In this document: positions 1 through 64,000 of the stretch, piece after piece | How the letters are laid out: every line of letters begins with the position of its first letter | How positions within the stretch are numbered: position 1 is the first letter of the stretch | Assembly (NCBI GenBank): GCA_944390275.1 | Contig: CALXPL010000004.1 | Span: 29,139 to 93,138, forward strand | Source of the DNA: an uncultured Alphaproteobacteria bacterium | GTDB lineage: Bacteria; Pseudomonadota; Alphaproteobacteria; RF32; CAG-239 | Length of the DNA: 64,000 nucleotides | Direction: 5' to 3' | Made by a program: the position numbers and the translations under genes | The notes under the pieces: model-generated | What the model saw: the letters and a program-made list of their open reading frames with translations, nothing else | Database searches by the model: none | What the model was told of the DNA's origin: nothing

Positions 1-132
1 CCGGAAGATATTCAAGCCGTAATTTATGATATTTTAAGACATCGTATCATTTTAACGTTTGAAGCACAAGCCGAAGGCGTAAGCACGGATGACGTCATTG
101 CTAATTTAATAAGACAGGTTCCGCTGCCATAA
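1..132 (+). CDS. MoxR-like AAA+ ATPase, C-terminal fragment (the gene starts upstream of the window)
   Basis: Frame 1 reads ...PEDIQAVIYDILRHRIILTFEAQAEGVSTDDVIANLIRQVPLP*, a typical MoxR C-terminus. A DUF58 gene follows it, the classic MoxR–DUF58 pairing. Confidence 0.6.
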   Translation, partial: PEDIQAVIYDILRHRIILTFEAQAEGVSTDDVIANLIRQVPLP

Positions 133-150
133 AGCAAGGGGAAACAGACA

Positions 151-1104
151 ATGAAATTTCGCCTGTTTAAGAGCAAACTATTTGCCAAAACTCCTGAAAT
201 ACAAACGGGAGGAGGTCTTTTTGCAACAACGGAAGAATTAATCGAACAAAAGCGTTATATTGCCTACTTAAAAAATTTTCATCATAAAATGGCCAGCAGT
301 CACCAAGCCGGAGATGTAAAATCGGCATTTAAGGGGAGGGGGATAGAGTTGGAAGAAATTCGCCCCTATAATTACGGAGATGATATAAGGGATATGGATT
401 GGCGAGTTACGGCACGAAAACAGACCCCTTATACACGTCTTTATGCGGAAGAAAAAGACCGAGAGGTATATGCGTTGATAGATTTATCACCGCAAATGGT
501 TTTTGGCACGCGCAAGGAGTTAAAATCGGTTTCAGCCGCCAAAATAGCCGCTTTGTTGGGATGGCTCAGTATGGAAAACAAGGATAGGTTTGGGGTAGGC
601 GTTTATGATGGAGAAAAGATAGAAATAAGCAAGTCGGGTAACAGCCGAGCCAATTTAATCGCAATGTTGAAAAAAATAGCAGCAACCAGCAAAAAGATAA
701 TAGAAAACAAGGTGGTAGAAAAAGAAAGTTTAGCCAAAGCAATAACATTATTAAGCAACCGACTTAAAAATCAGGCGACGGTATTTGTAATCAGCGATTT
801 TGTGCATTTTGATGAAATACAGAAAAAAGCTCTGGCACAGTTGGCCCGTAAGAGTCGCGTTTGGTGTGTAAATATATTTGATGTTCTAGAAGAAAAAGCA
901 CCGGTATCGGGAGAATATACTGCCGCCTCGTTACAAGGACAAAAAGTTTCATTCAATACGACAGACAAAGAATTTGTATCGGCATATGAAAGTTATTTCC
1001 GCAAGAAACGAGAGCAATTAAAATCATTTTGCCATTCATTTGGAATAAGATATGTCGAGATAAGGACGGATTTAGAACTTTATGAGCAACTAAAGGTAGT
1101 TTAG
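151..1104 (+). CDS. DUF58 (vWA-fold) protein, partner of the MoxR ATPase
   Basis: 317-aa ORF. The DIRDMDWRVTARKQTPYTRLY...VYALIDLSPQM motif matches the DUF58 signature. It lies directly downstream of the MoxR fragment. Confidence 0.75.
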   Translation: MKFRLFKSKLFAKTPEIQTGGGLFATTEELIEQKRYIAYLKNFHHKMASSHQAGDVKSAFKGRGIELEEIRPYNYGDDIRDMDWRVTARKQTPYTRLYAEEKDREVYALIDLSPQMVFGTRKELKSVSAAKIAALLGWLSMENKDRFGVGVYDGEKIEISKSGNSRANLIAMLKKIAATSKKIIENKVVEKESLAKAITLLSNRLKNQATVFVISDFVHFDEIQKKALAQLARKSRVWCVNIFDVLEEKAPVSGEYTAASLQGQKVSFNTTDKEFVSAYESYFRKKREQLKSFCHSFGIRYVEIRTDLELYEQLKVV

Positions 1105-1195
1105 AAAATTTGTATCTAAATCTTGACAAAAGAGAGAATAAGTGGTAAAAAGACAAGCATGAATTATTCTGTAACTATAATTTGGGAAGAGTAAA

Positions 1196-2158
1196 ATGGT
1201 AAAATCGAACGATAACAGCTCATATAAAAGAGGACAAGAATTATTGGATCAAGGTTTGTATGAAGAAGCCATACAACAATTTGATGAAGTATTAAAAGAA
1301 CAGCCTGACTCATGGAAGGCCATAAACAGCAAAGGTTTTGCTTATCAAAAGATGAGTAAATATACGGAAGCAGTAGAATGTTTTGACAAAGCCTTGCAGT
1401 TTAATCCGCAATCAGTAGAGGTCTTGAATAACAAAGGCGTTACACTGAGCATGAGAGGTTTGTATAAAGATGCGATATCTTGTTTTGATCAAGCCGTAGC
1501 AGTTGACGGCACCTCATTAGAAGCGTTAAACGGCAAAGCCATAGCTTTACAACATATGTTTTCCTATAAAGAAGCGTTAGATGTTTTGGAACAAGCAATG
1601 AAAATTGACCCGAAACACACGCAGACTCTTCTCAGCATAGCCGTAACGTTGCAGAAATTAAAACAATATGAAAGAGCCATTTCATTTTTCAAAAAAGTAT
1701 TAGCGAATGATAAAACCAACATCAAAGCATGGAACGGTGTTGGTGTTACCTATCAGTTGATGGGAGATAATAATTCCGCGTTGAAATGTTTTACCAAAAT
1801 ATTGAATATAAACAGCCATGAAATACAAGCATGGATAAGCATTGGCTTTGTATATCAAAAGATTGGTAAATTTAATGATGCGTTAAAATGTTATAAGAAA
1901 GCACAAATGGTCATAAATAACCGTTATCATCATAAATTATATGACGGATTGGCCAGCTGCCTTACAAAATTATCTGAATTTGACCAAGCGATAGAAGTTT
2001 ATAAACAAATCTTCCAAAAAGAGGAAGGAAAAAAGAAATGGGATGCGCAAAGGTCAATTAAGTTTGTCAATAAGTTAAAGCGCAAAAAAGCGGTTGGAAC
2101 TTTAACACCTCCGACGGGAGCAAGCTCAACGACAACGGAAGATGCTGGTATAGAGTAA
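1196..2158 (+). CDS. Tetratricopeptide-repeat (TPR) protein, a BatC-like member of the MoxR/DUF58 aerotolerance-type operon
   Basis: 320-aa ORF made of repeated 34-aa units with the TPR W/LG/Y/A/F/A/P pattern (AINSKGFAYQKMSKYTEAVECFDKALQFNP...). It follows the DUF58 gene at short spacing. Confidence 0.75.
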   Translation: MVKSNDNSSYKRGQELLDQGLYEEAIQQFDEVLKEQPDSWKAINSKGFAYQKMSKYTEAVECFDKALQFNPQSVEVLNNKGVTLSMRGLYKDAISCFDQAVAVDGTSLEALNGKAIALQHMFSYKEALDVLEQAMKIDPKHTQTLLSIAVTLQKLKQYERAISFFKKVLANDKTNIKAWNGVGVTYQLMGDNNSALKCFTKILNINSHEIQAWISIGFVYQKIGKFNDALKCYKKAQMVINNRYHHKLYDGLASCLTKLSEFDQAIEVYKQIFQKEEGKKKWDAQRSIKFVNKLKRKKAVGTLTPPTGASSTTTEDAGIE

Positions 2159-2163
2159 GAACA

Positions 2164-2195
2164 AGCCCCTTGTAAAAGCAAGGGGTTTTTGTTTG
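2164..2195 (+). terminator. Rho-independent terminator after the TPR gene
   Basis: agccccttg-taaaag-caaggggtt hairpin followed by ttttgtttg. Confidence 0.6.
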
Positions 2196-2258
2196 ACAAT
2201 TTAAACAAAAAAGACTATAAAAAAACAAATTTTTATTATTAACGCAAAATGAATTATT

Positions 2259-3041
2259 ATGGAATTAAAGTATGTAACATGTTCGGGTGCAAATGAGCAT
2301 ACGAATATTAAAGACATGATTGCTTTGAGTGAACAATTTCCCAAAGTAGAGTTTGGAATACAGGTTTCAGGCAAAAAATGCGGACAAGGCTCGGCAAGAG
2401 AGAGTTGGTTAAAGGAGTTAATTCAAGCGATTAAAAGAGAGCGTAAAAGTATTTTTTTAGCTTTGCATCTCAATCAGGATTGGGTAGAAAATTTCTGTGA
2501 GGGAAGAGTAACGCCGCAACTTTCAACATTTTTAACGGAGAAAGATTGGACAGGAAAACCAATATTTCAGCGAGTTCAACTCAATTTCAAAATAGGACGT
2601 GAAAAAATGCCGCAACTTGAAATGGTTGAAGAAATGATAAAGCGTTATTCCGAGATACGATTTATTTTGTCCGCGAGTGAAGCAAATAAAAACTTTATTC
2701 GAAAACTCTATCATAGAGGGCAGGTGAAATTTGATTGCTTATATGATGAATCTTTTGGAGAAGGGCAGCTGCCTTCGGATAGGAAATATCCTTTATTTGA
2801 TGACGTGTTACAAGGATATGCGGGAGGCTTATCGCCGGAAAATATTGAAAGAGAATTGGAAAAGATATCAGAAAAGCAACCGTATAATGGCAAGTTTTAC
2901 ATTGATGCCGAAGGCAAGCTCAAAGGAGAAAACGGCCGATTATCGCTAGAACGATGTGAACATTTCATACGAAGAGCGATAATATGGGAGCATATCATTA
3001 ATGAGCACAGCTTCTTTGAAGGAAAAAGAATCGTGAAGTAA
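2259..3041 (+). CDS. Hypothetical protein, 260 aa, possibly TIM-barrel-like
   Basis: Long ORF with coding-like composition. The YAGGLSPENI motif faintly recalls PRA isomerase-type barrels. No confident family assignment. Confidence 0.45.
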   Translation: MELKYVTCSGANEHTNIKDMIALSEQFPKVEFGIQVSGKKCGQGSARESWLKELIQAIKRERKSIFLALHLNQDWVENFCEGRVTPQLSTFLTEKDWTGKPIFQRVQLNFKIGREKMPQLEMVEEMIKRYSEIRFILSASEANKNFIRKLYHRGQVKFDCLYDESFGEGQLPSDRKYPLFDDVLQGYAGGLSPENIERELEKISEKQPYNGKFYIDAEGKLKGENGRLSLERCEHFIRRAIIWEHIINEHSFFEGKRIVK

Positions 3042-3054
3042 GTGCAATAAAAAA

Positions 3055-3092
3055 AAGTCCATAATTTGTAAAGCAATTATGGGCTTTTTTGT
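3055..3092 (+). terminator. Rho-independent terminator
   Basis: gtccataatt-tgtaaagc-aattatgggc hairpin followed by tttttt. Confidence 0.55.
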
Positions 3093-3154
3093 TATATAAG
3101 AAAAAAGGGACATAAAAAATGTCCCAATTAGATTTAGCGTTACCGCCGTGTGGT

Positions 3155-3173
3155 TGGTCGGGATGACTGGATT
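3155..3173. repeat. 19-bp copy of the 3' end of tRNA-Pro (tggtcgggatgactggatt); att-like relic at the left edge of the islet
   Basis: Exact match to nt 5781-5799, the 3' end of the tRNA-Pro gene including CCA. Similarity stops abruptly on both sides. Confidence 0.7.
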
Positions 3174-3290
3174 GTCTTGTTCGCAATGCTCACAGCGTCG
3201 TATCGTCGTTCGGGCTTTGCCCTCATCGGCATACTTTCGTCTGCCTCTCCTCCTAGTCGCCAGCTTCCTCGCTGCTTCGAATCAAACGCT

Positions 3291-3348
3291 TCGCGGTCTT
3301 TTAAAACAAAAAAACCGCCATAAAGGCAGTTTTTTGTTTTAATGGTCG
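3291..3348. repeat. 58-bp direct repeat, copy 1 (tcgcggtcttttaaaacaaaaaaaccgccataaaggcagttttttgttttaatggtcg)
   Basis: Identical 58-mer recurs at 5728-5785, abutting and overlapping the tRNA-Pro 3' end. It contains an imperfect hairpin flanked by A- and T-runs. Confidence 0.8.
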
Positions 3349-3470
3349 TGTATAAGGTACGAAAAGAACGACCACCCTTGATATCCGCCCCCATACCCCT
3401 AAAATTTTAAGCATCCGCACCCGTGGTTTGAGATAAAATCAGGGTTGTTTTATTACAATCTTAGAAAGAC

Positions 3471-3508
3471 TTGACATATTCTGTAATAGATAATATAATA
3501 TCTATTAT
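3471..3508 (+). promoter_or_regulatory. Consensus sigma-70 promoter TTGACA-17-TATAAT for hipBA, with an overlapping palindrome ATAATA-tc-TATTAT that is a probable HipB operator
   Basis: ttgaca at 3471-3476, a 17-nt spacer, tataat at 3494-3499. The inverted repeat ataatatctattat at 3495-3508 overlaps the -10 element and lies ~65 nt upstream of hipB. Confidence 0.6.
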
Positions 3509-3571
3509 ATGTGATTTTTGTCATTTGGAGATAATATATTGTCTTTTGTTCTAAAATCAACACAAGAAGTT

Positions 3572-3838
3572 ATGCAAGAGATTGCTGCACGAGTCAAGGC
3601 CATTCGCTTGGAGCAAAATCTTTCTCAGGAAGGTTTATCTTTGCGCTCGGGTGTGAGTTTGGGTAGCTTGAAACGTTTTGAACGCACCGGCGAAATATCG
3701 TTGAAATCTCTAATCGAGATTTCCGTAAGTTTGGGCGTTATGGAAGATTTTGACAAACTGTTTGTTAAAGATACGAATATTGAAAGCCTTTTTAATAAAA
3801 AAGAACCCAAAATCCGCAAAAGAGGGAGCGTCAAATGA
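3572..3838 (+). CDS. hipB: HipB-like XRE-family helix-turn-helix antitoxin
   Basis: 88 aa from ATG 3572 (MQEIAARVKAIRLEQNLSQEGLSLRSGVS...), a Cro/C1-type HTH. The ORF track starts at TTG 3518. The stop overlaps the hipA start (ATGA). Confidence 0.7.
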   Translation: MQEIAARVKAIRLEQNLSQEGLSLRSGVSLGSLKRFERTGEISLKSLIEISVSLGVMEDFDKLFVKDTNIESLFNKKEPKIRKRGSVK

Positions 3839-5016
3839 GATTGAATGTTTATTTGAATAGCTTTGGCAAGCGTAAATATGTCGGAGTTTTGGAAGAGGTC
3901 GGGCATCGCATCTTGTTTGAATATGCACCGGAGTTTATTGCGGAAAGAATAAATATTTCTCCGTTTATGTTGCCGCTTCAATCAGGCGTGTTTGAAGACA
4001 AGAAGCAAACTTTTGACGGTCTGTACGGCTTGTTTAACGATAGTCTGCCTGATGGCTGGGGCTGTTTGCTGCTTGATCGTGCCTTGCAGAAAAAAGGTTT
4101 ATCGTTACAACAAATCACGCCGCTAAAACGTCTATCCATCATCGGTCAAAATGCAATGGGGGCTTTGGAATACGAGCCGATAACCGAACACGAGGACGAG
4201 TTTATTGGCGGAATAGAACTGGATTCTCTTTGTGCCGAAGCCAATCGTATCTTGGAAGGAGAAAGTTCGGAAGTCTTAGAAAAACTCCTAACCTTAAATG
4301 GTTCCTCCGGAGGTGCCAGACCAAAAATCGTGGCTTTGGTTTCCGAAGATAAACAAAAAATTATTCATGGTAATGTGGCCAAAGAAGATTTTTCGCCTTG
4401 GATAATTAAATTCGCCTCTTCATTAGACGGTAAGGATATAGGTGCGCAAGAATATATTTATTCGCTGATTGCCAAGCAAGCCGGCGTCGAAATGCCAGAA
4501 ACATATCTGTTTCCTTCTAAAACTTCGGTTGGACATTTCGGGGTAAAAAGATTTGATAGAAACGGAACTCAAAAAATTCATGTCCATACGGCTTGCGGAT
4601 TGCTCCATGCCAGCCACAGATACGCCAGCATTGATTATTCGGACTTGTTAAAACTGACTTTTATATTAACCAAGGATATCAGGGAAGTGGAAAAAATGGT
4701 GCGCCTGATGATTTTTAATGTTAAATCGGGAAACAAAGATGACCATAGTAAAAACTTCTCATTTTTGCTGGATGAAAATAATAATTGGAAGCTAACGCCG
4801 GCTTATGACTTAACACCTTCGGAAGGGATAAACGGCGAACAAACGGCAATGGTCAATGCAAAAGGTAAAGACATTACAACGCAAGACTTTATCAAAACCG
4901 CTGAACCTTTTGGAATTGCAGCAAAAGAGACCATGGAAATCGTGGAACGAACCGAAGATGCTTTGTCTACCTATCCTAAATACGCCAAAGAATTTGGTGT
5001 AAATAAAAAGGGATAA
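3835..5016 (+). CDS. hipA: HipA-family serine/threonine kinase toxin
   Basis: 393 aa with HipA N-terminal and C-terminal domain signatures (SSGGARPKI..., DDHSKNFSFLL catalytic motif). Translationally coupled to hipB. Confidence 0.85.
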   Translation: MRLNVYLNSFGKRKYVGVLEEVGHRILFEYAPEFIAERINISPFMLPLQSGVFEDKKQTFDGLYGLFNDSLPDGWGCLLLDRALQKKGLSLQQITPLKRLSIIGQNAMGALEYEPITEHEDEFIGGIELDSLCAEANRILEGESSEVLEKLLTLNGSSGGARPKIVALVSEDKQKIIHGNVAKEDFSPWIIKFASSLDGKDIGAQEYIYSLIAKQAGVEMPETYLFPSKTSVGHFGVKRFDRNGTQKIHVHTACGLLHASHRYASIDYSDLLKLTFILTKDIREVEKMVRLMIFNVKSGNKDDHSKNFSFLLDENNNWKLTPAYDLTPSEGINGEQTAMVNAKGKDITTQDFIKTAEPFGIAAKETMEIVERTEDALSTYPKYAKEFGVNKKG

Positions 5017-5413
5017 TGTTCAAAGATATCTTGAATGCTGAAACATCAACAGCATAAAAGCCAACAAATTTGTAAAATACATTTTATAAAAATGTAAAAA
5101 TATACAAAAGTGTAAAATGAATTTTACAAAATAATAGCAAACAAGGATACAACACTCATTAGACGAACTTTGAGTTGAATGTTGTGAAAATGTATATATA
5201 ATTAATGTTAACAACCTTGATATATTGAATTTTAAATAAGAATAATCGGTGTTTGCAAAGACTTATGGATAAAAAAATGACAACTCAAGCAGAAGAATAT
5301 ATAAAACGACTTAGAGATGAATATATTGATAATCAAAAAAGAGGCCAAGAGCGTGATTTGCTTATTCAAGAGAATAATATAGAAAAGGAACAAATAAAAG
5401 GTTAATCCCGAAA

Positions 5414-5641
5414 TTGTTGAAATTTATAGAATTACTCAAAAATTGCGGCTTTGAACTCTTCCGGAAACTCGGGCGAACGATAGAATATTGGCAGGAAGAA
5501 ATCGGGAGAATGTTTCGTTTTACAAGGAGTAACGGTATTACTGAAGGCTTCCACCGGAAAATGAAACTTATTCAACGGCGAGCGTACGGTTTTAGAAATT
5601 TTGAAAACTATCGCTTGCGTGTCCGTATTTTATGTGCTTAA
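5414..5641 (+). pseudogene. ISL3-family transposase, C-terminal remnant only
   Basis: The 75-aa ORF ...NGITEGFHRKMKLIQRRAYGFRNFENYRLRVRILCA matches the conserved C-terminus of ISL3 transposases. No N-terminal part and no inverted repeats were found. Confidence 0.6.
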
Positions 5642-5727
5642 TTTATTTCTACTTTGGTGTTTTGATTATGATATTTTTTTATAATTTTTACTCTCTGCCC
5701 CATACTTTGACGATGAACCGATGAACC

Positions 5728-5785
5728 TCGCGGTCTTTTAAAACAAAAAAACCGCCATAAAGGCAGTTTTTTGTTTTAATGGTCG
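5728..5785. repeat. 58-bp direct repeat, copy 2, fused to the tRNA-Pro 3' end
   Basis: Identical to 3291-3348. Its last 5 nt (ggtcg) belong to the tRNA acceptor end. Confidence 0.8.
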
Positions 5786-5857
5786 GGATGACTGGATTCG
5801 AACCAGCGACCACTTGCACCCCATGCAAATGCGCTACCAGGCTGCGCTACATCCCGA
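5781..5857 (-). tRNA. tRNA-Pro (anticodon GGG)
   Basis: The reverse complement folds as a cloverleaf: acceptor stem CGGGATG/CATCCCG, D-arm GCGC-AGCCTGGTA-GCGC, anticodon arm TTTGC-AT GGG GT-GCAAG, T-arm GCTGG-TTCGAAT-CCAGT, with CCA encoded. Confidence 0.85.
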
Positions 5858-5992
5858 AAACAGATAAGTTATAAAACGATATAAGAAGAAAAGCAAGAAC
5901 TTTTATCAAAAAAAAAGCAAATAAAATATTTATTGCATAATTCAAAAAGAGAATTTAACCTAAAGAAGGGAAGAAATTTCAAGGACAAAGCG

Positions 5993-7117
5993 ATGAATAA
6001 AATTTGTTTTCCGAACTATCAAAAAGGGTTAGTAAATTTAGCAAATTCACTACTTAAACATTTTGAATGTCCAACATATCATGAGAGTCTGGCAAGTTTG
6101 GATAAAATTTTGCAAGCAGAAAAGGCAAAAAATGTAATATTACTGGTATTAGATGGCATGGGAACAGATATGTTGCAACAAAATCTTTCCGCGACAAGTT
6201 TTCTCAGACGTCATCAAAAAGAAGAAATTTCCTCGGTTTATCCGCCCACAACCACCGCGGCTACAACCAGTATTTATAGCGGATTAACTCCCAAAGAGCA
6301 CGGTGCGGCGGGATGGCAATGCTATTTTAGGGAATGTGGCAAAAATGTAGAACTATTTTTAAATCGAGATTTCTATACGCAAAAGCCGGTAGAGATAAAT
6401 GTTTTTAAAGATATTTTACCTTACAAGAAATTATACGAGCAAATCAGAGAACAAGGCATCTACAAGGCTTATGGCGTTGCCGAACCTTGGGGAGACTTTG
6501 CAATAAAAAGTTTTGACTCTATTTGCGATAAAATTAAAGAATTAACGCATGAAGAAGGTAAAAAATTCATATTGAGTTATTATAAAGAACCCGATAGTAC
6601 CATGCATCGCACCGGCTGTTATAGTGAACGAACCAAAACGGTTATTAAAAGTTTGAATGACAAACTGGAGCAAGCGATAAGTGATTGGAAAGATAGTTTA
6701 TTAATTATTACGGCCGATCATGGTTTGTTAGATATAAAAGAAACGATAAAGCTCAATGAAATAGCTGAGTTGGATGAATGTTTGCGTCAACCTCCGGCAA
6801 TAGAACCGAGAACCGTGGCTTTTTATATCAAAGAAAATAAAAAAGCGCAATTTGCAAATTTATTTGAACAACGTTTTAAGGACGACTATAAACTGATGAC
6901 CGCAGAAGATTATATAAAAGACGGTTATATGGGAGAGGGGCAAGAGCATCCGAGATTACGAGGATTTTTAGGAGATTACATAGCCGTAGCCATAGGTGAA
7001 ATTATGCTGGATTACCAAACCAAGGATGGCGTAGAAAGCCCGAAATTTATCGCTCATCATGCCGGAATGACGGCAAAAGAAATGCGGGTTCCGCTCATTA
7101 CGGTCAGAACAAAATAA
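5993..7117 (+). CDS. Alkaline-phosphatase-superfamily metalloenzyme (phosphodiesterase/phosphomutase-like)
   Basis: VILLVLDGMGTDM and TTTAATTSIYSGLTP nucleophile regions plus IITADHGL are hallmark metal-ligand motifs of the AP superfamily. Start chosen at the ATG with an aagga RBS. The ORF track extends upstream to 5933. Confidence 0.55.
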   Translation: MNKICFPNYQKGLVNLANSLLKHFECPTYHESLASLDKILQAEKAKNVILLVLDGMGTDMLQQNLSATSFLRRHQKEEISSVYPPTTTAATTSIYSGLTPKEHGAAGWQCYFRECGKNVELFLNRDFYTQKPVEINVFKDILPYKKLYEQIREQGIYKAYGVAEPWGDFAIKSFDSICDKIKELTHEEGKKFILSYYKEPDSTMHRTGCYSERTKTVIKSLNDKLEQAISDWKDSLLIITADHGLLDIKETIKLNEIAELDECLRQPPAIEPRTVAFYIKENKKAQFANLFEQRFKDDYKLMTAEDYIKDGYMGEGQEHPRLRGFLGDYIAVAIGEIMLDYQTKDGVESPKFIAHHAGMTAKEMRVPLITVRTK

Positions 7118-7142
7118 AAAGCGGAAACTAATCCGCTTTTTC
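7118..7142. terminator. Bidirectional hairpin terminator between convergent genes
   Basis: aaagcgga-aactaa-tccgcttttt. The stop codon of the minus-strand EF-hand gene lies inside the stem. Confidence 0.55.
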
Positions 7143-7625
7143 TTCATCAATATTGGCAAAAGGAGAAGAATTTTCCTGAGGAGTCGTATTCTGTTTTAAG
7201 ACCTGAATATCTGAAGAATTTTTCGCTGAAGTTTCCGTATCAGAGGAAAAAGAGGCGGGAGCACTTTTTTGAATAAGATGGCGCATTTCAAGCCGTTTTT
7301 GATTAATTCTTTCCAAGAACTCGTTTTGAGAAACAATACCGTCATTATCTTTATCCATATCAAGAAAAGCCTTATCCATAATTTCACGACGTTTACGTTC
7401 GATTTCATCATTATAGGCTTTATATTCTTCTTGAGAAAGAGAACCATCATTATTGGCATCGATTTCCATAAATTTCTTGCGGAGCATATTCTGATAGCTG
7501 TTTTCCTCTTCATCGGCAACAGGAGAAGCCTCGGAAGAAGAAAGTTTTTGATTGTCTTGTGCAAGAACTTGAGAAGCTATTGTTAAAGCCAAAGAACAAC
7601 AAAATAAAAAACGAAAATTCATCAT
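7128..7625 (-). CDS. Secreted EF-hand calcium-binding protein
   Basis: Signal peptide MMNFRFLFCCSLALTIASQVLA. Two canonical EF-hand loops, DANNDGSLSQEE and DKDNDGIVSQNE. Acidic C-terminus. Confidence 0.7.
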   Translation of the reverse strand: MMNFRFLFCCSLALTIASQVLAQDNQKLSSSEASPVADEEENSYQNMLRKKFMEIDANNDGSLSQEEYKAYNDEIERKRREIMDKAFLDMDKDNDGIVSQNEFLERINQKRLEMRHLIQKSAPASFSSDTETSAKNSSDIQVLKQNTTPQENSSPFANIDEEKAD

Positions 7626-7679
7626 GATAAAAACTCCTTCGGATAAGAAAATATCTTAAAAAGATTTATAATCACTTAA

Positions 7680-8249
7680 TTAAGCCGATAAATGTTCGCA
7701 TAAAACTTTTATTCCCAAAGCAATCAGAATAAGACCTGCGGAGATTTCCATATATTTGGTTGGAAGTTTGCGAAAAGCCCGTGCCAAACGAAAAGCGGCA
7801 ATAGAGCTGATAAATGTAATAATTCCGATAAGGGAAGTGGCGAGTAAAATGTTAATTTTAACAAAGAACAAAGTTCCGCCCATGACGAAGGCATCAATAC
7901 TTGTCGCAATTCCGATAATCAATAAGATTTTGAAAGAAAGATTTTTATCCAGTTTTTTTGGATTATCGGAATTTTTGTTTTCCAAAGCGTCAGCAATAAC
8001 TTTAATTCCGAGAAAAAGGAAGACAAAGAACGCAATCCAGTGGTCAAAAGTAGCAACATATTTATAGATAGCTTTTGTTCCGTACCAACCGATAAGCGGC
8101 ATGATAAATTGCCCGCCGCTGGTACTGAGAGCAAGTTTAAGAGCAGACAAGTTGCGTTTCTTTTTGATGATAAGTCCATAAGAAAAAGAAACAACAAAAG
8201 CATCGACAGCGAGAGCCAAGGCAATAAGTATAATATCGAAAAGTAACAT
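7680..8249 (-). CDS. mntP: Manganese efflux pump MntP
   Basis: 189-aa, 6-TM protein with the conserved LALAVDAF and ATSIDAFVMG motifs of the MntP/YebN family. Confidence 0.8.
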   Translation of the reverse strand: MLLFDIILIALALAVDAFVVSFSYGLIIKKKRNLSALKLALSTSGGQFIMPLIGWYGTKAIYKYVATFDHWIAFFVFLFLGIKVIADALENKNSDNPKKLDKNLSFKILLIIGIATSIDAFVMGGTLFFVKINILLATSLIGIITFISSIAAFRLARAFRKLPTKYMEISAGLILIALGIKVLCEHLSA

Positions 8250-8425
8250 GATACCTCACAAATAAGATAAGTAACGATTAGCGAAGAAAAGGAAAAAAGT
8301 CAAAATAAAAAAGCAGGAATGTTACAAATTTGTTACAGAAATGTGTTGTTTTAAGTTAGAAAATATGATAAAATAAAAACATATTAAAAGATATAATTAT
8401 GTCAGAATAAAAAGGAGAATGCGCG

Positions 8426-8932
8426 ATGGTAGATGTAAAATATCAAACGCTCGGAGAAGCATTTTTAGAAGATCTTGAGTTAGCCAAAAAGACAAGGAAC
8501 TCATTGTTTGATTTTTTGATGAAAACAATTAAGAAAGACAATCCATCGGAAGGAATCCACAAAATAATAAAGAATCTGACAGACAGCGAAAGTTTAATCA
8601 ATTACTACGATGTTTTAGCTCGTTTACAAATAGAAAGAAATTCCAAAACAATAAACACGATAAGACGCCGCATGGAAGGCATGCATTCGCTTCAACATAA
8701 AGAAGATCCGGTTTATCAGAAAATATTGCAAAAGAAATTAAATATCTTATCGACCATGACAATAGGTTTAATGGATCATATTTATATGATAGCAAATTGT
8801 TACATAAGAGATAGGGGCTATGGAGACATTTATGACTTCAAAGATGAATTTCTTGCTTATGTCCATGGAGAAAGATATGGAAGTGCGCGAGAACTGCGTT
8901 ATACAGACCGAGATGTTATAGCAAGTTGTTAA
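8426..8932 (+). CDS. Hypothetical protein, 168 aa
   Basis: ORF with an aaggag RBS. No recognisable motifs. Confidence 0.4.
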   Translation: MVDVKYQTLGEAFLEDLELAKKTRNSLFDFLMKTIKKDNPSEGIHKIIKNLTDSESLINYYDVLARLQIERNSKTINTIRRRMEGMHSLQHKEDPVYQKILQKKLNILSTMTIGLMDHIYMIANCYIRDRGYGDIYDFKDEFLAYVHGERYGSARELRYTDRDVIASC

Positions 8933-8970
8933 AGAGAAAAAAACGGGAAAATATCCCGTTTTTTTTATGA

Positions 8971-10191
8971 TTATTCACAAAATTGAAATTCTTTAAGAAG
9001 CATATTGCCCACAGGTTCAAAGGTAAATAGTTCACGATTATTGAAAATATTATCGCGATAAGTTTGAATTTCTTTATTTGATAAATTTTTAAGATTAACT
9101 AAATCTTGAGGAGATTTAATTAAGAAAGCCATTTTTCGTTTTATTAATTCTTTATAGAGACTATGTTCATCATGAGAAATAAGAGGAATAATGCCGTTCA
9201 TGAGATAACACAAGTCTTTACTGGGATTGTTGCAAAAGGCATAATAAGCCGGCTTGTCGGTAAAAGGATTGTGAGGAATGTTTTGTCCCTGAGGAGAAAG
9301 GTCAAGATGTTTATTTTTGTGAAAATCGGCAACACTTCCGCGAAAAACATCATAGAAGTGAGAAATACCAAAACAAATACATTGATGATGCATAAAGAAG
9401 TGTATTCTATCAGCAAGAATTTCATTATAATTTTCGCCGTTAGCCAGATGATAGAACAATTTTCGTCTGTTCAAAAAGCAATGTTTAAATTTAATGAAAA
9501 GTTGGTTAATTTTTTTGCGGTGCCACAAATGAGGGTTAGGGTAAAGCAAGGGCTTTAATTTTTGAAATTCTTTGGGCGTAGAACAGAGAATACGTCCTAA
9601 AGAGAGGAAAGATTTTTCAAAACAAGCAGAAGTGTTATGTTTTACAAAACGCTCTAAGGGAGTTTCAAACCATCCGAGAAGAATTTTTTTGTTTTTAATT
9701 TCGGGAACATTCAAAAGTACCATATCGCGTAATAAATCATTATCAAAGAGGAAAGCATCGACATAACGAGTTTTTTGTTTAAAGTCTAGTAAGATTTTTT
9801 CATCACCGAAATTGGTATCACCGTTAAAGTAGCGGAGAGATTTTGCTTGAAGATTATTGTCAAAATTAAATTTTGTAATTTTATAAAGGATATCGAGCTC
9901 TTCCGTATCAACTTTTTGCATAGGAAGAAATAATTTTCCACCTCCGAAATGTCCGCCTGTAACAATCAGAGTTTGTGGAGAGAGTTCGAGACTTTTATAA
10001 AAGTCTTGAGTGTCGGAAAAATCAATAATTTGAGCTCCGAGTTGTTCAAAAAGATTATAGTTAGCACAAAAGTATTCAAGTTTGTTTTTTGTTCGAATAA
10101 CTTTCAGATTAAAACCATGCTCTTTAAAGAAAAGAAAATTGTCAGCAAAGAAACATCCTTCTCCGATTAAAATAACTTGTTTATTTTTCAT
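8971..10191 (-). CDS. Hypothetical protein, ~406 aa, His/Cys-rich
   Basis: Long ORF. Start taken at MKNKQVILIGEG.... The ORF track extends to 10260. Co-directional with, and 14 nt downstream of, the CorC gene. Confidence 0.4.
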   Translation of the reverse strand: MKNKQVILIGEGCFFADNFLFFKEHGFNLKVIRTKNKLEYFCANYNLFEQLGAQIIDFSDTQDFYKSLELSPQTLIVTGGHFGGGKLFLPMQKVDTEELDILYKITKFNFDNNLQAKSLRYFNGDTNFGDEKILLDFKQKTRYVDAFLFDNDLLRDMVLLNVPEIKNKKILLGWFETPLERFVKHNTSACFEKSFLSLGRILCSTPKEFQKLKPLLYPNPHLWHRKKINQLFIKFKHCFLNRRKLFYHLANGENYNEILADRIHFFMHHQCICFGISHFYDVFRGSVADFHKNKHLDLSPQGQNIPHNPFTDKPAYYAFCNNPSKDLCYLMNGIIPLISHDEHSLYKELIKRKMAFLIKSPQDLVNLKNLSNKEIQTYRDNIFNNRELFTFEPVGNMLLKEFQFCE

Positions 10192-10274
10192 GTTACGCTC
10201 AAATAAATAAAAACATAAAATTCTAAACCGCAAATTAGAGGTAAAATAAAAAAATTGCAACCTAATAAAATAAA

Positions 10275-11588
10275 TCAGAAGATTTTATTCACAAGTATTT
10301 CTTCAATTTTATGTCCTTTTGCACGAACAATCTTAATACTAAAATTTTTATATTTAAGAGAAAAATTAACTTTATTTTGCGGAATATGTTCCATAAGGGA
10401 AAGCACAAATCCGGAAAAAGTATCATATTCAGAATCATTTGCATTAATATCAAGGATGGGAGCAACCTCTTCAAGAGGGGTTTCACCTTTAATTTTCCAA
10501 GAATTTTTATTGATTTGCACAATATCAGGAGTAGATTGAGGCGCAGAAATATCATCTTCAAGCTCACCGACAATTTCCTCTAACAAATCGTTCATGGTAA
10601 CCACGCCATCGACGCCGCCATATTCGTCGATAACCACGGCAAAGTGGCAACGTGATTTTTGCATTTGTGCAAAAAGTTTATCAATACGTAAAGAAGATGG
10701 AATACAAAAGGGCGGAGTAAGCGCATTTTTAATAAGAATATCTTTTGAAGAATTTTTATATTTAATATAGTCTTTAATATTAAGAAGGCCGACAATATTG
10801 TCTTTGGAATTTTTAAAAACGGGATAAACCGAGAAACGGGTTTCGGAAATGATTTTTTCCCAGAGAGAAACAGGGTCGTCATTGTTGAGGAAAACAACAT
10901 CGGTTCGGTGGGTCATGACATCTTCGGCGGTTTTGTTATCAAATTCAAAGACATTATGGATGAGAGTTTTTTCCATATCGCGAATAGTTCCGTTTTCCGC
11001 ACCGGCATCAAGCATCATAAAAATTTCTTCTTCGGTAATTTTATCATTTTTTTCATCAGGATTAATTCCCAGAAGGCGCAAGACGATATTCGTCGAAGCT
11101 GTCAGAAACCAAACTAAAGGAGCAAATATTTTGGCAATAACAAAGACCAAACCGGACATTGCCAGAGCGATTTTTTCGGCATGTTGCATAGCCAGACGTT
11201 TGGGGACAAGTTCTCCTAAGATTAGAGTTACATAAGATAAAACGAGAGTAATAAAGATGACGGAAAGGACATCAAGTTTTTGCGGACTGATAGTTACACC
11301 GGAGGCAACAAGCCAATCAACAATGCGGTCAGAGAAGTTATCGGCGGCAAAAGCGCTTCCTAAAAAACCGGCAAGAGTAATTCCGACTTGGATAGTTGCT
11401 AAGAAACGGGCAGGTTGTTGGGTAAGAGAGAGAAGACGTTTTGCTTGGTTGCATCCGCTGTCGGCAAGTTTTTTGAGTTTGTTGTCATTAATAGAAATGA
11501 CGGCGATTTCAGCACAAGCAAAGAGGGCATTAAGAAGAATAAGAAAAAATTGAAAGGCTAACAGTTCGGTTATAGAAAAATCGGACAT
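10275..11588 (-). CDS. CNNM/HlyC-CorC family transporter (DUF21 + CBS pair + CorC_HlyC)
   Basis: 437 aa with an N-terminal 4-TM DUF21, tandem CBS domains (GGVDGVVTMNDLLEEIVGELEDD) and a C-terminal transporter-associated domain. Confidence 0.8.
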   Translation of the reverse strand: MSDFSITELLAFQFFLILLNALFACAEIAVISINDNKLKKLADSGCNQAKRLLSLTQQPARFLATIQVGITLAGFLGSAFAADNFSDRIVDWLVASGVTISPQKLDVLSVIFITLVLSYVTLILGELVPKRLAMQHAEKIALAMSGLVFVIAKIFAPLVWFLTASTNIVLRLLGINPDEKNDKITEEEIFMMLDAGAENGTIRDMEKTLIHNVFEFDNKTAEDVMTHRTDVVFLNNDDPVSLWEKIISETRFSVYPVFKNSKDNIVGLLNIKDYIKYKNSSKDILIKNALTPPFCIPSSLRIDKLFAQMQKSRCHFAVVIDEYGGVDGVVTMNDLLEEIVGELEDDISAPQSTPDIVQINKNSWKIKGETPLEEVAPILDINANDSEYDTFSGFVLSLMEHIPQNKVNFSLKYKNFSIKIVRAKGHKIEEILVNKIF

Positions 11589-11741
11589 ATTGTCTCCTAA
11601 AAAAGATTACGATAGCAACAGCATAACAAAAAAAGACAGGAAATCAAACAGAAATTTGCGGCATGAGGATATTGACAAAGAGCAAGAAGTATGAAAAAAC
11701 AAAAAAGTAAAACTATTATTTAATTTAAAAGAAAAACTATT

Positions 11742-12410
11742 ATGAATAAGCAAATGAAAAAAATGGTTAGACTTGTTGAAATCAAAACAGATGAAACATT
11801 TATCATAGATATGATGTATGCCGGAACGGAAAATATGATGCAAACCGCCGTTTATCAAGAAGTCGGTTTAGGAAATCGTTGTTTTGTTCATCCGGATTTG
11901 GCACAATGTCTAAAGAAGTTGCAACCGTTATTACAGGAAAGAGGGTTAAAGCTGAAAATTTGTGATGCATATCGTCCGGTTCAGGCCTTTTATCGCATGA
12001 AAGAAATAATACCGATGCAAGGGTTCTTTGCCGCCACGGCAGAGTGTTCACAACATTGCCATGCCTCGGCAATAGATGCGGTTTTAACAGATTCTGATGG
12101 TTGCGAGCTAAAGTTTCCGTGTCGTGTTGATGCCTATGATCCGAAATATGCTCAACAAATCCGACAAGGACAGTGGGATGAGTTTCGCCACCATTTGGAA
12201 AAGGCAAAATATTCGTGGAATGAAGGAGAAAATTCGGAAAGCATAAAAAATCGGACAATATTCCGAGAACTTATGGAACAAGCAGGGTTTGAAGCTTTAG
12301 AACACGAATGGTGGCATTTCAATCTTCCGCATAAGGAAAACTATCCGTTGATAGATTGTGAATGCACAAAAGGAAACGAGATAAAATTTTTCGTTGAAGG
12401 AAATACTTGA
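11742..12410 (+). CDS. ddpX: D-alanyl-D-alanine dipeptidase (VanX/DdpX, peptidase M15D)
   Basis: HASAIDAV and EWWHFN zinc-ligand motifs characteristic of VanX-type dipeptidases. 222 aa. Confidence 0.7.
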   Translation: MNKQMKKMVRLVEIKTDETFIIDMMYAGTENMMQTAVYQEVGLGNRCFVHPDLAQCLKKLQPLLQERGLKLKICDAYRPVQAFYRMKEIIPMQGFFAATAECSQHCHASAIDAVLTDSDGCELKFPCRVDAYDPKYAQQIRQGQWDEFRHHLEKAKYSWNEGENSESIKNRTIFRELMEQAGFEALEHEWWHFNLPHKENYPLIDCECTKGNEIKFFVEGNT

Positions 12411-12473
12411 CAAAAAATTGACAATATTGTAACGTGTAACAATAAATTCTATTATTAACTAAAAAAGATTATT

Positions 12474-12890
12474 ATGAATAAGAAAAAAATGTGGAGCTCT
12501 ATGCAGGGCTTTTTTGAAAGAATGGAGAACGTCTTTTTTGATGTAAGACGTTATTCTGAAGAAGAATGGAAAAAAACAGTAGAAACATTTAATCCCGAAG
12601 ATTCAGAAGTGTCGTTGGTTGTCTTTTCAGACAAATACAACAATCGAGATTTCTGCTTGATGGTCAAGTCTCAGGGTGAAAAAATCTACTTCAGCCCGTT
12701 TAAAAAATCCTTACGTCTCAGTTTAAGTTCTGAAGATGAGGAAAGAGCAGAGTATTATCCTTTATCCGCTTATGATGAAGTGGTTTTGACCGACCACGAA
12801 ATCCATATCAGGATTTATATTAAGCTGAAAGAAGGAGAAAAAAGATTCAAAGCGGAAAACATTTTTGGAGAAATAAAAATCCAAAGATAA
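12474..12890 (+). CDS. Hypothetical protein, 138 aa
   Basis: ORF preceded by ttgaca-like -35 boxes. No recognisable motif. Confidence 0.4.
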   Translation: MNKKKMWSSMQGFFERMENVFFDVRRYSEEEWKKTVETFNPEDSEVSLVVFSDKYNNRDFCLMVKSQGEKIYFSPFKKSLRLSLSSEDEERAEYYPLSAYDEVVLTDHEIHIRIYIKLKEGEKRFKAENIFGEIKIQR

Positions 12891-12900
12891 GAAAAGAAAA

Positions 12901-12937
12901 AATTGTTAAGTTCAAAAGGCTTAACAATTTTTTTTGC
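12901..12937 (+). terminator. Rho-independent terminator
   Basis: attgttaag-loop-cttaacaat followed by tttttttt. Confidence 0.6.
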
Positions 12938-13007
12938 GTAAAACGAGATAATTGTTTGCGAAAGAAACAAAGAAGGATTATTTTAAAAATCATAGGGTTG
13001 AAGGAAA

Positions 13008-15065
13008 ATGTTTTTGAACAAGTTTAAAGAAAATTTATCACAAGAAAAATATCGATGCTTCCCATGGATACCGGTATTGTATGGATTGGGAATAGGAATT
13101 TATTTTTCTTTAAGTTTTGAACCGCCGCTCTGGTTGGGATTAGTTTTCGTAGAAAGTTTAATACTTTTAGCTGTTATCTTCCGACACAAGTTGAACATTT
13201 TGTATGGAATAGGGATAATGGCAATAATTGTTTTGGGATTTATCACGGTGCAGTTACGAGCCGCTTATATTAATAAAGTTCCGTTTGTTGAAGGAGAACA
13301 AAAACTTTACATTCAAGGAAGAATTGTTGCACAAGATATAAATTCGACAGGGAAAGTCAGATTGTTATTAGATGACGTTCAAGATTTTGATGAAAAAAAA
13401 TTACACGGGCTTTATAAAATAACTTTGTTAAGTAGGACATCTCCGGCTCGGACAGGACAATGTGTCGAGATGATAGCGAAAATAATGCCGCCGATGCCTC
13501 CGGTAATTCGCGGAGGTTACCAGTTTGACAGAAAAACATTTTTTGAAGGAATTAAAGCAACGGGATATTCCGTCAGTCGAGCTTTGCCGATAGAATGTGC
13601 CAATACAAGCCGTTGGACAGATAAGCTAAATTTAAAGATACACAATATTCGCCAAAACATGGTAAATTATATTAATCAAGTTTTACCCAAAGATGAGGCC
13701 TCAATTGCTGCTGCGGTAATTGCCGGAGAAAGAAGCGGAATGAGCAAACAGTTGGTCGAAAATTATAGAGATTCGGGATTAGCACATTTCTTGTCAATAT
13801 CAGGATTACATATGAGTATGTTGGCGGGAATGATGTTTTTGTTAGTAAGGTGGATAAGCTCGCTTTGTCCGCCACTTATAGCTCGTTATGATACCAAAAA
13901 GGCAGCCGCTGTACTGGCAATAATAATGAGCATGGTATATTTGGTTTTATCGGGAGCGGAAATTCCGACACAAAGGGCATTTATCATGACCTTAATCGTC
14001 TTGATAGGGATTTTGTGCTGTCGTCAAGCCATATCAATGTTAACCATATCATGGGCAGCCATGTTTGTTTTAATGTTTCGTCCGGAAGTCTTGATAGGGG
14101 CAAGTTTTCAAATGTCATTCGCAGCTGTCATTGCCCTTATAGCTTTTTATGAGCGTTATGCGGGAAGTTTGCAAAAATTTTTTCATGGCGACGAAGATAA
14201 AAAACAAAGTGTTTTGAAAAAACTGGGAAGAGGTATTTGGGTTTATATTTTGGGAATTTTGATTTCAGATTTTGTGGCAAGTTTGGCGACACTGCCTTTT
14301 TCCGTATATCATTTTAATCAAATAGCACTATATACAACACTTGGAAATTTATTGGCCGGACCGGTAATCGGTTTAGTTATTATGCCTTGTGTTTTAATAT
14401 CACTCTTATGTTATCCGTTAGGCATAGCCTATATGCCGTTACAAGCCGTCGGTTGGGGCGTCGGGATTGTCAACAAAATAACCGCATATGTTGCCGCCAT
14501 GCCGAATTCAGGTTTTTGGGTTCCTTCATTACCGACATGGGGATTAGTATTCATAGTTTTCGGAGGACTTTGGCTGTGCATATGGCAAGAAAAATGGCGC
14601 GTATGGGGATGGTTAGGAATAGTGATTGGAAGTTTGAGCTTGCTAACGGTTCGGCTTCCGGATGTTTTGGTAAATAGCAACGGCAAAGCGGTTGCCGTAA
14701 GGGACAATCAGGGAAAAATGGTTATTTTGCCTTCACGTGGTCAATCTTTTGTAAAAAATGTTTGGTTGGAAAAGACCGGAAGTTTACCGTTAGATAAAGA
14801 TAAAAAGAAACAATTAAACAAAATTTGGAACGGACAAAGTAAAGTGCAAGACCAACAATGGTTAAGTTTAGAATGCCGCAAAAAGGCGAAGGAATGCCTA
14901 TATAAAGGCGTAATAACAATAGAAAAAGGAAAAGGGATTAAAGTAAAGGACGAAGATTTTAATTCAAAAAAAAATTTAGGAGCCTCAATATGGATTAATG
15001 AGCAAACAAAGGATGTTGAAATAAAAACAATTCGTTCGGAAGTAGGAAAAAGATACTGGAATTAA
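13008..15065 (+). CDS. comEC: ComEC/Rec2-family inner-membrane DNA-uptake channel protein (no metallo-beta-lactamase domain)
   Basis: 685 aa, polytopic. DUF4131-like N-terminus and a Competence domain (HFLSISGLHMSMLAG...). The C-terminus lacks the MBL nuclease domain. Confidence 0.7.
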   Translation: MFLNKFKENLSQEKYRCFPWIPVLYGLGIGIYFSLSFEPPLWLGLVFVESLILLAVIFRHKLNILYGIGIMAIIVLGFITVQLRAAYINKVPFVEGEQKLYIQGRIVAQDINSTGKVRLLLDDVQDFDEKKLHGLYKITLLSRTSPARTGQCVEMIAKIMPPMPPVIRGGYQFDRKTFFEGIKATGYSVSRALPIECANTSRWTDKLNLKIHNIRQNMVNYINQVLPKDEASIAAAVIAGERSGMSKQLVENYRDSGLAHFLSISGLHMSMLAGMMFLLVRWISSLCPPLIARYDTKKAAAVLAIIMSMVYLVLSGAEIPTQRAFIMTLIVLIGILCCRQAISMLTISWAAMFVLMFRPEVLIGASFQMSFAAVIALIAFYERYAGSLQKFFHGDEDKKQSVLKKLGRGIWVYILGILISDFVASLATLPFSVYHFNQIALYTTLGNLLAGPVIGLVIMPCVLISLLCYPLGIAYMPLQAVGWGVGIVNKITAYVAAMPNSGFWVPSLPTWGLVFIVFGGLWLCIWQEKWRVWGWLGIVIGSLSLLTVRLPDVLVNSNGKAVAVRDNQGKMVILPSRGQSFVKNVWLEKTGSLPLDKDKKKQLNKIWNGQSKVQDQQWLSLECRKKAKECLYKGVITIEKGKGIKVKDEDFNSKKNLGASIWINEQTKDVEIKTIRSEVGKRYWN

Positions 15066-15158
15066 TAAAATAATTCTGAGATTTTAACTTTTTATATACG
15101 AGTATCATGCTATTCTGAAAAAAAATAAGGAATATATTGATTGAAAAGGGCTTAAATT

Positions 15159-15944
15159 ATGATGTTTGATATGGATACAATATTTGAATATATTGGATAT
15201 GCCGCAGGATTAGCAACAATTATAGCTTTTGCAATTCAAACGATTCGTATTCTGAAAAGTAAAAGTGTTACAGGACTGTCAAGTTACATGTACACAATGT
15301 ACTGTTTGAGCTTTATTTGTTGGGCAGCTTATGGCGTTTGGTTGGAAGAATGGACATTAGCAGCCACAATGTTTATAGCCTTTTTATTTACGTTTGTCAT
15401 CCTTTTGTTGATTCTATATTATGATGAAGAAGACAAGATTGAAAAATACCGCCGCGATTCGTTAACTTGCGCTTATAATAAAAAATATTTTGAAGAGGTA
15501 ATCCCATCAAAGATAACAGAAGCGCAGATTATGAAAAAGCCCTTTTCTTTAATAATTACAAAATTGAATAACGCAGAAGCTATTCGTAAAATGGGCGGAA
15601 AATATTATAATCGAGCATTGAAACAAACAGCAAAAACATTAGAAAAAGCCTTGCGAGATAGTGATTTTATAGCACGCTTAGAAAATGACAAATTTGCAAT
15701 TTTTTTAGATAATTCAGATGAAAAAATAGCAAAGACAGTATTTAAACGTGTCGTTGAAAGTATGTCTGCAGTAGAAATTATCAAATCTTCCGCGGAAAAA
15801 CAAAATTTAGAGATGTTGGCAGGTATTTGCTCCTCTAAAGTTTCAGGAGAACTAAAAGATTTGTTACACAATGCAGAAAAGGCATTAAATAACACTGCTT
15901 ATAAAGGTTTTAATAAAATTAAAGTTTATGAAACAAAAAAATAA
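15159..15944 (+). CDS. Membrane-anchored protein with a degenerate GGDEF domain
   Basis: Three N-terminal TM helices, then RRDSLTCAYNKKYF...PFSLIITKLNNAE...DFIARLENDKFAIFL, which aligns to the GGDEF fold. The metal-binding DxD is absent and GGDEF is replaced by ENDKF. Confidence 0.5.
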   Translation: MMFDMDTIFEYIGYAAGLATIIAFAIQTIRILKSKSVTGLSSYMYTMYCLSFICWAAYGVWLEEWTLAATMFIAFLFTFVILLLILYYDEEDKIEKYRRDSLTCAYNKKYFEEVIPSKITEAQIMKKPFSLIITKLNNAEAIRKMGGKYYNRALKQTAKTLEKALRDSDFIARLENDKFAIFLDNSDEKIAKTVFKRVVESMSAVEIIKSSAEKQNLEMLAGICSSKVSGELKDLLHNAEKALNNTAYKGFNKIKVYETKK

Positions 15945-15961
15945 GAAGGCATAAAGAAACA

Positions 15962-15993
15962 AAACGCCTGAAAGGAGTAGGGCGTTTTTTTTG
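15962..15993 (+). terminator. Rho-independent terminator
   Basis: aacgcct-gaaaggagta-gggcgtt followed by ttttttt. Confidence 0.6.
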
Positions 15994-16029
15994 TAAGCAA
16001 AGATACAAAAAATAGAAAAGCGAGGAAAA

Positions 16030-16251
16030 ATGTGTACGGCGGGATTTTGGACGGATGAAGCAGGAATACGTCATTATTTTAAGAATAGAATGCTTAGCAA
16101 AACGCCGCAACACCAAGTTGTTGATTTTTCAAAAGAAGGAATTTTTATAAAAGATGAACACGGATGTTCTAAAAAAATAACAAAATATGGGTGCCGTATC
16201 GTAAGTTTAGAGACAGAAACAGCTGTGGCTTATATCGAAGTTTTTTGTTAA
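16030..16251 (+). CDS. Hypothetical small protein, 73 aa
   Basis: ORF only. Weak support. Confidence 0.3.
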   Translation: MCTAGFWTDEAGIRHYFKNRMLSKTPQHQVVDFSKEGIFIKDEHGCSKKITKYGCRIVSLETETAVAYIEVFC

Positions 16252-16558
16252 CAGTGAACTACCAAAATTCATTTCATAGAATATCGCAGTAAGGAAAGAG
16301 CGGTTTTTACATATAAAAATACAATGATTTAGACAATCACATAAGCATGGAAAAGATTCAAGATATCGGCATTTAGTAAGGCACTGCAAAACAGTAGAAG
16401 TTACCAAGTTATACGATTAGAAAATGAGAAGAAACTATCTCAATAGTTTTCTTTAAGAAATAAGCAAACAAAAAGCCCCGAGCTTACGTCACTCAGGACA
16501 AACAAAATAATCAATATCTGTAAAATAATATCGGACAGTCCAATTCAGGAGACAAGCC

Positions 16559-19500
16559 TTAGAACTTGTATCCCAAACCGGCATTGATGGCATAGGCATC
16601 ATCCGTTTCAATATATTTGCTGAATTCGCTGTACAAGTTGAATTGCTTGTAACGGTAGTCTAAGCGGAGGGAGAGGACTGCTCTGTCACGACGAGCATCG
16701 TAAGAGTTGACGAAATAATTGATACCGGCATCCGTCATACGAGCTTTTTGAGCTTGGAAGGGATTAGCCAGTTCATGATAATAAGTACCACCGGCACGTA
16801 AGTTAATTTTTCCTTTTTCACCGAGTTCAATTTCTTTGACAGCATACAACCCGATACCTGTTTCAACAGAAATATTATTTGTTGCATTAATTTCCAAAGC
16901 ACTGTCTTTTTCTTTAATTTTACCTTGGTACATACCCAAGACATTAAATTCAAGAGTTGGTTCAAGTCCAAACCATCCCATATCAAAAGTATGGCGAGCT
17001 TCATTGGTAATACCATAATAGTAGTTAGTAACATCACCCTCATAAGAACCACTGGTAACATGTCTCGTGTAGTCGCCGAATCCCATACCGATACGAGGAA
17101 CGGAAACGAGTTTAGAATTTCCGTATTGGAAGGATAGGGGAGCCAAAAGGTGAACCATAATTTCATCACGAGAGGCCGTGTCATCATCATAATCGCTACT
17201 ATATTTTGTTACCATAGCACCAAGACCATAACGGAAGACATCATTATATTTTTTGTCGATTAAGCCAAAAGCGGAGTGAGCTTGGTCATCATAATCAGCA
17301 ATATAAGCCGTAGCATCTTGTTTGCGACCATAGAAGTCATAACCGGCCATGACGCGAATTTCTTGGTTGTCAGAGTTATTTAAGAGAGTAGCGTTGATTT
17401 GTCTGTCAGCACTCTTGATGACATCGAAGTTTTGTTTTGTAAAGTTTGCAAACAAGTCGAGACCAAATTCACCTTTAATTTCATTAGCCAAGTCAGCATT
17501 TGTTTCGGCATATTTGAGTACATTAAAGACTTGAGAAGATTTTCCGGCTTCATAAGAGGAATCGATTTGATTGAGGAGAGCTCTGTCTTGAATTCCTGAA
17601 CTTGAAGATAAAACGGAATTCAAAGCGACTTTTCGAGCCACGATATTATAATTTTTCAAGCCATCTGTTTCAAAAGTCAAAGATTCATTATTGTTCGTAT
17701 CATCTGTTAGTGTTTCATCGTTTGTTTGAGAAGAAGTTTCTTCGGCATTATCGCTAGGAATCGTAATGTCAGATAAATCGACATCATCTTGGCTTTCTTG
17801 AACAGAGACATCACTGAACCAAGCCGTACCTTTGACTTTAAGATTAGAGATATCGGAAGCGGTTAAAGCATTTTTCAAGACATATTCAGATTGATTACCT
17901 TCATCAAGAGCAGAACCGTCAACGCTTAAATTTCCATCCATGGTTGAGGCAATGAACCGACCATTTTCACCGACATAGACGCCGCTATCATTAAAGGACA
18001 TCGGAGCAGCCATGAGGGACATGGTAACTGGCGCACTATAACTTGTTATTGAGGGCGTTGTTGCAGAAGCAACGGTTCCTTGGTTTAAGATAGAACTTGT
18101 TGAATCAATAGAAAAGATATTGCTTGTTCCGTTATTTCCGGCTGTAGTACCGGAAAATAGAATAGTTCCTTGGTTATCAATTTTAGAGTTATTTGTTGCT
18201 TTCATACCAACAACTTCAGAACCTTTCACATAGATATTACTGGTATTGGTAATAGTACTTGAATTATTAGCTTGCATACCGACAATTTTATTACCGGTAA
18301 CAGATAAAGTACCGCCATTAACTCCGGTTGCTCTATTTTCAACCAAAATACCGATGGTAGAATCACCTTCAACCGTTAAAGCACCATTATTTGTTACTTG
18401 TCCGCCTTTAGCAGCATGCATACCGATAGATCCGGTACCTTTAACGGTCATGCTTGCACCACCGGCATTTGTGAGTTGTCCTCCGGAATTTGAAATCATA
18501 CCCACCGAAGCATTACCGGTAACATTAATTTCAGTTTCATTAGTAGCGGATCCTGTATTAATGCTGATACCGGTACCGGATGCGCTGGTAACCGTAATTG
18601 ATCCTTTATTAAAGACAGAGCCACCTGCGATTTCAATACCTGTTCCGCTAGCACCCGACGCAGTAACTGTAATAGTACCGCTATTTGTAACACTGACGGT
18701 ACCGGTTTCGCCTAAGATACCGGTTGTATTACTTTCACCGTTCATGGTAATTGTACCCCCATCATTTTTGAGAGTACCTGATTGAGCATAAAGACCGGCA
18801 GCATCCGAACCATTGAGTGTAATATTACCGGAGTTTGTACCGCTACCGGAAACGACATGAATAGCGTGGAAACCATTATTATTATTCGTAATATCACCAA
18901 GGTTTTTAGCAACACCGTTTTTAACATAAAGAGCAGAGGAGCCGATAGTGTTAATTGTCGCACCGGAAGAGTTAACGATAGTACCACCGTTATCGGCATA
19001 CATCGCATAAGAGTTAGCATTCTGAACATCCAAAATTCCGTTATTCGTAGCGGTACCGGCACCATTAGCGAGCATAGCATAAGCATTTGCTCCACTAACA
19101 CTGATATTTCCGGAAGTTTCGTTAGTAGCGGTACCGGTTCCTTGAATGACCATACCCGCAGCATTATCACCGGTTAAGCTAATAGTTTTGTTATTAGTGA
19201 TAGTACCTTGAACGACGCGCATAGCATGGATACCTTCTTGAGCCAAAGAGATAACCCCGTTATTTATACCGGTACCGGAGTTGACAAGCATAGCGACTTC
19301 GCCGATAGATTGGAGAGAAGCTCCGTCTTCATTAATGATAGTACCTCCGTCAGCTTGCATAGCAACTGCCGTTGCATTATTAGCGATAATCTTTCCATAG
19401 TTAGAAGCCGTACCGCTCGTAGCTTTCATACCGATAGAGTTAGCACCGTTAACAATAATGACGCTGTTTTCGAGAGCATTTGAAGCCGTAGCAGAACCAT

Positions 19501-22500
19501 TTGTTTCCATACCGATAGAATTTTCACCGTTAAGAGTAATACGACCTTGGTTTTCGATACTACCGGCTTCCACGTACATAGCTTTGAAATTACCATTATC
19601 GTTTTCAATAATACCTTCGTTGACGCCTTGTCCGTTGAGAACATACATACCAATGGAACCATCGGTAATTAACTGTCCGGTAGAGGAGTTTTTAATAATA
19701 CCGCCATCGGCATACATAGCCACAGAAGTAGCATCGTTTACTTGAATTGTTCCGCTGTTAATAGCGGTACCTTGAGTTTGGCTATTACCAAGGATTACGC
19801 CGAGAGCGACCATACCTTGAGAGTTTGGACCGTTGACGGTAATAACGCCGTCTAATTCATTGGTAACGGTAGAATTACCGCCGGCTTCCATACCGATAGA
19901 AGAATCACCGCTTGTTGTAATATTAGCATTATTTGTAAGTTGAGCATCGCCTTCACCTTGCATAGCAATAGAATTTGCTCCAGAAACATTGATGATTTTA
20001 TTATTGATAGCGGTACCGGAACGAGCATACATAGCAATAATGCCTTCTTTCGTAAAGGAAAGAGTTCCTTGGTTTTCAGCATTACCGGAATTGACATACA
20101 TGGCATAAATGCTGTTGTTTCCATCGGAGATGGTAATTGTTCCGTTTAGACCATTAACAATTGTTCCGCCATCTGCATACATACCATAAGAATCATCAGC
20201 ATTGATAGTAATATTTTTATTATTTGTTGCCGTTCCTTGAGTTGCTTGCATACCATAAGATTCATCACCGGTAACATCAATATCTCCGCTGTTATCGATA
20301 GTTCCGGAACCATCAGCAATCATACCGGAAGAGCCAGTACTCATAACATTAATAGTTCCTTTGTTACGAGCTTGACCGCTACCGGTAACTTTCATACCGA
20401 TAGATCCGGTAGAGGAGGCTTCTAAATTGATCGTACCTTCATTAAGAGCACCGATAATACTTGTACTTGACGTACCGCCATCTTGAGTTTGGATACCAAC
20501 AGAATTTTGTCCTTGGATAGTAACGGTAGCATTTGTTTTATTGATAATATCGGCAGAAACGCTGTGCATACCGATAGAGCTGTCAGCAGCCATTGTTATT
20601 GAATTATTGTTAGTGCCGCTTCCGTCGGTTGTAAAAATACCATAAGAGTTTTCACCGTCAACAGAGATAGTTCCATCATTCCAAGCCGTAGCCGCACCAA
20701 GCATTTGCATACCGTAAGAATTATCACCGGTAATAGTAATGGTAGCCCCTTGATGGTTAATTGTGGCGGCGGTTTCTTTGTCGCTAGCACCGGAGCCATT
20801 ACCGCCGATACCGACACCGCCGTAGTTAAGGATAATTTGGCTATAGTTATCAAGAGTACCACCCGTTCCTAAATTCATACCATAACCAAACATATCATTA
20901 AGAGTAATAATACCGTAGTTTTTCGCTTCACCTTCATCAAGATACATACCGTAGGCAATATTTTCCGTCGTAGGATATTGACGTCCGGTAATTGTAATAT
21001 TTCCGTTGTTTGTCATACGACTATAAACACCGGTAGAGCCATACATACCATAATTAAGTTTTCCGTTATGATCTGAACTCATAATAATGTCTTTATTATT
21101 AATAATTTGAGCATTTTCGGCAGTAACACTCATACCGATAGAATTGTAACCGGTAACATTGATAGTTCCGTCATTAACGGCATAGTTTTGAGATTCCATA
21201 CCAGTTGACATAGAACCTGTAATATTAATTTGTCCTTGGTTTGAGGCTTGTCCGAGACCGGATTTCATACCGACACCGGTATCATCAATGGTAATAACAC
21301 CGGAACCATAGTTAATAGCATTTCCGCTTGATGTTGACATACCGACACCGCCGGCTTGCATATTAATTTGTCCGTAGTTTTGGTTTAATCCGGATTCGGT
21401 ATGCATACCATTACCGCGTTTAGTAAAGACGATAGATGAGTTTTGGCTGTTAAGGATGTTGGCTTCATTACCCCAAATACCGAAAGAACCGGTATCGACA
21501 TCAATACCTTGAGATAAATCGCCCGTGGTATTAATGTAGAGATTAGCATTATTAATAACACTTCCTTTTTCAGCTTTAATACCATAAGAAGTTTTATTTT
21601 GAGCTTGTTGGGAGTTATTCAAAGTAATATCGGCATTATTTGTTACAATACCATTTTCTGTAGAAATACCATATTGTTCATTAGCATTGTTAATGGTAAT
21701 TGTTTGATTATTAGTGATAGAGCCGACACCGCCTTTAAGACCATAAGCAAGGTTAGACAAAGAGCCGGTATTTCCGTTAATGGTAATGGCAGCATCATTA
21801 ATAATGTTACCAGCGAGGGCTTCGATGGCATAAGCTTCATTTTTATTTGAAATAGTAATTTCAGCGTTATTGTCAACATCGCCTTGAGTTGACTTAATAG
21901 CATAGGCTTTATCATCAAGAGCCCCGGTGGTATTTCCCATAGTAATTGTAGCATTGTTGACAATGTAACCGTTTTCGGTAGAAAGACCATAGCTTTCTTT
22001 AGCATTATTGATAACAATAGCAGCATTATTGTTGATGTCGGTAACGCCGCCTTTAATACCATAAGCGATGGTAGAAGTGATATTGTTGTTATTTTGGTTA
22101 ATAGATATAGTACCGGTATTATTAACGGTACCAGCGAGGGCTTCAATAGCATAAGCCTCGCTTTTATAATCAATATTAATATTTCCGGAGTTCTCAACAT
22201 CACCTTGAGTTGATTTAATGGCATAGGCTTTTGTATCAAGAGCACCATTGTTGTTACTTAAAGTGATATTTGCCGTGTTAGAAATATCACCGTTTTCCGT
22301 AGAAATAGCGTAAGATTCCGTAGCATTATTAATTGTAATAGCCGCATCATTGGAAATATTGCTGTTTCCGCCCTTAATACCATAAGCCAATTTTGATGTG
22401 AGGCTAGTATTTTGGTTAATAGAGATAGTTCCGGTATTATCAACATTTCCGGCAAGAGCTTCAATGGCATAGGTTTCATCTTTGTTAGAGATAGAGATAG

Positions 22501-25198
22501 AAGCAGAGTTATTGACATCACCTTGAGTTGATTTAATAGCATAGGCTTTTGTATCAAGAGCACCATTATTGTTACTTAAAGTGATGTTTGCCGTGTTAGA
22601 AATATCACCGTTTTCTGTCGAAATGGCATAAGATTCCGTAGCATTATTAATGGTAATATTTCCGCTATTAATAATATCACTGTTACCGCCTTTAATGCCA
22701 TAAGCCAAAGCAGAAGTTAAATTTGTTGAAGGATTAATAGAGATAGTTGCAGAATTGTTGACGGTACCGGCGAGGGCTTCAATACCATAAGCATTGTTTT
22801 TGTTAGAAATGGTAAGAGCCGCATTATTTGTAACATCACCTTGAGTTGATTTGATGGCATAGGCTTCGTTATCTAAAGCACCTTTAGAGTTAGTTAAAGA
22901 AATTTGACCATTATTAAGAATAGTACCGTTTTCAATAACGATTCCGTAACTATTGTAGTTATTTGTAATGGAAAGAGTATTATTATTGTTAAGAGTTCCT
23001 TTATTAGCTTTAATAGCAAAAGCAGTTGTTCCGTTGGCACTTGTATTGTTGGTAATTGTAATGGTTCCGTTGTTGTTTACGGTTCCGTCTTCAAGATAGA
23101 TACCGATTGTTTCCGCCGAATTAGAATCGGTAGAACTGTCATCACCGGTAGAGCTATCACCGCTGCTTCCAGAAGAAGAAACATCATTAGTCAAAGCATT
23201 ATCAATAGTGATGCTACTGTTATTATTCGTATTGATAGTACCTTTTTGAGACATACGAATACCGGTTCCGCCGCCTTGAATAGTAATTTCATTATTATTT
23301 TCAATACCGCCGGTATCATGTAAGATTCCGGTACCTTGTTGTTGCAAAGTAATTGTACCATTGTTGATAGACAAACCACCGTTATAAGAAGCGATACCAA
23401 AACCGTTTTTGCTATCAATAGCAATAGTTCCGTTATTTGTCATACTGGGATTATCCTGATCGATTTCAGGATTTTTACCATCGCCGCGCACGGCAATCAT
23501 ACCGTAAGAACCGATACCGCCATCAATACTGATGTATTTATCATTTATAAGAACTCCGTTTCGAATAGAGAACATTCCGGCAACACTTTCGGTAACAGTA
23601 TTGTCTTCACTACCGGTATCAGTAATAGACACTTGGATAGTACCGGAGTTGGTAGCAGTAGTATTTCCATCGGCACGGATACCGATAATACCGCTTAAAC
23701 CTTGAAGGAACATATTATTTCCGTCGCTATCGGTTGCGGAATAAGTACCGTTATCACCGGTTAAAGCGACATCGAGAGCAATATTTCCGTTATTATTAAT
23801 AACAACGTTTCCGGCACGAGAGAAGAGGTAGGAGCCATTTAGAAAAGAGTCTTCGACATAGCTTCCCATACCGACAAGACCTGTACTGATTTCGCGATTA
23901 TCGGCACTTGCGCTAAAAGAAATATTACCGTTATTGGTAAGAGTAGTAGTTGAGAAAGTACCTTTTTCTTGATTAATGATTTGCCCGCGCATACCAATCA
24001 TGGAACCGGCGATACTATCGGCAGATTTTGCCGTACCGGAAATAGTTCCGTTATTGATTATGGTTGAATTAGTATCGGCATACATACCGACAATAGAGTG
24101 ATTATCTTTATCTCCATGGAAAGACATAGAGATAAGGCCGTTTGCATGGTTGGTAGCCGTAGAGCTTTGGCTTGCAATCATAGCCAAGGTACCGTTTTTA
24201 GCATCAATTTTGATAGTATCGTAATTATTTGCGGTACTATTTTTCAAGGCAACCAAAGCAGCCGTATTATCTTTAAGGGTAATAAGGTAATTTTTGCTGG
24301 CATCATAACGAGAAGAGTCGGGACTATAACCGTTATTGACGGTTGAGCGATTGACCCCGCGCATAGCGACTTGAATGTATTGGCTGTAATCGAGAGCACT
24401 ATAACGAAAATCAATTAAATCTGTTAGAGGTTGAGAGGTAGCCCCATCATCTCCGGAAACTTTAATAGAAGAGTTGTTGCTGATAACCCACCCCTCAAGT
24501 TTACCATCTCCGAAGTTATAATCAGGGAAGGCGCCATTAGTTAAAGAACCGCCGAGTTGTTCATCAAGAATAACGCGATTATAATTTGAAGTTTCGGGGG
24601 AGCTGGGAGTCGCTGTACCGACAGTTCCACCCAAGCTGTAGTCGGTTTCATTATAAGAGAGCGGAAAGAAGAAATCGTTTCCACCGCCACCGCCGCCGCC
24701 CATGACGGCAACGAGAATACCACCGAGCAGGATAGCTCCGCCGATAAGCCAAGCAGTTGGTGAGAGCAGATAATCTTCTTCGCCGAGATAAGCATAGGCT
24801 TCACGAGAATTTGCGGTAGTAGGAACCACACGTCTTGATTGCATAAAGGAGTCGCGATTTCTGGCCATAAGGTTTTGCATACAAGGGTGATTCGGATTTG
24901 CACCGGCAGCGCGTAAAGTATTGTAGGCAGTATAATTTCTTTGTTTTATCGCATGACAAAGAGCCGTATTTCCGTTACGATCGAGGGTATCAATATTCAA
25001 GCCGCGTTGGATAGCGGCACGCAAAGCGCGTACATTTCCCATAGTAGCAAGAGTGTACATTTGCGCGTTACTGATAGGGGGAAGATAGGCAAGTGCGGGA
25101 GAACAGATAGATAAAACGAAACCTATTGCCATAAGGGCAATAAGTTTGTTTTGTTTAAAAAAGTTCAACATCCGCATATTAAAATTAAGCCAATACAA
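16559..25198 (-). CDS. Giant type Va autotransporter (2,879 aa): signal peptide, ankyrin-like N-terminal module, hydrophobic segment plus Gly run, Asn/Thr/Gly-rich beta-helical passenger with tandem repeats, C-terminal beta-barrel translocator
   Basis: Signal peptide MRMLNFFKQNKLIALMAIGFVLSICSPALA. GNTALCHAIKQRNYTAYNTLRAAGANPN is an ankyrin repeat. The passenger contains hundreds of NNGTI/GxGI pectate-lyase-like repeats. The last ~300 aa form an autotransporter beta-domain ending ...AINAGLGYKF. Confidence 0.85.
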   Translation of the reverse strand: MYWLNFNMRMLNFFKQNKLIALMAIGFVLSICSPALAYLPPISNAQMYTLATMGNVRALRAAIQRGLNIDTLDRNGNTALCHAIKQRNYTAYNTLRAAGANPNHPCMQNLMARNRDSFMQSRRVVPTTANSREAYAYLGEEDYLLSPTAWLIGGAILLGGILVAVMGGGGGGGNDFFFPLSYNETDYSLGGTVGTATPSSPETSNYNRVILDEQLGGSLTNGAFPDYNFGDGKLEGWVISNNSSIKVSGDDGATSQPLTDLIDFRYSALDYSQYIQVAMRGVNRSTVNNGYSPDSSRYDASKNYLITLKDNTAALVALKNSTANNYDTIKIDAKNGTLAMIASQSSTATNHANGLISMSFHGDKDNHSIVGMYADTNSTIINNGTISGTAKSADSIAGSMIGMRGQIINQEKGTFSTTTLTNNGNISFSASADNREISTGLVGMGSYVEDSFLNGSYLFSRAGNVVINNNGNIALDVALTGDNGTYSATDSDGNNMFLQGLSGIIGIRADGNTTATNSGTIQVSITDTGSEDNTVTESVAGMFSIRNGVLINDKYISIDGGIGSYGMIAVRGDGKNPEIDQDNPSMTNNGTIAIDSKNGFGIASYNGGLSINNGTITLQQQGTGILHDTGGIENNNEITIQGGGTGIRMSQKGTINTNNNSSITIDNALTNDVSSSGSSGDSSTGDDSSTDSNSAETIGIYLEDGTVNNNGTITITNNTSANGTTAFAIKANKGTLNNNNTLSITNNYNSYGIVIENGTILNNGQISLTNSKGALDNEAYAIKSTQGDVTNNAALTISNKNNAYGIEALAGTVNNSATISINPSTNLTSALAYGIKGGNSDIINSGNITINNATESYAISTENGDISNTANITLSNNNGALDTKAYAIKSTQGDVNNSASISISNKDETYAIEALAGNVDNTGTISINQNTSLTSKLAYGIKGGNSNISNDAAITINNATESYAISTENGDISNTANITLSNNNGALDTKAYAIKSTQGDVENSGNINIDYKSEAYAIEALAGTVNNTGTISINQNNNNITSTIAYGIKGGVTDINNNAAIVINNAKESYGLSTENGYIVNNATITMGNTTGALDDKAYAIKSTQGDVDNNAEITISNKNEAYAIEALAGNIINDAAITINGNTGSLSNLAYGLKGGVGSITNNQTITINNANEQYGISTENGIVTNNADITLNNSQQAQNKTSYGIKAEKGSVINNANLYINTTGDLSQGIDVDTGSFGIWGNEANILNSQNSSIVFTKRGNGMHTESGLNQNYGQINMQAGGVGMSTSSGNAINYGSGVITIDDTGVGMKSGLGQASNQGQINITGSMSTGMESQNYAVNDGTINVTGYNSIGMSVTAENAQIINNKDIIMSSDHNGKLNYGMYGSTGVYSRMTNNGNITITGRQYPTTENIAYGMYLDEGEAKNYGIITLNDMFGYGMNLGTGGTLDNYSQIILNYGGVGIGGNGSGASDKETAATINHQGATITITGDNSYGMQMLGAATAWNDGTISVDGENSYGIFTTDGSGTNNNSITMAADSSIGMHSVSADIINKTNATVTIQGQNSVGIQTQDGGTSSTSIIGALNEGTINLEASSTGSIGMKVTGSGQARNKGTINVMSTGSSGMIADGSGTIDNSGDIDVTGDESYGMQATQGTATNNKNITINADDSYGMYADGGTIVNGLNGTITISDGNNSIYAMYVNSGNAENQGTLSFTKEGIIAMYARSGTAINNKIINVSGANSIAMQGEGDAQLTNNANITTSGDSSIGMEAGGNSTVTNELDGVITVNGPNSQGMVALGVILGNSQTQGTAINSGTIQVNDATSVAMYADGGIIKNSSTGQLITDGSIGMYVLNGQGVNEGIIENDNGNFKAMYVEAGSIENQGRITLNGENSIGMETNGSATASNALENSVIIVNGANSIGMKATSGTASNYGKIIANNATAVAMQADGGTIINEDGASLQSIGEVAMLVNSGTGINNGVISLAQEGIHAMRVVQGTITNNKTISLTGDNAAGMVIQGTGTATNETSGNISVSGANAYAMLANGAGTATNNGILDVQNANSYAMYADNGGTIVNSSGATINTIGSSALYVKNGVAKNLGDITNNNNGFHAIHVVSGSGTNSGNITLNGSDAAGLYAQSGTLKNDGGTITMNGESNTTGILGETGTVSVTNSGTITVTASGASGTGIEIAGGSVFNKGSITVTSASGTGISINTGSATNETEINVTGNASVGMISNSGGQLTNAGGASMTVKGTGSIGMHAAKGGQVTNNGALTVEGDSTIGILVENRATGVNGGTLSVTGNKIVGMQANNSSTITNTSNIYVKGSEVVGMKATNNSKIDNQGTILFSGTTAGNNGTSNIFSIDSTSSILNQGTVASATTPSITSYSAPVTMSLMAAPMSFNDSGVYVGENGRFIASTMDGNLSVDGSALDEGNQSEYVLKNALTASDISNLKVKGTAWFSDVSVQESQDDVDLSDITIPSDNAEETSSQTNDETLTDDTNNNESLTFETDGLKNYNIVARKVALNSVLSSSSGIQDRALLNQIDSSYEAGKSSQVFNVLKYAETNADLANEIKGEFGLDLFANFTKQNFDVIKSADRQINATLLNNSDNQEIRVMAGYDFYGRKQDATAYIADYDDQAHSAFGLIDKKYNDVFRYGLGAMVTKYSSDYDDDTASRDEIMVHLLAPLSFQYGNSKLVSVPRIGMGFGDYTRHVTSGSYEGDVTNYYYGITNEARHTFDMGWFGLEPTLEFNVLGMYQGKIKEKDSALEINATNNISVETGIGLYAVKEIELGEKGKINLRAGGTYYHELANPFQAQKARMTDAGINYFVNSYDARRDRAVLSLRLDYRYKQFNLYSEFSKYIETDDAYAINAGLGYKF
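21600..23030 (-). repeat. In-frame tandem array of ~4.5 copies of a 318-bp (106-aa) unit inside the autotransporter passenger
   Basis: Protein residues ~773-1200 repeat GALDxKAYAIKSTQGDV...ITINNATESYAISTENGDISNTANITLSNNN. Alternate-frame ORFs 21643-22248 and 22258-22566 begin with the identical peptide MVLLIQKPM...LNQLKVM, which shows near-identical DNA copies offset by 318 nt. Confidence 0.8.
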
Positions 25199-25377
25199 TA
25201 AGTTACAATAAAGTTCATACGACTGTTTTTAGAACTGATTAATACATATTTAGCAAAGTAAGGTATTAAGGTCAATCTAAGGGGTACAGTTATACAACGT
25301 TTTTTAAATGCAAAAATCGTGCCAAAAGGAGTGAAAGGAGAGGACGTAAAAAACTCGGTACAGAGAGCTGAAAAAAG

Positions 25378-25405
25378 TTGACTAAAGAGTGAAGCGAATT
25401 AAAAT
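25378..25405 (+). promoter_or_regulatory. Putative sigma-70 promoter TTGACT-16-TAAAAT for the nucleotidyltransferase/acetyltransferase operon
   Basis: ttgact at 25378-25383, 16-nt spacer, taaaat at 25400-25405, ~35 nt upstream of the ATG at 25439 with an intervening aagaggaaa RBS. Confidence 0.4.
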
Positions 25406-25438
25406 GAGAACATACAAAAACAAAGAAAAGAGGAAATC

Positions 25439-25882
25439 ATGAAAACATATTATATAGTAAGTGGCGGATTTGATCCGATTCATGAAGGACACATAGCAAT
25501 GATAAAAGCCAGTGCAGAAGCCAGTGATGGAGTTATATTACTTTTAAATTCCGATGAATGGTTGGTACGCAAAAAAGGCACAAATTTTATGAATTTCAAC
25601 ACCCGACGCATTATATGCGAAAATCTGAAAGGCGTCATTGATGTTTTGTCGTTTGATGATACAGATAATTCAGCAAGTGATGGAATAAAGAAGGCAAGAA
25701 AAAAATACCCCGACGCCAAGTTAGTATTTGCAAATGGGGGTGATAGAACAAAATATAACATACCGGAAACAGCCGTCTGTTTAGAAAATGATGTTGAAAT
25801 GAAATTTGGGGTTGGAGGAGAAAACAAAGCAAATGCTTCATCAAAGATATTAAAAGAATATGTGGAGAAGGTTGGAGCATAA
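25439..25882 (+). CDS. HIGH-motif nucleotidyltransferase (cytidylyl/adenylyltransferase family, RfaE/HldE domain-II-like)
   Basis: [11 protein letters not shown] matches the (T/H)xGH nucleotidyltransferase signature. ~147 aa, similar in size and pattern to heptose-1-phosphate adenylyltransferase domains. Confidence 0.6.
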
Positions 25883-26496
25883 TGAGCAAACAAACATTAT
25901 ATAAAGTCTTATCGAAAGTATTGCCGGTAAAGAGTTTAAGAAAGAAATATCGCGCCAAGATAACCAATTCCAACAGCTCGAAATTAGGTTCACTGGGAGA
26001 AGGTACGGTAATTCGCCGATCGGCGCATCTCGACCGTCCTGAAAATATCTATGTCGGTTCGACATGTTATATCGGAGAGAATGTCCGATTAGTAGCGATG
26101 GCAAAGATTATATTGGGCAATAATGTAACTTTGGGAGAAGATTTGATAGTTTATACATCAAATCATGATTATCACAGTCCGGATACATTTCCCTATTCAT
26201 TAGACACGTTTGCACAAGATGTTGAATTTGAGGGAGATAATTGGGTAGGAGCGCGCAGTATTATTCTCCCTGGATGTAAGATAGGAGCGGGAGCCATTGT
26301 CGGAGCAGGTTCAGTAGTAACCAAAAGTGTTCCGAGTTGTGCGATAGTCGGAGGAAATCCGGCAAAGATTATCGGTTGGCGAGATAAAGAAGCCTATCAC
26401 AAAAATGCATCAAAGAATCATTTTCAACTCGGAGGCAATGATGTAGTTAAATATATTCCGGGCTATAAGCCGGAGCTAATTGACACACGAAAATAA
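25882..26496 (+). CDS. Hexapeptide-repeat (left-handed beta-helix) O-acetyltransferase
   Basis: Repeated [LIV]G-x4 hexads, e.g. [46 protein letters not shown]. The start overlaps the upstream stop (ATGA). Confidence 0.75.
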
Positions 26497-26522
26497 AGAA
26501 TCCCGAAAGGGATTTTTTTTTG
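26497..26522 (+). terminator. Rho-independent terminator
   Basis: atccc-gaaa-gggat followed by nine T. Confidence 0.6.
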
Positions 26523-26597
26523 AAAAAAATCCAAGAAAAAATCTTGCGCAAAAGACAGGGACTTGTTAAATTAGAAAAAAACAACAAGGAAAGTAGA

Positions 26598-27302
26598 ATG
26601 AATTATAAAAATCCATTAATAACAGGAAGAATCAAAGGATTATATAAAGATTTGATTTTAGATGTTGAATTAGAAAATGGGGATATAGTTCAGGCATTGT
26701 GTCCGGAGTCAAACTTCAAAAATATGTTGTATAAGAACGAAATAACCGCATATTTGACACAAAGCCAAGATACACGCCGTCGTGTTGGATATATATGTCA
26801 AATGATAGACAAAGGTGATGGTCTTGTTTTTATTAATTATAAATATAAAAATATCTTGTTTATAGAAGGATTTGCACACGGAATAATGGCAGAAGATTTT
26901 GGAGGATATAATCATATCCGAGAAATCAGAAATGACGATGAGGAACTAAAACACGTAAATTTTGAATTACGGGATGATAACAATTCCAAAGCCTATGTAT
27001 ATGTAGCAAATATCTATAACAAACAAGGGACAGAGATAGTTTTTCCATCGACAATAAATTTTTTTGAATTAGAAATGTTGGAAGAATTACGCCGAATGCG
27101 TTATAACGGTCATGAAAGTTATATATGCTTAATAGTTCCGAGAGAAGATTGCATGGATGCACGATTTGTATGGAATCAAAATCCGATAGCTGCGGCAAAA
27201 TTATATGAAGAAATAAAAAACGGATTGAAATTATGTTGTTATAGTTGCAATGTAAATGAGAAAAGTGTATCAATAACCAAAAAGATGAGAATATTATATT
27301 GA
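26598..27302 (+). CDS. sfsA: SfsA-like protein (sugar fermentation stimulation protein / nuclease-like fold)
   Basis: MNYKNPLITGRIKGLYKDLILDVELENGDIVQALCP... and ...IVFPSTINFFELEMLEELRRMRYNGHESYICLIVPRED align with the SfsA N- and C-terminal domains. Start taken at the ATG with an aaggaaag RBS. The ORF track starts at TTG 26520. Confidence 0.6.
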   Translation: MNYKNPLITGRIKGLYKDLILDVELENGDIVQALCPESNFKNMLYKNEITAYLTQSQDTRRRVGYICQMIDKGDGLVFINYKYKNILFIEGFAHGIMAEDFGGYNHIREIRNDDEELKHVNFELRDDNNSKAYVYVANIYNKQGTEIVFPSTINFFELEMLEELRRMRYNGHESYICLIVPREDCMDARFVWNQNPIAAAKLYEEIKNGLKLCCYSCNVNEKSVSITKKMRILY

Positions 27303-27322
27303 TAAAATGAGAGGAAAAGAAA

Positions 27323-28129
27323 TTGTCCACCAAAAGAAGAGACGGAATAGTCATACATACACCGGAAGAATTTGAAAAAATGAGAATAGCCGGAAAGATA
27401 GCGGCAGAATGTTTAGATTATATCACACCTTATGTTCAACCGGGAGTTTCGACGGGAGAATTAGATGATTTATGCCGCGAATTTATGCTGTCCAAAGGAG
27501 CAACACCGGCATGTTTAGGATACCATGGTTATCCAAAATCTGTTTGTATTTCAATCAATCATGTAATTTGTCATGGCATACCGGATTATGAAAGAAAGTT
27601 ATTGGAAGGCGACAGTTTAAATATAGATGTAACAACCATAGTTGATGGATGGTATGGAGATACGAGCCGCATGTATTTTGCCGGTAAGCCGAAAATAAAG
27701 GCGAAACGCTTATGTGAAGTAACCTATGAATGTATGATGAGAGGGATAGATGCGGTAAAACCGGGTGCTCGATTGGGAGATATCGGAGCAACGATAGAAG
27801 AATGGGCGCATAAATACGGCTATTCGGTAGTCGATATGTTTTGCGGTCATGGTTTAGGACAAGTTTTTCACGATGCCCCCAATGTTATGCATTGCGGAAG
27901 AAGAGGGACGGGGCTTGTTTTGGAAGAAGGCATGTTTTTTACGATTGAACCAATGATAAATGAAGGAAAAAAAGATGCACTGATATTACGAGATGGTTGG
28001 ACATCCGTAACACGAGACAAATCATTATCGATGCAGTTTGAACATTCTTTAGGTGTAACCCATGATGGGTATGAAGTTTTCACTTATTCACCGAAAGGAT
28101 TGGATAAACCCCCGTATAAATTGGACTAA
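27323..28129 (+). CDS. map: Methionine aminopeptidase, type I
   Basis: TTG start with a gagga RBS. Conserved MAP1 metal-ligand regions (DVTTIVDGWYGDTSRMY, FCGHGLGQVFHDAP, FTIEPMINEG). Confidence 0.9.
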   Translation: MSTKRRDGIVIHTPEEFEKMRIAGKIAAECLDYITPYVQPGVSTGELDDLCREFMLSKGATPACLGYHGYPKSVCISINHVICHGIPDYERKLLEGDSLNIDVTTIVDGWYGDTSRMYFAGKPKIKAKRLCEVTYECMMRGIDAVKPGARLGDIGATIEEWAHKYGYSVVDMFCGHGLGQVFHDAPNVMHCGRRGTGLVLEEGMFFTIEPMINEGKKDALILRDGWTSVTRDKSLSMQFEHSLGVTHDGYEVFTYSPKGLDKPPYKLD

Positions 28130-28132
28130 ATT

Positions 28133-28831
28133 ATGAAAGACAGCAAGGGACAAGACGAACAACCGGATTACTTAGGACATCGGTCAAGGTTGCGTGAAAG
28201 GTTTTTAAAAAGTAACGGCAAGGATATGGCTGATTACGAATTAATCGAATTATTGCTGACATATGTTATCCCGCGTCGAGATGTAAAACCGATAGCCAAA
28301 GAATTAATACGCAAATTTGGAAGTCTGGGAGATGTTGTAAATGCGGACGTATCGCGGATAACCGAAGTAAACGGCATTAAAGAAAACACGGCGATAATGT
28401 TCAAGCTAATCAAGGAAGCGGCAAAAAGATTTTCGTGGGAAATTTTATCGGATAAAGATACACCAGTAATAAATGATTGGGATACGATGATAGATTATTG
28501 CCGTTCCGAAATGGCTTATTTGGATATTGAAGAATTTCGCATAATCTTTTTAGATGTCAAACTTCGTTTGATAGGCGAAGAGATAATGCAAAGAGGTACA
28601 ATCAATCAAGTTGCTATACACCCGAGAGAAGTTGTTAAATTAGCCATGGATAAGAAAGCGGCAGCCATTATAATGGTTCACAATCATCCATCAGGAGATG
28701 TAAAGCCGTCTCGGGCAGATATTGAAATCACCAAGCAAATCAAACAAGCCTTGGAGAGTATAAATATACAATTAATAGACCATGTTGTGATAAGCAAAAA
28801 TGATTATTTCAGCATAAAATCAATATTATAA
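28133..28831 (+). CDS. radC: RadC-family JAB/MPN-domain protein
   Basis: HNHPSGDVKPSRADIEITKQ JAMM motif plus an N-terminal HhH region. 232 aa. Confidence 0.85.
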   Translation: MKDSKGQDEQPDYLGHRSRLRERFLKSNGKDMADYELIELLLTYVIPRRDVKPIAKELIRKFGSLGDVVNADVSRITEVNGIKENTAIMFKLIKEAAKRFSWEILSDKDTPVINDWDTMIDYCRSEMAYLDIEEFRIIFLDVKLRLIGEEIMQRGTINQVAIHPREVVKLAMDKKAAAIIMVHNHPSGDVKPSRADIEITKQIKQALESINIQLIDHVVISKNDYFSIKSIL

Positions 28832-28897
28832 AGAAGAAAAGTTAAAACGCCTCTGAAAAAAAATTACTTTTTCGAAGTTGATTGTTTTCACAATGTA

Positions 28898-28937
28898 AAC
28901 ATAAAAGAAAATCCCCTTTATGAGATAAAGGGGATTT
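28898..28937 (-). terminator. Rho-independent terminator for ppiD (minus strand)
   Basis: aatcccctttat-gag-ataaaggggatt hairpin. On the minus strand it is followed by tttcttttat. Confidence 0.5.
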
Positions 28938-28956
28938 AGAATTTAAGAGCAAAAGA

Positions 28957-30822
28957 TTAATCGGCAAGTCCGAGAAGTTTGTATTTGACACGAACATCAT
29001 AGGAGCTTGCGTAATCATCAACCAAAGCATTAGCGGCATCAGCAGCAAAGTTGTTTTCAGCTCTGGCTTTTAGAGTAGCTTTTTCCATATCGGAAAGTTT
29101 ATGATTATCTCTGAGAATAGTTTTCGTAACGGCAATAATTTTTTTATTGTCAACTTCAAACAATTTCGGATAACCGACTTCGGATTGGAATAAAGAATTA
29201 ATTGCTGACGAAGAGAGTTCGCCAAAACTTTCACTTCGTTTAATCGGAGAAGAGGAGAGTAATTTGACATGGAATCTCTGAGCGGCTTCGGCAATATTAC
29301 CACCGTTTTCCAAATCATTCATAATATCGTTGCTGAGTTCTTGAGCAATAATATCACGTTCATTATCAGCCCACATTTTTTCGATTTGAGGTTTAACCGT
29401 TTCTAAATCAAGCAAATGAGTTTCGGTAACATTATCGACACGAACGACAAGCAGACCGGTATCTGTTTCCACAACTTGGCTTACTTCACCGACATTATAA
29501 GAGAAAGCTTGATCAACTAGTTCCATCGGAAGGTTTTGAACCTTTGAGTCGTTCGAGCCGTCTTCAGCCAAGTTTTTAATTTTTTTGAGAGAGACATGAG
29601 CCTCTTTGGCAAGATTATCCAAAGTTTCACCGGCACCGATTTTATCTTCTAAGTTTTGAATATAGTCGGCAACGGCTTCATAAGATTTTTCTTGACGTAA
29701 AGCCTTAACAGCTAACTCATGAGCTTTATCGGCATTCATTTTCTGAGTCGGAATAATTTTAGTAACTTTAAAGATGTGCCAACCAAAATCGGATTGAAGA
29801 GGTTTCGTTATTTCGTTTGGCTTAAGAAGGAAGACCTCATCGGCAACGGACTCAAGCATCATATCCTTGGAAACCTCGCCGAGTTTTGTATCTTCTTGAC
29901 TTTGTTTGGCAATTTTTTGAGCAACATCAAAGAAATCTTGACCGCTGTTGAGAAGATTGAGAGCTTCTTGCGCATCTTCTTTATTTTGGAAGAGCATTTG
30001 CAAAACTTCTCTTTTTTCAGGTTGTTCAAAGAGTTCAATATTCGCTTGGTAATAAGCATCGACTTCTTCTTGAGAAGGAATATAACTTTTTTCGACATTT
30101 TCGACAGAGAGTTCCATAAAAGAAACATCTCTTTTTTCGGGAGCCATAAAGTTATCCGAGAAATCATGATAATATTGTTCGAGTTCATCGGTAGATATTT
30201 TACGGTCGAGAGCAATTTTTTCGGGATTAATGACGACATAATCAAAGATTCTCTTTTGATTTTCGATTTTTCCAATCATTTCAATGATATAATCGGGCAC
30301 ATTAACGAATTGAGCCGGATCATAGGCTAAGATTTTTTTGAGTAAATCAAGTCTTAAGTTATTAATGTATTCCTGTTCGGTCAAACCATTTTGAGAGAGT
30401 GCAAATTTAAAGCGGTTAATATCAAATTTTCCGTCAGCCCCCATAAAGGTCGATTGAGAATACACGATTTTGCGAATAAGATCATCACCGATAACGATAT
30501 CAAAATCATCTGCAGTTGTTTGGATAATAGCGTTTACCAATTCGGTGCGTACGATTCCGAGTAAGATTTGATTTCGCATATCATCGGTAATATCGATTTG
30601 TGTACCGAAAAGGTTTTTAGCAAATTGCAGTTGCTTATCATATTTATAAGCAATTTCGTTTTGTGAAATTTCGATATCATCGACTTTGATGACGGTACGA
30701 TTTTTACCGGCACTATACAAATAACCGGATATACCGAAAAGGGACATAAAACTTAGAGCGGTAAGGATGAAGATACTCTTAGCAAACCAAGTATCTTGCA
30801 ATTTTCTGATTTGAGTCATCAT
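28957..30822 (-). CDS. ppiD: Periplasmic chaperone / peptidyl-prolyl isomerase PpiD (membrane-anchored, SurA-like plus parvulin domain)
   Basis: 621 aa. N-terminal TM anchor (SIFILTALSFMSLFGISGYLY), a SurA_N-like region and a parvulin-type segment (SDFGWHIFKV). Confidence 0.7.
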   Translation of the reverse strand: MMTQIRKLQDTWFAKSIFILTALSFMSLFGISGYLYSAGKNRTVIKVDDIEISQNEIAYKYDKQLQFAKNLFGTQIDITDDMRNQILLGIVRTELVNAIIQTTADDFDIVIGDDLIRKIVYSQSTFMGADGKFDINRFKFALSQNGLTEQEYINNLRLDLLKKILAYDPAQFVNVPDYIIEMIGKIENQKRIFDYVVINPEKIALDRKISTDELEQYYHDFSDNFMAPEKRDVSFMELSVENVEKSYIPSQEEVDAYYQANIELFEQPEKREVLQMLFQNKEDAQEALNLLNSGQDFFDVAQKIAKQSQEDTKLGEVSKDMMLESVADEVFLLKPNEITKPLQSDFGWHIFKVTKIIPTQKMNADKAHELAVKALRQEKSYEAVADYIQNLEDKIGAGETLDNLAKEAHVSLKKIKNLAEDGSNDSKVQNLPMELVDQAFSYNVGEVSQVVETDTGLLVVRVDNVTETHLLDLETVKPQIEKMWADNERDIIAQELSNDIMNDLENGGNIAEAAQRFHVKLLSSSPIKRSESFGELSSSAINSLFQSEVGYPKLFEVDNKKIIAVTKTILRDNHKLSDMEKATLKARAENNFAADAANALVDDYASSYDVRVKYKLLGLAD

Positions 30823-31004
30823 AGTAAGAAATTCCTGTTACAAAAAACAATCTTTGTAGGAATGTAATATAAAAAAGAAGTGTCTTCAAGTAGAAATACA
30901 AAGCGTTCACAAAAAATATTAATGTTGAAAAGGAATTTTTAACTGGAAAATAAAAAAAAGTTATGCTACAAGACAAAAAAACAAAAGATGAAAAGGAAAA
31001 GGAA

Positions 31005-31769
31005 ATGTCAAGAAAATTATTGATAGCCGGAAACTGGAAAATGAACGGTCTTGTTGCGGAAGGCACCAATTTGGCCAAAGGCGTAGCCGAAGCCGTAAAG
31101 AAAGCCGGAAAGGTTGAATGCGAATTTTTGGTATGTCCGCCGTTTACTTTATTAAGCAATGTTAAGAAGGCATTAAGAGGAGCCAAGGTTAACTTGGGAG
31201 CTCAAGATTGCCATTTTGCGGAAAAAGGAGCACATACGGGAGATATCAGTCCGGTAATGTTAAAAGATATCGGTTGTCAGTATGTAATATTGGGTCATTC
31301 GGAAAGAAGAACAGACCATTATGAAAGCAATGAATTGGTAAACAAAAAGGCACAAGCGGCACACACAGCAGGTTTAAAAACGGTTATTTGTGTTGGTGAA
31401 ACCTTAAGTGAGCGTGAAGCCGGAAAAGCCTTGGAAGTATGCACCAAACAAATTATTGAATCGGTACCGGAAGATTCGACCTCAAGCAATACGGTAATAG
31501 CCTATGAACCGGTATGGGCAATCGGAACGGGAAAAGTACCGACCACCAAAGATGTAGAAGAAGTACATGCCGCTATAAGAAAAACTTTGGCAAAGAAATT
31601 AGGCAAAGGCAATGCCAATAAGATGAGAATACTTTACGGTGGCTCAGTAAAACCCAACAATGCCAAAGAATTATTGTCATTAGAAGATGTTGACGGAGCC
31701 TTAATCGGCGGAGCCAGCTTAAAAGTTGAAGACTTTATGGGTATAGCTAAGAATTCAGGCGCATTTTAG
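31005..31769 (+). CDS. tpiA: Triosephosphate isomerase
   Basis: MSRKLLIAGNWKMNG, ILGHSERR and AYEPVWAIGTG active-site motifs. Start chosen at the ATG with an aaggaaaagga RBS. Confidence 0.9.
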   Translation: MSRKLLIAGNWKMNGLVAEGTNLAKGVAEAVKKAGKVECEFLVCPPFTLLSNVKKALRGAKVNLGAQDCHFAEKGAHTGDISPVMLKDIGCQYVILGHSERRTDHYESNELVNKKAQAAHTAGLKTVICVGETLSEREAGKALEVCTKQIIESVPEDSTSSNTVIAYEPVWAIGTGKVPTTKDVEEVHAAIRKTLAKKLGKGNANKMRILYGGSVKPNNAKELLSLEDVDGALIGGASLKVEDFMGIAKNSGAF

Positions 31770-31792
31770 AGAAAGAAAAGGAAAAAAAGACA

Positions 31793-32119
31793 ATGGAAAC
31801 AATTTTGCTTGTTGTTCATTTGCTGATTGCAATATTTTTAGTCTGCTTTATTTTGATGCAAAGATCAGAAGGCGGCGCCTTGGATGGATTAGGCGGGGGT
31901 AGTGGAGCTTCAAATTTTTTAAGTGCTCGCGGAACCGGCAATTTCTTAACCAAGACCACAGCGATATTGGCAACATTATTTTTCATAACGAGCTTGTCAT
32001 TATCACTTTATTATAAGAATGTTGAAAGAAAATCAAATTCAATCATCGTTGCTCCGACAGAAACAACGAGCAACGCACCGGCTCCCGAAGTTCCGACAGT
32101 TCCGGAAGCAGGAAAATAG
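31793..32119 (+). CDS. secG: Preprotein translocase subunit SecG
   Basis: 108 aa with two TM segments and the LMQRSEGG motif. Immediately downstream of tpiA. Confidence 0.8.
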   Translation: METILLVVHLLIAIFLVCFILMQRSEGGALDGLGGGSGASNFLSARGTGNFLTKTTAILATLFFITSLSLSLYYKNVERKSNSIIVAPTETTSNAPAPEVPTVPEAGK

Positions 32120-32198
32120 ATGATAAAAGAAAGCATACATAACAAAGGCTCCTCCAAACAAGGAGCCTTTGACACTTTAAAATAAGGGAAAAAGAAGC

Positions 32199-33866
32199 AT
32201 GAGCATTAATGAAAAAATCGAAGATATCTTAAAGAAAAAAGCGAAATTTATATTTATAACCGGCGGTGTTGTTTCCTCCTTAGGCAAAGGTTTGGCATCA
32301 GCGTCATTAGCCTCAATATTACAATCACGAGGCTACAAAGTTCGGTTAAGAAAATTAGACCCTTATTTAAATGTTGACCCCGGCACAATGAGTCCATATC
32401 AACATGGTGAAGTTTTTGTCACCGATGACGGTACGGAAGCCGATTTAGACTTAGGACACTATGAAAGATTTTCAGGAGTTCCGGCCAAAAGAGCCGATAG
32501 CGTAACCACGGGAATAATTTACCAAAGGGTTATCGATAAAGAAAGACACGGAGATTATTTAGGAGCGACAATACAAGTTGTTCCGCATGTTACCAATGAA
32601 ATAAAAGATTTTATTTTATCAGACATTACGGATGAAGATTTTGTGCTGTGTGAGATAGGCGGAACGGTTGGCGACATTGAAGGACAACCTTATTTGGAAG
32701 CCATAAGACAATTAGCATATGAAGTTGGTCGCGCACGAGTAATGTTTCTTCATGTAACATTGTTACCCTACATACCGGCTGCCGGAGAATTAAAAACCAA
32801 GCCGACACAACACTCGGTAAAACAGTTGCAAGAATACGGAATCCAACCGGATATGTTGCTCTGCCGTTCACAAATGCCGATACCGGAAAATGAGAAAAGA
32901 AAGATTGCGCAGTTTTGTAATGTAAAAGAAGAAAATGTAATTGCGGCACTTGATGTCAGCAGCATTTACCAAGTACCAATATCTTATTCTCATGAAGGAA
33001 TAGATGCAGCGGTATGTAAATATTTCGGTTTAACAGATGCCAAACCGGCAGATTTAAGCAAATGGGAACATATTGTCGATGTTTTGAAAAATCCTGAAGG
33101 AACAGTAAATATAGGTGTTGTCGGTAAATACACACAGCTTTTGGAAGCCTACAAATCCTTAAACGAAGCCTTAGTCCATGGAGGAATAGCCAATAAATAC
33201 AAAGTAAAAATCAAATGGATAGATTCGGAAAAACTAGAGAGTGAAAAACCGGAAGATGAATTATCGGATGTGAGCGCAATACTTGTTCCCGGAGGTTTTG
33301 GTCAGCGCGGAACGGAAGGCAAAATAAAAGCGATTAAATATGCCAGAGAACATAAAGTTCCGTTTTTGGGCATATGTTTCGGAATGCAGATGGCGGTAAT
33401 AGAAACCTTGCGCGATATAGCCGGAATCAAGAATGCCGGCACAACGGAGTTTATGAGCGATTGCGAACCCGTAGTTGGCTTAATGACGGAATGGGATAAG
33501 GACGGAGCGAAACAAATACGACATAAGGACGGAGATTTAGGCGGTACGATGCGCTTGGGAGCTTATGAATGCTGTTTAAAGAAAGGTTCAAAAGTCGCTG
33601 AAGTTTACGGACAAGATAAAATCTCGGAACGCCACAGACATCGTTATGAAGTGAACATCAAATATGAGGATAAATTGGCCGAAAGCGGCATGATAATTTC
33701 AGGACGTTCACCGGTAGGAAATTTGCCTGAAATTGTAGAGATACCGACACATCCGTGGTTTATCGGTGTTCAATTTCATCCGGAATTAAAATCGAAACCT
33801 TTTGCGCCGCATCCGTTATTTGTTTCCTTTGTAAGAGCGGCCATAGAAAACAGCCGTTTGATATAA
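32199..33866 (+). CDS. pyrG: CTP synthase
   Basis: 555 aa. N-terminal synthetase domain ([16 protein letters not shown]) and C-terminal glutamine amidotransferase with the catalytic GICFGMQ. Confidence 0.95.
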
Positions 33867-33964
33867 ATAAAGAAGTAGAATTAGCCCTCTTGACAATAAG
33901 AAAAGAGGGCTAAGAAAATATAAGGAATAAAGTGTAAAAACATTAATGATTAAACGCAGACTTT

Positions 33965-34780
33965 TTAAATTTTCATAACGGGACGAGTACGAACAGACGA
34001 AGTTTTTTGCTCTTGTAGAAAAACAGAGGACAAGGGAGAAAATATACCTGACGCATTCAAGTTAGTACCACTGACTGTAAAAAATGAGGATTCATGAGCC
34101 TCATTTGATGAGGCATAAGTATAATTACTGACTATCATGAATCCATGAAACCAGAAAAATTTTAAACCATATCTATAGATATTAAACCAAATAGCATTAG
34201 AGGGAATACACCATTTCCCTTTTGTTTGAGGAGCAGACTGTGGGGCATAATTTTTCACAACTTGCGCAAGAGGGTACTTATCAGCTCCGCGTGCCAACAT
34301 AGCATCAGTATCTTCACAACTTGTATTCGAAAGTATAGATTCGAGAGTTCCATCATATGAGGTACTATATATTTCTTCACCATCGGTAAAACCGGTTCCG
34401 ATTTCCGGTATATCGACAAGTTCCGTTGACCAGACACCGCTGACACTAGCGTTAGACATAACCCATTTATCGCCATTGGGGTCAATATAAACGACATTCC
34501 CCAAATGAGTTTTATTCTTATCTCTTTTGAGCGAACACGTTCCATCGCTGTAATAAAGAGAACCCATGATACAGTCTTGATTATTATTCCCTTGAGAATT
34601 ATTTTCGCTTTTACAAGCCCATGTATTGCCAAACGGACATTTGATACCGCCATTTTCACAAGAAGTTTCGGTGTAACCTAAAGTAGCGCAATCTTGCGTC
34701 GCAACGCATTGTGCCGAAACATTGCCCATAGCAAAAGGAGCCGTTAATAAAACCGAAGTCAATAAAGTAAATTTTCTCAT
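33965..34780 (-). CDS. Cysteine-rich secreted protein, short form type A (signal peptide + one EGF-like Cys module + ~190-aa C-terminal domain). Family member 1b
   Basis: Signal peptide MRKFTLLTSVLLTAPFAMGNVSA|QC, then the QDCATLGYTETSCENGGIKCPFGNTWAC module. C-terminal region homologous to 42732-43484 (...NYAPQSAPQTKGKWCIPS...RPVMKI). aggag RBS. 14 nt downstream of the long-form gene. Confidence 0.6.
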   Translation of the reverse strand: MRKFTLLTSVLLTAPFAMGNVSAQCVATQDCATLGYTETSCENGGIKCPFGNTWACKSENNSQGNNNQDCIMGSLYYSDGTCSLKRDKNKTHLGNVVYIDPNGDKWVMSNASVSGVWSTELVDIPEIGTGFTDGEEIYSTSYDGTLESILSNTSCEDTDAMLARGADKYPLAQVVKNYAPQSAPQTKGKWCIPSNAIWFNIYRYGLKFFWFHGFMIVSNYTYASSNEAHESSFFTVSGTNLNASGIFSPLSSVFLQEQKTSSVRTRPVMKI

Positions 34781-34794
34781 TTCTTTTCTCCTTT

Positions 34795-35823
34795 CTAATC
34801 GAGGCAATAAACATAATTGGTATTGAACGGACATTTTACGGATTTTCCCTCACAGCTTTGTTGGGCATAACCCAAAACGGAACAATCTTGGCTTAGCGTA
34901 CAGAAATCAAAGCCGGGACAAACACAAGCTCCTTGTGAAGCGTTCCATGTAAAACCACTCGCACATTTACATTTTGAATATTTGTTGTCGCAAGAATTCC
35001 CATCTCCTCCCGAATACCCCGTGCCGGAGCAAGAATATTTGAAAGAAGTGGCGCAAACGCATTTCTTTTGGGTATCACTCCATTCATAATTATTGGGGCA
35101 GTTGCATTTTTGATAATAAGTTCCGCTATCATCGGAACAGGTACTTCCGCTTCCGCCTTGTGTTCCACAGGTTGGGGCTGAAACATATTTTTGCGGGTCG
35201 CATTTGATTTTATATTTTTTACCATCACATGATTGACATTCGCCATTGCTCACATACCCCGACGGAATAGAGGTATATTGATAATCAGAACAGAGATTAC
35301 AACATTCTTTATATTTACCGCCGCAAGAAGTTCCGACACCTTGTTCGCCGAGAGCCGTATCACAAACTTGATTATATTCGGAAGAACATTCACAATCGGA
35401 ATGATAAGAACTGTCATAAGGGCAATAAGAGGTAGGGGAGCTTCCATCGGGACAAGGCGTGTTGGTATAACCAGCTTGTTTACAAAGTTCCTCAGGAGTG
35501 CCGTGGTCATCGGGATTTCCTCCGCCGCCTCCACCGTCAGGAGTTTCCGTATTACCGAATTTATCCGCTCCACAATTTCCCGCATCGGTTATAAAACACA
35601 CCGAAGCAATTTGCACACCGTTATTTGTTCTTTTCGCAAAAAGCTGTGATGATAAGTCAAGTCCGTGAAGAGTATGGCGTATGTATGTGTGATGTATGTG
35701 TAAAGTGGGAATGCCAGACTTGAGGAGTGAAGAATCATCCTCAAAAGACGCATAAGTTACATTTCCGCTGTCAACAAATAAGCTGACGGCAGACAACAAG
35801 AGTACTTTTGAAAATTGTTTCAT
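34795..35823 (-). CDS. Cysteine-rich secreted protein, long form (multi-module EGF-like). Family member 1a
   Basis: Start taken at MKQFSKVLLLSAVSLFVDSGNVTYA (aaggagga RBS). The ORF track extends upstream to 35964. ~40 Cys in conserved spacing (VCFITDAGNC...GKYKECCNLC...CNCPNNYEW...CKCASG...CPFNTNYVYCLD). ~80% identical to 62504-63487. Confidence 0.6.
   Translation of the reverse strand: MKQFSKVLLLSAVSLFVDSGNVTYASFEDDSSLLKSGIPTLHIHHTYIRHTLHGLDLSSQLFAKRTNNGVQIASVCFITDAGNCGADKFGNTETPDGGGGGGNPDDHGTPEELCKQAGYTNTPCPDGSSPTSYCPYDSSYHSDCECSSEYNQVCDTALGEQGVGTSCGGKYKECCNLCSDYQYTSIPSGYVSNGECQSCDGKKYKIKCDPQKYVSAPTCGTQGGSGSTCSDDSGTYYQKCNCPNNYEWSDTQKKCVCATSFKYSCSGTGYSGGDGNSCDNKYSKCKCASGFTWNASQGACVCPGFDFCTLSQDCSVLGYAQQSCEGKSVKCPFNTNYVYCLD
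34930..35322. repeat. ~400-bp near-identical segment shared, in inverted orientation, with 62951-63356 (the central parts of the two long Cys-rich genes)
   Basis: Identical protein runs (YTSIPSGYVSNGECQSC.GKKYKIKCDPQKYVSA; CGTQGGSGSTCSDDSGTYYQKCNCPNNYEWSDTQKKCVC). Identical out-of-frame peptides too (VEHKAEAEVPVPMIAELIIKNATAPII in ORFs 34893-35246 and 63096-63374), which requires nucleotide identity. Confidence 0.7.
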
Positions 35824-35853
35824 CACATCCTCCTTGCTTATCATCACGACTCT

Positions 35854-35882
35854 AATATAACATATTTGTTGCAAAGTGTAAA
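35854..35882 (-). promoter_or_regulatory. Putative promoter TTTACA-17-TATATT for Cys-rich cassette 1 (minus strand)
   Basis: On the minus strand: tttaca, 17-nt spacer, tatatt, ending ~30 nt upstream of the ATG. The leader carries gtgatgataag + ggagg, a motif also present in front of 41113. Confidence 0.35.
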
Positions 35883-35953
35883 TACATAATTTTGATAAAG
35901 AAGGAGAAAAAAGACATAAAAAAGACTTGTAAAAAAAAGAAAAATAAAATAAG

Positions 35954-36763
35954 TTGAAGCGCAATTTAAATTATTTTAGCATGATTATTATGAACACAGA
36001 AATTATTGGTTTAGCAAAAGAAATTTATGAGGGGATTCAAAAAGGAGAACCTAAAATAAATTTCAAAGACAACAACAAGGATGTAATCAAGTTTCTTTAT
36101 GACAATGACAATGCGGTAAATTATTTCAAAGAACTTTTTGACTCTTACGGAATTCGCAGAAAATTAGAACAATGCAACAAAATAATTTTGTATGGTGATG
36201 ACATCTATGGAATTATTTATGGACTGTATGCTTATGCATTGTACTATGCGGATTGGAAAATATTTCCAGATTTAAGAATTATTGTACCGAGTAATGAAAT
36301 ATCCCGAGACATAGCCGGATTTTTGCGACGGTTGGAAATACCATACCAACTTTATACGGAAGAACAAAAATACCTTCTTGCTCGAGATATTCTCTCCGTA
36401 AGAAATTTTTTTGTTTATGCACCGGAAAGGCAGAAAGATATTCAAAAATTCGGTTATAAAAACCTTCTTTGCTACATGTACAAAGAAGAATTTTCAAACA
36501 TTTTTAATTCAGGATGTGTTAGCCAAAAGGGAATGATGACATTACTGAATGAATATGTAAGCGGGTGCATACAAAGACAAACTCGCCATCAAAGATTTCG
36601 AGATTACTATCCAAATTTGCAAAAGAAAACAGCAGAGAAGTGGAAGAGCGAATACGATGAAACCGAATTTTCGGAAGAGGTTAATAAAGAAGCCCGAGAA
36701 GAACTGTTATCAAAACATGAGTTTAAGATAAAAGACATGTTGATAACCTGTCGAAACCACTGA
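35954..36763 (+). CDS. Hypothetical protein, 269 aa, divergently transcribed from Cys-rich cassette 1
   Basis: ORF with Tyr/Lys-rich composition and no recognisable domain. It lies between pyrG and kdsA together with cassette 1. Confidence 0.4.
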   Translation: MKRNLNYFSMIIMNTEIIGLAKEIYEGIQKGEPKINFKDNNKDVIKFLYDNDNAVNYFKELFDSYGIRRKLEQCNKIILYGDDIYGIIYGLYAYALYYADWKIFPDLRIIVPSNEISRDIAGFLRRLEIPYQLYTEEQKYLLARDILSVRNFFVYAPERQKDIQKFGYKNLLCYMYKEEFSNIFNSGCVSQKGMMTLLNEYVSGCIQRQTRHQRFRDYYPNLQKKTAEKWKSEYDETEFSEEVNKEAREELLSKHEFKIKDMLITCRNH

Positions 36764-36778
36764 CTCAAAATGAAAAAA

Positions 36779-36812
36779 AAGCCTGACAGAAAAACTGTTA
36801 GGCTTTTTTTGT
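36779..36812 (+). terminator. Rho-independent terminator
   Basis: aagcctgacag-aaaaa-ctgttaggctt followed by tttttt. Confidence 0.6.
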
Positions 36813-36891
36813 GAGCAGACAAGGGAAAGACTTGCTATTTTGCAGAAATATGTTAAAACGGAATCAAGTATAATTAAGGAAAGGAAAGACA

Positions 36892-37740
36892 ATGGAACAA
36901 AGGATTATAAAAATCGGCAATTTTGAAATAAGCAATAAATTACCATTTGCACTTCTTGCCGGTCCATGTCAGATAGAAAGCCGTCAACATGCCATAGACA
37001 TGGCGGGTTGGATGGTAGAAATCACCAAAGAGTTAGGGATTAATTATATATTCAAAGCCTCTTTTGATAAAGCCAATCGCACATCAATAAATTCACCGCG
37101 CGGAGTTGGTTTGGAAGAGGGGATAAGAACCTTTGATGAAATAAAGAAATTATACAATAATCTTCCGATAGTAACGGACATTCACGAAAGAGAACAATGC
37201 GCAATAGTCGCTCCGCATGTTGATATGTTGCAAATTCCGGCATTTTTGTGCCGTCAAACAGATTTAGTCGTAGCAGCGGCACAGACGGGAAAAGTCGTTA
37301 ATATCAAAAAAGGACAGTTTTTGGCACCTTGGGATATGAAAAACATTGTAAAAAAAGCTGATGACAGCGGTAATTGCAATGTTTGCATAACAGAAAGAGG
37401 CGCAAGTTTTGGCTATAATACTTTGGTTACGGACTTCAGAGGTTTACCGCGCATGGCAAAAGATAGCGGCTGCCCAATAATTTTTGATGCAACCCATTCG
37501 GTACAACAACCGGGAGGATTAGGCGGAACCTCAGGAGGACAAGGGGAATATGCTCCGGTTTTGGCACGAGCTGCCGTAGCTGTTGGAGTTGCTGCCGTCT
37601 TTATTGAAACGCACGACCATCCGGAAAAGGCTTTGTCAGACGGTCCGAATATGATACCGCTTAAAGATATGAAAAAAGTCTTAAGCCAGTTGCAGGCCTA
37701 TGATAAGATTACCAAAAGCATGATAGAAGATTATGAGTAG
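36892..37740 (+). CDS. kdsA: 3-deoxy-8-phosphooctulonate synthase (KDO-8-P synthase)
   Basis: 282 aa. LLAGPCQIES, FKASFDKANRTS and IFIETHDHPEKALSDGPN motifs. Confidence 0.9.
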   Translation: MEQRIIKIGNFEISNKLPFALLAGPCQIESRQHAIDMAGWMVEITKELGINYIFKASFDKANRTSINSPRGVGLEEGIRTFDEIKKLYNNLPIVTDIHEREQCAIVAPHVDMLQIPAFLCRQTDLVVAAAQTGKVVNIKKGQFLAPWDMKNIVKKADDSGNCNVCITERGASFGYNTLVTDFRGLPRMAKDSGCPIIFDATHSVQQPGGLGGTSGGQGEYAPVLARAAVAVGVAAVFIETHDHPEKALSDGPNMIPLKDMKKVLSQLQAYDKITKSMIEDYE

Positions 37741-37755
37741 TCGAAACGCAAAGAG

Positions 37756-38472
37756 ATGGAATTTTCGGACGAAGGCTACATTATAAGGATAAGAAAACAC
37801 GGTGAGAAAGGACTTATTCTCACCGTTTTAAGTGCGCATAACGGAAAAATAATCGGCTATGTCAAGAACGGCATGAGCAAAAAATATTTCGGCATATGCC
37901 AATTAGGCAATAAAATCAGTGTAAACGGTTACACACGGCTAGAAGAAAATATGTATCGTTTCCAAGTTGATTTGATAAAGTCTTATGCAGTAGAATTTAT
38001 GACGGATAATCAAAAACTTGCCGCATTGTCTTCCTTTTGTGAGTTAAGTTCCGCATGCATGGTTGAAAAAGACAATTTAGGGCTATTTTACAAAAGAGTT
38101 GAAGACTTTTTTAATTTTATACATGAAGATAATTGGCTAACATATTATACTTATTTTGAATTTTACTTATTGGAATATCTCGGCATAGGGTTGGATTTAA
38201 GCGAATGTGCCGTAACCAGAAGTCGCGAAAATTTGCAATATGTATCTCCGAAAAGCGGCAAAGCCGTATGCGAAGAAATAGGCAAAGCCTACCAAAATCG
38301 GCTTTATCGGTATCCGCATTATATCATGGAACAGAGAAAGAACCCAAGTTTGGAGGAAATAAAAGAAGTGTTAAAACTGACGGAGTTTTTCCTAAATAAA
38401 AATTTTTTTCGGATACATGGCTTGAAATTCCCAGAAAACCGTGCTACTTTGCTGAATAAATTAGAGCTATAA
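37756..38472 (+). CDS. recO: DNA repair protein RecO
   Basis: 238 aa. N-terminal OB-fold region ([21 protein letters not shown]...) and RecO-like length and architecture. Confidence 0.75.
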
Positions 38473-38489
38473 GAGAATGGAAATCAAAG

Positions 38490-40727
38490 ATGTCTGAAGA
38501 AAACACCGCAGAAAATACCGAAAGAGTAAAAGATGTACACTTGGCAGAGGAACTGAGCAGTCGTTATTTATCCTACGCCATGTCAACCATAGTTTCACGT
38601 TCGCTTCCGGATGTGAGAGATGGTTTAAAGCCTGTTCACAGAAGACTTTTGTATGCGATGCGTCAACTCCATCTTGATCCAAAATCAGGATATAAAAAAT
38701 GCGCAAGAGTTGTCGGTGACGTAATCGGTAAATATCACCCGCACGGAGACAGTGCCGTTTATGGAGCCATGGTTCGCTTGGCTCAAGATTTTTCGGTAAG
38801 ATATCCTTTGGTTGACGGGCAGGGAAATTTTGGAAATATCGACGGGGACGGAGCCGCCGCCATGCGTTATACGGAAGCTCGCTTAACGGAATTTGCCATG
38901 GCATTGATGGAAGGTCTGAACGAAAATGCGGTTGATTTTCGCGAAACCTATGATGGTGAAGAAGACGAACCGGTTGTTATGCCGTCGATGGTTCCGAATT
39001 TATTATGTAATGGGTCTTCGGGTATTGCCGTTGGTATGGCAACGAACATTCCTCCGCACAATTTGAGTGAAGTCTGCGATGCTCTTTTATATTTGATAGA
39101 TAATCCCACATGTGAGATTGAACCCTTGGTCAGACGGTTAAAGGGGCCGGATTTTCCGACAGGAGGGGTAATTGTCGATAAGTTTGAAAGTATATTAAAC
39201 ACCTATAAGGACGGAAAAGGCTATTTTCGGATTCGAGCCAAATGGGAAAAAGAAGATTTAGGACATGGCCAATATCAAATTGTCGTAAAAGAGATACCTT
39301 ATCAGGTTATAAAATCGAAGCTGATAGAAAAGATAGCGGAATTATTGTTTAACAAGAAGATACCTCTGTTAAATGATGTAAGAGATGAATCATCGCATGA
39401 TGTTCGTATTGTTTTAGAACCGAAGAACCGTAGTGTTGATGCCAATTTGTTAATGGAACACTTGTTTAAGCAAACGGAATTAGAAACAAGATTCAGCATG
39501 AATATGAATGTTTTAGATTCGGAAGGTGTTCCACACGTATTAGATATAAAACAAGTTTTACAAGAATTTTTAAATCATCGCCATATCGTTTTGCAAAGAC
39601 GAGCACAATATCGCTTAGATAAGATAAACACGCGTTTGGAAATTTTGTCGGGATATTTGATAGCGTATTTGAACTTAGATGAGATAATTCGGATAATACG
39701 CGAAGAAGACGAAGCCAAAGCGGTAATGATGAAGGAGTTCAACTTAAGCGACAATCAAGCGGAAGCAATTTTAAATATGAAATTGCGTTCGTTAAGAAAA
39801 CTCGAGGAAGAAGAAATCCGTCAAGAATATGATGATTTAAGCGGAGAAAAAGCCGAACTTGAGGAATTGCTTGGAGATGAGAAAAAACGTTGGGAAGCTC
39901 TGGGCAATGAAATAAAGCTGATAAAAGAAAAGTTTGGCAAAAAGACGGCATTAGGCAAACGCCGCACAGAGTTTTCGGAAGCACCGGAAGATATAGAAAT
40001 GCCGTTAGAAGCCATGATAGAAAAAGAGCCGATAACGATAATTTTATCGCAAAAGGGCTGGATAAGATGCTTGAAAGGACATACAGATTTAAGCGAAGAG
40101 TTTAAGTTTAAAGATGATGATGCCTTGCAGGCCGCCATTCATGCACAAACAACGGATAAAATCATCATATTTGATACAGCCGGCAAGTTCTATACCATAC
40201 CGGCCAATGACATTCCGAGCGGCAGAGGTTTCGGACAACCGTTAAGATTGATGATAGATTTGGGCATAAACGATTCGGTATGTTCAATGTTTACATTTGA
40301 AGCGGGAGCAAAATATGTTATATCATCGGATACGGGCAAAGGCTTTGTTGTCGATGAAAGCCACATATTAGCGCAAACCCGCAATGGCAAGAAGATATTA
40401 AACCTCGGAGAAGGCGAGGTAGCTGCTTTTTGTAAGAAGGTAACCGGAGATATGGTTGCCATCATAGGAGAGAACCGCAAATTATTGGTTTTCAAAATGG
40501 AAGAAATACCGAGTATGGCGCGTGGTCGTGGCGTAACCTTACAAAAATACAAAGACGGCAAAATGTCCGATATTCAGATATTCAAGGAAGAAGAAGGATT
40601 TGTATATAAACGAGCCGGCGGCAGTAAGACGGAAACGGAATTGCTAAATTGGCTTGGTCATAGGGCGCAAGTCGGAAAATTGGCACCGTTTGGTTTCCCG
40701 AAGAGTAACAAGTTTATGAAAGAATAA
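38490..40727 (+). CDS. parC: DNA topoisomerase IV subunit A (ParC; GyrA-family, 745 aa)
   Basis: Catalytic region AMRYTE with the active-site Tyr, [16 protein letters not shown], and a C-terminal beta-pinwheel. The size fits ParC rather than GyrA. Confidence 0.8.
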
Positions 40728-40731
40728 GGAC

Positions 40732-40911
40732 ATGTCGGAAGTATTGTTTGAATATTCGCGGCAAGGGAATTTTGTAAAGGTTACGGCGATAGAAACCGAA
40801 ACCCGAATAGAGGTAAGTGTAATTGTACCGGCCAGTTTATCGGAACGTCAAATGCAGATACAAGCCTTGCAAAAGTTAAAATACGTGATGGAAAAACAAG
40901 CAGAAGAATAA
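40732..40911 (+). CDS. Small conserved-looking ORF, 59 aa, downstream of parC
   Basis: aagga RBS 6 nt upstream of the ATG. MSEVLFEYSRQGNFVKVTAIETETRIEVSVIVPASLSERQMQIQALQKLKYVMEKQAEE. Followed by a terminator. Below the 60-aa cutoff of the ORF track. Confidence 0.35.
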   Translation: MSEVLFEYSRQGNFVKVTAIETETRIEVSVIVPASLSERQMQIQALQKLKYVMEKQAEE

Positions 40912-40929
40912 ACAAAAAAACGATAGAAA

Positions 40930-40967
40930 AACACTCCTTTTCAAAAAGATAAGGGGTGTTTTTTTGT
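40930..40967 (+). terminator. Rho-independent terminator
   Basis: acactcctt-ttcaaaaagat-aaggggtgt followed by tttttt. Confidence 0.6.
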
Positions 40968-41112
40968 AAAAAAAATCGCAACTATGAAATTCAAAACACG
41001 AGTATATCAGTAGGCTACGTCAATTTTTTTATTAAAAAAATAAATTAACCCTTGTACATAGCATAAAATTGTGATAAAGTAAAAAATGTGATGATAAGTG
41101 TGGAGGGATACT

Positions 41113-42717
41113 ATGACTGGTATTGCAAGAGTGATTCTGTGTACAGTTTCAGGACTTATGTGTTTTGAGACTAATTTAGCATATTCATTAACAAAAAATA
41201 CAGCGTCAAGCGTCCCGAGATTAGGGTTTCATACACAATACACACACAAATTTTTACCTAACGATACCGACTTATCATCACCATTATTTGATGTAAGACC
41301 GATAACGGGAGAAGGCTCTGGAGAAAGTTCCGGACGCGAATATAAAGAAGCAAATGTTTGTTTTATTACAGACACGGAAGATTGCTCTCATGATAAATTC
41401 GGAAATAATGAAACTCCGGGTAAGCCGAATGATCCCGGTTATGGCGATCCGGATGATTTATGTAAGGCTGCAGGATATAATAATCCTGTCTGTGGAGATG
41501 GAATGCAGCCTGGAGATTTTTGCCCTTACGATGAGTCATATTACAAAAGATGTGTTTGTTCATCAATATACGGTAAGACATGTGATGCAGAAGATGATTT
41601 AAGAGGGGTCGGAGCATCGTGTGATGGGAAGTATAAAGAATGTTGCAATATTTGCACGGGATATGATTATTTAAAAATTCCTAATGACTATGTCAGTAAT
41701 GGAGAATGTGATTCTTGCGACGGCAAGAAATACAAAATCAAGTGTGATCCGACAAAATTTTTAATTAACGTAGATTGTGGTCCTCAAGGAGGTATGGGGA
41801 GAGCCTGTACGGATGATGACGGTATTCATTATGAAAACTGTAACTGTCCGAATAAATATGTCTGGAGCAGTGTCTCACATAAATGTGTCTGTGCGGATGT
41901 TTACAAATACAGTTGCCAAGGGACGGGTTATGCCGGAGGAGACGGAGAGTCATGTGATGAAAAATACATGAAATGTAAATGTTCGGAAGGATATCGTTGG
42001 GATACGACCCAAGGAGCCTGTGTCTGTGATGGAGAAGACTGGTGCTCGCTTAATCAAGATTGTTCATCCTTGGGCTATAAGCGAGAAACTTGTAAAACGC
42101 AAGCCATAAAATGTCCTTTTGATACGGCGTATGTTCATTGTGTCAAAGCAAGTTGTGCTTTAGGAGATATTTTGAATAATGATATGACTTGCAGTAAGAC
42201 AACAGAAGCAGGCAAAACGCCGATAGGTGTTGTCGTTTATGTTGGTGAGGACGGTAAAAGACAAGCCGTAGCCTTAGAAGAACTACCGAAAGTTTCTTGG
42301 GGAGTTTCCAGTAAAATTAAAACAAGCGTGCTTCCGGAGTTAACATACGAAGAAGCGATGAGTGATTTAGATAGCTGTGGCAATACACTGAGATTGGTTT
42401 ATGCTTCACAGCAAAATGGCGGAGGCGTTTATCCGGCAGCGGAAGCAGCTTACAACTATGCACCGGCGGCAGCTCCGGAGACAAAAGGACAATGGTGCTT
42501 ACCCTCATTCAATATAGTGAACCGAATTGATGATGATATAAAAGTACAGAAGACCATATCTGATTTAGGGATAAAAATGCAATATTTTCGCTATTGGTCA
42601 TCGTCAGCGGCAGAAAAAGGTCAATATGCACCATACTATCAAGCATGGCAGCTTTCGAGCTATGGCGGCGATACTATTGGTGAGCTTGAAAATGTAAGAC
42701 CGGTAATTGAATTTTAG
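41113..42717 (+). CDS. Cysteine-rich secreted protein, long form fused to the type-A C-terminal domain. Family member 2a
   Basis: Start MTGIARVILCTVSGLMCFETNLAYS (ggaggg RBS). The Cys-module region (VCFITDTEDC...GKYKECCNIC...CNCPNKYVW...CKCSEGYRW...CPFDTAYVHC) is followed by a ~190-aa domain homologous to the short type-A proteins (GKTPIGVVVYV...AAYNYAPAAAPETKGQWCLPS...RPVIEF). Confidence 0.6.
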   Translation: MTGIARVILCTVSGLMCFETNLAYSLTKNTASSVPRLGFHTQYTHKFLPNDTDLSSPLFDVRPITGEGSGESSGREYKEANVCFITDTEDCSHDKFGNNETPGKPNDPGYGDPDDLCKAAGYNNPVCGDGMQPGDFCPYDESYYKRCVCSSIYGKTCDAEDDLRGVGASCDGKYKECCNICTGYDYLKIPNDYVSNGECDSCDGKKYKIKCDPTKFLINVDCGPQGGMGRACTDDDGIHYENCNCPNKYVWSSVSHKCVCADVYKYSCQGTGYAGGDGESCDEKYMKCKCSEGYRWDTTQGACVCDGEDWCSLNQDCSSLGYKRETCKTQAIKCPFDTAYVHCVKASCALGDILNNDMTCSKTTEAGKTPIGVVVYVGEDGKRQAVALEELPKVSWGVSSKIKTSVLPELTYEEAMSDLDSCGNTLRLVYASQQNGGGVYPAAEAAYNYAPAAAPETKGQWCLPSFNIVNRIDDDIKVQKTISDLGIKMQYFRYWSSSAAEKGQYAPYYQAWQLSSYGGDTIGELENVRPVIEF

Positions 42718-42731
42718 AGAAGGAGAGAGAG

Positions 42732-43484
42732 ATGAAAAAAATAATGTTCTTAAGCAGTTTTACCCTTATGTCTCTCTTTCTGGGAGAAAGCAAGGTGTTA
42801 GCGCAATGTGCAAATGTCAATTTTGATTGTCGGGCTGCGGGTTATACGCAAACCTCATGTCCGTCGGGCGGAGTAAGATGTCCTACGGATAACAGCTTAT
42901 GGTACTGTCCGCAAAACACGGCATTTTGTGAAGTCGGCTATATCTTAAATAGTGATATGAGTTGTACAAAAAACAAAGTAAGCGGAAAGACCCCGATTGC
43001 AGTTGTTGCCTATCTTGATGGTAAGGGAGGAGGACAGGCAATCAGTCTGGAAGATTTACCGGCTCAAGTAATGATGGCATCGGGAGTAACAATACCGGAT
43101 AGTTATGAAGAAACTAGTTTTGCGATGACAGGTGTAAAGAGTTGTGAAAAAACACAGCTTTTAATAAATTCGGGAGATAAAAGTAAATTTCCGGCAGCCT
43201 GGGCAGCTTATGAATATGCGCCGGCAGCGGCTCCCAATACAAAAGGAAAATGGTGTATTCCGGATGTTGGTGTCTTGTTTTATGCAAGAAGAGCATACGC
43301 AGCGGAGATAGATGCAGCAATAAAAAATTTGAATGCAGAAGAATTTACGGATTACTACTGGACAACATCTTTAACCGAAAAAAGAGGGATGTATTCATTT
43401 CATTTTGTGAAAGACGACGGTATAACGACAAGCTATGGATATTATGATAGAAATTATAAAATTCGTCCGGTTATAGAATTTTAG
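42732..43484 (+). CDS. Cysteine-rich secreted protein, short form type A. Family member 2b
   Basis: Signal peptide MKKIMFLSSFTLMSLFLGESKVLA|QC, the module CRAAGYTQTSCPSGGVRCPTDNSLWYCP, then the conserved C-terminal domain ending RPVIEF. 14 nt after the upstream gene. Confidence 0.6.
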   Translation: MKKIMFLSSFTLMSLFLGESKVLAQCANVNFDCRAAGYTQTSCPSGGVRCPTDNSLWYCPQNTAFCEVGYILNSDMSCTKNKVSGKTPIAVVAYLDGKGGGQAISLEDLPAQVMMASGVTIPDSYEETSFAMTGVKSCEKTQLLINSGDKSKFPAAWAAYEYAPAAAPNTKGKWCIPDVGVLFYARRAYAAEIDAAIKNLNAEEFTDYYWTTSLTEKRGMYSFHFVKDDGITTSYGYYDRNYKIRPVIEF

Positions 43485-43496
43485 GGGAGAAAGAAC

Positions 43497-44246
43497 ATGA
43501 AAAAAACAAATATTTTTTTATTAAGCAGTGTCCTAATATGTTCTCCGTTAATTTTCAGCGCGAATACTTACGGTCAACAATGTGTCATTTCTGATTGTGC
43601 TTATTTAGGATATACCGAAACGAGTGATAAGGGCGGATGTTTAAAATGTCCATTCGGTGATTATTGGTTTTGTCCGGCAGCAGACAGAGAAAATTGTGAT
43701 TCAATGTATGCCTTTCCTTGTAATCGTAGTAATGAATATACACCTTCAGGATCATATAGTGAGAGTTGTAACGGAAGATATAAGAGATGTGGTTGTCGAA
43801 ATAATTCAGATTGGCTTGCAGGTTGGTTATCTTGCGATTGTGATACAAATTCATATAAATATACCTGTACCGGAACACATGAAGTTCCTCCATATACATC
43901 AGATCAGTGTGATGGTAAATATTCTTATTGTGCGTGTGATGATGAACGTTATGGGTGGTCAAAACGAACAGGAACTTGTTCTCTCAAAGGAACATTAGAA
44001 TACTTTATAGTAAAAGCAGAATGTTTTGAAGCAGCAAGCTATATTAGAGCCATGGGGACAACAAGTCAAAGACGCTGTAGCGTTTGTCCCTCGAATGTAA
44101 CAAGCTTTACGACGGAGTTACTGATGAAAAATTTTACTTCAGGTACTGATGAACAAAATATGCGTGATTGTATTAACTATGTTGATAGTTATCAATCCAC
44201 ATGGTATGAGTACGGAAGTTGTTTCTATGATGACAGTTGTAAATAA
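43497..44246 (+). CDS. Cysteine-rich secreted protein, short form type B (all Cys modules). Family member 2c
   Basis: Signal peptide MKKTNIFLLSSVLICSPLIFSANTYG|QQC, then ISDCAYLGYTETSDKGGCLKCPFGDYWFCP and the YKYTCTGT...GKYSYCAC modules. 12 nt after the upstream gene. Confidence 0.6.
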   Translation: MKKTNIFLLSSVLICSPLIFSANTYGQQCVISDCAYLGYTETSDKGGCLKCPFGDYWFCPAADRENCDSMYAFPCNRSNEYTPSGSYSESCNGRYKRCGCRNNSDWLAGWLSCDCDTNSYKYTCTGTHEVPPYTSDQCDGKYSYCACDDERYGWSKRTGTCSLKGTLEYFIVKAECFEAASYIRAMGTTSQRRCSVCPSNVTSFTTELLMKNFTSGTDEQNMRDCINYVDSYQSTWYEYGSCFYDDSCK

Positions 44247-44265
44247 GCCTGTTTCTCTCTGAAAA

Positions 44266-44298
44266 CAAAAAAAGGAACGGGAAACCGTTCCTTTTTTA
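44266..44298. terminator. Bidirectional rho-independent terminator between convergent genes
   Basis: aaaaaaa-ggaacgg-gaaa-ccgttcc-tttttt. It serves the Cys-rich operon (+) and proS (-). Confidence 0.65.
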
Positions 44299-44349
44299 TA
44301 ATGCTATAATCGCTTCAAAGAATTTATCTTTCAAAGCGAAAAAAAACGA

Positions 44350-45867
44350 CTAGTAAGAACGAGCGTAAATAACGTCCATGGTAGCCGGTTTTCCGGTTAA
44401 AAGACACGTCCCTTGCGTTCCGGATTGGTCAAAAGGAATACAACGAATAGTGATTTTCATAGCTTTTAGAAGTTCTTCACTATTGGCATCGCCGCTCCAT
44501 TTTCCGCGAACAAAGGCGACTTTACCTTGTTTACCGTCTTCAATCCAAGAATTTGATTCGGCAAAATATTTATTAAACTCTTCTTGAGTTGTAATATCGG
44601 TAAGAATATTTTGTTCAAGACGATTTTTCGCTTTGGTAAACATTTCATTTTGAATGTTAAGAAGACGATCGTCAATGGCGGCAACAAAATCTGTCGCATT
44701 GAGAATTTGTTTTCCCTCAGAAGTGCCGAGTTTGAGTCTTTCTTTAACCATGACATTATTTCCGTCAACGTCGCGTTTTCCGATTTCGCAGATAATGGGA
44801 GCACCTTTTCTTGTCCATTCCCAAAACTTATCGACAGAAGATTTGTTACGCTTATCGATTTTGATACGGATTTTTTCCCCGAAAGGAGCATGTTTTTTGA
44901 GTTCTTCGGCAATTTTTCCGATATAATTCATCACATCGCCTTCGTCTTCGGCTTTTTTGATAACGGGGACAAGGATAATTTGATAAGGAGCAATTTTCGG
45001 AGGAACGACCATTCCTTCGTCATCGGCATGTGTCATGATAACACCGCCGATAAGACGTGTTGAAACGCCCCAAGAAGTCGTGTAAGCAAATTCGGATTCA
45101 TTATTTTTGTTTACAAAAGAAATATTTGCGGATTTAGCAAAATTCTGACCGAGGAAGTGTGACGTACCGGCTTGTAGAGCTTTACCGTCTTGCATCATAG
45201 CTTCAACGCAATAAGTATCGACGGCACCGGGGAATTTTTCGTGTTCAGGTTTACGACCGACCAAGACAGGCATAGCCAAAGTATTTTCGCACAAATCGCG
45301 ATAGGCTTCAAGCATGCGCTTTGTTTCTTCCTCAGCTTCCTGAGCTGTTGCGTGAGCTGTGTGACCTTCTTGCCATAAGAATTCGCGAGTTCTCAAAAAG
45401 AGGCGGGGACGCATTTCCCAGCGAACGACATTAGCCCATTGATTAACGAGAACCGGCAAATCACGGTAAGATTTGACCCATTTTGAAAAAGAATCAGCAA
45501 TAATGGCCTCGGAAGTCGGACGAACGATTAAAGGTTCTTCAAGTTTACCTTCAGGAACGAGTTTTCCGTCTTTCATAGCCAAGCGGGAGTGAGTAACGAC
45601 AGCCATTTCTTTTGCAAAACCGTCAACATGTTCGGCTTCTTTTTGAAAAAAGGACAAGGGGATAAACATAGGAAAATAGCAATTTTCGTGATCTGTTTCT
45701 TTAATTTTTTCATCAAACACATCGCGGATACGTTCCCAAATTCCATATCCCCAAGGTTTAATGACCATACACCCCGGAGAAGAAGAATTTTCAGCCATTT
45801 CCGATTCAGCAACAACATTTTGGTACCATTCAGGATAATTTCCTGCTCTTGTATTTTTTAATCCCAT
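44350..45867 (-). CDS. proS: Proline–tRNA ligase, archaeal/eukaryote-like class II type with C-terminal domain (505 aa)
   Basis: Class II aaRS motifs and the HXGH-less ProRS catalytic core. C-terminal extension ending ...DVIYARSY (conserved terminal Tyr). No bacterial-type INS editing domain. Confidence 0.9.
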   Translation of the reverse strand: MGLKNTRAGNYPEWYQNVVAESEMAENSSSPGCMVIKPWGYGIWERIRDVFDEKIKETDHENCYFPMFIPLSFFQKEAEHVDGFAKEMAVVTHSRLAMKDGKLVPEGKLEEPLIVRPTSEAIIADSFSKWVKSYRDLPVLVNQWANVVRWEMRPRLFLRTREFLWQEGHTAHATAQEAEEETKRMLEAYRDLCENTLAMPVLVGRKPEHEKFPGAVDTYCVEAMMQDGKALQAGTSHFLGQNFAKSANISFVNKNNESEFAYTTSWGVSTRLIGGVIMTHADDEGMVVPPKIAPYQIILVPVIKKAEDEGDVMNYIGKIAEELKKHAPFGEKIRIKIDKRNKSSVDKFWEWTRKGAPIICEIGKRDVDGNNVMVKERLKLGTSEGKQILNATDFVAAIDDRLLNIQNEMFTKAKNRLEQNILTDITTQEEFNKYFAESNSWIEDGKQGKVAFVRGKWSGDANSEELLKAMKITIRCIPFDQSGTQGTCLLTGKPATMDVIYARSY

Positions 45868-46123
45868 AGTTAATTCCTTTAAAATTTAATATCGCAATTA
45901 AAATCCCGCAACCCCAATGTCGCAGGATATTTTTTCATCAATAGAAAAAACGCTGTTAACTTAACAGAATATATTAATTTTGTGAAGTATAATTTTAAGA
46001 TTTTTTCAGAGGAAGAAACAATTTGAAAAGAATTGTGTGTTTACAAGCAAAATAAAGTTTGTTAAATTTGTTGCAGTCGTGTTAGAGAAGAAAACCATAA
46101 GAAAAAAAAGAAAGGAAAATTTC

Positions 46124-46921
46124 ATGTCAAATATCCATCCTTCAGCCGTTGTTGAAGAAGGCGCACAAATTGCTTCAACAGCGCATATCGGCCCGTTTTG
46201 CTATATTAGCTCAAGAGCTAAGATAGGAGAAAATGTAAATTTGATAGCTCGTGTCAGTGTTTTGGGAGATACGACAATCGGTGAGGGAACGGTTGTCTTT
46301 CCGAATGCGTGCTTAGGAGGAGGACCGCAAGACCATGGAAATGAATTTCAGCCGAATGCAAAATTAATTATCGGTAAAAGAAATGTTATTCGTGAAAATG
46401 TAACCATGCATGCCGGAACACCGAAAGAACATTTAACCACGGTTGTCGGCGATGACGGAATGTTTATGGTTAACTCGCACGTTGCTCATGACTGTGTTGT
46501 CGGTAATAATGTTATTATGACGAATAATGCGGTAATAGGTGGTCACGTTCATGTCGGAGACGGAGCAATTTTGGGCGGTAACTCAGCCGTTCACCAGTTT
46601 TGCCATATTGGTCGAAAAGCGATGATAGGTGGTATGAGCGGTGTTGACCGTGATGTCATTCCGTTTGGTATCGTTACCGGCGATAGAGGAAAATTAAGAG
46701 GCTTAAATGTTATCGGTTTAAAGAGAAGCGGTATTGATGAACATACTGTCAAGTCTGTAACCAGAGCCTTTATGTATATGTTCAAAGGCAAAGAAGATAC
46801 TTTTGAAGTTCGTATCGAAAAAGCTAAAGAAAAATTTGCCGACAATGAAATGGTCATGGAACAAATTAAGTTCATAGAGGAATCATTGCACGGACGTCGC
46901 AAAATTATGACGGCAGAATAA
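46124..46921 (+). CDS. lpxA: Acyl-ACP–UDP-N-acetylglucosamine O-acyltransferase
   Basis: Hexapeptide-repeat beta-helix (IHPSAVVEEGAQIASTAHIGPFCYI...) plus the LpxA C-terminal helical domain. Start at the ATG with an aaaggaaaa RBS. The ORF track starts earlier at 46037. Confidence 0.9.
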   Translation: MSNIHPSAVVEEGAQIASTAHIGPFCYISSRAKIGENVNLIARVSVLGDTTIGEGTVVFPNACLGGGPQDHGNEFQPNAKLIIGKRNVIRENVTMHAGTPKEHLTTVVGDDGMFMVNSHVAHDCVVGNNVIMTNNAVIGGHVHVGDGAILGGNSAVHQFCHIGRKAMIGGMSGVDRDVIPFGIVTGDRGKLRGLNVIGLKRSGIDEHTVKSVTRAFMYMFKGKEDTFEVRIEKAKEKFADNEMVMEQIKFIEESLHGRRKIMTAE

Positions 46922-47006
46922 AAAATTAAGAAAATATACAGGAAGTTTGTTTATAAGAAAAGAAACAGACTTCCTGTTTTTTGTATGAAAAGGAGATACG
47001 AGAAGA

Positions 47007-47840
47007 ATGCGTAAAAAGCTGGGAATTATTGCCGGAGGCGGAGCAATCCCCAAAAAATTGATAGAGTGCTGTCAGGCTCAACAAAGGGATTATTTTGTTT
47101 TGGCAATAGAAGGAAATGCCGATAAAAACTTGATAACAGAAGATATTCCACACCAGTGGATACGCATTGGACAAGCCGGTACGGGATTTAAAAAATTTCA
47201 TGATGAACATGTTGAAGAAGTCGTCATGATAGGCACAATTCGTCGTCCGAGTTTAAAAGATTTGGTTCCGGATTTTCGCACAGCGGCTTTTTTTGCAAAA
47301 ATCGGAATGAAAGCAATAGGAGATGACGGAATATTGCGTGCCGTTGTCAAAGAGATTGAAAGTGAAGGAATGATTGTCCGCGGTATTCATGAGGTTATGC
47401 CGGAAATACTTGTAAAAAAAGGTGTTTTAGGAAAACATAAACCGGACAAACAAGCAAGGGAAGACATCAAAAGAGGAATTGAGGTCGCGTTAGAATTAGG
47501 AAAATTAGATGTCGGTCAAGCGGTCATTGTTCAACAAGGATTGGTTTTGGGAGTTGAAGGAATTGAAGGAACGGATGAACTGATACGCCGTTGCGGAGAT
47601 TATAAAAGGAAAGGCGACGGTGGTGTTTTGGTAAAATTAAGAAAACCGCAACAAGACATGCGTATTGATTTACCGACGATAGGACCTCGTTCCGTCTATC
47701 GCGCGAAAGAAACCGGCTTAAAAGGAATAGCGGTGCATGCCGGAAATGGACTGATTGTTGATGAGCAAGAAGTTATTAAAGCCGCCGATGCCGCCGGATT
47801 GTTTGTTATCGGAATAGACCCCGGAGAATATCATGACTGA
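47007..47840 (+). CDS. lpxI: UDP-2,3-diacylglucosamine pyrophosphatase LpxI (DUF1009)
   Basis: 277 aa, MRKKLGIIAGGGAIPKKL...LDVGQAVIVQQGLVLGVEGIEGTDELIRR...DLPTIGPRSV. Fits the LpxI/DUF1009 family found between lpxA and lpxB in alphaproteobacteria. Confidence 0.8.
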   Translation: MRKKLGIIAGGGAIPKKLIECCQAQQRDYFVLAIEGNADKNLITEDIPHQWIRIGQAGTGFKKFHDEHVEEVVMIGTIRRPSLKDLVPDFRTAAFFAKIGMKAIGDDGILRAVVKEIESEGMIVRGIHEVMPEILVKKGVLGKHKPDKQAREDIKRGIEVALELGKLDVGQAVIVQQGLVLGVEGIEGTDELIRRCGDYKRKGDGGVLVKLRKPQQDMRIDLPTIGPRSVYRAKETGLKGIAVHAGNGLIVDEQEVIKAADAAGLFVIGIDPGEYHD

Positions 47841-49014
47841 TAAAAAATTGAAAATTTATTTAATTGCCGGAGAACCTTCGGGAGATTTATTGGGTTCGCG
47901 GTTAATGCGTGCTTTAAAACAAAAGACCGAAAATAAGATAAAATTTTATGGTGTCGGAGGCGATACCATGGAAGCCGAAGGTTTGAAATCGCTGTTCGAT
48001 ATTTCGGATTTAGCGGTTATGGGATTGGTTGAGGTTTTACCGAGTATTCCGAAAATTTTAGGATTGATAAAAAGAACGGTAACCGATATTGAACGAGTAA
48101 AACCCGATGTTGTCATTACCGTAGATAGTTGGAGTTTTTCTTCGCGAATACATAAAGCCCTGCGCAAAAAGAATTTGAATATTCCGCAAGTCCATTATGT
48201 TGCACCGCAAGTCTGGGCATGGAAAAAGAAACGAGCCAAAACAATGTACAAATATATTGATTTATTACTGACATTGTTTCCCTATGAACCGAAATATTTT
48301 ACACCATACCATTTGCAAGCAGAGTTTGTCGGTCATCCTGTAATCGAAAGCGAAGTTGTTCATGCCGATGCTTCACAGTTTCGCAAGAAGTATAAAATCA
48401 GCGATGATAAAAAAATCATAACGGTTTTGCCGGGGTCAAGGAAGAATGAAGTTTCGAAACTTTTGCCGGTATTTTTGCAGGCTGTGGCAAAATTGCAGGA
48501 AGAAAATAAAAATTACTTTTTTGTTATTCCGACCGTAAAGACTGTTTCCGAAAATGTGAAAAAAATGGTAAAGGCTTCAGGACAGAAGATTTTGATAGTG
48601 GAAAATCAGAATGACCGTTACGGAGCTTTTCGCTCCTCATCGGCAGCCATAGCGGCATCGGGAACGGTTGCTTTGGAATTGGCCATTTGCGATGTTCCGC
48701 ATATCATAGCCTATAAGGTCTCTCCGTTAACGGCATTATTGGTAAAACGTTTCTTGAAAATAGAATTTGTGAATTTATCGAATATATTGATTGGTCGGGA
48801 AATTGTCCCTGAATTGTTGCAGGAAAGATGTGTTTCGGGTAACATAGCCGCTTATATTCAGCATTTTATCAATCAAGATGATGATTGGTATGAAAAACAA
48901 AAAGAAGGTTTCGCCAAAGTCCGAGAGATACTCGGGCAGGGCGAACAGAAGCCAAGCGAAAATGCGGCAGACATAATTTTGAATTTAATAGGAAAAGCCA
49001 AGAAAGAAAAATAA
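47833..49014 (+). CDS. lpxB: Lipid-A-disaccharide synthase
   Basis: 393 aa, KIYLIAGEPSGDLLGSRLMRALK N-terminus typical of LpxB. The start overlaps the lpxI stop. Confidence 0.9.
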   Translation: MTDKKLKIYLIAGEPSGDLLGSRLMRALKQKTENKIKFYGVGGDTMEAEGLKSLFDISDLAVMGLVEVLPSIPKILGLIKRTVTDIERVKPDVVITVDSWSFSSRIHKALRKKNLNIPQVHYVAPQVWAWKKKRAKTMYKYIDLLLTLFPYEPKYFTPYHLQAEFVGHPVIESEVVHADASQFRKKYKISDDKKIITVLPGSRKNEVSKLLPVFLQAVAKLQEENKNYFFVIPTVKTVSENVKKMVKASGQKILIVENQNDRYGAFRSSSAAIAASGTVALELAICDVPHIIAYKVSPLTALLVKRFLKIEFVNLSNILIGREIVPELLQERCVSGNIAAYIQHFINQDDDWYEKQKEGFAKVREILGQGEQKPSENAADIILNLIGKAKKEK

Positions 49015-49017
49015 AAA

Positions 49018-50544
49018 ATGGGATTGATAGATATAATTGATACAACGGTTCGAGACGGAGAACAAACCAGCGGTGTTGCGTTTAAAGCACAAGAAAAATT
49101 AGTTATAGTTAGTCGTTTGTTGGAAGATGTCGGAGTTAATCGTTGCGAAGTATCAAGTGCTAAGGTAAGCCCTGAAGAACAAAAGACTTTAAGTTTGATT
49201 ATGGATTGGGCAAGAGATAAAGGCTTTGCCGACAAAGTCGAAGTGCTAAGTTTTACGGACTATAATAAATCGATAGATTGGCTGTTGCCCACGGGATGCC
49301 GCCATATTAATCTGTTGACCAAAGGCTCGCAAAAACATTGCGAAATGCAACTGAGAAAAAGCCTGAATGAACATTTGGAAGATGTAAAAAAGACAATTAA
49401 TTATGCGCATGATAAAGGATTTAGCGCAAATGTTTATTTGGAAGATTGGTCGAACGGCATCAAAAACAGTCCCGATTATGTTTGGAAAATGTTGGACAAG
49501 TATGAAAATTTAGGATTTGAGAGAATAATTTTGCCGGATACTTTAGGCGTTTTAAATCCTTTCGATACTTATAAATTGATTGAAGAAACACGAAAGCGTT
49601 ATCCTCACTTGTGCTTTGAGTTTCATGCCCACAATGATTATGGTATGGCGGTTGCCAATTCCTTAGCTGCGGTTAATGCCGGAGTAAAAGGTGTTCACGT
49701 AACCGTAAACGGTTTGGGAGAAAGAACGGGTAATGTCGATTTGGCACAAATTGTTGCCTCAATTAAGGACCATACAAATTTTTCAACAACGGTAAATGAA
49801 CAAAAATTAAAAGAAATAAGTATTTTGGTAGAAACATTCAGCGGCAAGAGAATTGCTCCGAATATGCCGATTTTGGGAAAAGATGTTTTTACGCAAACGG
49901 CAGGGATTCATGCGGATGGCGATAAAAAAGGCAATTTGTATGAATCAAAATTACAACCGACAAGATTTGACCGAGTTCGCGATTATGCCTTGGGAAAATT
50001 GTCAGGCAAAGCCAGTTTGGAAATGAATTTGAAACGCTTGGGCATTAATTTGAATGATGACCAAAAAAAGAAGTTGTTGGAAAAAATCGTTGAATTAGGA
50101 GATTTAAAGAAAAAAGTAACTCCCGAAGATTTACCTTTTTTAATATCGGATTTGTTAGGCGGTCATCGTTATAAGAGTTTTCGTATTGTCGGTTGCGTTG
50201 TAACCACGAGTTTGCGCATGAAACCATGTGCGAATATTCAGGTTGAATACAAAGGAAAGTTTTATGAGAGTGTCGCCAGCGGCAGCGGCGGATATGATGC
50301 CTTTATGAATGCATTGGAAAAGATTTCGGGCAAAATGGGCATTAAGATACCGCGGTTGATAGATTTTGAAATTACCATTCCTCCCGGAGGAAACAGTAAC
50401 TCCTTGGTCGAAGCTGTAATTAAGTGGGATAACGGATTGATAACCCATGCGGTATCATCCGATCAGGTAAAAGCTGCGATAAAAGCCACCGAACGCGTAA
50501 TGAATCTTTTGGATACGGGAGTATCACAAGAAATTTCGGCTTAA
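49018..50544 (+). CDS. cimA: (R)-citramalate synthase / 2-isopropylmalate synthase-family enzyme (CimA/LeuA-like)
   Basis: IIDTTVRDGEQTSGVAF and HAHNDYGMAVANSLAAVNAGV HMGL-like motifs plus the C-terminal LeuA-dimerisation regulatory domain. 508 aa. Confidence 0.75.
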   Translation: MGLIDIIDTTVRDGEQTSGVAFKAQEKLVIVSRLLEDVGVNRCEVSSAKVSPEEQKTLSLIMDWARDKGFADKVEVLSFTDYNKSIDWLLPTGCRHINLLTKGSQKHCEMQLRKSLNEHLEDVKKTINYAHDKGFSANVYLEDWSNGIKNSPDYVWKMLDKYENLGFERIILPDTLGVLNPFDTYKLIEETRKRYPHLCFEFHAHNDYGMAVANSLAAVNAGVKGVHVTVNGLGERTGNVDLAQIVASIKDHTNFSTTVNEQKLKEISILVETFSGKRIAPNMPILGKDVFTQTAGIHADGDKKGNLYESKLQPTRFDRVRDYALGKLSGKASLEMNLKRLGINLNDDQKKKLLEKIVELGDLKKKVTPEDLPFLISDLLGGHRYKSFRIVGCVVTTSLRMKPCANIQVEYKGKFYESVASGSGGYDAFMNALEKISGKMGIKIPRLIDFEITIPPGGNSNSLVEAVIKWDNGLITHAVSSDQVKAAIKATERVMNLLDTGVSQEISA

Positions 50545-50565
50545 ATTGAATTGAAAAGGTTTTGC

Positions 50566-51114
50566 TTACAGGTCAACCACAAAATATTCGCAGTTGCTGA
50601 ATTGACGAGGTAAACCGAAAAAATGCAAGTATAAATTATACATTAAAGCTCCGTGAGTCGCAACGGCAACACGCTTTTCTGAAGAAGCTTCTTTAATTTT
50701 GTGCAAAGCATTAAGACTTCTGTTCAAACTATCGTTAACGGTTTCACCGCCGGGGATTTTTGTATCAAAACAAAGCGGATTATTCAAATCGTGGATTATG
50801 GCAAGAATATCGGCAAATTTTGCATGAGCATCATCAAGCAACATATGTTCTGCTTCACCGAAGTGTACTTCTTCCAATCCATCGACGGGCACAACGGTTG
50901 CCTTGCAAGCAGAAGCCACAATTTGGGCAGTTTGTCGAGCACGAAGCATTTTACTGGAATAAATAACAGGAAATTTTAGAAGAGAAAAAATCTCTCCGAG
51001 AGCTTCAGCTTGTTCTTCACCGGTTTGATTTAAGGGAATGTCAACACCGGAACCTTGCACGATTTTTATAAGATTTCCATCAGTCTGACCATGGCGAAAG
51101 ATATAAAAAAGCAT
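50566..51114 (-). CDS. Histidine phosphatase family protein (phosphoglycerate mutase-like)
   Basis: Start at MLFYIFRHGQTDGN (RHG catalytic motif) with an aggagtg RBS. The ORF track extends to 51240. Confidence 0.7.
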   Translation of the reverse strand: MLFYIFRHGQTDGNLIKIVQGSGVDIPLNQTGEEQAEALGEIFSLLKFPVIYSSKMLRARQTAQIVASACKATVVPVDGLEEVHFGEAEHMLLDDAHAKFADILAIIHDLNNPLCFDTKIPGGETVNDSLNRSLNALHKIKEASSEKRVAVATHGALMYNLYLHFFGLPRQFSNCEYFVVDL

Positions 51115-51260
51115 AAACACACTCCTAAAAAAAACAAAATCCGAAAAGAGAATAATAAATTGTAATAAATTTTGAAGAGGAGAAAATGATTTTTTAACAG
51201 AAAATTTATATATTTCATTCATTATTTCAACAGCAAACAATTGAAAGGAGATAAGAAAAG

Positions 51261-53879
51261 ATGGCTGTAAAAAAAGTTGAAGCTCCTCAAGAAATCGATG
51301 AGCAAAAACATATAGACGATTTGGTCAACAAAGTCAGCGAAGCGCAGAAAAAGTTTGCAACTTATTCGCAAGAACAAGTTGATGAAATATTCAGACGCGT
51401 TGCTTTAAAAATGAGTTCTTTGCGCATTCCTTTGGCAAAGATGGCTGTTGAAGAAACAGGGATGGGTGTTTGGGAAGATAAGGTTATAAAGAACCATTTT
51501 GCTTCCGAATATATTTATAATAAATTTAAGCATACGAAAACTTGCGGTATCATACACGAAGATGCTGCCGGCGGTTTGATACAAATAGCGGAACCTTTAG
51601 GTGTTATAGCCGGTGTTGTTCCGACGACAAATCCGACATCGACGGCAATTTTTAAAGCCTTAATTGCGTTGAAAACGCGCAACGGCATTATTTTTTCTCC
51701 GCACCCGAGAGCAAAAAAATGCACGGTTGAAACGGCAAGATTAATGTTGGAAGAAGCCGTAAAAGCCGGAGCTCCGGAAAATATTATCGGCTGGATTGAA
51801 AACCCGACGATTAATATGACACAATTATTGATGGCGCACCCGAAAGTCGATGTTATTTTGGCAACCGGTGGACCGGGGATGGTTAAAGCGGCTTATTCTT
51901 CAGGCAAGCCGGCATTAGGCGTTGGAGCCGGAAATGCACCGGCGGTAATAGATGAAACCGCAGATATTGAAATGGCTGTCAGCTCAATCTTAATGTCCAA
52001 AACTTTTGATAACGGAATGATTTGTGCTTCGGAACAGTCGGTTGTTTGCGTAAAAGATGTCTATGACGCCGTTAAAGCAGAGTTTATCAAACGCGGAGCC
52101 TATATTTTAAGCCCGAAAGAAAAAGAAAAACTCGGCAAAGTCATCATGATAGACGGAAAGTTAAATTCTAAAATCGTTGGTCAAAAAGCAGCAACGATTG
52201 CCGAAATGGCAGGAATTAAAGTCGATAAAGATACCAAAGCACTTTTGGCAGAATGTAAAGAAGTTGGAGCTCAAGAACCGTTCTCTGCCGAAAAATTATC
52301 TCCGGTTTTGGCACTTTATAAAGCCAATGATTTTAAGTCAGCCACGGCCAGAGCCAAAGAATTGGTTACCCATGGCGGAGCAGGGCATACGTCAATTTTA
52401 TATACGGCGCAACACAATGATGACCGCATTAAATATTTCGGAACGGAATTACATACGGGAAGAATAATGATTAACTGCCCGTCAGCACAAGGTGCAATCG
52501 GAGATATTTATAACTTCCGTTTGGAACCGTCCTTAACATTAGGCTGCGGCTCATGGGGCGGAAACTCGGTAAGTGAAAATGTGGGGGTAAAACATCTGAT
52601 GAATATAAAATCGGTAGCAAAAAGAGAAGAAAATATGTTGTGGTTCAGAGTTCCGAGCAAGATTTACTTCAAGCCGGGGTCATTGCCGGTAGCATTAAAA
52701 GAATTAAAAGGTAAGAAAAAAGCCTTTATCGTTACTGATAAACCTTTGTTTGATTTAGGTTATACCAAACATATTACCGATGTTTTGGAAGAAATCGGAA
52801 TTACGTTCCAAATATTCAGCGATGTCAAGCCGGATCCGGATTTAACAACCATAAATCAGGCCATAAAAATGTTAAACAGTTTTGAGCCGGATATTATCAT
52901 AGCCTTAGGTGGAGGCTCACCGATTGATGCGGCAAAAATATTGTGGTTGATGTATGAGCATCCTGAATTGAAGTTTGAAGATTTGGCAATGCGCTTTATG
53001 GATATTCGTAAGAGAATATTTGAATTTCCGCCGTTGGGAGAAAAAGCGACAATGGTCGCTATTCCGACCACATCAGGAACAGGTTCTGAAGTAACACCGT
53101 TCTCGATTATTACCGATGATTCGGTAGGTGTAAAATATGCAATTGCGGATTATGCCTTGACACCGAATATGGCAATTGTAGATGCAAACTTGGTTCAATC
53201 AATGCCTAAAGGATTGTGTGCAGCATCAGGAATTGACGTAATGACACACGCACTTGAATCTTATGTTTCTTCAATGGCAACAGAATTTACGCGTGGTTTG
53301 TCAATACAGGCCGGACAGTTGATTATGCAATATTTGCCAAAATCCTACCAAGAAGCAGAACCTTATGCAAGAGAAAGAGTTCATCATGCTTCGACAATAG
53401 CCGGTATGGCTTTTGCCAATGCTTTCTTAGGAGTATGCCACTCCATGGCGCATAAGTTAGGAGCTGCCTTCCATATTCCGCATGGATTTGCAAATGCGTT
53501 GTTAATATGTCAGGTCATTCGTTATAACGCAACGGATAAACCGATAAAACAATGTGTTTTCCCGCAATATCGTTTTCCGAATACCAAAGCCGCATATGCC
53601 GCTTTTGCCGAGGCTTTGGGAATAAGCGGAAAAGATGACGATGCCAAAGTCAACGGTTTAATCAAAGCCCTTCAAGATTTGAAGAAAACTTTGAATATTC
53701 CGATGTCGATAAAAGAATGGGGTATTTCGAAAAAAGATTGGGATAAAGCTATGGAAGAATTGCCGGTTTTGGCCTTTGATGACCAATGCACGGGAGCCAA
53801 TCCGCGTTATCCTCTGATTGAAGAAATCCGCAAACTTTATAATTACGCCTATGAAGGAAAAACGGATTTTAATATATAA
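51261..53879 (+). CDS. adhE: Bifunctional acetaldehyde-CoA / alcohol dehydrogenase
   Basis: 872 aa. N-terminal aldehyde dehydrogenase (catalytic Cys in DNGMICASEQS) and C-terminal iron-containing ADH (GGGSPIDAAK, histidine-rich metal site). Confidence 0.95.
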   Translation: MAVKKVEAPQEIDEQKHIDDLVNKVSEAQKKFATYSQEQVDEIFRRVALKMSSLRIPLAKMAVEETGMGVWEDKVIKNHFASEYIYNKFKHTKTCGIIHEDAAGGLIQIAEPLGVIAGVVPTTNPTSTAIFKALIALKTRNGIIFSPHPRAKKCTVETARLMLEEAVKAGAPENIIGWIENPTINMTQLLMAHPKVDVILATGGPGMVKAAYSSGKPALGVGAGNAPAVIDETADIEMAVSSILMSKTFDNGMICASEQSVVCVKDVYDAVKAEFIKRGAYILSPKEKEKLGKVIMIDGKLNSKIVGQKAATIAEMAGIKVDKDTKALLAECKEVGAQEPFSAEKLSPVLALYKANDFKSATARAKELVTHGGAGHTSILYTAQHNDDRIKYFGTELHTGRIMINCPSAQGAIGDIYNFRLEPSLTLGCGSWGGNSVSENVGVKHLMNIKSVAKREENMLWFRVPSKIYFKPGSLPVALKELKGKKKAFIVTDKPLFDLGYTKHITDVLEEIGITFQIFSDVKPDPDLTTINQAIKMLNSFEPDIIIALGGGSPIDAAKILWLMYEHPELKFEDLAMRFMDIRKRIFEFPPLGEKATMVAIPTTSGTGSEVTPFSIITDDSVGVKYAIADYALTPNMAIVDANLVQSMPKGLCAASGIDVMTHALESYVSSMATEFTRGLSIQAGQLIMQYLPKSYQEAEPYARERVHHASTIAGMAFANAFLGVCHSMAHKLGAAFHIPHGFANALLICQVIRYNATDKPIKQCVFPQYRFPNTKAAYAAFAEALGISGKDDDAKVNGLIKALQDLKKTLNIPMSIKEWGISKKDWDKAMEELPVLAFDDQCTGANPRYPLIEEIRKLYNYAYEGKTDFNI

Positions 53880-53895
53880 TCCCAAAAGAATGTTC

Positions 53896-53926
53896 AAAAA
53901 GCTCTTGAATTTCAAGAGCTTTTTCT
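53896..53926 (+). terminator. Rho-independent terminator after adhE
   Basis: Perfect palindrome gctcttg-aattt-caagagc followed by ttttt. Confidence 0.65.
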
Positions 53927-54051
53927 TTGTAAAAGTTAAGGCTGTTAACAAAATATTAAAAAAACTTCAAATTAAGAAAAAAAAGAATAAATTGTAATGT
54001 GAGTTAGATTCAAATTTGGGGAAATTTGAAGAAAATAGGGGAAATATATTT

Positions 54052-57000
54052 ATGTCAAATGAGATAAAAGAAAATACAGACAATAAAAAAGAAGTATTGC
54101 ATCAAAATTATGGGGAAGAGATAGATTCTCAAAATACTTGGCTGACAAAAAATTTATACAAGTTGATGATATGGATAAGTATCATCTGGTTTGCTGTTAT
54201 TTTAATATATATTACCCAATTTTTCGGATGGTCGAATTTGTTTTTAATGATGCCGGATGAATTTGGCGGCTTCATGGCAGGAATAACCTTGCCGCTAGCC
54301 ATTATCTGGGTCGTCATGGCCTACATAGACAGAGGCACGAGTTTTAAGAACGAAGCACGCTTTTTAAGAGCCTATATGAATCAGTTAGTTTATCCGGAAG
54401 ACGGCGGAGCTCAAACGGCGAAAGCCATGGCGGATGCTATACGTTCGCAAGTTAGTGAGTTGCAAGAAGCAACAAAACAGGCCACGATACAAACGGAAAA
54501 GATTCGCGTCGAATTAGGAGAAAGGGTTGATGACTTTGCCAAGATTATCTCGGTATTAGATAATTATTCATCGCACACGGTAGGAGAATTAGCTCGTACG
54601 GTAAAAGAGTTAGCGGGAAATTTAGATTCGATAAATGAGAGAACCCTAAATTCAACAGAGAATTTCCGTAACAGTGTTAATAGTTTATCGAGTACCTATG
54701 AAGAATTGCAAAAAGATACGGAAGAACTTTTAGTAAAGATTTCGCCTAAAGTCAACGACATAAGAGCCACATCGATTGTATTAAAAAGTAGTTCGGAAGA
54801 AGCCTACGGTAATTTATTGAAGGCAAATGAGCTGGTAAAAGATTTGTCGGAAAAGACAGCCAATAATATAAGCAATGCAACGGTATTACTCAATGAGCAT
54901 ATAGAAGAAATAGAGCAGAGTACGGAAAGGACGGTTGAACGTTGTAAAGCCATGAGTGAAGATTTAAAAGGCAATGTCAATTTAATTGAGAACATAATGG
55001 GCGACCAAAATAAACATTTGTTAGAAAATGTAAAGATATTGGAGCAAGGCGGAGATATGATTCGTCAAAAACTATCGGAACACGGGGCTTTAGTCAGTAC
55101 GGAAGTCGATAGGATTATGACAAAGACCAAGGCAATAGAAGAAAGTATCTCCATGCAGGTAAGAGAATTAAGCGGAGTATCAGAAGAAGTTTACAGCTCT
55201 ATGCTCAATGCCGAAAACAACATCAAAGAACAAGCGGATAGATTAGAAAAGACAACGGAAATAGCTGTAAACAATATTAATACAGTCGTCGGAAGTTTGT
55301 CAAACGAAGCAAGTGCCGTAGCGGAAATAGCCGACAAAACGATATTAAAGACGACGGCAATGACAGAAGATATGGTCAATAAACAAGGGACGATGGAAAA
55401 AGTATCGGCAAGTTTGCAAGATAATATTAATGCGATTGCACAAGAATTAAAAGGCAGGACAGAACAGGTTAAGGCACAAACGACAAATTGTATTGAACAA
55501 TTTAATGCTGTTTCAGCAAATATGAAAAAGAATACGGAAATACTATCAGATGCGACTTCAGTGGTCGTTGCGCAGAGCAAAGTCAGTGAAGCGGCCTTGG
55601 CTCAACAACAACGTCATATCAGCAGTTCGGTAAGTCATCTTGAAGAGATAAAGAGCGAATTAAAGCGCGAAATGGATGAGTTAATGAGGACATCGACATT
55701 GGTAAATGAAAATGCCCTTAATGCCGTAAGTGATATTAAAGATAAGATGGAACAAGCCTTAAATGCATCAGAAAATGTAGTTGCACAAACGAGAAAGCTG
55801 AGTGCGGAATTATCGGGACAAAACGATAATTTCATTAAGTCAGCAGATTATACGGTAGAGAAAGTTTTAGGCTTAAATGCCGTATTGGATAAAAATTGTC
55901 AAAGATTGGATGAGTTTTCAAAAGAATTGGATGTTCGAACTAATAATCTTTTAGATAATGTTAATCAGCAAGTAGATTTGTTGAATGCGCATACAGAAAA
56001 TACGGAAAAAACGCATAAAGAATTGTTAGCCTCCTTTACGGAGCAAAACAGATTGCTTAATAGTGTAGCAGAAGAAACGGTAAGTTATGTTTCAGATGTA
56101 ACGAAAGCATTAGATGAAAAAGTAGAAACGGTCAGCATGTTGTTTAAGCATCAAGAAAATGAGTTTTATAGCATTTGCGACAGGATAGCTGAAAATACCA
56201 ATAACATAGGAAATTCATTAAAGAAGCAAGTTTCTGTAATAGAACAAAATGCGGATAAAGTGTTCTCACGTTTAGCAGTTTTGGAAGAAGATGCCAATAA
56301 CCGAGCCCATACCATTAATGAAAATACAGAAAAGACAATAGATAAATTGACATTATTGAACCAAGCGGTAGGAGAACAGAATACGGAAATAATGACTCAA
56401 ATTGAAGAAATGCACGGAAAGTTAGAAGGTGTATCCGAACAGTTTAAGCAACAAGCGGTTGAATTAAATAATATCGTTGATGGAATTAGGCACGGAGCCG
56501 ATGAAGTTGTAGGAACAATAATGAATGGTTGCGATCAAATGAACAAGGCAAACGATAATTTGTCGGAAAGAGGTCGGATAGTCAGCAATATTATGGATGG
56601 ACATTTAAAGAGTTTGGACAGTTCTTTGGCAAAGGCCAAAACACAAAGCGATATGATAAAAGAAACCTTATCGGGGCAAATTGATAGTCTGAGTGATATT
56701 GTTAATGTTGTATCGACTCAAGCACGCTTGGGAGAAGCCTCCTTGGCTCAACAGTACAAATATTTGTCGGATACATCATCAGATTTGGCAAAGAAAATGT
56801 CTGATATCAATGAACAATTTAAAGCCAATACGGAAATAGTTTCTGATGGAACGAACAAACTGTCTTATGAATTTGATGTTATTAGCGACAAGTTGATAAA
56901 AGTAAGTGAAGAAGTAAATAAAAATTCTAAAAATTCGATTCGTAATATGGAACAGGTAGGAATATCCTTGAGTCAAGTATCGGATGATTTAAATGCGGCC

Positions 57001-58029
57001 GTAAATGCATCAGGAGAAAAAATCAATTCGATAATTAAAGAATACCAAAATAATGTTTCCGGTTTCAATACGGTAACGGCAGAAGCAAGTTCAGGAGTTG
57101 TTGAAATTAATAATTTGATAGCGCAGCAAAGCGACAAGATGTTGAAATTATCTGATGGCACAAAAGAATTAGTAGGCTTCTTCAATACAGTATTAAATGA
57201 TACATCGGTACAATTAACCGAGAGAGCGAATGAGGCTTATGACAAAGTGAAGGGATTAGAAGAAAACTTCAAGAAGTTAAGTATTATGTTAACGGATACC
57301 AGCAAACAAAGCACGCACAACATGGAAGATGCGGGAACAAAATTAAGAGCATCATTGAGTGAAGCGGCAGCCAATGCGGAAAGGATATCCAATGACATAC
57401 GCAACTCGGGAGAAGTTTTCTTAAAACAAACGAAAGTCTTATCAACGGCAAGTTCCGATGCGTTGGATAAGGTAAATACGGCAATAGGAGGATTATTAGA
57501 TGTTTCTCATAATTTTGCCAATTGTAGTGATGATATTGTTCAAAAAGCAAACGGTTTTAACACAATATTCAAGAAACAGTTAGATACATTGATAGATACA
57601 TCATCAAAAGCGGAGTTGAAGATAAAAGACATAAATAAAGTCTATGAGGGATTAAAGGTTGATGTATTTTTGCGTAATGCGTCTTACATTTTGGAAAGAC
57701 TTGAGTCTTCGGCCGTAGATATTAGCCGTATTTTCAATCCAGAAGTTGAAGAAGATTTGTGGAAGAAATATTATAACGGCGATACATCGGTATTTGTAAG
57801 ACATTTAGCCAAATCATTGAGTCGTAGCCAGATTATAGCAATAAAGAATGAATACGAAAAGAACAGCGAATTCCGTGATATAGTCAGCCGATATTTAACA
57901 GATTTTGAGAGTTTGGTAAACAAAGCTCGTGATAGTGAAAATTCGGGATTATTGTTGTCTGTTATTTCGGGAGCGGATGTCGGAAAGTTGTATTATGTTT
58001 TAGCGAAGTCTTTGGATAGAATAAACTAA
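54052..58029 (+). CDS. Giant membrane-anchored coiled-coil protein (~1,325 aa), function unknown
   Basis: Two N-terminal TM helices (LMIWISIIWFAVILIYI; GFMAGITLPLAIIWVVMAYI), then ~1,200 aa of low-complexity E/K/Q/N/S/T-rich sequence with heptad-like periodicity, weakly reminiscent of HAMP/MCP signalling helices. Start at the ATG with a gggga RBS. The ORF track starts at 54016. Confidence 0.5.
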   Translation: MSNEIKENTDNKKEVLHQNYGEEIDSQNTWLTKNLYKLMIWISIIWFAVILIYITQFFGWSNLFLMMPDEFGGFMAGITLPLAIIWVVMAYIDRGTSFKNEARFLRAYMNQLVYPEDGGAQTAKAMADAIRSQVSELQEATKQATIQTEKIRVELGERVDDFAKIISVLDNYSSHTVGELARTVKELAGNLDSINERTLNSTENFRNSVNSLSSTYEELQKDTEELLVKISPKVNDIRATSIVLKSSSEEAYGNLLKANELVKDLSEKTANNISNATVLLNEHIEEIEQSTERTVERCKAMSEDLKGNVNLIENIMGDQNKHLLENVKILEQGGDMIRQKLSEHGALVSTEVDRIMTKTKAIEESISMQVRELSGVSEEVYSSMLNAENNIKEQADRLEKTTEIAVNNINTVVGSLSNEASAVAEIADKTILKTTAMTEDMVNKQGTMEKVSASLQDNINAIAQELKGRTEQVKAQTTNCIEQFNAVSANMKKNTEILSDATSVVVAQSKVSEAALAQQQRHISSSVSHLEEIKSELKREMDELMRTSTLVNENALNAVSDIKDKMEQALNASENVVAQTRKLSAELSGQNDNFIKSADYTVEKVLGLNAVLDKNCQRLDEFSKELDVRTNNLLDNVNQQVDLLNAHTENTEKTHKELLASFTEQNRLLNSVAEETVSYVSDVTKALDEKVETVSMLFKHQENEFYSICDRIAENTNNIGNSLKKQVSVIEQNADKVFSRLAVLEEDANNRAHTINENTEKTIDKLTLLNQAVGEQNTEIMTQIEEMHGKLEGVSEQFKQQAVELNNIVDGIRHGADEVVGTIMNGCDQMNKANDNLSERGRIVSNIMDGHLKSLDSSLAKAKTQSDMIKETLSGQIDSLSDIVNVVSTQARLGEASLAQQYKYLSDTSSDLAKKMSDINEQFKANTEIVSDGTNKLSYEFDVISDKLIKVSEEVNKNSKNSIRNMEQVGISLSQVSDDLNAAVNASGEKINSIIKEYQNNVSGFNTVTAEASSGVVEINNLIAQQSDKMLKLSDGTKELVGFFNTVLNDTSVQLTERANEAYDKVKGLEENFKKLSIMLTDTSKQSTHNMEDAGTKLRASLSEAAANAERISNDIRNSGEVFLKQTKVLSTASSDALDKVNTAIGGLLDVSHNFANCSDDIVQKANGFNTIFKKQLDTLIDTSSKAELKIKDINKVYEGLKVDVFLRNASYILERLESSAVDISRIFNPEVEEDLWKKYYNGDTSVFVRHLAKSLSRSQIIAIKNEYEKNSEFRDIVSRYLTDFESLVNKARDSENSGLLLSVISGADVGKLYYVLAKSLDRIN

Positions 58030-58052
58030 GGATAAGATACTAAGGAAAAGGA

Positions 58053-58415
58053 ATGGGAATTACGACATCACAAGGCTATAGTCGCATAGACACACTTCTC
58101 CGAGACATATCGTTTTATTCGGATAAGATAAAGTCGAAAGGTCGTTCGGGAGAAGAAGGTTCCGCAAAAGGAGATTATGGCGAATGGTCGTTTTTTTCGC
58201 AGCCGGAAGTTGATAAGAGAAATTCGCGTTTGTCGGGAAGTTTAGCTTTTTCGGCACAAAAATTGGCTAGTCAGAAAGACTACGTTAAATTTTCTCGTCC
58301 AAGTAGGAGCTATGCTGTTGAGAGTTACGAAGCGGCATACAAATACGAGAAAAAAAGTAGAGTTATTCCAGGCATAGTTCATGAATACAATCGAAATTTT
58401 AACTTTAAGATATGA
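58053..58415 (+). CDS. Hypothetical protein, 120 aa, overlapping the dusB start
   Basis: ORF only. Its stop overlaps the dusB ATG. Confidence 0.35.
   Translation: MGITTSQGYSRIDTLLRDISFYSDKIKSKGRSGEEGSAKGDYGEWSFFSQPEVDKRNSRLSGSLAFSAQKLASQKDYVKFSRPSRSYAVESYEAAYKYEKKSRVIPGIVHEYNRNFNFKI

Positions 58416-64000: not shown

Follow-up and report, generated by a model that had tools for sequence, protein, structure and literature searches.

The window (the whole 64-kb stretch of DNA that was analysed) carries an intact tRNA-Pro(GGG) gene, and inserted DNA begins at the CCA end of this gene (Table 1). The original prediction had the identity and the minus strand of the tRNA right, but its coordinates (5781-5857) differ by one position from those given by ARAGORN. 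The 77-nt tRNA sequence is identical in related species (L025-L027). Two exact direct repeats of 58 bp and 19 bp, both announced earlier, were recovered at this locus. The 58-mer consists of CGACCA, the last 6 nt of the tRNA, and 52 nt of downstream sequence with the terminator hairpin of the tRNA. The 19-bp repeat TGGTCGGGATGACTGGATT corresponds to tRNA positions 58-76 (19/19 nt); it spans the last 3 nt of the T-loop, the 3' strands of the T-stem and the acceptor stem, and ACCA, and it has no further copy in the window. The T0 hairpin is located 30 nt past the displaced 19-bp end of the tRNA, and native terminators are found at the equivalent place in L025, L026, L027, L036, and L038. T0 would be the terminator that follows the tRNA in an unoccupied site.

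Table 1. Features of the tRNA-Pro(GGG) locus in the window.
Feature	Position	Strand	Description
T0 native terminator	3107-3125	minus	hairpin GGGACATTTTTTATGTCCC then T-run; terminator-like
Layer 1	3155-3348		older mini-cassette: terminator hairpin, Y, and 19-bp repeat; 194 bp in window
DR19	3155-3173	minus	displaced tRNA-Pro positions 58-76 (AATCCAGTCATCCCGACCA); outer att-type repeat; exact copy of 5780-5798
Y module	3174-3290	minus	117 nt, GC-rich, structured
Y hairpins	H1 ~3256-3281; H2 ~3228-3245; H3 ~3212-3222		H1, T-arm-like sequence; H2, GAAA loop
Left 58-bp copy	3291-3348		T1' terminator-type hairpin (stem-loop 3309-3335) and CGACCA (3343-3348)
Layer 2	3349-5727		younger cargo: hipBA, tmtA stump, and ISL3 remnant
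Cargo distal end and hipBA control region	3349-3517	plus	junction TATACA/CGACCA at 3349/3348
hipBA promoter	3471-3499	plus	TTGACA-17-TATAAT, 12/12 consensus matches
hipBA palindrome I16	3484-3507		overlaps promoter
hipB	3518-3838	plus	Pfam HTH_3, E 7e-7; predicted antitoxin/repressor
hipA	3835-5016	plus	Couple_hipA and HipA_C, E 4e-49; intact; predicted kinase toxin
tmtA upstream region	5017-5276	plus	~260 bp, AT-rich, GC 0.26
tmtA (Tiamat-like) N-terminal stump	5277-5441	plus	called ORF 5277-5405, homology to ~5441
ISL3 transposase C-terminal stump	5414-5641	plus	DDE_Tnp_ISL3 positions 173-240 of 240, E 1e-22
Inferred ISL3 right inverted repeat	5693-5719	plus	by eye, against Legionella inverted repeats GGCTCT...AAGGGGGCAG
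Right 58-bp copy	5728-5785		T1 tRNA terminator (stem-loop 5746-5772) and last 6 nt of tRNA
tRNA-Pro(GGG)	5780-5856	minus	ARAGORN; Rfam tRNA 60.5 bits; intact

Neither repeat was matched in shuffled sequence (0/100 shuffles for each). The 58-mer has two copies in the 64-kb window even when up to 3 mismatches are allowed, and the suspicion that it might be a dispersed, REP-like repeat was not borne out. The 58-bp repeat is the exact breakpoint of several metagenome contigs (3348 for the end of L005 and 5731 for the start of L009), which could be taken as a sign that the repeats are an assembly artefact; however, k-mer assemblers are expected to break at a repeat of 58 bp. At least five contigs from independent assemblies of different samples share the stretch 3041-5992 (2952 bp) with 100% identity, so the locus is not an assembly artefact. 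We consider the probability of a chance match or an artefact practically negligible.

The distal part of the locus is a small unit built of a terminator hairpin, the Y module, and the 19-bp repeat. The GC content of Y is approximately 0.48, against approximately 0.36 in the neighbourhood, and Y is boxed in by two terminator hairpins. The unit contains no ORF, and its 19-20-bp repeats are intact. A covariance model of the Y unit was built from 13 units, and the window unit scores 105 bits over 3155-3300. The consensus fold of Y (RNAalifold) has 16 pairs, of which 8 show compensatory changes, and 94% of cells are paired; its covariation score was 0.40, compared with 0.16 for shuffled alignments and at most 0.07 when slid, and none of 500 shuffles reached 0.40. 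G-U pairs in Y favour the tRNA-sense strand. A GGNGG motif in Y is complementary to CCNCU of the repeat (97% of cells paired, covariation score 0.42), and the motif follows the T-stem variant of each host (GCTGG, GGAGG, or GGTGG). The compensatory changes and the covariation score show that the three hairpins of Y are under structural constraint, and such structural conservation would be unusual for integrase arm sites. A search of Rfam 15 with the window region and seven other unit-bearing loci (E <= 1) gave no family covering Y, and the matches other than tRNA at this threshold were all below their own gathering score.

At least seven related lineages from gut and rumen have a unit of approximately 190 bp directly 3' of tRNA-Pro(GGG). 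The unit follows the tRNA as T1-Y-repeat in L033, L035-L043, and L045 and terminates an island in L017; the 19-bp type of repeat bounds it in L026, L027, L033, L035-L043, and L045. In approximately 560 kb of sequence examined, the covariance model matched only sites adjoining tRNA-Pro(GGG). In the nearest related species, the carrier of phosphodiesterase P0214 (63% amino acid identity), empty alleles (L025/L078 and L087) have the native terminator directly after the tRNA, and filled alleles (L026/L079 and L027/L080) have a precise insert of 190-191 bp bounded by 20-24-bp repeats of the tRNA 3' end, the flanks being otherwise almost identical. The tRNA-Pro(GGG) mini-cassette thus shows insertion polymorphism in a related species. 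The clean empty tRNA-Pro site that had been suggested as a check exists in one related species for the mini-cassette, and the claim of insertions at the tRNA 3' end agrees with the att-like 19-bp repeat, which, with a length of 19-20 bp, also bounds the insert in the nearest related species. The inserts of L026 and L027 are quite different: MAFFT aligned them only partly, and T1 and Y differ extensively. The unit is a mosaic, in that the Y of the window is like that of L026 and its T1 is like that of L027. In L041, two tandem units, the outer one of which has a decayed repeat, are followed by a GNAT cassette ending in TATGCA/CGACCA and then by the native terminator. In L045, the unit precedes a restriction-modification cassette of 2.5 kb, which has a second tRNA repeat of 18 bp as its boundary. 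The closely related L029 and L030 have no unit.

The hipBA genes of the window show the type II layout, in which an HTH_3 antitoxin gene lies upstream of, and overlaps by 4 nt (3835-3838), a HipA gene with an N-terminal coupling domain (HipA_N) and a C-terminal kinase domain (HipA_C), and a consensus promoter overlaps a palindrome. The predicted window pair differs from type II hipBA in its short HipA (393 aa) and in its place next to a Tiamat gene, on a young segment that has been exchanged horizontally. The cargo end TATACA/CGACCA resembles that of the GNAT cassette in L041. Between the window and the sister lineage, hipB has 0 nucleotide differences and hipA has one synonymous difference in 1182 nt, while the flank genes have 14-19 differences per ~800-960 nt. 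In the other related species, hipBA was absent from the tRNA-Pro loci compared. The possibility that hipBA is ancestral at this site can be set aside, because it is absent from the locus in relatives and its segment has 3 differences in 2031 nt against approximately 1.8% in the flanks. Among contigs of the window's species, no hipBA-less or empty allele was found; 19 + 3 contigs carry hipBA or break at the repeat. Presumably, hipBA has been kept through addiction or a defence benefit.

The interval behind hipA had been described as ~400 bp of AT-rich spacer. It is actually the upstream region and the truncated start of a tmtA-like gene. Tiamat is a single-gene anti-phage system (PADLOC-DB PDLC03964), with which the window stump shares the start and the first ~42-55 codons. 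On the sister contig L014, an ORF from the same start codon extends over at least 242 aa, contains an ELLQNADDA motif, and matches PADLOC TmtA PDLC03964 (E 5e-73, profile positions 7-235 of 1538), and the contig ends there. Full-length TmtA has approximately 1300-1800 aa, and the window gene is a pseudogene stump. In L017, the first codons of tmtA and the sequence immediately before them align at 84% to window positions 5154-5443, and in L021, the corresponding region aligns at 76% to positions 5084-5443. In L017, tmtA pseudogenes lie directly beside a unit without hipBA, and in L021, where the genomic context is another one, tmtA is preceded by a hipA 3' remnant. The hipBA-tmtA cargo is mobile and decaying elsewhere, as in L017 and L021.

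The ISL3 stump has 76% nucleotide identity to ISL3 copies on Legionella adelaidensis plasmids. The octamer GATGAACC at 5720-5727 repeats the last 8 nt of the inferred inverted repeat and abuts the 58-bp repeat. A complete ISL3 element has a DDE transposase, two inverted repeats, and an 8-bp target duplication; here the left end is missing, so the element is a remnant. Counted earlier among the remains of the island, the stump is not integration machinery and instead marks the deletion that removed most of the Tiamat gene; by this deletion it was fused to the tmtA stump. Should GATGAACC be the ISL3 target duplication, no Y ever came after the right T1; otherwise, the 58-bp repeat may once have been longer.

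ORF and profile searches found no integrase or recombinase gene at 3155-5857, in agreement with the original prediction that hipB, hipA, and the ISL3 stump lie between the repeats without one. None was found in ten other window ORFs scanned or beside the units in the relatives' loci compared. The further claim that mobility genes had eroded gained no support. A recombinase gene is likewise missing from the other cassettes at relatives' tRNA-Pro sites (restriction-modification in L045, GNAT in L041, and the mini-units), which makes recombination in trans at least as probable as erosion. We believe that recombinases probably act in trans. A 36-kb prophage (IMGVR_UViG_3300045988_181565) encodes a 515-aa large serine recombinase (LSR), the gene for which directly adjoins, in convergent orientation, the 3' end of the tRNA-Pro(GGG) gene that L036/L038-type hosts have. 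Judging from this prophage in a relative, the clade has a recombinase that uses this tRNA. The 19-bp T-loop repeat was possibly made by a tyrosine integrase, and the CGACCA/58-bp junction possibly by a large serine recombinase or by homologous recombination; the 58-bp identity is not like the product of a simple large-serine-recombinase or short-core event. No autonomous element carrying Y was seen in the loci, viral contigs, or 9 JGI matches examined.

The divergence from the sister lineage differs along the locus. Between the window and L014, positions 1-3296 have approximately 58 differences (1.8%), including 4 events in Y/T1', and positions 3297-5327 have 3 differences in 2031 nt. The left 58-bp copy of the sister lineage has AA instead of the GG of the window at 3295-3296. 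The cargo is approximately 12-fold less diverged than the flanks, and the hipBA cargo has a history that differs from that of the flanking core genome. From these divergences, the layer 2 cargo is younger than the layer 1 unit.

We hold with moderate confidence that the 3' end of tRNA-Pro(GGG) is a recombination hot spot and that recombinase-less cassettes are stacked there in two layers in the window. In this explanation, uncultured Alphaproteobacteria of one gut and rumen clade would accumulate small cassettes at this tRNA end, the newer ones nearer the tRNA. The mini-cassette would have entered by site-specific recombination within the segment from the T-loop to CCA, bringing a replacement tRNA 3' end and displacing the original to 3155-3173, beside the native terminator. 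Its T1' hairpin would then have terminated the tRNA transcript. Later, the cargo with hipBA and the Tiamat gene tmtA would have been placed between the CCA end of the tRNA and T1', with a 58-bp duplication of CGACCA and T1 on its two sides. A subsequent ISL3 insertion and a deletion would have joined tmtA codon ~55 to the last ~70 codons of the transposase, removing most of tmtA plus whatever lay beyond. The original interpretation is partly supported: DNA did insert at this tRNA, but as two layers and not as a single decayed island.

The original prediction treated the locus as the remains of one or more integration events bounded by the repeats. A single island bounded by the 19-bp repeats (3155-5798), with a lost integrase and with the 58-bp repeat made by a second similar integration, would account for the exact, att-shaped 19-bp repeats, the absence of a recombinase gene inside, and the visible decay of the tmtA and ISL3 stumps. 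However, the distal 194 bp are self-contained, occur alone at the same size in many relatives, and are structurally conserved; because the hairpins are kept by compensatory changes, they are not decaying debris but a separate, older, conserved mini-cassette. The divergence of the unit is at the core level, whereas that of the hipBA part is approximately 12-fold less, so the two differ in age. Moreover, the inner junction retains 6 tRNA nt (CGACCA) and not the 19-nt core of an event of the same type. Because the unit and the cargo largely prove to differ in age and in distribution, we judge a single island quite unlikely. Possible but doubtful, in our opinion, is that the 58-bp repeat is a relic of two tandem mini-cassettes. 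The cargo would have arrived at the CGACCA end, a second T1-Y-repeat unit would have inserted beside the tRNA, and the ISL3 insertion and deletion would have removed the second Y, its repeat, and the proximal cargo, leaving CGACCA and T1. Tandem units are present in L041, where a cargo ending in TAT(A/G)CA/CGACCA is also found independently; the inferred ISL3 end is 0-8 bp away from the inner edge of the right repeat (5728); and in a relative, this end of the tRNA is used by an LSR phage. This course of events requires four steps, and if GATGAACC is the 8-bp ISL3 duplication, there was no Y after the right T1, because GGTTCATC, which follows it in tRNA orientation, differs from the Y start AGCGTTTG. 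The sister-lineage contigs all stop short of the right junction.

The nature of the unit itself also has to be weighed. Instead of a mobile cassette, it might be an old small RNA gene that is passed on vertically and lies downstream of tRNA-Pro(GGG), its RNA mimicking the T-arm and the acceptor 3' half of the tRNA and the unit being lost through recombination of the 19-bp repeats. The three hairpins with compensatory changes, the GGNGG/CCNCU complementarity that tracks the host T-stem variant, and the presence of the unit always at one locus would fit such a gene. On the other hand, two dissimilar units lie between near-identical flanks in one species (L026 and L027), the unit is a mosaic and has tandem copies, the closely related L029 and L030 do not have it, and Y lies between terminator hairpins with no conserved promoter seen by eye between T1 and H1 in the printed unit sequences. 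We therefore regard a small RNA gene as unlikely. We also speculated that the T1-Y-repeat unit is an integrative cassette of an undescribed, non-autonomous kind with the T-loop of tRNA-Pro(GGG) as its specific target, a reading that, with all its parts taken jointly, we consider fairly unlikely. Under this reading, the folded Y, as RNA or single-stranded DNA, would be the cis-acting part for recombination or target recognition, the T-arm-like strand that varies with the host tRNA would be the target-matching segment, and the unit would be a landing pad for recombinase-less defence cargo such as hipBA-Tiamat and restriction-modification.

Compared with known tRNA-linked islands, the locus has an intact tRNA, a distal repeat of the tRNA 3' end, a distinct history, and an unoccupied site in relatives (for the mini-cassette in a related species; no hipBA-free allele was found in the window's own species), and it has no integrase of its own. 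Recombinase-less cassettes with short direct repeats also occur as SCC and psi-SCC arrays at rlmH (orfX) in staphylococci and as IMEX at dif. SCC repeats are the 3' end of a conserved gene and IMEX repeats are dif; both types form tandem stacks and depend for their movement on a recombinase acting in trans, and CTX-type IMEX use a folded single-stranded attP. Their recombinases are CcrAB and XerCD, and their target and hosts differ from those of the tRNA-Pro units.

CIMEs (cis-mobilizable elements), which are described as decayed ICEs or IMEs, share with the locus att repeats that copy the tRNA 3' end, absent integrase and transfer genes, and tandem stacking. They are presumed to be mobilised via the recombinase of a related element, as might be the case for the unit. 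The unit likewise keeps attL and attR without integration and transfer genes. CIMEs are of kilobase size and irregular content, whereas the unit has a constant interior of ~170 bp, recurs across genera, keeps its hairpins by compensatory changes, and has no autonomous parent that we found. Studies on Streptococcus ICEs and IMEs have described att-site accretion and CIMEs that keep attL/attR without an integrase (PMC5704250), and the displacement of older elements outward by newer ones has been described as well (PMC5704250; doi 10.1101/2020.12.28.424599). Similarly, the tycheposons of Prochlorococcus resemble the locus as tRNA-linked islands with repeated integration at one site, older elements pushed outward, partial tRNAs within the island, and defence or niche cargo, but they encode a tyrosine (rarely large serine) recombinase of their own as well as replication functions, of which the locus has none (doi 10.1101/2020.12.28.424599). 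For the Y module, no counterpart has been described.

Taken alone, the hipBA islet, a small tRNA-linked island that carries an addiction module, is ordinary. What is interesting is the mini-cassette family, which is gene-less, of constant size, and tied to one tRNA in several genera of poorly known gut Alphaproteobacteria. It is hard to explain as debris, because of its constant size, its empty and filled alleles, its compensated hairpins, and the strand that tracks the host T-stem. This points to a non-autonomous integrative element with a structured cis module or to a new tRNA-linked small RNA. Either reading, if true, would help explain how defence genes gather at tRNA hot spots without a visible integrase. 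Public human-gut and rumen samples contain empty, filled, and tandem alleles side by side, so both readings are directly testable.

The original prediction had described a tRNA-Pro(GGG) gene with exact repeats, hipBA and an ISL3 transposase stump in this region, and all of these observations were borne out (see the table). Read in tRNA sense, the 19-bp repeat corresponds to tRNA positions 58-76, covering the T-loop AAU, the 3' strands of the T-stem and the acceptor stem, and ACCA. The 58-bp repeat consists of CGACCA, the final 6 nt of the tRNA, and 52 nt holding the tRNA terminator hairpin T1. No third copy of the 58-mer or the 19-mer was found in the 64 kb with up to 3 mismatches, and shuffles yielded zero matches; the 58-bp sequence is thus not a dispersed repeat. 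Because the islet region was 100% identical in at least five metagenome contigs from independent assemblies, an assembly artefact was excluded.

Features of the tRNA-Pro(GGG) locus in the window
Feature	Position	Strand	Description
tRNA-Pro(GGG)	5780-5856	minus	ARAGORN, sole tRNA in the window; Rfam 60.5 bits
19-bp repeat TGGTCGGGATGACTGGATT	3155-3173 and 5780-5798		exact copies, two only
58-bp repeat TCGCGGTC...AATGGTCG	3291-3348 and 5728-5785		exact copies, two only
Mini-cassette (unit)	3155-3348		terminator hairpin T1', Y and 19-bp repeat
Y	3174-3290		117 nt
Cargo	3349-5727		hipBA, truncated tmtA, ISL3 remnant
hipB	3518-3838		HTH_3
hipA	3835-5016		Couple_hipA and HipA_C
ISL3 transposase remnant	5414-5641		final 68 profile positions

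The source organism is a low-GC uncultured alphaproteobacterium of gut-type metagenomes. A GTDB genome scan with the left-flank protein gave two matches only, both in uncultured alphaproteobacterial MAGs at about 50% identity and lacking synteny and the tRNA. No empty allele was found in the window's own species, because exact look-ups of the flank proteins returned only contigs 100% identical to it. In the nearest related species, reached through the right-flank phosphodiesterase (63% amino acid identity), an identical 77-nt tRNA-Pro(GGG) occupies the same place. Here filled and empty alleles confirmed the proposed insertion at the tRNA 3' end. In the first allele (L025/L078, L087), the native terminator directly follows the tRNA. 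The second (L026/L079) carries a precise insert of 190-191 bp between 20-24-bp repeats of the tRNA 3' end, with flanks otherwise near-identical, and the third (L027/L080) carries an insert matching it in size and position but clearly different in sequence. Both inserts run from a terminator hairpin through approximately 117 GC-rich nt to the repeat. The GC-rich part of L026 is homologous to window 3174-3290 (78% over 132 columns), and T1 of the window is homologous to the hairpin of L027.

Nine further loci came from a pattern search of JGI metagenomes, and in all nine the unit lies directly 3' of tRNA-Pro(GGG). More examples were found in the comparison loci L033, L045 and L017, in the last of which the unit terminates a larger island. 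Altogether, 13 distinct units were collected, whose interiors measure about 155-176 nt. A covariance model built from them scored the window copy at 105 bits and recovered all other units; in approximately 560 kb of fetched sequence it matched nothing else except, weakly, tRNA-Pro genes. Since the model recovers the window copy, the 19-bp repeat at its left edge bounds a family member on the outer side, and the left copy of the 58-bp repeat is the unit's own terminator hairpin T1' plus CGACCA. These results indicate that the outer 194 bp are a recurrent unit rather than debris, and that a single eroded island is too simple a picture: a recurrent outer unit is combined with a younger layer of cargo. 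Contig ends inside or adjoining tRNA-Pro(GGG) were frequent across several species (the starts of L081-L086; L005, L009-L011 and L024), which fits the co-existence of several site alleles in single samples.

It could also have been that relatives all carry the same hipBA arrangement without repeats. This was not so, as hipBA was absent from the tRNA-Pro(GGG) locus in all related species examined. A sister lineage (L014-L016, about 98% nucleotide identity) has the same left junction. It diverges from the window by about 1.8% over 1-3296, and in Y and T1' it differs by a 3-nt indel, a 1-nt indel and a GG to AA change, whereas only 3 differences occur over 3297-5327. hipB is identical between the two and hipA has one synonymous change, whereas three flank genes have 14-19 differences each. 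These comparisons show the cargo to be a separate layer, younger than the unit. Upstream of hipB, at 3471-3507, a promoter sequence that matches the sigma-70 consensus perfectly (TTGACA-17-TATAAT) overlaps a palindrome of 24 bp (TAATAGATAATA/TAATATCTATTA), a textbook-looking candidate for an autoregulated toxin–antitoxin promoter/operator.

The stretch that had been taken for an AT-rich spacer is actually the upstream region and first 42 or so codons of a gene running for at least 242 aa in L014, where the ORF matches the Tiamat protein TmtA (PADLOC, E 5e-73). In both the window and the sister contig L015, homology to tmtA ends near 5441 and is followed by the C-terminal part of the ISL3 transposase; this point is a deletion junction lying inside both genes. 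In L017 (MAG GCA_017935485.1), a tmtA pseudogene 84% identical in this region directly adjoins a unit, hipBA is absent, and a type I restriction-modification system follows. In L021, a hipA 3' remnant lies upstream of tmtA in a different genomic context. Therefore, hipBA-tmtA has been exchanged between genomes, in several of which it is decaying. When 3100-5860 was searched by BLAST against phage and plasmid sequences, only tRNA-Pro genes and ISL3 copies of Legionella plasmids matched, and no related island. The frameshifted L017 pseudogene (9486-10438) comprises ORFs of 173 and 145 aa near the type I system and a RhuM-family gene, and this pseudogene has different left-hand neighbourhoods in L017 and L021 (L019-L022). 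When window 5328-5441, inside the start of tmtA, was compared with L014 10140-10252, near-identity dropped abruptly to about 80% at approximately 5328, while L015 remained window-like; this position is probably a recombination breakpoint joining two tmtA alleles.

Two histories remain for the right-hand end. The tRNA-side boundary of the 58-bp repeat lies inside the acceptor stem (CGACCA), and the other boundary of the right copy (5728) is separated by 0-8 bp from the point where the ISL3 remnant stops. This point was placed at 5719 by a by-eye comparison with Legionella ISL3 inverted repeats (GGCTCT...AAGGGGGCAG), and the 8 nt after it, GATGAACC, repeat the final 8 nt of that inverted repeat. 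The cargo may have entered the tRNA/T1 junction of an existing unit, with 58 bp of identity, by site-specific or homologous recombination. If GATGAACC represents the target duplication of ISL3, this history is the more likely one, as the right T1 then never preceded Y. Alternatively, a second, similar unit inserted after the cargo and was trimmed to CGACCA and T1 by ISL3 insertion and deletion, for which both the position of the IS end and the tandem units of the comparison locus L041 speak. No sister-lineage contig across the right junction was found, the sole contig being 1.5 kb long and beginning inside the tRNA. Under either history, recombination between the 58-bp copies would remove the cargo and leave the mini-unit, as seen alone in relatives.

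Stacking is not limited to the window. In L041, two tandem units (the repeat of the outer one decayed) are followed by a 620-bp GNAT cassette and the native terminator. The far end of this cassette reads TATGCA/CGACCA; likewise, the cargo end in the window reads TATACA/CGACCA, followed by T1'. In L045, a unit precedes a type II restriction-modification cassette of 2.5 kb, at whose boundary lies a second tRNA repeat, of 18 bp. No recombinase gene was found in the window, L041 or L045 cassettes, nor an integrase in ten other window ORFs scanned. Studies have shown that elements accrete at one att site, including att-flanked elements without an integrase (PMC5704250), and that newcomers push older elements outward at a shared site (doi 10.1101/2020.12.28.424599); the tRNA-Pro locus fits both patterns.

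A 19-bp identity block of this T-loop type is typical of tyrosine integrases targeting the T-loop. Scans of viral contigs for Y patterns gave 0 matches. With the 19-mers, most matches were tRNA-Pro genes of phages or long copies of attP type, and one was a prophage with a large serine recombinase (LSR). This 36-kb IMG/VR prophage (IMGVR_UViG_3300045988_181565, L077) carries terminase, primase, repressor and Bro-like protein genes and encodes a 515-aa LSR with Resolvase and Recombinase domains (10001-11548; L061). The LSR gene converges on the tRNA-Pro(GGG) gene known from L036/L038-type hosts and extends into its 3' end; therefore, at least one recombinase in the clade uses this tRNA end. The LSR frame reads into the reverse complement of the tRNA, whose T-arm encodes the C-terminal ...WSGREDSNL..., so that attP is probably located inside the recombinase gene, at its 3' end. 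In L025/L078, about 4-6 kb past the tRNA, a 344-aa reverse transcriptase (RVT_1, 3722-4756) is flanked by direct repeats of about 110 bp (L025 1366-1475 and 3063-3172; 85-90% identical, 1697 bp apart). Its neighbours are DUF2201, unannotated genes and two small resolvase genes, and the locus may be another defence island, or retron/DRT-like.

The unusual part of this locus is the family of mini-cassettes, which share a conserved fold and a strand that follows the host tRNA. RNAalifold predicted three hairpins in Y from the 13 units: H1 of about 10 bp; H2, GGCRG...YGCC, with a GAAA, GGAA or GGGA cap in the majority of units; and H3, a hairpin in every unit although its sequence varies freely. 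Two-sided changes occur in 8 of the 16 pairs, and 94% of cells are paired versus 79% in shuffled controls. Covariation scores 0.40 versus 0.16 in shuffles, none of 500 reaching 0.40, and falls to at most 0.07 with the partners slid. Single-sequence folding of either strand gave no signal (z-scores -0.3 and 0.0), so the structure is visible only through comparison of units. Across the units, Y is under structural constraint. The H1 3' strand, GGNGGTTCGAC, equals the T-stem 5' strand and most of the T-loop, and tracks the tRNA variant of each host (GCTGG, GGAGG or GGTGG). This strand is likewise complementary to CCNCU, with which the 19-bp repeat opens (pairing in 97% of cells, covariation 0.42); its GGNGG therefore has two mutually exclusive partners, this CCNCU and the upstream CCNCC of H1.

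Our best estimate is that the mini-cassette is a non-autonomous integrative cassette that depends on mobilisation in trans. The main alternative is a vertically inherited, tRNA-linked small RNA. The G-U pairs of Y appear in tRNA-sense orientation, and terminator hairpins enclose Y on both sides, T1 on one and the native one on the other; no conserved promoter was seen by eye from T1 to H1 in the units inspected. If the small-RNA reading is true, a discrete tRNA-sense transcript of about 140 nt ending ...CCCGACCA is expected, while its absence would point to action at the DNA level. Y may act either as RNA or as DNA, folded or duplex. It matched no family in Rfam 15, and at permissive thresholds the window region and seven other loci gave the tRNA alone. 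A permuted tmRNA was set aside, as its defining features are lacking and ARAGORN reports zero tmRNA in the window. The defining features of a group I/II intron fragment, a retron ncRNA, an IS200/IS605 or TnpB omega-RNA-type end and an IS110 bridge RNA are likewise lacking. These candidates were set aside because there was no significant non-tRNA Rfam match and no associated protein gene adjoining any unit; the likeness of Y to guide-carrying RNAs is no more than a lead. A helix resembling the acceptor stem, between the post-T1 leader and the repeat, was dropped as inconsistent, appearing in only some minimum-energy folds (L039, L038, L017).

Elsewhere in the window, a single ORF of 2879 aa lies at 16559-25198 on the minus strand. 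L014 154-533, just past a UvrD gene, is 93% identical to part (35551-35923) of a 389-aa ORF at 34795-35964 that has no Pfam match. A 70-bp piece of the shared stretch also matches 62677-62747, and this stretch looks like a repeated or mobile gene.

Follow-up and report, generated by a model that had tools for sequence, protein, structure and literature searches.

An open reading frame (ORF) on the minus strand runs without interruption over positions 16559 to 25198 of the window, the 64,000-nucleotide (nt) stretch of DNA analyzed here (Table 1). The autotransporter gene in this frame spans 8.6 kb and is the largest in the window, 13.5% of its length; an earlier note on this DNA had put it at about 13%. 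The same note had described a 2,879-aa protein and had left the strand unstated. Its reading frame stands, and every N-terminal sequence that it quoted was located in the translated ORF, but its length probably does not: the 2,879 codons are counted from the mechanical ORF start, a TTG at 25198. The ATG at 25177 (MRMLNFFKQNK...) is the start in orthologs L001 to L003 and in the database gene call P0183, and it yields 2,872 aa. We consider this ATG the most likely start. No Shine-Dalgarno-like sequence is evident before it. The neighboring genes (ComEC, GGDEF, cytidylyltransferase, hexapeptide transferase, SfsA, Map, RadC, and PpiD) are syntenic in close relatives and unrelated at a paralog locus. 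At the loci compared, the neighbors are housekeeping genes, and no dedicated partner gene was found adjoining the autotransporter.

The N-terminal part of the protein could in principle be an annotation artifact, with the true start at a downstream Met or with two genes fused, so that its ankyrin-like region would lie outside the autotransporter. The database gene call P0049 begins at Met16, within the signal peptide, and this would fit such a reading, as would the lack of an evident Shine-Dalgarno-like sequence. However, the frame is continuous, and aa 31 to 134 are 86% identical over seven species although the DNA around them diverges. The same fusion is found in dozens of clusters, also in complete ORFs at syntenic loci. 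No part of the protein is conserved better than this region, which is translated and is not a 5' UTR, the outcome that the earlier note had allowed for. The artifact reading is ruled out by this conservation, and we give it a negligible probability.

Table 1. Features of the autotransporter locus (positions in the window; residues of the 2,872-aa protein)
Feature	Residues	Positions	Strand	Basis or remark
Autotransporter gene		16559..25177	(-)	2,872 codons + stop; stop codon 16559-16561
Sec-type signal peptide (predicted)	1-30	25088..25177	(-)	Basic n-region, hydrophobic core, ALA↓Y cleavage motif; read from sequence
Ankyrin-like domain	31-134	24776..25087	(-)	Two helix-pair repeats + capping helices; invariant Cys74, Cys99
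Gly/Ala-rich hydrophobic helix (TAWLIGGAILLGGILVAVM)	141-159	24701..24757	(-)	Hydropathy; AF2 helical, low pLDDT
Gly7 run (GGGGGGG)	160-166	24680..24700	(-)	ggc ggc ggc ggt ggc ggt gga
Passenger	167-2575	17453..24679	(-)	N/G/S/T-rich, 23-24-aa periodicity, no Cys
Tandem repeat in passenger		21797..22866	(-)	318 bp (106 aa) x 3.4 copies
Alpha-helical linker before barrel	2576-2600	17378..17452	(-)	AF2, residues 177-201 of C-terminal 473-aa model
12-stranded autotransporter beta-barrel, ends ...GLGYKF	2607-2872	16562..17359	(-)	AF2 strands, pLDDT about 70-90
Terminator-like hairpin then T-run		16475..16499	(-)	About 60 nt past stop codon; consensus match only

The N terminus, MRMLNFFKQNKLIALMAIGFVLSICSPALA followed by YLPP, has the appearance of a complete, cleavable Sec-type signal peptide. 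By inspection, the n-region contains two Lys and one Arg, and a hydrophobic core of about 14 residues leads to ALA↓Y. Identity among orthologs is 34% in this segment, yet its hydrophobic character and the AxA motif are retained, and the pattern with its AxA site is kept in every family member while the sequence drifts. The plausible signal peptide of the earlier note is thus borne out as a prediction. A lipobox (signal peptides ending in [LVI][ASTVI][GAS]C, PMC5472700) was rejected: the LSIC of this protein lies six residues before the AxA site and has Ile at -1, and orthologs carry Ser or Thr in place of its Cys.

The C-terminal part was identified through structure and homologs, since a Pfam/NCBIfam scan returned no match for the barrel and the passenger. 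PF03797 (Autotransporter beta-domain) did not match the protein even at E ≤ 10. It was matched by 9 of 14 homologs that are 41 to 51% identical to the C terminus (best E 2e-19) and by the family member P0080 (E 8e-25). When the C-terminal AF2 model was compared by Foldseek, the best 18 matches were type Va translocators (E 2e-12 to 2e-7), including NalP (1uyn, E 2.4e-12), AaaA, EstA, Hbp, EspP, BrkA, and AIDA-I, with TM-scores normalized to the target of up to 0.78. PDB sequence searches with the C terminus, with a C-terminal family profile, and with the passenger gave nothing useful. The protein ends in YKF, and a terminal F is present in 38/39 members, the exception being a truncated sequence. 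In relatives, the pre-barrel region carries the precomputed Pfam families BigA_3rd and BigA_4th. Structure and transitive homology together support the classical autotransporter of the earlier note, without a direct Pfam match.

The passenger is predicted to be exposed at the cell surface. It matched no Pfam family and no PDB sequence, and it ends in an acidic linker followed by the pre-barrel region. The Asn/Thr/Gly richness noted earlier is evident in the whole-protein composition (G 12.5%, N 12.3%, S 10.1%, T 9.9%). Because of the 23- to 24-aa periodicity, a beta-solenoid or beta-helix is plausible. The autocorrelation of the protein peaks at 106 aa, the unit of the tandem repeat, and strain variants differ in length by exactly 106 aa. 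A role as a major adhesin is a plausible inference.

The domain behind the signal peptide is ankyrin-like; GNTALCHAIKQRNYTAYNTLRAAGANPN corresponds to its aa 69 to 96. Pfam Ank_4 scored 26.4 bits on the isolated N-terminal 199 aa (gathering cut-off 22.7, E 8.6e-6) and 21.1 bits, slightly under the cut-off, with the full-length protein. Ank_2, Ank_5, and Ank stayed under their respective cut-offs. AF2 placed helix pairs at aa 37 to 57 and 72 to 91 plus capping helices (pLDDT 79 to 90), which makes only two repeats. In a Foldseek search of the PDB, 50/50 matches listed were ankyrin proteins or ankyrin-containing complexes (probability 0.82 to 1.0), with about 60 residues aligned at 3 Å and E values of only 0.02 to 0.2. 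The earlier note had read an ankyrin repeat here and had named a failing profile score as grounds against it; the module does score. Cys74 and Cys99 are the only two Cys in the mature 2,842-aa protein, and their 25-aa spacing is kept in 39/39 members. This points to a disulfide between them and to an oxidizing compartment.

A hydrophobic segment and a Gly7 run precede the passenger, as had been noted. The helix has a Kyte-Doolittle value of 2.17 over 19 residues, well into the transmembrane range, and in the whole protein only the signal peptide and aa 137 to 166 exceed 1.6 in a 19-residue window. Against a nontransmembrane reading, the hydropathy value alone would predict a transmembrane helix. 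The summed Hessa free energy, a crude, position-independent measure, is -0.6 kcal/mol here; the family median is +0.97, with 10/39 members below zero and 29/39 above. The C-terminal flank of the helix is not positive: over the 15 aa past the Gly run, the net charge averages -1.4. In the AF2 model, the helix has a pLDDT of <50 and is packed against nothing, an observation that speaks against anchoring. Helix identity among orthologs is 51% (range 39 to 64%). Because its composition is conserved though its sequence is not, the helix appears to behave like a lipid-facing segment. A glycine zipper or one-face Gly stripe was rejected (angular concentration 0.32 vs 0.42 in shuffles), and GxxxG is absent from this helix and present in only 10/45 family members. 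The Gly run comprises 4 to 8 Gly in orthologs. At the same position, other family members have Gly or Gly/Ser runs, a few of them interrupted or reduced to two or three Gly.

The ankyrin-like domain, the helix, and the poly-Gly run form a leader of about 135 aa. The order of its elements is identical in 45/45 family sequences aligned, showing that the N-terminal architecture is not due to chance. The earlier note had proposed looking for ankyrin-autotransporter fusions in relatives, and they were found: the leader stands at the head of 1,500- to 3,000-aa autotransporters from at least 36 protein clusters (50% identity) and of L011, a 1,047-aa Peptidase_S8 autotransporter (PF00082, E 8e-46). 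These counts cover single-stretch, full-profile N-terminal matches only, since giant multi-ankyrin proteins dominated what the N-terminal profile retrieved among representatives. The leader-bearing proteins all belong to uncultured Alphaproteobacteria, and each either has no name or is labeled "hypothetical." Their passengers reach only 25 to 33% identity to the present one in the best alignment. Among orthologs, identity is 86% in the ankyrin domain, 70% in the barrel, and 33 to 70% in the passenger; between paralog clusters, it is 51% in the ankyrin domain and 30% in the barrel. By these alignments, no region of the family proteins is as conserved as the ankyrin part, and the leader is a portable, lineage-wide element on autotransporters with different passengers, not a peculiarity of one gene. 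The high ankyrin conservation could also reflect a conserved external ligand.

Short "stand-alone" ankyrin-helix proteins (P0017 to P0023) were rejected as a separate family, as they are contig-end fragments and one in-frame nonsense variant. The C-terminal homologs P0004 to P0016 are all N-terminally truncated gene calls and are thus uninformative on leader absence. Nothing relevant on ankyrin-autotransporter fusions was found in the literature, and the word "ankyrin" is absent from a 2022 classification review of autotransporters.

The earlier note had offered two readings of the hydrophobic segment, a second signal-anchor and an extended signal peptide region. As a second signal-anchor or stop-transfer sequence in the inner membrane, or as an extended signal peptide, it would leave the ankyrin domain in the cytoplasm or in the periplasm anchored to the inner membrane. 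The hydropathy of the helix is compatible with this, and the Gly run could stand in for a signal peptide c-region with its small residues. Free energy, flank charge, and topology all point the other way: the summed Hessa value is borderline here and positive in most members, and the C-terminal flank is not positive. In every member, a complete signal peptide with its AxA site stands 110 aa ahead of the helix. With this arrangement, the helix would insert N-out/C-in, and the passenger and barrel would be stranded in the cytoplasm, with no third hydrophobic segment able to restart translocation. The invariant Cys pair argues for an oxidizing compartment. The extended signal peptide region (ESPR) family had no match in the Pfam scan, and the conserved leader follows the AxA site instead of extending upstream of the n-region. 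Neither reading was sustained, and we regard both as highly improbable. Because a complete signal peptide stands in front and the barrel behind must reach the periplasm, the whole leader is inferred from topology to be exported by Sec. If so, the helix has to pass SecYEG and is neither a stop-transfer anchor nor a second signal.

In this uncultured gut alphaproteobacterium, the gene thus very probably encodes a giant type Va autotransporter, built from a Sec signal, a portable leader (a two-repeat ankyrin-like domain with a Cys pair, a marginally hydrophobic helix, and a poly-Gly hinge), a Cys-free repetitive passenger of roughly 2,400 aa, and a helix plus 12-stranded barrel. With pertactin, AIDA, and BigA-like adhesins it shares the Sec signal, the repetitive Cys-free passenger, the helical linker with 12-stranded barrel, and the terminal aromatic. 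Unlike in classical type Va proteins, a conserved leader lies between signal peptide and passenger, this leader and not the barrel is most conserved, and the barrel sequence is too divergent for a PF03797 match. The ESPR of large type V proteins is an extension ahead of the signal peptide n-region that leaves with the signal peptide. The present leader resembles ESPR in being a conserved N-terminal element that type V proteins share although their passengers are unrelated; unlike ESPR, it lies behind the predicted cleavage site and includes a folded domain.

The lipidated autotransporters NalP and SphB1 (subtilases) and AlpA and CapA (adhesins) have a hydrophobic element at the mature passenger N terminus, and N-terminal lipidation is thought to retain their passengers on the bacterial surface (PMC9289746). 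The present leader likewise occurs on both a subtilase and adhesin-like autotransporters. It differs in that there is no lipobox and that a peptide helix lies 110 aa into the mature protein, behind a folded domain. VacA of Helicobacter pylori has an uncharged, Gly-rich hydrophobic stretch near the passenger N terminus that must cross the inner membrane unanchored; there, the stretch is the extreme N terminus, and three tandem GxxxG motifs are essential for channel formation (PMC4926140). Here, an ankyrin domain comes first, GxxxG is absent, and the Gly residues do not keep to a single face of the helix.

We tentatively propose, by analogy with the lipidated group, that the leader is a passenger-independent device that holds the passenger N terminus at the cell, on the bacterium's own envelope. 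The helix would be an anchor embedded in lipid, the poly-Gly and polar stretch a flexible hinge, and the disulfide-stabilized ankyrin domain would bind a conserved bacterial partner. The leader would then be a protein-based counterpart of the lipidation that holds the NalP, SphB1, AlpA, and CapA passengers at the surface. A generic role is suggested by the presence of the same leader on the Peptidase_S8 autotransporter and on at least 36 clusters with divergent passengers, and a conserved partner by the higher identity of the ankyrin domain than of the barrel in both orthologs and paralogs. The negative charge after the Gly run and the positive median free energy, with few members below zero, indicate that the helix is not a stop-transfer segment. 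Taken as a whole, this explanation (identity, export, and N-terminal anchoring) has in our estimate slightly less than an even chance of being right. In canonical C-to-N secretion, the passenger N terminus emerges last, at the distal tip. At 24 aa per coil, about 2,300 aa of passenger would form a rod of an estimated 45 nm, so that an N terminus held at the membrane is hard to reconcile with this order. Insertion of a helix into the outer membrane is, to our knowledge, without precedent in type Va secretion.

Under the established type Va secretion model, the leader would by default be the last part to be secreted and would end up unattached at the distal end of the passenger fiber. The ankyrin domain, a type of protein-binding module, would there bind a host or bacterial ligand, and the helix would insert into a target membrane or self-associate, as does the N-terminal hydrophobic region of VacA, a membrane-active passenger segment that travels the type Va route (PMC4926140). 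Folded, disulfide-bonded N-terminal regions of passengers tend to stall secretion (PMC3419692), which counts against a distal head, although the 25-aa Cys spacing could make a small loop that secretion tolerates. It would also be unusual for a host-exposed tip to be conserved above the barrel and far above the adjoining passenger, and for the same head to be shared by a subtilase and very different passengers. The tandem GxxxG hallmark of VacA is absent, and Gly does not line one helical face. A distal head is rather unlikely in our view, and we consider it slightly less likely still that the leader acts solely in transit. In that case, it would keep a huge passenger secretion competent in an ESPR-like manner, for example by drawing in the TAM/BAM machinery or a periplasmic chaperone, or by pausing or tethering the N terminus at SecYEG or the inner membrane, and might be clipped later. 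Its passenger independence and its confinement to a single lineage and there to large type V proteins would favor this reading, its extreme conservation would fit contact with conserved machinery, and marginal hydrophobicity suits transient rather than permanent membrane contact. However, the 1,047-aa subtilase autotransporter bears the leader too, so that it is not tied to giant passengers. In addition, the leader has no Pfam ESPR match and follows the signal peptide instead of preceding it, no conserved neighbor gene hints at a dedicated partner, and it is not obvious why action in transit would require a poly-Gly hinge.

A distinctly unlikely variant is that the leader is an outer-membrane "stop-transfer" device, with the passenger anchored at both ends. 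The ankyrin domain would fold in the periplasm, where, disulfide-locked and bound to a conserved envelope partner, it could not exit. The Gly/Ala helix would leave the BAM-autotransporter hybrid barrel sideways and span the outer membrane, with poly-Gly as the last and thinnest segment threaded. Type Va proteins that keep an N-terminal domain in the periplasm would form a subclass of which we know no description. Relevant only to this variant are two precedents. In type Ve proteins (intimin/invasin), a periplasmic LysM domain is joined to the surface part by an outer-membrane-crossing segment, and in RcsF-OMP complexes, the periplasmic C-terminal domain of RcsF is joined to a surface part across the outer membrane. 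Unlike in the present protein, the type Ve barrel is N-terminal and the passenger C-terminal, and RcsF is a lipoprotein that runs through the barrel of a different protein. Ankyrin domains and poly-Gly runs are absent from both, and homology was not detected.

Type V secretion is taken as the simplest route, consisting of signal peptide, passenger, and barrel. The leader is a fourth element beside these three and is conserved above the barrel. It combines a membrane-like hydrophobic helix with a folded domain that is probably disulfide bonded, two features that are normally avoided in autotransporter passengers. If both cross SecYEG and the barrel, known limits of the pathway would be stretched; if both are meant not to cross, the leader would represent a new way of anchoring a passenger. 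Should it fix the N terminus of a displayed protein, it would be useful for surface-display engineering. The host lineage comprises common uncultured gut Alphaproteobacteria that are functionally almost undescribed. The family contains the largest surface proteins of this lineage, and its leader may serve as a handle for the surface repertoire in metagenomes.

The autotransporter gene is a single uninterrupted reading frame on the minus strand (16559..25198). Mechanical ORF calling starts it at a TTG (2,879 codons), whereas the orthologs begin at the ATG at 25177 (MRMLNFFKQNK...), which yields 2,872 aa. Public gene calls for this protein conflict: P0183 starts at 25177 (MRMLNFF...), whereas P0049 and P0179 start at 25132 (MAIGFVL...). 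The latter start, Met16, is internal to the signal peptide and probably incorrect; since it halves the signal peptide, it would hide it from predictors. A terminator-like hairpin is located 3' of the stop codon and the adjacent genes are convergent and divergent, showing that the gene stands alone. The gene has the same neighbors in the closest species, indicating that the gene is chromosomal and vertically inherited. Most long ORFs of the window are on the plus strand, and the autotransporter is among the few large minus-strand genes. GC skew is positive nearly throughout (cumulative +4.5) and flattens across the autotransporter; GC content is 33-42%. By eye, the second-largest ORF of the window begins with an N-terminal part that contains hydrophobic stretches; the roughly 1,200 residues after it are Glu/Lys/Asn-rich and coiled-coil-like in appearance. 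Features are listed in the table.

Features of the window and of related sequences, with identity among seven orthologs of the window protein
Feature	Location	Identity	Remark
Signal peptide	aa 1-30	34%	
Ankyrin domain	aa 31-134	86%	
Hydrophobic helix	aa 141-159	51%	
Gly run	aa 160-166	86%	
Passenger blocks	aa 167-2575	33-70%	
Helix plus barrel	aa 2576-2872	70%	
Passenger tandem repeat	21797-22866, aa ~771-1127		106 aa (318 bp x 3.4 copies)
Second-largest ORF	54016-58029 (+)		1,337 aa; no Pfam match above cut-off
ORF	8971-10260 (-)		429 aa; no match in Pfam scan
Candidate ORF	16030-16251 (+)		73 aa, between GGDEF gene and autotransporter terminator; no match in Pfam scan
Subtilase autotransporter	L011, 9983-13150		complete, 1,047 aa; C-terminal region ends ...GLSFAF
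Subtilase fusion	L010, 507-1898		contig ends within subtilase domain
Paralog with nonsense codon	L015, 7001-7516		clade P0018/P0043; one metagenome contig
Paralog with Lys run	P0055, aa ~163-170		SSGGKKKKK in place of long Gly run

Neither PF03797 nor any NCBIfam model matched the full protein or its C-terminal 473 aa, even at E <= 10, and PDB sequence searches with the C-terminus and its family profile were empty. The C-terminus has 13 database homologs at 41-51% identity, and PF03797 is matched by 9 of the 14 aligned C-terminal sequences (best E 2e-19). In a C-terminal AlphaFold model based on a shallow alignment of 14 sequences (mean pLDDT about 60), a helix (aa 2576-2600) is followed by 12 strands with pLDDT of about 70-90. 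The best 18 PDB structural matches of this model come exclusively from type Va translocators (NalP, AaaA, EstA, Hbp, EspP, BrkA, and AIDA-I; E 2e-12 to 2e-7). The protein carries a signal peptide and ends in YKF, i.e., with an aromatic residue. The claim of the earlier note that it is an autotransporter thus holds, and we regard the type Va assignment as established from PF03797-matching homologs and the modeled barrel, not from a direct profile match: close relatives match PF03797, the window protein does not. It did not qualify as an ESPR (extended signal peptide region) protein or as a lipidated autotransporter, and the VacA-like defining motif was not found.

For the passenger, sequence searches revealed neither a Pfam nor a PDB relative. 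It shows a periodicity of 23-24 residues, and 45% of all residues of the protein are G, N, S, or T; a beta-solenoid would be the natural reading of this composition and period. The copy number of its tandem repeat differs between strains: proteins of the same 90% cluster have 2,766 aa versus 2,872 here (Met16-called versions, 2,751 versus 2,857 aa), a difference of exactly one 106-aa unit.

The N-terminal region, which includes the leader (ankyrin-like domain, hydrophobic helix, and Gly run), contains all elements read earlier from the sequence: a signal-like N-terminus with ALA followed by YLPP, an ankyrin-like stretch (aa 69-96), the hydrophobic segment, and seven Gly residues. Ank_4 scored 26.4 bits (cut-off 22.7) when the first 199 aa were scanned alone. 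In an N-terminal AlphaFold model from 12 aligned sequences, a shallow alignment (mean pLDDT about 60), aa 35-133 were confidently predicted (pLDDT 79-90) as two helix pairs with capping helices, aa 140-159 as an isolated helix of low confidence, and the chain as disordered from the Gly run on. The top Foldseek matches of the model were all ankyrin-repeat proteins (~60 residues at 3 A, probability about 1, E only 0.02-0.2). Profile and fold thus agree with the proposed ankyrin module, and "two-repeat ankyrin-like domain" is a fair description.

The hydrophobic segment had been proposed to be a second signal-anchor or an extended signal peptide region. This was not supported. As read from the sequence, the ankyrin domain of every member is preceded by a signal peptide that is complete and has an AxA site. 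The mature window protein (2,842 residues) contains two Cys only, Cys74 and Cys99, both in the ankyrin domain; the pair, with its 25-residue spacing, is present in 39/39 members, in keeping with a disulfide that forms outside the cytoplasm. If a stable membrane helix followed an exported domain, its orientation would be N-out/C-in, and ~2,700 residues, including the BAM-dependent barrel, would be left in the cytoplasm. A Kyte-Doolittle scan of the whole protein detected two hydrophobic segments only, the signal peptide and aa 137-166, and no third one that could restart export. Topology thus predicts that the helix passes SecYEG. The 15 residues past the Gly run average a net charge of -1.4 and therefore provide no positive-inside signal. 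The best 19-mer has a summed Hessa free energy of -0.6 kcal/mol in the window protein (family median, +0.97; below zero in only 10/39 members), a crude, position-independent figure; by Kyte-Doolittle alone, the segment would count as a TM helix. Flank charge and summed free energy are consistent with passage through SecYEG.

A word-indexed search with the N-terminus retrieved three relatives only. A one-genome-per-species scan yielded 11 loci, each of them in a MAG of uncultured Alphaproteobacteria; several have gut-MAG names (e.g., 'uncultured Azospirillum sp. UMGS63', HGM16780). Seven of the loci encode full-length orthologs (2,478-3,011 aa) that share the layout and carry Gly runs of 4-8. 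In two distant loci, L010 and L011, the leader is 27-32% identical, retains Cys pair, helix, and Gly run, and precedes a Peptidase_S8 subtilase passenger (PF00082, E 8e-46). These proteins resemble the NalP/SphB1 class, the leader replacing the lipobox. When 1.84 billion cluster representatives were searched exhaustively with HMMER, giant multi-ankyrin proteins prevailed; within the best 150 matches, 36 proteins, mostly of 1,500-2,950 aa, had a single whole-profile match at the extreme N-terminus, a lower bound for the size of the family. In all 36, a signal peptide is followed by the ankyrin-like domain, a helix of the W(W)-x-x-GG-x4-GG type, and a run of Gly or Gly/Ser, which in a few family members is interrupted or reduced to two or three Gly. 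Complete members have a barrel with terminal F, and one (P0080) matches PF03797 (E 8e-25). Where named by the source, members are 'hypothetical protein [Alphaproteobacteria bacterium]'. The architecture, presented in the earlier note as atypical, is therefore a family trait and not a single-gene oddity.

Many other contigs (e.g., L016, L017) stop immediately past the leader, probably because paralogs share it and assemblies break there. In the L015 paralog, an in-frame TAT-to-TAA nonsense change directly follows the leader (..GGGGGKKHHY, stop, FPPNDSF..). Since Lys codons are A-rich, the Lys run of the P0055 paralog might be prone to slippage and might act as an on/off switch.

The conserved part of an autotransporter is normally its barrel. 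In this family it is the leader, as judged from aligned sequences. Against 27 paralog clusters, median identity was 51% for the ankyrin domain, 30% for the barrel, and about 27% for the best passenger alignment. The conservation of the leader rules out that the ankyrin region is a 5' UTR and speaks for an interaction under strong constraint. The composition of the helix is retained, with about 4 Gly and as many Ala in 22 residues and, in 30/45 members, Trp at its N-terminal end; its sequence is not. In this it behaves as lipid-facing segments do.

According to the canonical mechanism, the leader would be the last part to emerge and would make up the distal tip, where it could serve as a binding head or, like the VacA N-terminus (PMC4926140), as a membrane-active element. 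We consider this default alternative unlikely, since neither the conservation pattern nor the absence of GxxxG and of a one-face Gly stripe fits it. A role in biogenesis only, functionally equivalent to that of the ESPR, appears less probable still. We tentatively favor an action on the bacterium's own envelope as the most likely of the roles considered. One version of this envelope role, in which the ankyrin domain stays periplasmic as a stopper and the helix spans the outer membrane, gains appeal from the finding that secretion stalls when the N-terminal part of a passenger folds and forms disulfides (PMC3419692). It would also explain why the ankyrin domain is shielded from diversifying selection. 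A passenger that would form a rod some 45 nm long speaks against it. To our knowledge, such a stopper is without precedent in type Va secretion, and we regard this version as doubtful.

The window protein is a type Va autotransporter; the members of its family are unnamed, and the literature searched yielded no account of an autotransporter with an ankyrin-helix-poly-Gly leader. The leader heads adhesin-like fibers as well as a protease passenger, and sequence comparison indicates that it is independent of passenger type and more conserved than any other part. As modeled, it couples a domain that is folded and probably locked by a disulfide to a lipid-like helix via a maximally flexible hinge. 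Acting on the cell's own envelope, it would keep the passenger N-terminus attached to the cell, and in this it may be likened to NalP, SphB1, AlpA, and CapA, whose passengers are kept attached by N-terminal lipidation (PMC9289746).

Follow-up and report, generated by a model that had tools for sequence, protein, structure and literature searches.

Background

The interval between pyrG and kdsA in an uncultured gut alphaproteobacterium raises two questions, namely whether the cysteine-rich genes found there among housekeeping genes represent an insertion, and why the leader of the first of them recurs in front of a second cassette of the same window (the whole stretch of 64,000 nt analysed here). 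A preliminary description had taken the block for an accessory insertion into a conserved neighbourhood, and the shared leader for a sign of common post-transcriptional control, e.g. through a small RNA (sRNA), Hfq or CsrA-type target near the ribosome-binding site. In the following we argue, with a probability of roughly 60%, that the leader belongs to a fold-back 5' mRNA domain, which closes the ribosome-binding site and protects the 5' end of the message of a strain-variable, adhesin-like cassette.

Results and Discussion

Gene organization and variability of the pyrG–kdsA interval

The gene layout between pyrG and kdsA is as previously described, with a minus-strand operon of a long and a short gene (long1 and short1, together cassette 1) and a divergent unknown gene, hyp269 (Table 1). 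The true starts of long1 and short1 are the ATGs preceded by a Shine-Dalgarno (SD) sequence, and 14 nt separate the two genes. The hairpin between the convergent pyrG and short1 is probably a bidirectional terminator, which was missed by the terminator scan because its loop exceeds 8 nt.

Table 1. Positions of genes and of predicted regulatory features in the window
Feature	Position	Strand	Remarks
tpiA	30963-31769		Flank; Pfam TIM
secG	31793-32119		Flank; Pfam SecG
pyrG	32199-33866		Flank; Pfam CTP_synth_N
Strain-variable segment (cassette 1)	33868..35905		From just past the pyrG stop codon to ~75 nt upstream of hyp269; blastn, same-species contigs
Hairpin agccctctt...aagagggct	33883..33911		Between convergent pyrG and short1; read from sequence
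short1	33965..34780	-	271 aa, 9 Cys; ORF and SD
long1	34795..35823	-	342 aa, 32 Cys (9.4%)
Predicted fold-back 5' mRNA domain of long1	35639..35852	-	~210 nt: leader, SD, AUG, signal-peptide and linker codons
P1 3' arm CUUAUCAUCAC	35646..35656	-	Within long1 (D-L-S-S-Q codons), 180 nt past the 5' arm
P2 3' strand with anti-SD CUCCUC	35722..35747	-	long1 codons 26-34; MFE and centroid structures
SD AGGAGG (35829-35834) and start codon (35821-35823)	35821..35834	-	5' strand of predicted helix P2
P1 5' arm GUGAUGAUAAG	35837..35847	-	Leader motif of the preliminary description; starts at predicted +1
Predicted long1 promoter	35854..35882	-	-35 TTTACA, 17-nt spacer, extended -10 TGtTATATT
hyp269	35981..36763	+	260 aa from ATG 35981; 269 aa from TTG 35954; gene callers 260 or 257 aa
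kdsA	36892-37740		Flank, other side; Pfam DAHP_synth_1
recO	37756-38472		After kdsA; Pfam RecO
parC	38490-40727		After recO; Pfam DNA_topoisoIV
Predicted fold-back 5' domain of cassette 2 (long2)	41083..41288	+	Arms 41088-41099 and 41270-41281; SD GGAGGG pairs with GUCCC
Cassette 2	41113..44246	+	Three genes
long2	41113-42717	+	534 aa, Cys-rich part fused to lectin domain
Cassette 2 'short' paralogue	42732-43484	+	250 aa
Cassette 2 Cys-rich protein	43497-44246	+	249 aa

Among contigs that encode an identical PyrG or hyp269, the segment 33868-35905 occurs in four alleles: the Cys-rich cassette of the window, an unrelated 251-aa gene next to which the 3' end of pyrG recurs as a 71-bp duplicate (95.8% identity in L002), a mosaic that includes further genes of the family, and an empty site. 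In blastn comparisons of same-species contigs, L002 and L088 match the window up to position 33867 and again from 35906, the empty allele (L096) joins 33865 to 35906, and L089 carries a different gene set in the slot. Since hyp269 is present in all four alleles it lies outside the insertion, and the notion of an accessory insertion therefore stands for the Cys-rich operon only. An island integrated site-specifically at the pyrG 3' end was rejected for the window, where no direct repeat of this end flanks the Cys-rich cassette and no integrase is present at cassette 1.

Comparison of the interval with relatives modifies the picture further. In another species (BRZ_ED bin7, L035) an opposite-strand family gene is followed by a distant hyp269 homologue and then by kdsA-recO-parC, and in BRZ_RM bin80 (L051) a family gene lies immediately upstream of kdsA. 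An ancestral presence of the same genes at this position, which the preliminary description had named as speaking against an insertion, is thus partly what is found. Because another species shares the long/hyp/kdsA layout, the site is an old and recurrently occupied variable slot and not a recent insertion. Its resident, hyp269, is a separate orphan gene for a cytoplasmic protein, conserved in every slot allele (with a second allele at 74% identity) and with distant paralogues in L035; it has no match in Pfam, NCBIfam or PADLOC and matches, weakly only, PHROGs families of unknown function.

A large family of secreted cysteine-rich proteins

The long1 product comprises a signal peptide, a His/Thr-rich linker, an ASVCFITD motif and an array of small disulfide-rich modules; it matches no Pfam, NCBIfam or PDB sequence, and its 101 homologues are all unnamed. 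Short1, which with nine cysteines is only modestly Cys-rich, consists of a signal peptide, a Cys module (QCxxxxDCxxLGYTETSCxxGGxKCPF) and a divergent Lcl-C/DUF1566-like lectin domain. It aligns with seven other 'short' proteins and has no Pfam or NCBIfam match of its own; hhalign compares its lectin-like domain with Lcl_C-hitting domains at 98.9% probability (E 1e-17). The Pfam model PF07603 (DUF1566) finds none of the six window proteins even at E <= 1, and other family members match it at 25-43 bits (gathering cut-off 34.9). The domain shows a C-type-lectin-like fold and can be superposed on the solved structure of Lcl-C. For the Cys-rich part, EGF/TNFR-type repeats were considered and rejected, with no significant structural or sequence match: the best Foldseek hits in the PDB (Pfs25, LDLR, megalin and CD40) have E values of at least 0.04 and TM scores of at most 0.13, and a profile search against PDB sequences returned zero matches.

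The cassettes belong to a very large, unannotated secreted-protein family of uncultured gut Alphaproteobacteria, whose architecture runs from a signal peptide through a disordered linker of ~50 aa and a rod of small disulfide-rich modules to an Lcl-C/DUF1566-type lectin-like domain. The latter is encoded by the downstream 'short' gene in cassette 1 and is fused to the long gene in cassette 2; long2 is, in correction of the preliminary description, a fusion of a long1-like and a short1-like part. The domain content suggests that these proteins are adhesin-like; Lcl itself binds sulphated glycosaminoglycans (PMC11162425). The family is highly paralogous, and 5' modules from promoter to linker are common to genes with different bodies, as in L089 compared with the window.

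The leader motif has an inverted partner in the coding region

Both leader strings that had been reported are present, cgtgatgataagcaaggagga upstream of ATG 35823 in cassette 1 and tgtgatgataagtgtggaggga upstream of ATG 41113 in cassette 2. The 11-mer GTGATGATAAG occurs exactly four times in the 64 kb, as against an average of 1.28 in shuffles even with one mismatch allowed. Two of these copies, overlooked previously, are inverted and lie within the same two genes (35646-35656 and 41271-41281), and the four exact copies form two inverted pairs that bracket the SD, the AUG and the signal peptide in both cassettes. In each, an exact reverse complement of the leader is found 170-180 nt downstream, in the codons of a Leu-Ser-Ser motif; the arms are perfect inverted repeats of 11-16 bp, 164-180 bp apart. 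Between the two cassettes the arms are identical at 22/22 positions and the sequence enclosed by them at 75/168 (45%). Besides the intragenic arms, no further copy or complement of the motif exists in the 64-kb window.

Covariation across the family

The pairing of the two arms, helix P1, persists across the family, in about 33 genes whose arms comprise at least seven different sequences. Besides the type of the window cassettes (GUGAUGAUAAG) these include ..AAA/UUU.. (L104, L027, L098), a 20-bp type with 3 G.U (L099), GAGCGG/CCGCUC (L010), UGUGAUAAGUGUG (L074), GGAAAGARGUUUG (L016, L019-22, L041), GUGAAGACAACAAC/GUUGUUGUCUUC (at least 12 paralogues of BRZ_RM bin80), GAAGACAAGC/GCUUGUCUUC and GUGAAGACAAAUG. 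The codons for L-S-S vary by type (UUA UCA UCA vs UUG UCU UCA), and the leader changes in step.

In 21 sequences, P1 is the best-conserved helix (96.2% paired, 7/12 pairs compensatory), followed by the SD helix with 86.9% (87-89% across two alignments) and 4/6 compensatory pairs, where the structures were derived from the same sequences, all from metagenome assemblies, and where counts do not represent independent events because paralogues are often closely related. Over all cells of these sequences 80.8% are paired, compared with 39-49% after sliding of the partners; covariation scores 0.363 vs 0.07-0.14, a value reached by 0/500 shuffles, with one alignment fitted to the model and a MAFFT alignment in agreement. 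The interior helices P2 and P3 covary too. On this comparative evidence the leader is the 5' strand of a conserved long-range helix, P1, in which the initial 11-20 nt of the predicted transcript would pair with a segment of the coding region 165-180 nt downstream.

The resemblance of the leaders might instead be functionless, inherited in duplicated genes and kept alike by gene conversion. The high paralogy, the sharing of 5' modules among genes with different bodies and the conservation of promoter and discriminator sequences would all fit; however, descent explains neither the match between every leader variant and the downstream arm of the same gene, in at least seven types and with synonymous codon changes, nor the 100% identity of the arms around 168 nt that are 45% identical. 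Compensatory changes contradict it as well, and we regard it as exceedingly improbable.

An inverted repeat in DNA would yield identical Watson-Crick covariation. The arms could accordingly belong to an invertible DNA switch (a partly intergenic inverton), a flip of ~200 bp detaching the SD, ATG and signal peptide so that the adhesin is phase-variable. Such switches, intragenic and partly intergenic, exist in gut bacteria (PMC10028968), and here perfect 11-16-bp inverted repeats surround the translation start of surface-protein-like genes in a gut bacterium, whose assemblies moreover often break near long1. The break points, however, are not at the arms, the N-terminal segments are collinear with their gene in 40/40 cases (in about 100 loci), no contig of this locus is inverted, and no recombinase domain occurs among the called genes within 10 kb. 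Further, arm sequences differ within one genome (four self-complementary pairs in MAG JAUNPO and at least two in CALYAY), too varied a set for a single invertase, mismatches in the arms are G.U-compatible on the sense strand, on which P1 is the more stable in 12/15 cases (p = 0.005), and the covariation of P2 and P3 concerns the interior. A scan of JGI contigs for inverted junctions was empty, in a collection from which the Cys-rich family is absent. Taken as DNA inversion, the arms find an improbable explanation.

Predicted structure of the 5' domain

The predicted long1 promoter has 10/12 matches, with the TG, in the promoter scan, and the end of the predicted extended -10 lies 6-7 nt upstream of the arm in 28/33 elements and 8-10 nt upstream in the remaining five. 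The long1 domain scores 208.8 bits with the covariance model and has an MFE of -67.8 kcal/mol (z = -5.7 vs shuffles); that of cassette 2 scores 143 bits (z = -2.5). In Rfam, neither element has a match at E <= 5, and one tRNA alone reaches its gathering score in the window. In the predicted structure of cassette 1, P1 and P2 stack to a quasi-continuous helix of ~35-45 bp, and the SD of long1 appears paired, with a probability of 0.01 of being unpaired. Within P1, the SD and AUG would pair with the anti-SD of the coding region to give P2; the closed domain would further enclose a hairpin in the signal-peptide codons and a CA-rich tract, which is conserved and which every element type is predicted to leave single-stranded. 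On the protein side, the stretch that the element encodes comes out as disordered in structure prediction (pLDDT 30-40, residues 1-110). Several family genes, for example the window's third copy at 62486, have no such element, which is therefore not required for the family as such.

The predicted duplex between untranslated and coding region amounts to -19 to -34 kcal/mol; for 40 genes of the window the values average -11.7 (sd 3.4), with a minimum of -19.9. Similarly, the probability of being unpaired over SD and AUG is 0.22 in the elements vs 0.47 in window genes (p = 6e-6), with a partial occlusion of the SD in some members (0.36-0.41 in L103 and L016).

Possible effects on the mRNA

The pairing suggests an effect of the fold-back domain on both translation and mRNA stability. 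Once ~200 nt have been transcribed, the 5' domain would fold back, sequester the ribosome-binding site and bury the 5' end, leaving a message that is closed by default and protected from decay. Protein would then be made solely during a short co-transcriptional window, or after an opening event brought about by a helicase, by RNase processing or by a trans-acting RNA or protein. As translating ribosomes would melt the 3' arm, the closed form is conceivable on untranslated mRNA only.

Alternatively, a real structure might mainly govern the fate of the mRNA, in that the paired 5' end blocks 5'-end-dependent decay or that P1+P2 constitute an RNase III site inactivating or maturing the message. 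That P1 begins at the predicted +1 and is, at 96% paired, the best-conserved helix would agree with this, as would the near-continuous ~35-45 bp helix of cassette 1 and the incomplete occlusion of the SD in some members, but the SD:anti-SD helix covaries as well (4/6 compensatory) and SD accessibility is clearly below background. We consider a role confined mainly to mRNA fate unlikely, if deserving serious attention. The two roles are compatible with each other.

The shared leader could also serve as the binding site through which an sRNA, Hfq or CsrA co-regulates the cassettes in trans, as had been proposed. Its conservation past the SD in both cassettes and the conserved, predicted-unpaired CA-rich tract as a possible landing site are in keeping with this, and a factor opening the structure would be needed in any case. 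Yet the conservation of the motif is fully explained by its covarying intramolecular partner, no other complementary copy exists within the 64-kb window, arm sequences vary among the paralogues of one genome, and the GGA motifs of the leader are those of the SD alone, so that we hold such a site to be quite unlikely. The evidence points to an intramolecular long-range helix with SD:anti-SD pairing and not to an sRNA, Hfq or CsrA site; for such factors themselves the 64 kb gave evidence in neither direction. What remains of the original proposal is that the shared leader is real and selected beyond the SD, and that a post-transcriptional role near the ribosome-binding site is its best reading.

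Finally, the SD and AUG pair with coding sequence that reaches about 200 nt downstream, which recalls rpoH (PMC4166951) and could mean an RNA thermometer that opens at host temperature. With predicted SD accessibility flat from 20 to 50 C, MFEs at 37 C that in most members lie between -57 and -76 kcal/mol, and an organism found in gut samples only, this idea is hardly credible.

Implications

If the fold-back reading holds, a large and well-covarying mRNA structure (about 210 nt, four helices) is missing from Rfam, and it would control a hugely expanded, lectin-tailed secreted family in never-cultured gut Alphaproteobacteria. The fold-back principle, of which rpoH and small toxin mRNAs are among the few examples so far, would then also apply to large proteins that are secreted or surface-exposed, the partner strand lying in their coding sequence, and the element would show clearly how RNA structure can shape codon choice and even a conserved peptide motif, Leu-Ser-Ser. 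The protein family itself has no Pfam or NCBIfam model, reaches tens of copies per genome and is gained and lost between strains at fixed slots, as is expected of host- or phage-facing surface molecules. More speculatively, the domain might represent a new class of cis-regulatory RNA, in which every adhesin paralogue has a default-off mRNA and the variable arms serve as addresses, so that arm-specific trans-acting RNAs or proteins, or competition between mRNAs with the same arm (e.g. cassettes 1 and 2), open chosen paralogues; antigenic or adhesin variation would then operate at translation and not by DNA rearrangement. We think this unlikely.

Comparison with known systems

The vsp/vlp genes of Mycoplasma are paralogues with a common promoter, leader and signal-peptide module and divergent bodies at strain-variable loci, and they switch by DNA repeats or site-specific inversion. 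In the present family, the conserved module differs in carrying an RNA structure. Invertons resemble the element in that short inverted repeats enclose ~200 bp at the 5' end of genes for surface proteins (PMC10028968); the element differs from them by a single orientation in 40/40 cases, several arm types per genome, mismatches of G.U type and interior covariation. In contrast to Legionella Lcl, with its C-terminal domain (PF07603/DUF1566), the window proteins fall short of the Pfam model, have no collagen-like repeat region and carry an N-terminal array of Cys-rich modules, for which the best Foldseek E of 0.04 is not significant.

In the maturation-gene leader of phage MS2, a long-distance pairing closes the SD, and translation takes place on nascent, unfolded RNA only. 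This leader, mentioned in PMC6733600, is part of a phage RNA and has its complement upstream of the SD, and a kinetic window is a hypothesis for the present element. The E. coli rpoH mRNA thermosensor closes its start region by pairing with coding sequence located as far as about 200 nt beyond it (PMC4166951). The likeness to rpoH, and to the cspA mRNA, lies in the pairing of the 5' UTR or start region with coding sequence and in the large multi-helix 5' domain; there is no sequence or Rfam relationship and no predicted melting in the physiological range here, the closing helix is made by the extreme 5' end itself, and the element recurs on many paralogues of secreted, adhesin-like genes.

The type I toxin mRNAs hok and aapA1/aapA3 have their 5' end paired far downstream and their SD sequestered by a distant anti-SD; such an mRNA stays stable and inactive until it is opened, and coupled covariations across the gene family support the structure (PMC6733600). 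In these short mRNAs the 3' end supplies the partner, and 3' trimming activates them, whereas the partner in the present element lies at codons ~57-60 of secreted-protein genes of 340-780 codons (proteins of 342-778 aa), with no toxin peptide or antisense RNA evident. In both, the 5' end pairs with a distant downstream segment, and in the present element, too, this pairing is supported by covariation.

Gene content between pyrG and kdsA

The gene order claimed in the preliminary description holds: tpiA, secG and pyrG are followed by two minus-strand genes, one plus-strand gene and then kdsA, recO and parC, and both leader strings quoted there are found in the sequence, so that the earlier observation is confirmed and, in the following, extended. 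Long1 and short1 are separated by a gap of 14 nt, and the first gene of cassette 2 (long2) is a fusion of a long1-like and a short1-like part. Outside the cassettes, a DUF6898 gene located between parC and cassette 2 is kept in all strains examined, and the window contains a giant ORF with a homologue in which a BigA_3rd (PF27417) domain occurs; this ORF is probably another surface protein near the cassettes.

Features of the window discussed in the text
Feature	Position	Strand	Description
giant ORF	16559-25198	-	2879 aa
pyrG	32199-33866		
slot with cassette 1	33868-35905		strain-variable
short1	33965-34780	-	271 aa, 9 Cys; start preceded by SD
short1 C-terminus	33965-34190	-	last ~75 residues
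long1	34795-35823	-	342 aa, 32 Cys; start preceded by SD
CA-rich tract, cassette 1	35690-35720	-	cacacaca
AGAKTC	35848-35853	-	between extended -10 and predicted +1
hyp269	35954 or 35981 to 36763	+	divergent gene
kdsA	from 36892		
DUF6898 gene	40732-40911	+	59 aa
cassette 2	41113-44246	+	534-aa gene (long2), then 250-aa short paralogue, then 249-aa Cys-rich protein
CA-rich tract, cassette 2	41230-41255	+	equivalent of the tract in cassette 1
third family gene	62486-63487	+	333 aa, 10.5% Cys

A predicted fold-back domain at the start of family genes

The motif GTGATGATAAG has exactly four copies in the window, namely one in each leader and one in inverted orientation, which follows 180 nt downstream in cassette 1 and 170 nt downstream in cassette 2 and lies within the Asp-Leu-Ser-Ser codons. 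These arms are identical between the two cassettes at 22 of 22 positions, and the 168 aligned bases between them are 45% identical. A promoter scan upstream of long1 found TTTACA-17-TGtTATATT, which ends 6 nt before the arm. Since the distance from the end of the extended -10 to the arm is 6-7 nt in 28 of 33 elements and 8-10 nt in the other five, the arm is predicted to be the extreme 5' end (+1) of the mRNA, at G 35847 in cassette 1 and G 41088 in cassette 2. Across species (related metagenome loci L010-L106), most family promoters keep the six bases AGAKTC in this spacer, which hints at a shared promoter-proximal signal.

In the predicted fold of this ~210-nt domain the arms form a closing helix (P1), the Shine-Dalgarno sequence (SD) and the AUG are paired with an anti-SD ~95-105 nt into the coding region (P2), and a hairpin (P3) lies within the signal-peptide codons. 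A fourth, weaker helix closes a loop with a CA-rich tract of His/Thr codons (encoding e.g. HIHHTYIRHT) that is predicted to be unpaired; equivalents of this tract occur in all elements, it is conserved at the nucleotide level across element types and it could be a factor landing pad or a slippage tract. The minimum free energy (MFE) of the cassette 1 domain is -67.8 kcal/mol (z = -5.7), and cassette 2 reaches z = -2.5. Duplexes between UTR and coding sequence range from -19 to -34 kcal/mol in genes with the element, compared with a mean of -11.7 and a minimum of -19.9 in 40 window genes, and the accessibility of the SD-AUG region is 0.22 versus a background of 0.47 (p = 6e-6).

Other paralogues and species share this architecture, with arms of different sequence. 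A covariance model built on 11 sequences and searched against 925 kb matched only at the starts of family genes, and its matches added further arm types: GUGAAGACAACAAC/GUUGUUGUCUUC, which at least 12 paralogues of the metagenome bin BRZ_RM bin80 have, as well as GAAGACAAGC/GCUUGUCUUC, GUGAAGACAAAUG and CGAGAAAAG/CUUUUCUCG. Throughout, the Leu-Ser-Ser motif is constant, its codons vary by arm type, and the leader varies to match. In a MAFFT alignment 81.8% of cells are paired, as opposed to 38-52% with slid partners, with compensatory changes in 17 pairs. The 21 model-aligned sequences give 96.2% pairing in P1, where compensatory changes affect 7 of 12 pairs, and 86.9% in the SD helix (4 of 6); the covariation score of 0.363 compares with 0.07-0.14 for slid partners and is reached by none of 500 shuffles, values to be read in the knowledge that the structures were derived from the same sequences, that one alignment is model-fitted and that paralogues are not independent. 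Several family genes are devoid of the element, including the third copy in the window, which gave no covariance-model match and has no fold-back element; its body shares ~80% DNA identity with long1 and its signal peptide is different. No Rfam family matches the element.

RNA structure versus DNA inversion

Arms of this kind look like the inverted repeats of an inverton, i.e. an invertible DNA switch, and inversion was therefore the explanation considered first; it was tested because a DNA inverted repeat predicts the identical Watson-Crick covariation. In an orientation census, however, all 40 recognisable N-terminal segments were collinear with their genes, as were all contigs of the cassette 1 locus, and contig breaks near long1 were scattered instead of being located at the arms, which fits strain mosaicism and paralogy. 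Moreover, four different self-complementary arm pairs coexist in a single metagenome-assembled genome (MAG), which speaks for pairing between the arms and against their recognition by a single protein. The two strands also differ: sense-strand mismatches in the arms were G.U in 24 instances and A.C in one in a duplex census whose count is biased by the method, and in an unbiased comparison of sense and antisense strands the sense strand gave the stabler P1 in 12 of 15 cases (p = 0.005). Whole-domain MFE of sense versus antisense strands is uninformative, as its bias is shared by family genes that lack the element. Finally, the interior helices covary too. Collinearity, several arm types in one MAG, strand asymmetry and covariation of interior helices together favour an RNA structure, and the inversion of DNA is set aside as less likely.

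An inverted-junction scan of JGI metagenome contigs was empty, but the arm-pair control in that collection recovered only four unrelated MITE-like elements and no family member, so the organism is absent from it and the scan says nothing. In these four contigs (L113-L116) the same 11-mer pair ends elements with ~35-bp terminal inverted repeats (GTGATGATAAGTCCTTAGCC...); this match is coincidental and outside the family.

We conclude that the leader is part of an RNA structure which is new and strongly supported, and whose general kind is already known.

The Cys-rich protein family

Searches of Pfam and NCBIfam with the six cassette proteins returned no match at E <= 1, and the 101 homologues of long2 are all unnamed. 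Scanning one genome from each species yielded 322 confirmed family stretches; the best 80 of these derive nearly all from about eight MAGs of uncultured (alpha)proteobacteria, and BRZ_RM bin80 by itself has more than 25 copies. Operons of a long and a short gene occupy many unrelated housekeeping neighbourhoods. Modelled with AlphaFold from a 54-sequence alignment, long2 is predicted with confidence over residues 111-534 and is disordered over residues 1-110, and for its Cys-rich rod neither Foldseek against the PDB nor a profile search of PDB sequences gave a significant match. The single-sequence model of short1 is uninformative (pLDDT 36), but profile comparison relates short1-type domains to those domains that match Lcl_C in other members of the family (98.9% probability, E 1e-17). 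Lcl-C binds sulphated glycosaminoglycans (PMC11162425). We infer from domain content and secretion signals that the family proteins are adhesin-like. The last ~75 residues of short1 are unlike those of all other 'short' proteins and are devoid of the YW(S/T)SS motif; a frameshift behind this odd C-terminus was looked for and not found, and the lectin domain of short1 may be degenerate in this strain.

Strain variation of the slot upstream of kdsA

Metagenome contigs with identical PyrG or hyp269 revealed four alleles of the slot. The first is cassette 1 itself (contigs L001, L003, L090 and several partial ones). In the second (L002/L088) the slot holds an unrelated cytoplasmic orphan of 251 aa, with the original terminator of pyrG and a duplicated 71-bp stretch of the pyrG 3' end at its flanks; the two copies of this direct repeat (L002 11599-11669 and 12717-12787, 95.8% identical) enclose the 251-aa gene and look like a relic of site-specific integration, though without an integrase. 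The third allele (L089) is a mosaic which keeps the promoter, leader and signal peptide of long1, followed by other family genes and a zeta-toxin gene. Within its signal-peptide codons there is a tandem duplication (L089 3593-3872), and the RNA model still matches with 187 bits. The fourth (L096 1-330) is an empty site, where pyrG is fused to the hyp269 upstream region; the pyrG stop codon is deleted, an extension of PyrG by ~19 residues is expected and no terminator is left.

Hyp269 is present in all four alleles. Neither a word search of 5.8 billion proteins nor exhaustive HMMER searching across 1.84 billion representatives found relatives outside its own species cluster, and the sole relative recovered is an allele 74% identical in protein, from strains with 98.6-99.6% identity in PyrG, KdsA and RecO and with the 251-aa gene in the slot. 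Judged from these sequences (L107-L112 versus window 35981-36763), hyp269 is a local divergence hotspot. With hyp269, the 251-aa gene, their relatives in BRZ_ED bin7 (L035) and the L089 genes, PADLOC and PHROGs returned nothing beyond weak matches short of significance.

Comparable layouts occur in other species. In BRZ_ED bin7 (KdsA 90% identical) an opposite-strand family gene and a distant hyp269 homologue precede kdsA-recO-parC, with a second hyp269 homologue on the other side, and in BRZ_RM bin80 the gene immediately upstream of kdsA is a family gene of 743 aa, pyrG being on a different contig. Base composition gave no foreign signature. The preliminary description had taken the block for an accessory insertion into a conserved neighbourhood. 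In view of the four alleles within the species and the layouts in other species, that interpretation is partly supported: it holds for the Cys-rich operon, which is accessory at the strain level, but not for the slot, which is old and recurrently occupied by family genes, with hyp269 as its resident. As a variable surface-protein locus the cassette looks ordinary; its family is extraordinary and unannotated.

Possible mechanism and related systems

At the level of sequence, the comparisons demonstrate that the SD and the AUG are enclosed by a long-range pairing which is conserved and covaries. Such a folded domain would keep ribosomes off and shield the 5' end, and the mRNA would then be closed by default and long-lived, with translation confined to the time of transcription or to mRNA that has undergone an opening step. 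The SD of the nascent transcript is moderately accessible in silico, and that of cassette 1 closes once ~+180 has been made. A role as RNA thermometer was rejected, as no thermal opening is predicted in silico. Its nearest known counterparts in mechanism are the rpoH thermosensor (PMC4166951) and the fold-back mRNAs of hok and aapA (PMC6733600), from all of which the present element differs in the position of the pairing partner, in gene class and in sequence.

Follow-up and report, generated by a model that had tools for sequence, protein, structure and literature searches.

Short identical tracts and patch polymorphisms suggest gene conversion among dispersed cassettes for Cys-rich proteins in an uncultured alphaproteobacterium

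Background

Concerted evolution of tufA and tufB in Salmonella enterica is said to have been described by Abdulkarim and Hughes in 1996. The two Salmonella genes evolve in concert through gene conversion (PMC5485169), and bab paralogs of H. pylori become chimeric through the same process (PMC4552749). Short segments are also copied between dispersed cassettes for exported proteins in the Neisseria pilE/pilS, Borrelia vlsE and Anaplasma msp2 systems.

The window examined here is a stretch of 64,000 nucleotides from an uncultured member of the Alphaproteobacteria, and it contains two long Cys-rich genes, A and B (Table 1), that resemble each of these systems in part. Like tufA and tufB (Paulsson et al. 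2017, PMC5485169; Brandis et al. 2019, PMC6735719), the genes A and B are paralogs in opposite orientation on one chromosome, with continuous tracts for which non-reciprocal transfer is proposed, and their homology is a potential substrate for inversion, an outcome that is selected against in nature for the tuf pair. Unlike the tuf genes, which are nearly identical over their full length and whose homology stops at the gene borders, A and B are approximately 80% identical, with real identity over only 83-110 nt, and their homology enters the partner gene. The family members involved here number at least four rather than two, and inversion, which has been demonstrated for tuf, was not seen for A and B.

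Like babA, babB, babC and other outer-membrane-protein paralogs of H. pylori (PMC4552749), the genes of this family are paralogs at several loci with predicted export and conversion-type chimeras, their genotypes vary among close relatives, and a given locus may have or lack a cassette. The Bab proteins have been characterised as outer-membrane adhesins, and conversion alters their binding and phase variation, whereas the patches in the A/B family are mostly silent. The pilE/pilS, vlsE and msp2 systems combine one expression site with promoterless partial donors and change mainly amino acids in defined variable regions; in contrast, the copies here are all complete genes, with mostly synonymous changes.

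Results and discussion

A family of dispersed two-gene cassettes

As read from the sequence, the family consists of dispersed two-gene cassettes, in which a short partner gene comes after a gene for a long disulfide-rich protein, predicted to be secreted. Long members number at least four in this genome (D shortly before the left edge of the window, and A, C and B within it), more than the pair treated in the first-pass annotation. All four are complete open reading frames with a start codon and a leader peptide, and a conserved upstream region of approximately 115 nt is common to A, D and relatives. The third paralog, D, lies approximately 4.5 kb left of the window and was read not from the window's own contig but from two near-clonal contigs (L035/L038), the flanks of which are 100% identical to window positions 1-5623.

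The A and B proteins share 71% identity. The invariant Cys, P243 and the near-invariant W248 lie in the tract shared by A and B, which encodes the best-conserved part of the protein. The N-terminal module of A2 (CxxxQDCxxLGYxxxxCxxxxxKCPF) is similar to the C-terminal module of A, and the long member C has this same C-terminal module plus a partner-like extension. No long identical run joins the C cassette to A or B, and the repeat finder reported no repeat of at least 40 nt involving C. Beyond the window, B2 is followed by B3, another short gene of the family (188 aa; L016 13134-13700, where B2 occupies 12440-13105). The block between A and B carries, in order and by Pfam labels, a 260-aa gene, kdsA, recO, parC, the C cassette, proS, lpx genes, adhE, hfq and hflX.

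No Pfam or NCBIfam family matched gene A in profile searches; its AF2 model has a pLDDT of approximately 90 over residues 105-342. Some long family members carry the label Lcl_C / DUF1566 (PF07603) in precomputed annotation, and the partner protein (244 aa) at the BRZ_FA locus L014 aligns to positions 5-114 of 117 of PF07603 with 23.1 bits, below the 34.9-bit cut-off. Searched directly, A, B, C, A2, D2 and C2 gave no match to PF07603 even at E = 10. No model covers the Cys-rich part that holds the repeat, and no relative of solved fold was found for it.

Table 1. Positions of the cassettes, repeat arms, tracts and patches in the window
Feature	Positions	Strand	Description
Gene A2	33965..34780	-	271-aa partner gene, 14 nt 3' of A
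A-side arm	34634..35613	-	approx. 980 nt, 80.5% identical to B arm; blastn and repeat finder
D/D2-identical segment	34761..34998	-	238 nt, 100%; covers A, intergenic spacer and A2 start
Gene A	34795..35823	-	342 aa, 32 Cys, signal-peptide-like N-terminus; gene call identical in source contig
B-type tract in A	35060..35169	-	110 nt, one mismatch to B; perfect run 35087-35169
D-identical segment of A	35161..35316	-	156 nt, 100% to D
Variable patches, 5' half of A	35458..35770	-	ONAT22-1 scaffold_219 and BRZ_DG
Block between A and B	35954..62370	+	26.4 kb of genes; 27.6 kb between repeat arms
C cassette	41098..44246	+	long member C 41098-42717; short family genes 42732-43484 and 43497-44246
Gene B	62504..63487	+	327-aa paralog of A, inverted relative to A
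B-side arm	62677..63648	+	blastn and repeat finder
Variable patches in B	62840..62974	+	12 differences in ONAT22-1 scaffold_219; 4 in BRZ_EI
Matching tract in B	63113..63222	+	alignment to A tract
Gene B2	63502..64000	+	partner of B, truncated by window end; full length 221 aa

Extent of identity between A and B

That A and B are inverted homologs was borne out by both the repeat finder, which returned arms of 640 nt at 83% identity (34707-35346 and 62936-63575), and blastn, which aligned the longer arms of Table 1 over 988 columns (A 35613-34634 with B 62677-63648) at 80.5% identity. The homology continues beyond the stop codons into the first approximately 50 codons of A2 and B2, so that these codons of A2 are part of the repeated unit; the unit is thus a two-gene cassette. 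The first-pass annotation had described a near-identical repeat of approximately 400 bp at 34930-35322, a figure that does not hold at the nucleotide level: the identity of A and B within these 393 nt is 88.3%, the longest perfect run is 83 nt (A 35169-35087, B 63113-63195), and 110 nt is reached when one mismatch is allowed (A 35169-35060, B 63113-63222). The identical out-of-frame peptide on which the claim had rested (VEHKAEAEVPVPMIAELIIKNATAPII) is indeed present in the open reading frame lists of both genes, and matches the 83-nt perfect run.

The divergence is nevertheless mosaic rather than uniform, as the earlier reading had proposed. When mismatch positions were shuffled, the maxima reached were 59 nt for a perfect run and 80 nt for a run with one mismatch, and the observed 83 and 110 nt were reached in 0 of 20,000 shuffles. 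Along the gene pair, pS falls from 0.50-0.51 in the adjacent codons to 0.053 within the tract (one synonymous difference over its 36 codons; Fisher p = 3e-4), and pN from 0.06-0.07 to 0. Since pS is approximately 0.5 and pN 0.06-0.07 over the rest of the approximately 400 bp, protein identity there reflects purifying selection and not identity of the DNA. Assembly artefact is ruled out as the source of the shared tract, because A and B recur in several independent assemblies; the core of A is identical in three (L001/L027, L025 and L028).

An identical core might also be maintained with no exchange at all, by very strong constraint on the protein or on an overlapping element at the nucleotide level, and it is true that the core encodes the best-conserved part of the protein and that pN is 0 within it. 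The neighbouring codons are nearly as conserved in the protein, yet have a pS of approximately 0.5, against 0.05 in the tract, so protein-level constraint cannot explain the identity. Furthermore, D and the relative L043 are only 61-76% identical to B in the tract, differing at 24-39% of its positions with the reading frame or motif kept, and A changes abruptly along its length, being 100% D-type at first, then 99% B-type, then D-type again. Strong constraint as the explanation for the core is thus refuted in practice, and its probability is close to nil.

Gene A as a mosaic of D-type and B-type segments

Comparison with D shows that gene A combines segments of D type and of B type. A is 100% identical to D on either side of the tract, but only 76% identical within it; beyond 34761, identity to D stays at or above 87% (mostly at or above 92%) down to approximately 34610. 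Sites informative for the grouping of A with D or with B divide 23:0 in 35170-35322, 1:26 in 35060-35169 and 93:6 in 34640-35059, which gives 1:26 (D:B) in the tract against 116:6 in the pooled flanks (Fisher p = 3e-22). The flanks of A, which the first-pass annotation had described as diverged, differ from B because they are identical to D; the two genes did not simply grow apart there following a duplication. The minimal B-type tract in A spans 35071-35160, with both ends in stretches of 9-11 nt that A, B and D have in common.

These patterns point to exchange of short stretches among the cassettes by gene conversion between paralogs, with A as a patchwork of the results, a reading to which we assign a probability of roughly 85%. 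Such exchange would be non-reciprocal homologous recombination, presumably of a RecA type; both this mechanism and the direction of transfer are inferred. Throughout its 3' third A is identical to D, apart from an island of 90-110 nt identical to B, which is the feature noted in the first-pass annotation. Either the island is the product of a short B-to-A conversion, or it is what remains of a longer B-type tract that lost its flanks to subsequent exchange with D. In BRZ_FA (L014), the positional ortholog of A has a B-type tract of greater length, from approximately 35179 to approximately 34900, that encloses the island of the window. The identity of the partners before conversion would have been just 75-88%, a low value for exchange that depends on RecA while mismatch repair is active.

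Gene conversion was already proposed in the first-pass annotation, and it gains support from the drop in pS, from the incongruence with the third paralog and from the polymorphic patches described below. The tract taken as converted spans approximately 90-110 nt instead of approximately 400 nt.

Patches that differ between near-clonal strains

In pairwise comparisons of near-clonal contigs covering approximately 96 kb, 51 differences were found, 50 of them in long family genes, where they cluster in patches (9 and 8 in A, 12 in B, 20 in D and 1 in C), and one in parC. In A, 9 differences belong to ONAT22-1 scaffold_219 (35458-35725) and 8 to BRZ_DG (35664-35770). Most of the patch differences are synonymous (34 of the 44 affected codons, with 10 amino-acid changes), as expected if a homologous template that is itself under selection has been copied.

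Matching templates were found for two patches: that of BRZ_DG in A is identical at 151 of 151 nt to L013, another family member, and that of D in ONAT22-1 scaffold_2369 is identical to A at 150 of 151 nt. In the latter case the two near-clonal strains have the same A and differ in D alone, a pattern that would fit non-reciprocal transfer on the inferred ancestral states. For the ONAT22-1 patches in A (35458-35725) and B (62840-62956), no donor was present among the sequences compared.

The lack of a donor within the genome for these ONAT22-1 patches would also be compatible with patches imported from conspecific strains, by homologous recombination after DNA uptake, instead of copied within one cell. 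The template L013 comes from a different sample than BRZ_DG, and alleles of the family are highly diverse across metagenomes, in line with such import. Against it, the patches are 6-15% divergent, compared with 1-2% in the flanking DNA of co-occurring strains (BRZ_EI and BRZ_FA), and in the near-clonal comparisons approximately 90 kb of single-copy DNA is without a clustered patch, while all but one of the differences fall in paralogous genes. Two tracts also have a paralog of the same lineage as apparent donor, B for the core of A and A for the patch in D. Import between strains is therefore considered unlikely.

Because near-clonal variation is almost wholly confined to one family of secreted proteins, whose dispersed copies have the conserved upstream region in common, a dedicated diversification machine might be suspected: a diversity-generating retroelement, a site-specific invertase or shufflon, or pilin-type variation from silent cassettes. 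No reverse transcriptase, invertase or integrase was found among the Pfam labels around A, B and D or the tested open reading frames of the window. The substitutions are mixed (C/T, G/A, T/C, A/G and G/C) rather than adenine-specific, they favour synonymous positions, and the copies are full-length genes with start codons and leaders, not promoterless silent cassettes. On substitution spectrum, synonymous excess and the missing enzymes in the genes around A, B and D, a diversity-generating retroelement, an invertase and hypermutation were rejected, and a dedicated machine of any of these kinds is very improbable. The process is most likely ordinary conversion between paralogs, in an uncharacterised family of disulfide-rich proteins of uncultured Alphaproteobacteria.

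Orientation of the segment between A and B

The first-pass annotation had further suggested that crossover in the shared tract would invert the 27.6-kb segment between A and B, and that both orientations could coexist in natural populations. In principle the two inverted copies could recombine in their 83 perfect nucleotides, a run longer than the minimal processing segment of approximately 25-30 nt for RecBCD/RecA of E. coli, and such a crossover would keep both chimeric genes in frame. Of the recombination events between tufA and tufB in Salmonella, up to half result in inversion (PMC6735719). Many assemblies end within A or B, including BRZ_DV NODE_1635, which begins at 35120 within the shared core and ends in B2, and the synteny of BRZ_FA with the window breaks off inside the A cassette. 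Contig breaks, however, are expected at any repeat that exceeds the k-mer of the assembler.

All contigs that span a junction are parental, although isoforms of low frequency could escape consensus assemblies. On the hflX side, L015, L016 and L017 continue into B, B2 and B3, and L002 into the complete B gene; on the pyrG side, A2, A, the 260-aa gene and kdsA are adjacent in L025 and L027. Both junction sites (pyrG/kdsA and hflX-B) are in the orientation of the window on three long contigs, BRZ_EI being without the A-A2 cassette. A degenerate 155-nt junction pattern matched 8 loci, all of them in parental combinations; searched exactly against JGI metagenomes, in which the organism is not represented, the pattern gave no matches.

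Several sequences that resemble A/B chimeras were considered as products of inversion and rejected, since they sit at other loci: P0002/L013 adjoins a Mur-ligase gene, P0004/L034 lies in a porin/adk/gyrB region, and P0013/L043, which has a 23-nt deletion in the core, adjoins a metallo-beta-lactamase gene. The BRZ_FA locus L014 is probably not an inversion isoform either, because the Na/H exchanger and ion channel encoded downstream of its cassette are not among the genes that follow B2 here (B3, GT2, DUF2155 and MlaD). These downstream genes of L014 are common to no other locus compared, and a search of the close cluster for homologs of the exchanger returned only a 1.8-kb contig.

The composition of the block points the same way. 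With a GC skew of +0.184 it lies close to its flanks (+0.152 and +0.162), and the plus strand carries 22.8 kb, or 91%, of its coding sequence, the minus strand 2.2 kb. In skew and strand bias the block is like its flanks, and it has therefore not been inverted for any appreciable time. Inversion would probably be costly; to flip the block would turn approximately 17 genes against the direction of replication. The 83 nt shared by A and B may serve as a substrate for inversion, but a weak one, and coexistence of both orientations in natural populations is improbable.

Conclusions

A short identical core in a pair of inverted paralogs is not in itself evidence of an invertible segment, and caution is advisable where such cores are noted. 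Gene conversion between paralogs is a textbook process, of which these cassettes provide a clear natural case in metagenomic data: near-clonal genomes of separate samples are distinguished almost only by the conversion patches of one family. Thus, families of this kind can dominate apparent strain-level SNP signals and break assemblies. The analysis also draws attention to a family of secreted Cys-rich proteins that is uncharacterised, has neither a Pfam model nor a relative of solved fold, is present in multiple copies and changes fast in uncultured Alphaproteobacteria.

It is conceivable, though we would not expect it, that the cassettes are a genuine variation system, in which short-tract conversion outpaces every other mutational process of the genome and is retained for the variation it brings to an exposed surface. 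If so, they would constitute a new modular family of secreted disulfide-rich proteins with dispersed expressed copies, which may act in recognition of host, phage or neighbour, and the cassettes would also seed rearrangements such as the break in synteny in BRZ_FA and the loss of A-A2 in BRZ_EI.

Structure of the A and B cassettes

Genes A and B, which encode Cys-rich proteins, are homologs inverted relative to each other. A repeat finder placed 640-nt arms of 83% identity across them, and blastn aligned A (35613-34634) with B (62677-63648) over 988 columns at 80.5%. The homology crosses the stop codons and a 14-nt spacer with a ribosome-binding site, and continues for about 50 codons into the downstream partner genes A2 and B2, so that what is repeated is a two-gene cassette. 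The first-pass annotation had described near-identical inverted repeats of ~400 bp: the inverted repeat exists, but identity over 34930-35322 is 88.3%, with the identical stretch confined to about 100 nt. The identical out-of-frame peptide is present in the ORF lists of both genes, but spans only the longest perfect run of 83 nt (35169-35087 = 63113-63195). This run and the longest stretch with a single mismatch (110 nt, 35169-35060) both exceed the maxima of 59 nt and 80 nt, respectively, among 20,000 shufflings of the mismatch positions.

Positions of cassette genes and other features (window coordinates unless stated)
Feature	Position	Strand	Description
A	34795-35823	minus	342 aa, 32 Cys
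A2	33965-34780		downstream of A
B	62504-63487	plus	327 aa, 33 Cys
B2	63502 to beyond window end		downstream of B
D	~4.4-6.2 kb left of window position 1 (L036 3669-5473; L035 10001-11805)	same strand as A	329 aa
D2	same cassette location as D		266 aa, partner of D
C cassette	41098-44246		further family copy
Inverted-repeat arms	34707-35346 / 62936-63575		640 nt
B-type tract in A	35060-35169		matches B 63113-63222
Conserved upstream stretch	35811-35923		~115 nt
Direct repeats	3291-3348 and 5728-5785		58 nt, perfect
Giant gene	16559-25198	minus	2,879 aa, BigA_3rd label
Tandem copies in giant gene	21769-23025		four of ~318 nt, 65-82% identity

Gene C carries both the long Cys-rich part and, at its C terminus, an extension resembling a partner protein, and is thus a fused version of the A and A2 pair. 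Downstream lie two short family genes, and the lengths of C2 and C3 vary among strains. Upstream of the start codon, a stretch of ~115 nt shows 90-95% conservation between A, D and several relatives whose loci are unrelated (equivalents were compared in L013, L014 (two copies), L035/L036 and L043), but not upstream of B; it may be a promoter or 5' leader that the cassettes share.

Constraint and gene conversion

In the 36 codons of the B-type tract, A and B have one synonymous difference (pS 0.053), compared with pS of 0.50-0.51 and pN of 0.06-0.07 in the 94 flanking codons of 34930-35322 (Fisher p = 3e-4 for pS), where protein conservation is almost equal to that of the tract. With flank pS high and pN low, most of the 400-bp similarity is attributable to purifying selection on an old duplicate, and a recombinational explanation is needed for only ~100 nt.

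A third copy outside the window settles the matter in favour of exchange. Relatives of A in public assemblies have a core peptide that differs from that of A. One of them, P0005, is the copy D; the contig with its D-D2 cassette matches window 1-5623 at 100% over its first 5,623 nt. D was read from this near-clonal contig; by coordinate arithmetic, the window's source contig reaches 16 kb leftward. When A, B and D are aligned together, A matches D perfectly over two segments, 35316-35161 (156 nt) and 34998-34761 (238 nt), whereas over 35160-35071 its sequence is 99% B-type and just ~76% D-type. The ratio of informative sites uniting A with D to those uniting A with B is 23:0 for the left flank, 1:26 for the tract itself and 93:6 for the right flank (Fisher p = 3e-22), and both tract ends fall in 9-11 nt common to A, B and D. 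Chimeric assembly as the source of this mosaic is ruled out, since the sequence of A recurs in three independent assemblies and that of B in four. Thus the mosaic divergence noticed in the first-pass annotation is real, A switching between D-type and B-type, and the fall in pS together with the three-copy incongruence supports gene conversion between paralogs.

One site within the tract (35086) is D-type (T), and the equivalent position is C in all B-type copies seen except L034; the donor may therefore have been other than today's B, or mismatch repair may have left the patch. The positional ortholog of A in BRZ_FA (L014), which shares 10.9 kb of flank with the window at 98.4% identity, has a longer B-type tract (~35179 to ~34900) that encloses the island in the window. 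Either a short B-to-A conversion would have occurred within a D-like gene, or both flanks of an older, longer B-type region would have been recently overwritten by exchange with D. Overwriting by D seems mildly favoured, because the A-D flanks are perfect while the island has one mismatch; both histories are gene conversion. D is a direct repeat of A, ~40 kb apart, and its perfect matches to A, 156 and 238 nt long, make the A-D pair a better recombination substrate than A-B. The A/B case adds an example of a process already known, here operating on a protein family that is uncharacterised.

Inversion and structural change at cassettes

Crossing over within the 83-nt run would invert 35954-62370 (kdsA to hflX) and leave the two chimeric genes in frame, and inversion variants in populations had been proposed. 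Both A and B are present in the window orientation in the window's contig and in ONAT22-1 scaffold_219, and BRZ_EI NODE_966 has this orientation across both junction sites, though without the A-A2 cassette. All hflX-side contigs that read through the core continue into the 3' part of B, and into B2 if long enough; all pyrG-side contigs continue into the 5' part of A, a 260-aa gene and kdsA. A degenerate 155-nt pattern admitting parental and recombinant junctions found only parental copies, in the expected places, at eight loci, and no match in JGI metagenomes. The GC skew of the segment (+0.184, versus +0.152 and +0.162 in the flanks) and its coding bias (22.8 kb on the plus strand, 2.2 kb on the minus) match the flanks, and therefore the present orientation is old; in the inverted form, parC, proS, the lpx genes, adhE and hfq-hflX would be oriented against the direction of replication. 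Spanning contigs, junction pattern and skew thus hold no trace of an A-B inversion, in consensus assemblies from which rare isoforms could escape, and of the original interpretation gene conversion stands while inversion polymorphism has no evidence. The Salmonella tuf inversion arises readily, costs 8% of growth rate and has not been seen in natural isolates (PMC6735719); there an entire gene, nearly identical in both copies, provides the homology, whereas here it is 83 nt amid 85-88% identical surroundings.

Several apparent chimeras were considered as A x B products and rejected. P0002 (L013) has an A-type 5' half, a B-type 3' half and a B2-type partner, but adjoins a Mur-ligase gene; P0004 (L034) sits in a porin/adk/gyrB neighbourhood; and P0013 (L043), in yet another context, has a D-type core with a 23-nt deletion. 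All three represent additional cassette loci within a mosaic family. The 2668 region of L043 has an A-type 5' half in a gene split into ORFs of 239, 64 and 114 aa, and this member is probably a pseudogene.

BRZ_FA (L014) and the window are collinear over 45820-34936, at 98.4%, until synteny ends within the cassette, near 34936. Beyond the break (L014 10897-16640), an A-like gene is longer and carries an additional Cys module, its partner differs, and a Na/H exchanger and an ion channel are present; a second, inverted family gene (596 aa) is A-like at its 5' end and upstream region. This arrangement was rejected as an A-B inversion product, since B2 in the window's genome is followed by different genes (B3, a short family gene; a glycosyltransferase; DUF2155; MlaD). 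In BRZ_EI (L026 11670-12837, corresponding to window ~33870-35900, flanks 98-99% identical) the A-A2 cassette is absent. An unrelated 251-aa gene occupies its place, and 71 nt from the 3' end of pyrG are duplicated at the right border. The BRZ_FA break and the BRZ_EI absence identify cassettes as sites of structural change, although the specific A-B inversion is unsupported. The whole of BRZ_DV NODE_1635 (L017/L046, 28,702 nt) extends from within the core common to A and B, at 35120, as far as the conserved beginning of B2, and many other contigs end within A, B or D, so that cassettes are also assembly breakpoints.

Other repeats in the window

The 58-nt direct repeats, which resemble a hairpin followed by a T-run, flank HTH/HipA toxin-antitoxin genes; this region varies between otherwise identical strains, and a fragment of an ISL3 transposase lies close by in one strain (L039). 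The giant gene, with its tandem copies, cancels the GC skew locally.

Patches between near-clonal genomes

Contigs from other samples, otherwise identical to the window's contig, were compared.

Differences between near-clonal contigs
Comparison	Length (nt)	Differences
ONAT22-1 scaffold_219 vs window contig	54,080	21: 9 in A (35458-35725), 12 in B (62840-62956)
ONAT22-1 scaffold_219 vs scaffold_2369	15,684	20, all in D, 19 within 127 nt
BRZ_DG vs window	9,408	9: 8 in A (35664-35770), 1 in C
BRZ_DV vs window	9,621	0
One Logan contig vs window	7,046	1, in parC

Across the five comparisons, 50 of the 51 differences lie within long family genes. Two patches have a matching template: the D allele of scaffold_2369 equals A at 150 of 151 nt, and the A allele of BRZ_DG equals L013 at 151 of 151 nt. 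Among the affected codons, 34 of 44 are synonymous, an excess expected if the incoming homologous sequence has already passed selection, and contrary to what hypermutation without a template would give. The substitutions have no adenine specificity, and no reverse transcriptase or recombinase was found among the annotated neighbours of A, B and D. The family thus appears still to be exchanging patches. Conversion patches in this cassette family make up nearly all of the differences between near-clonal genomes.
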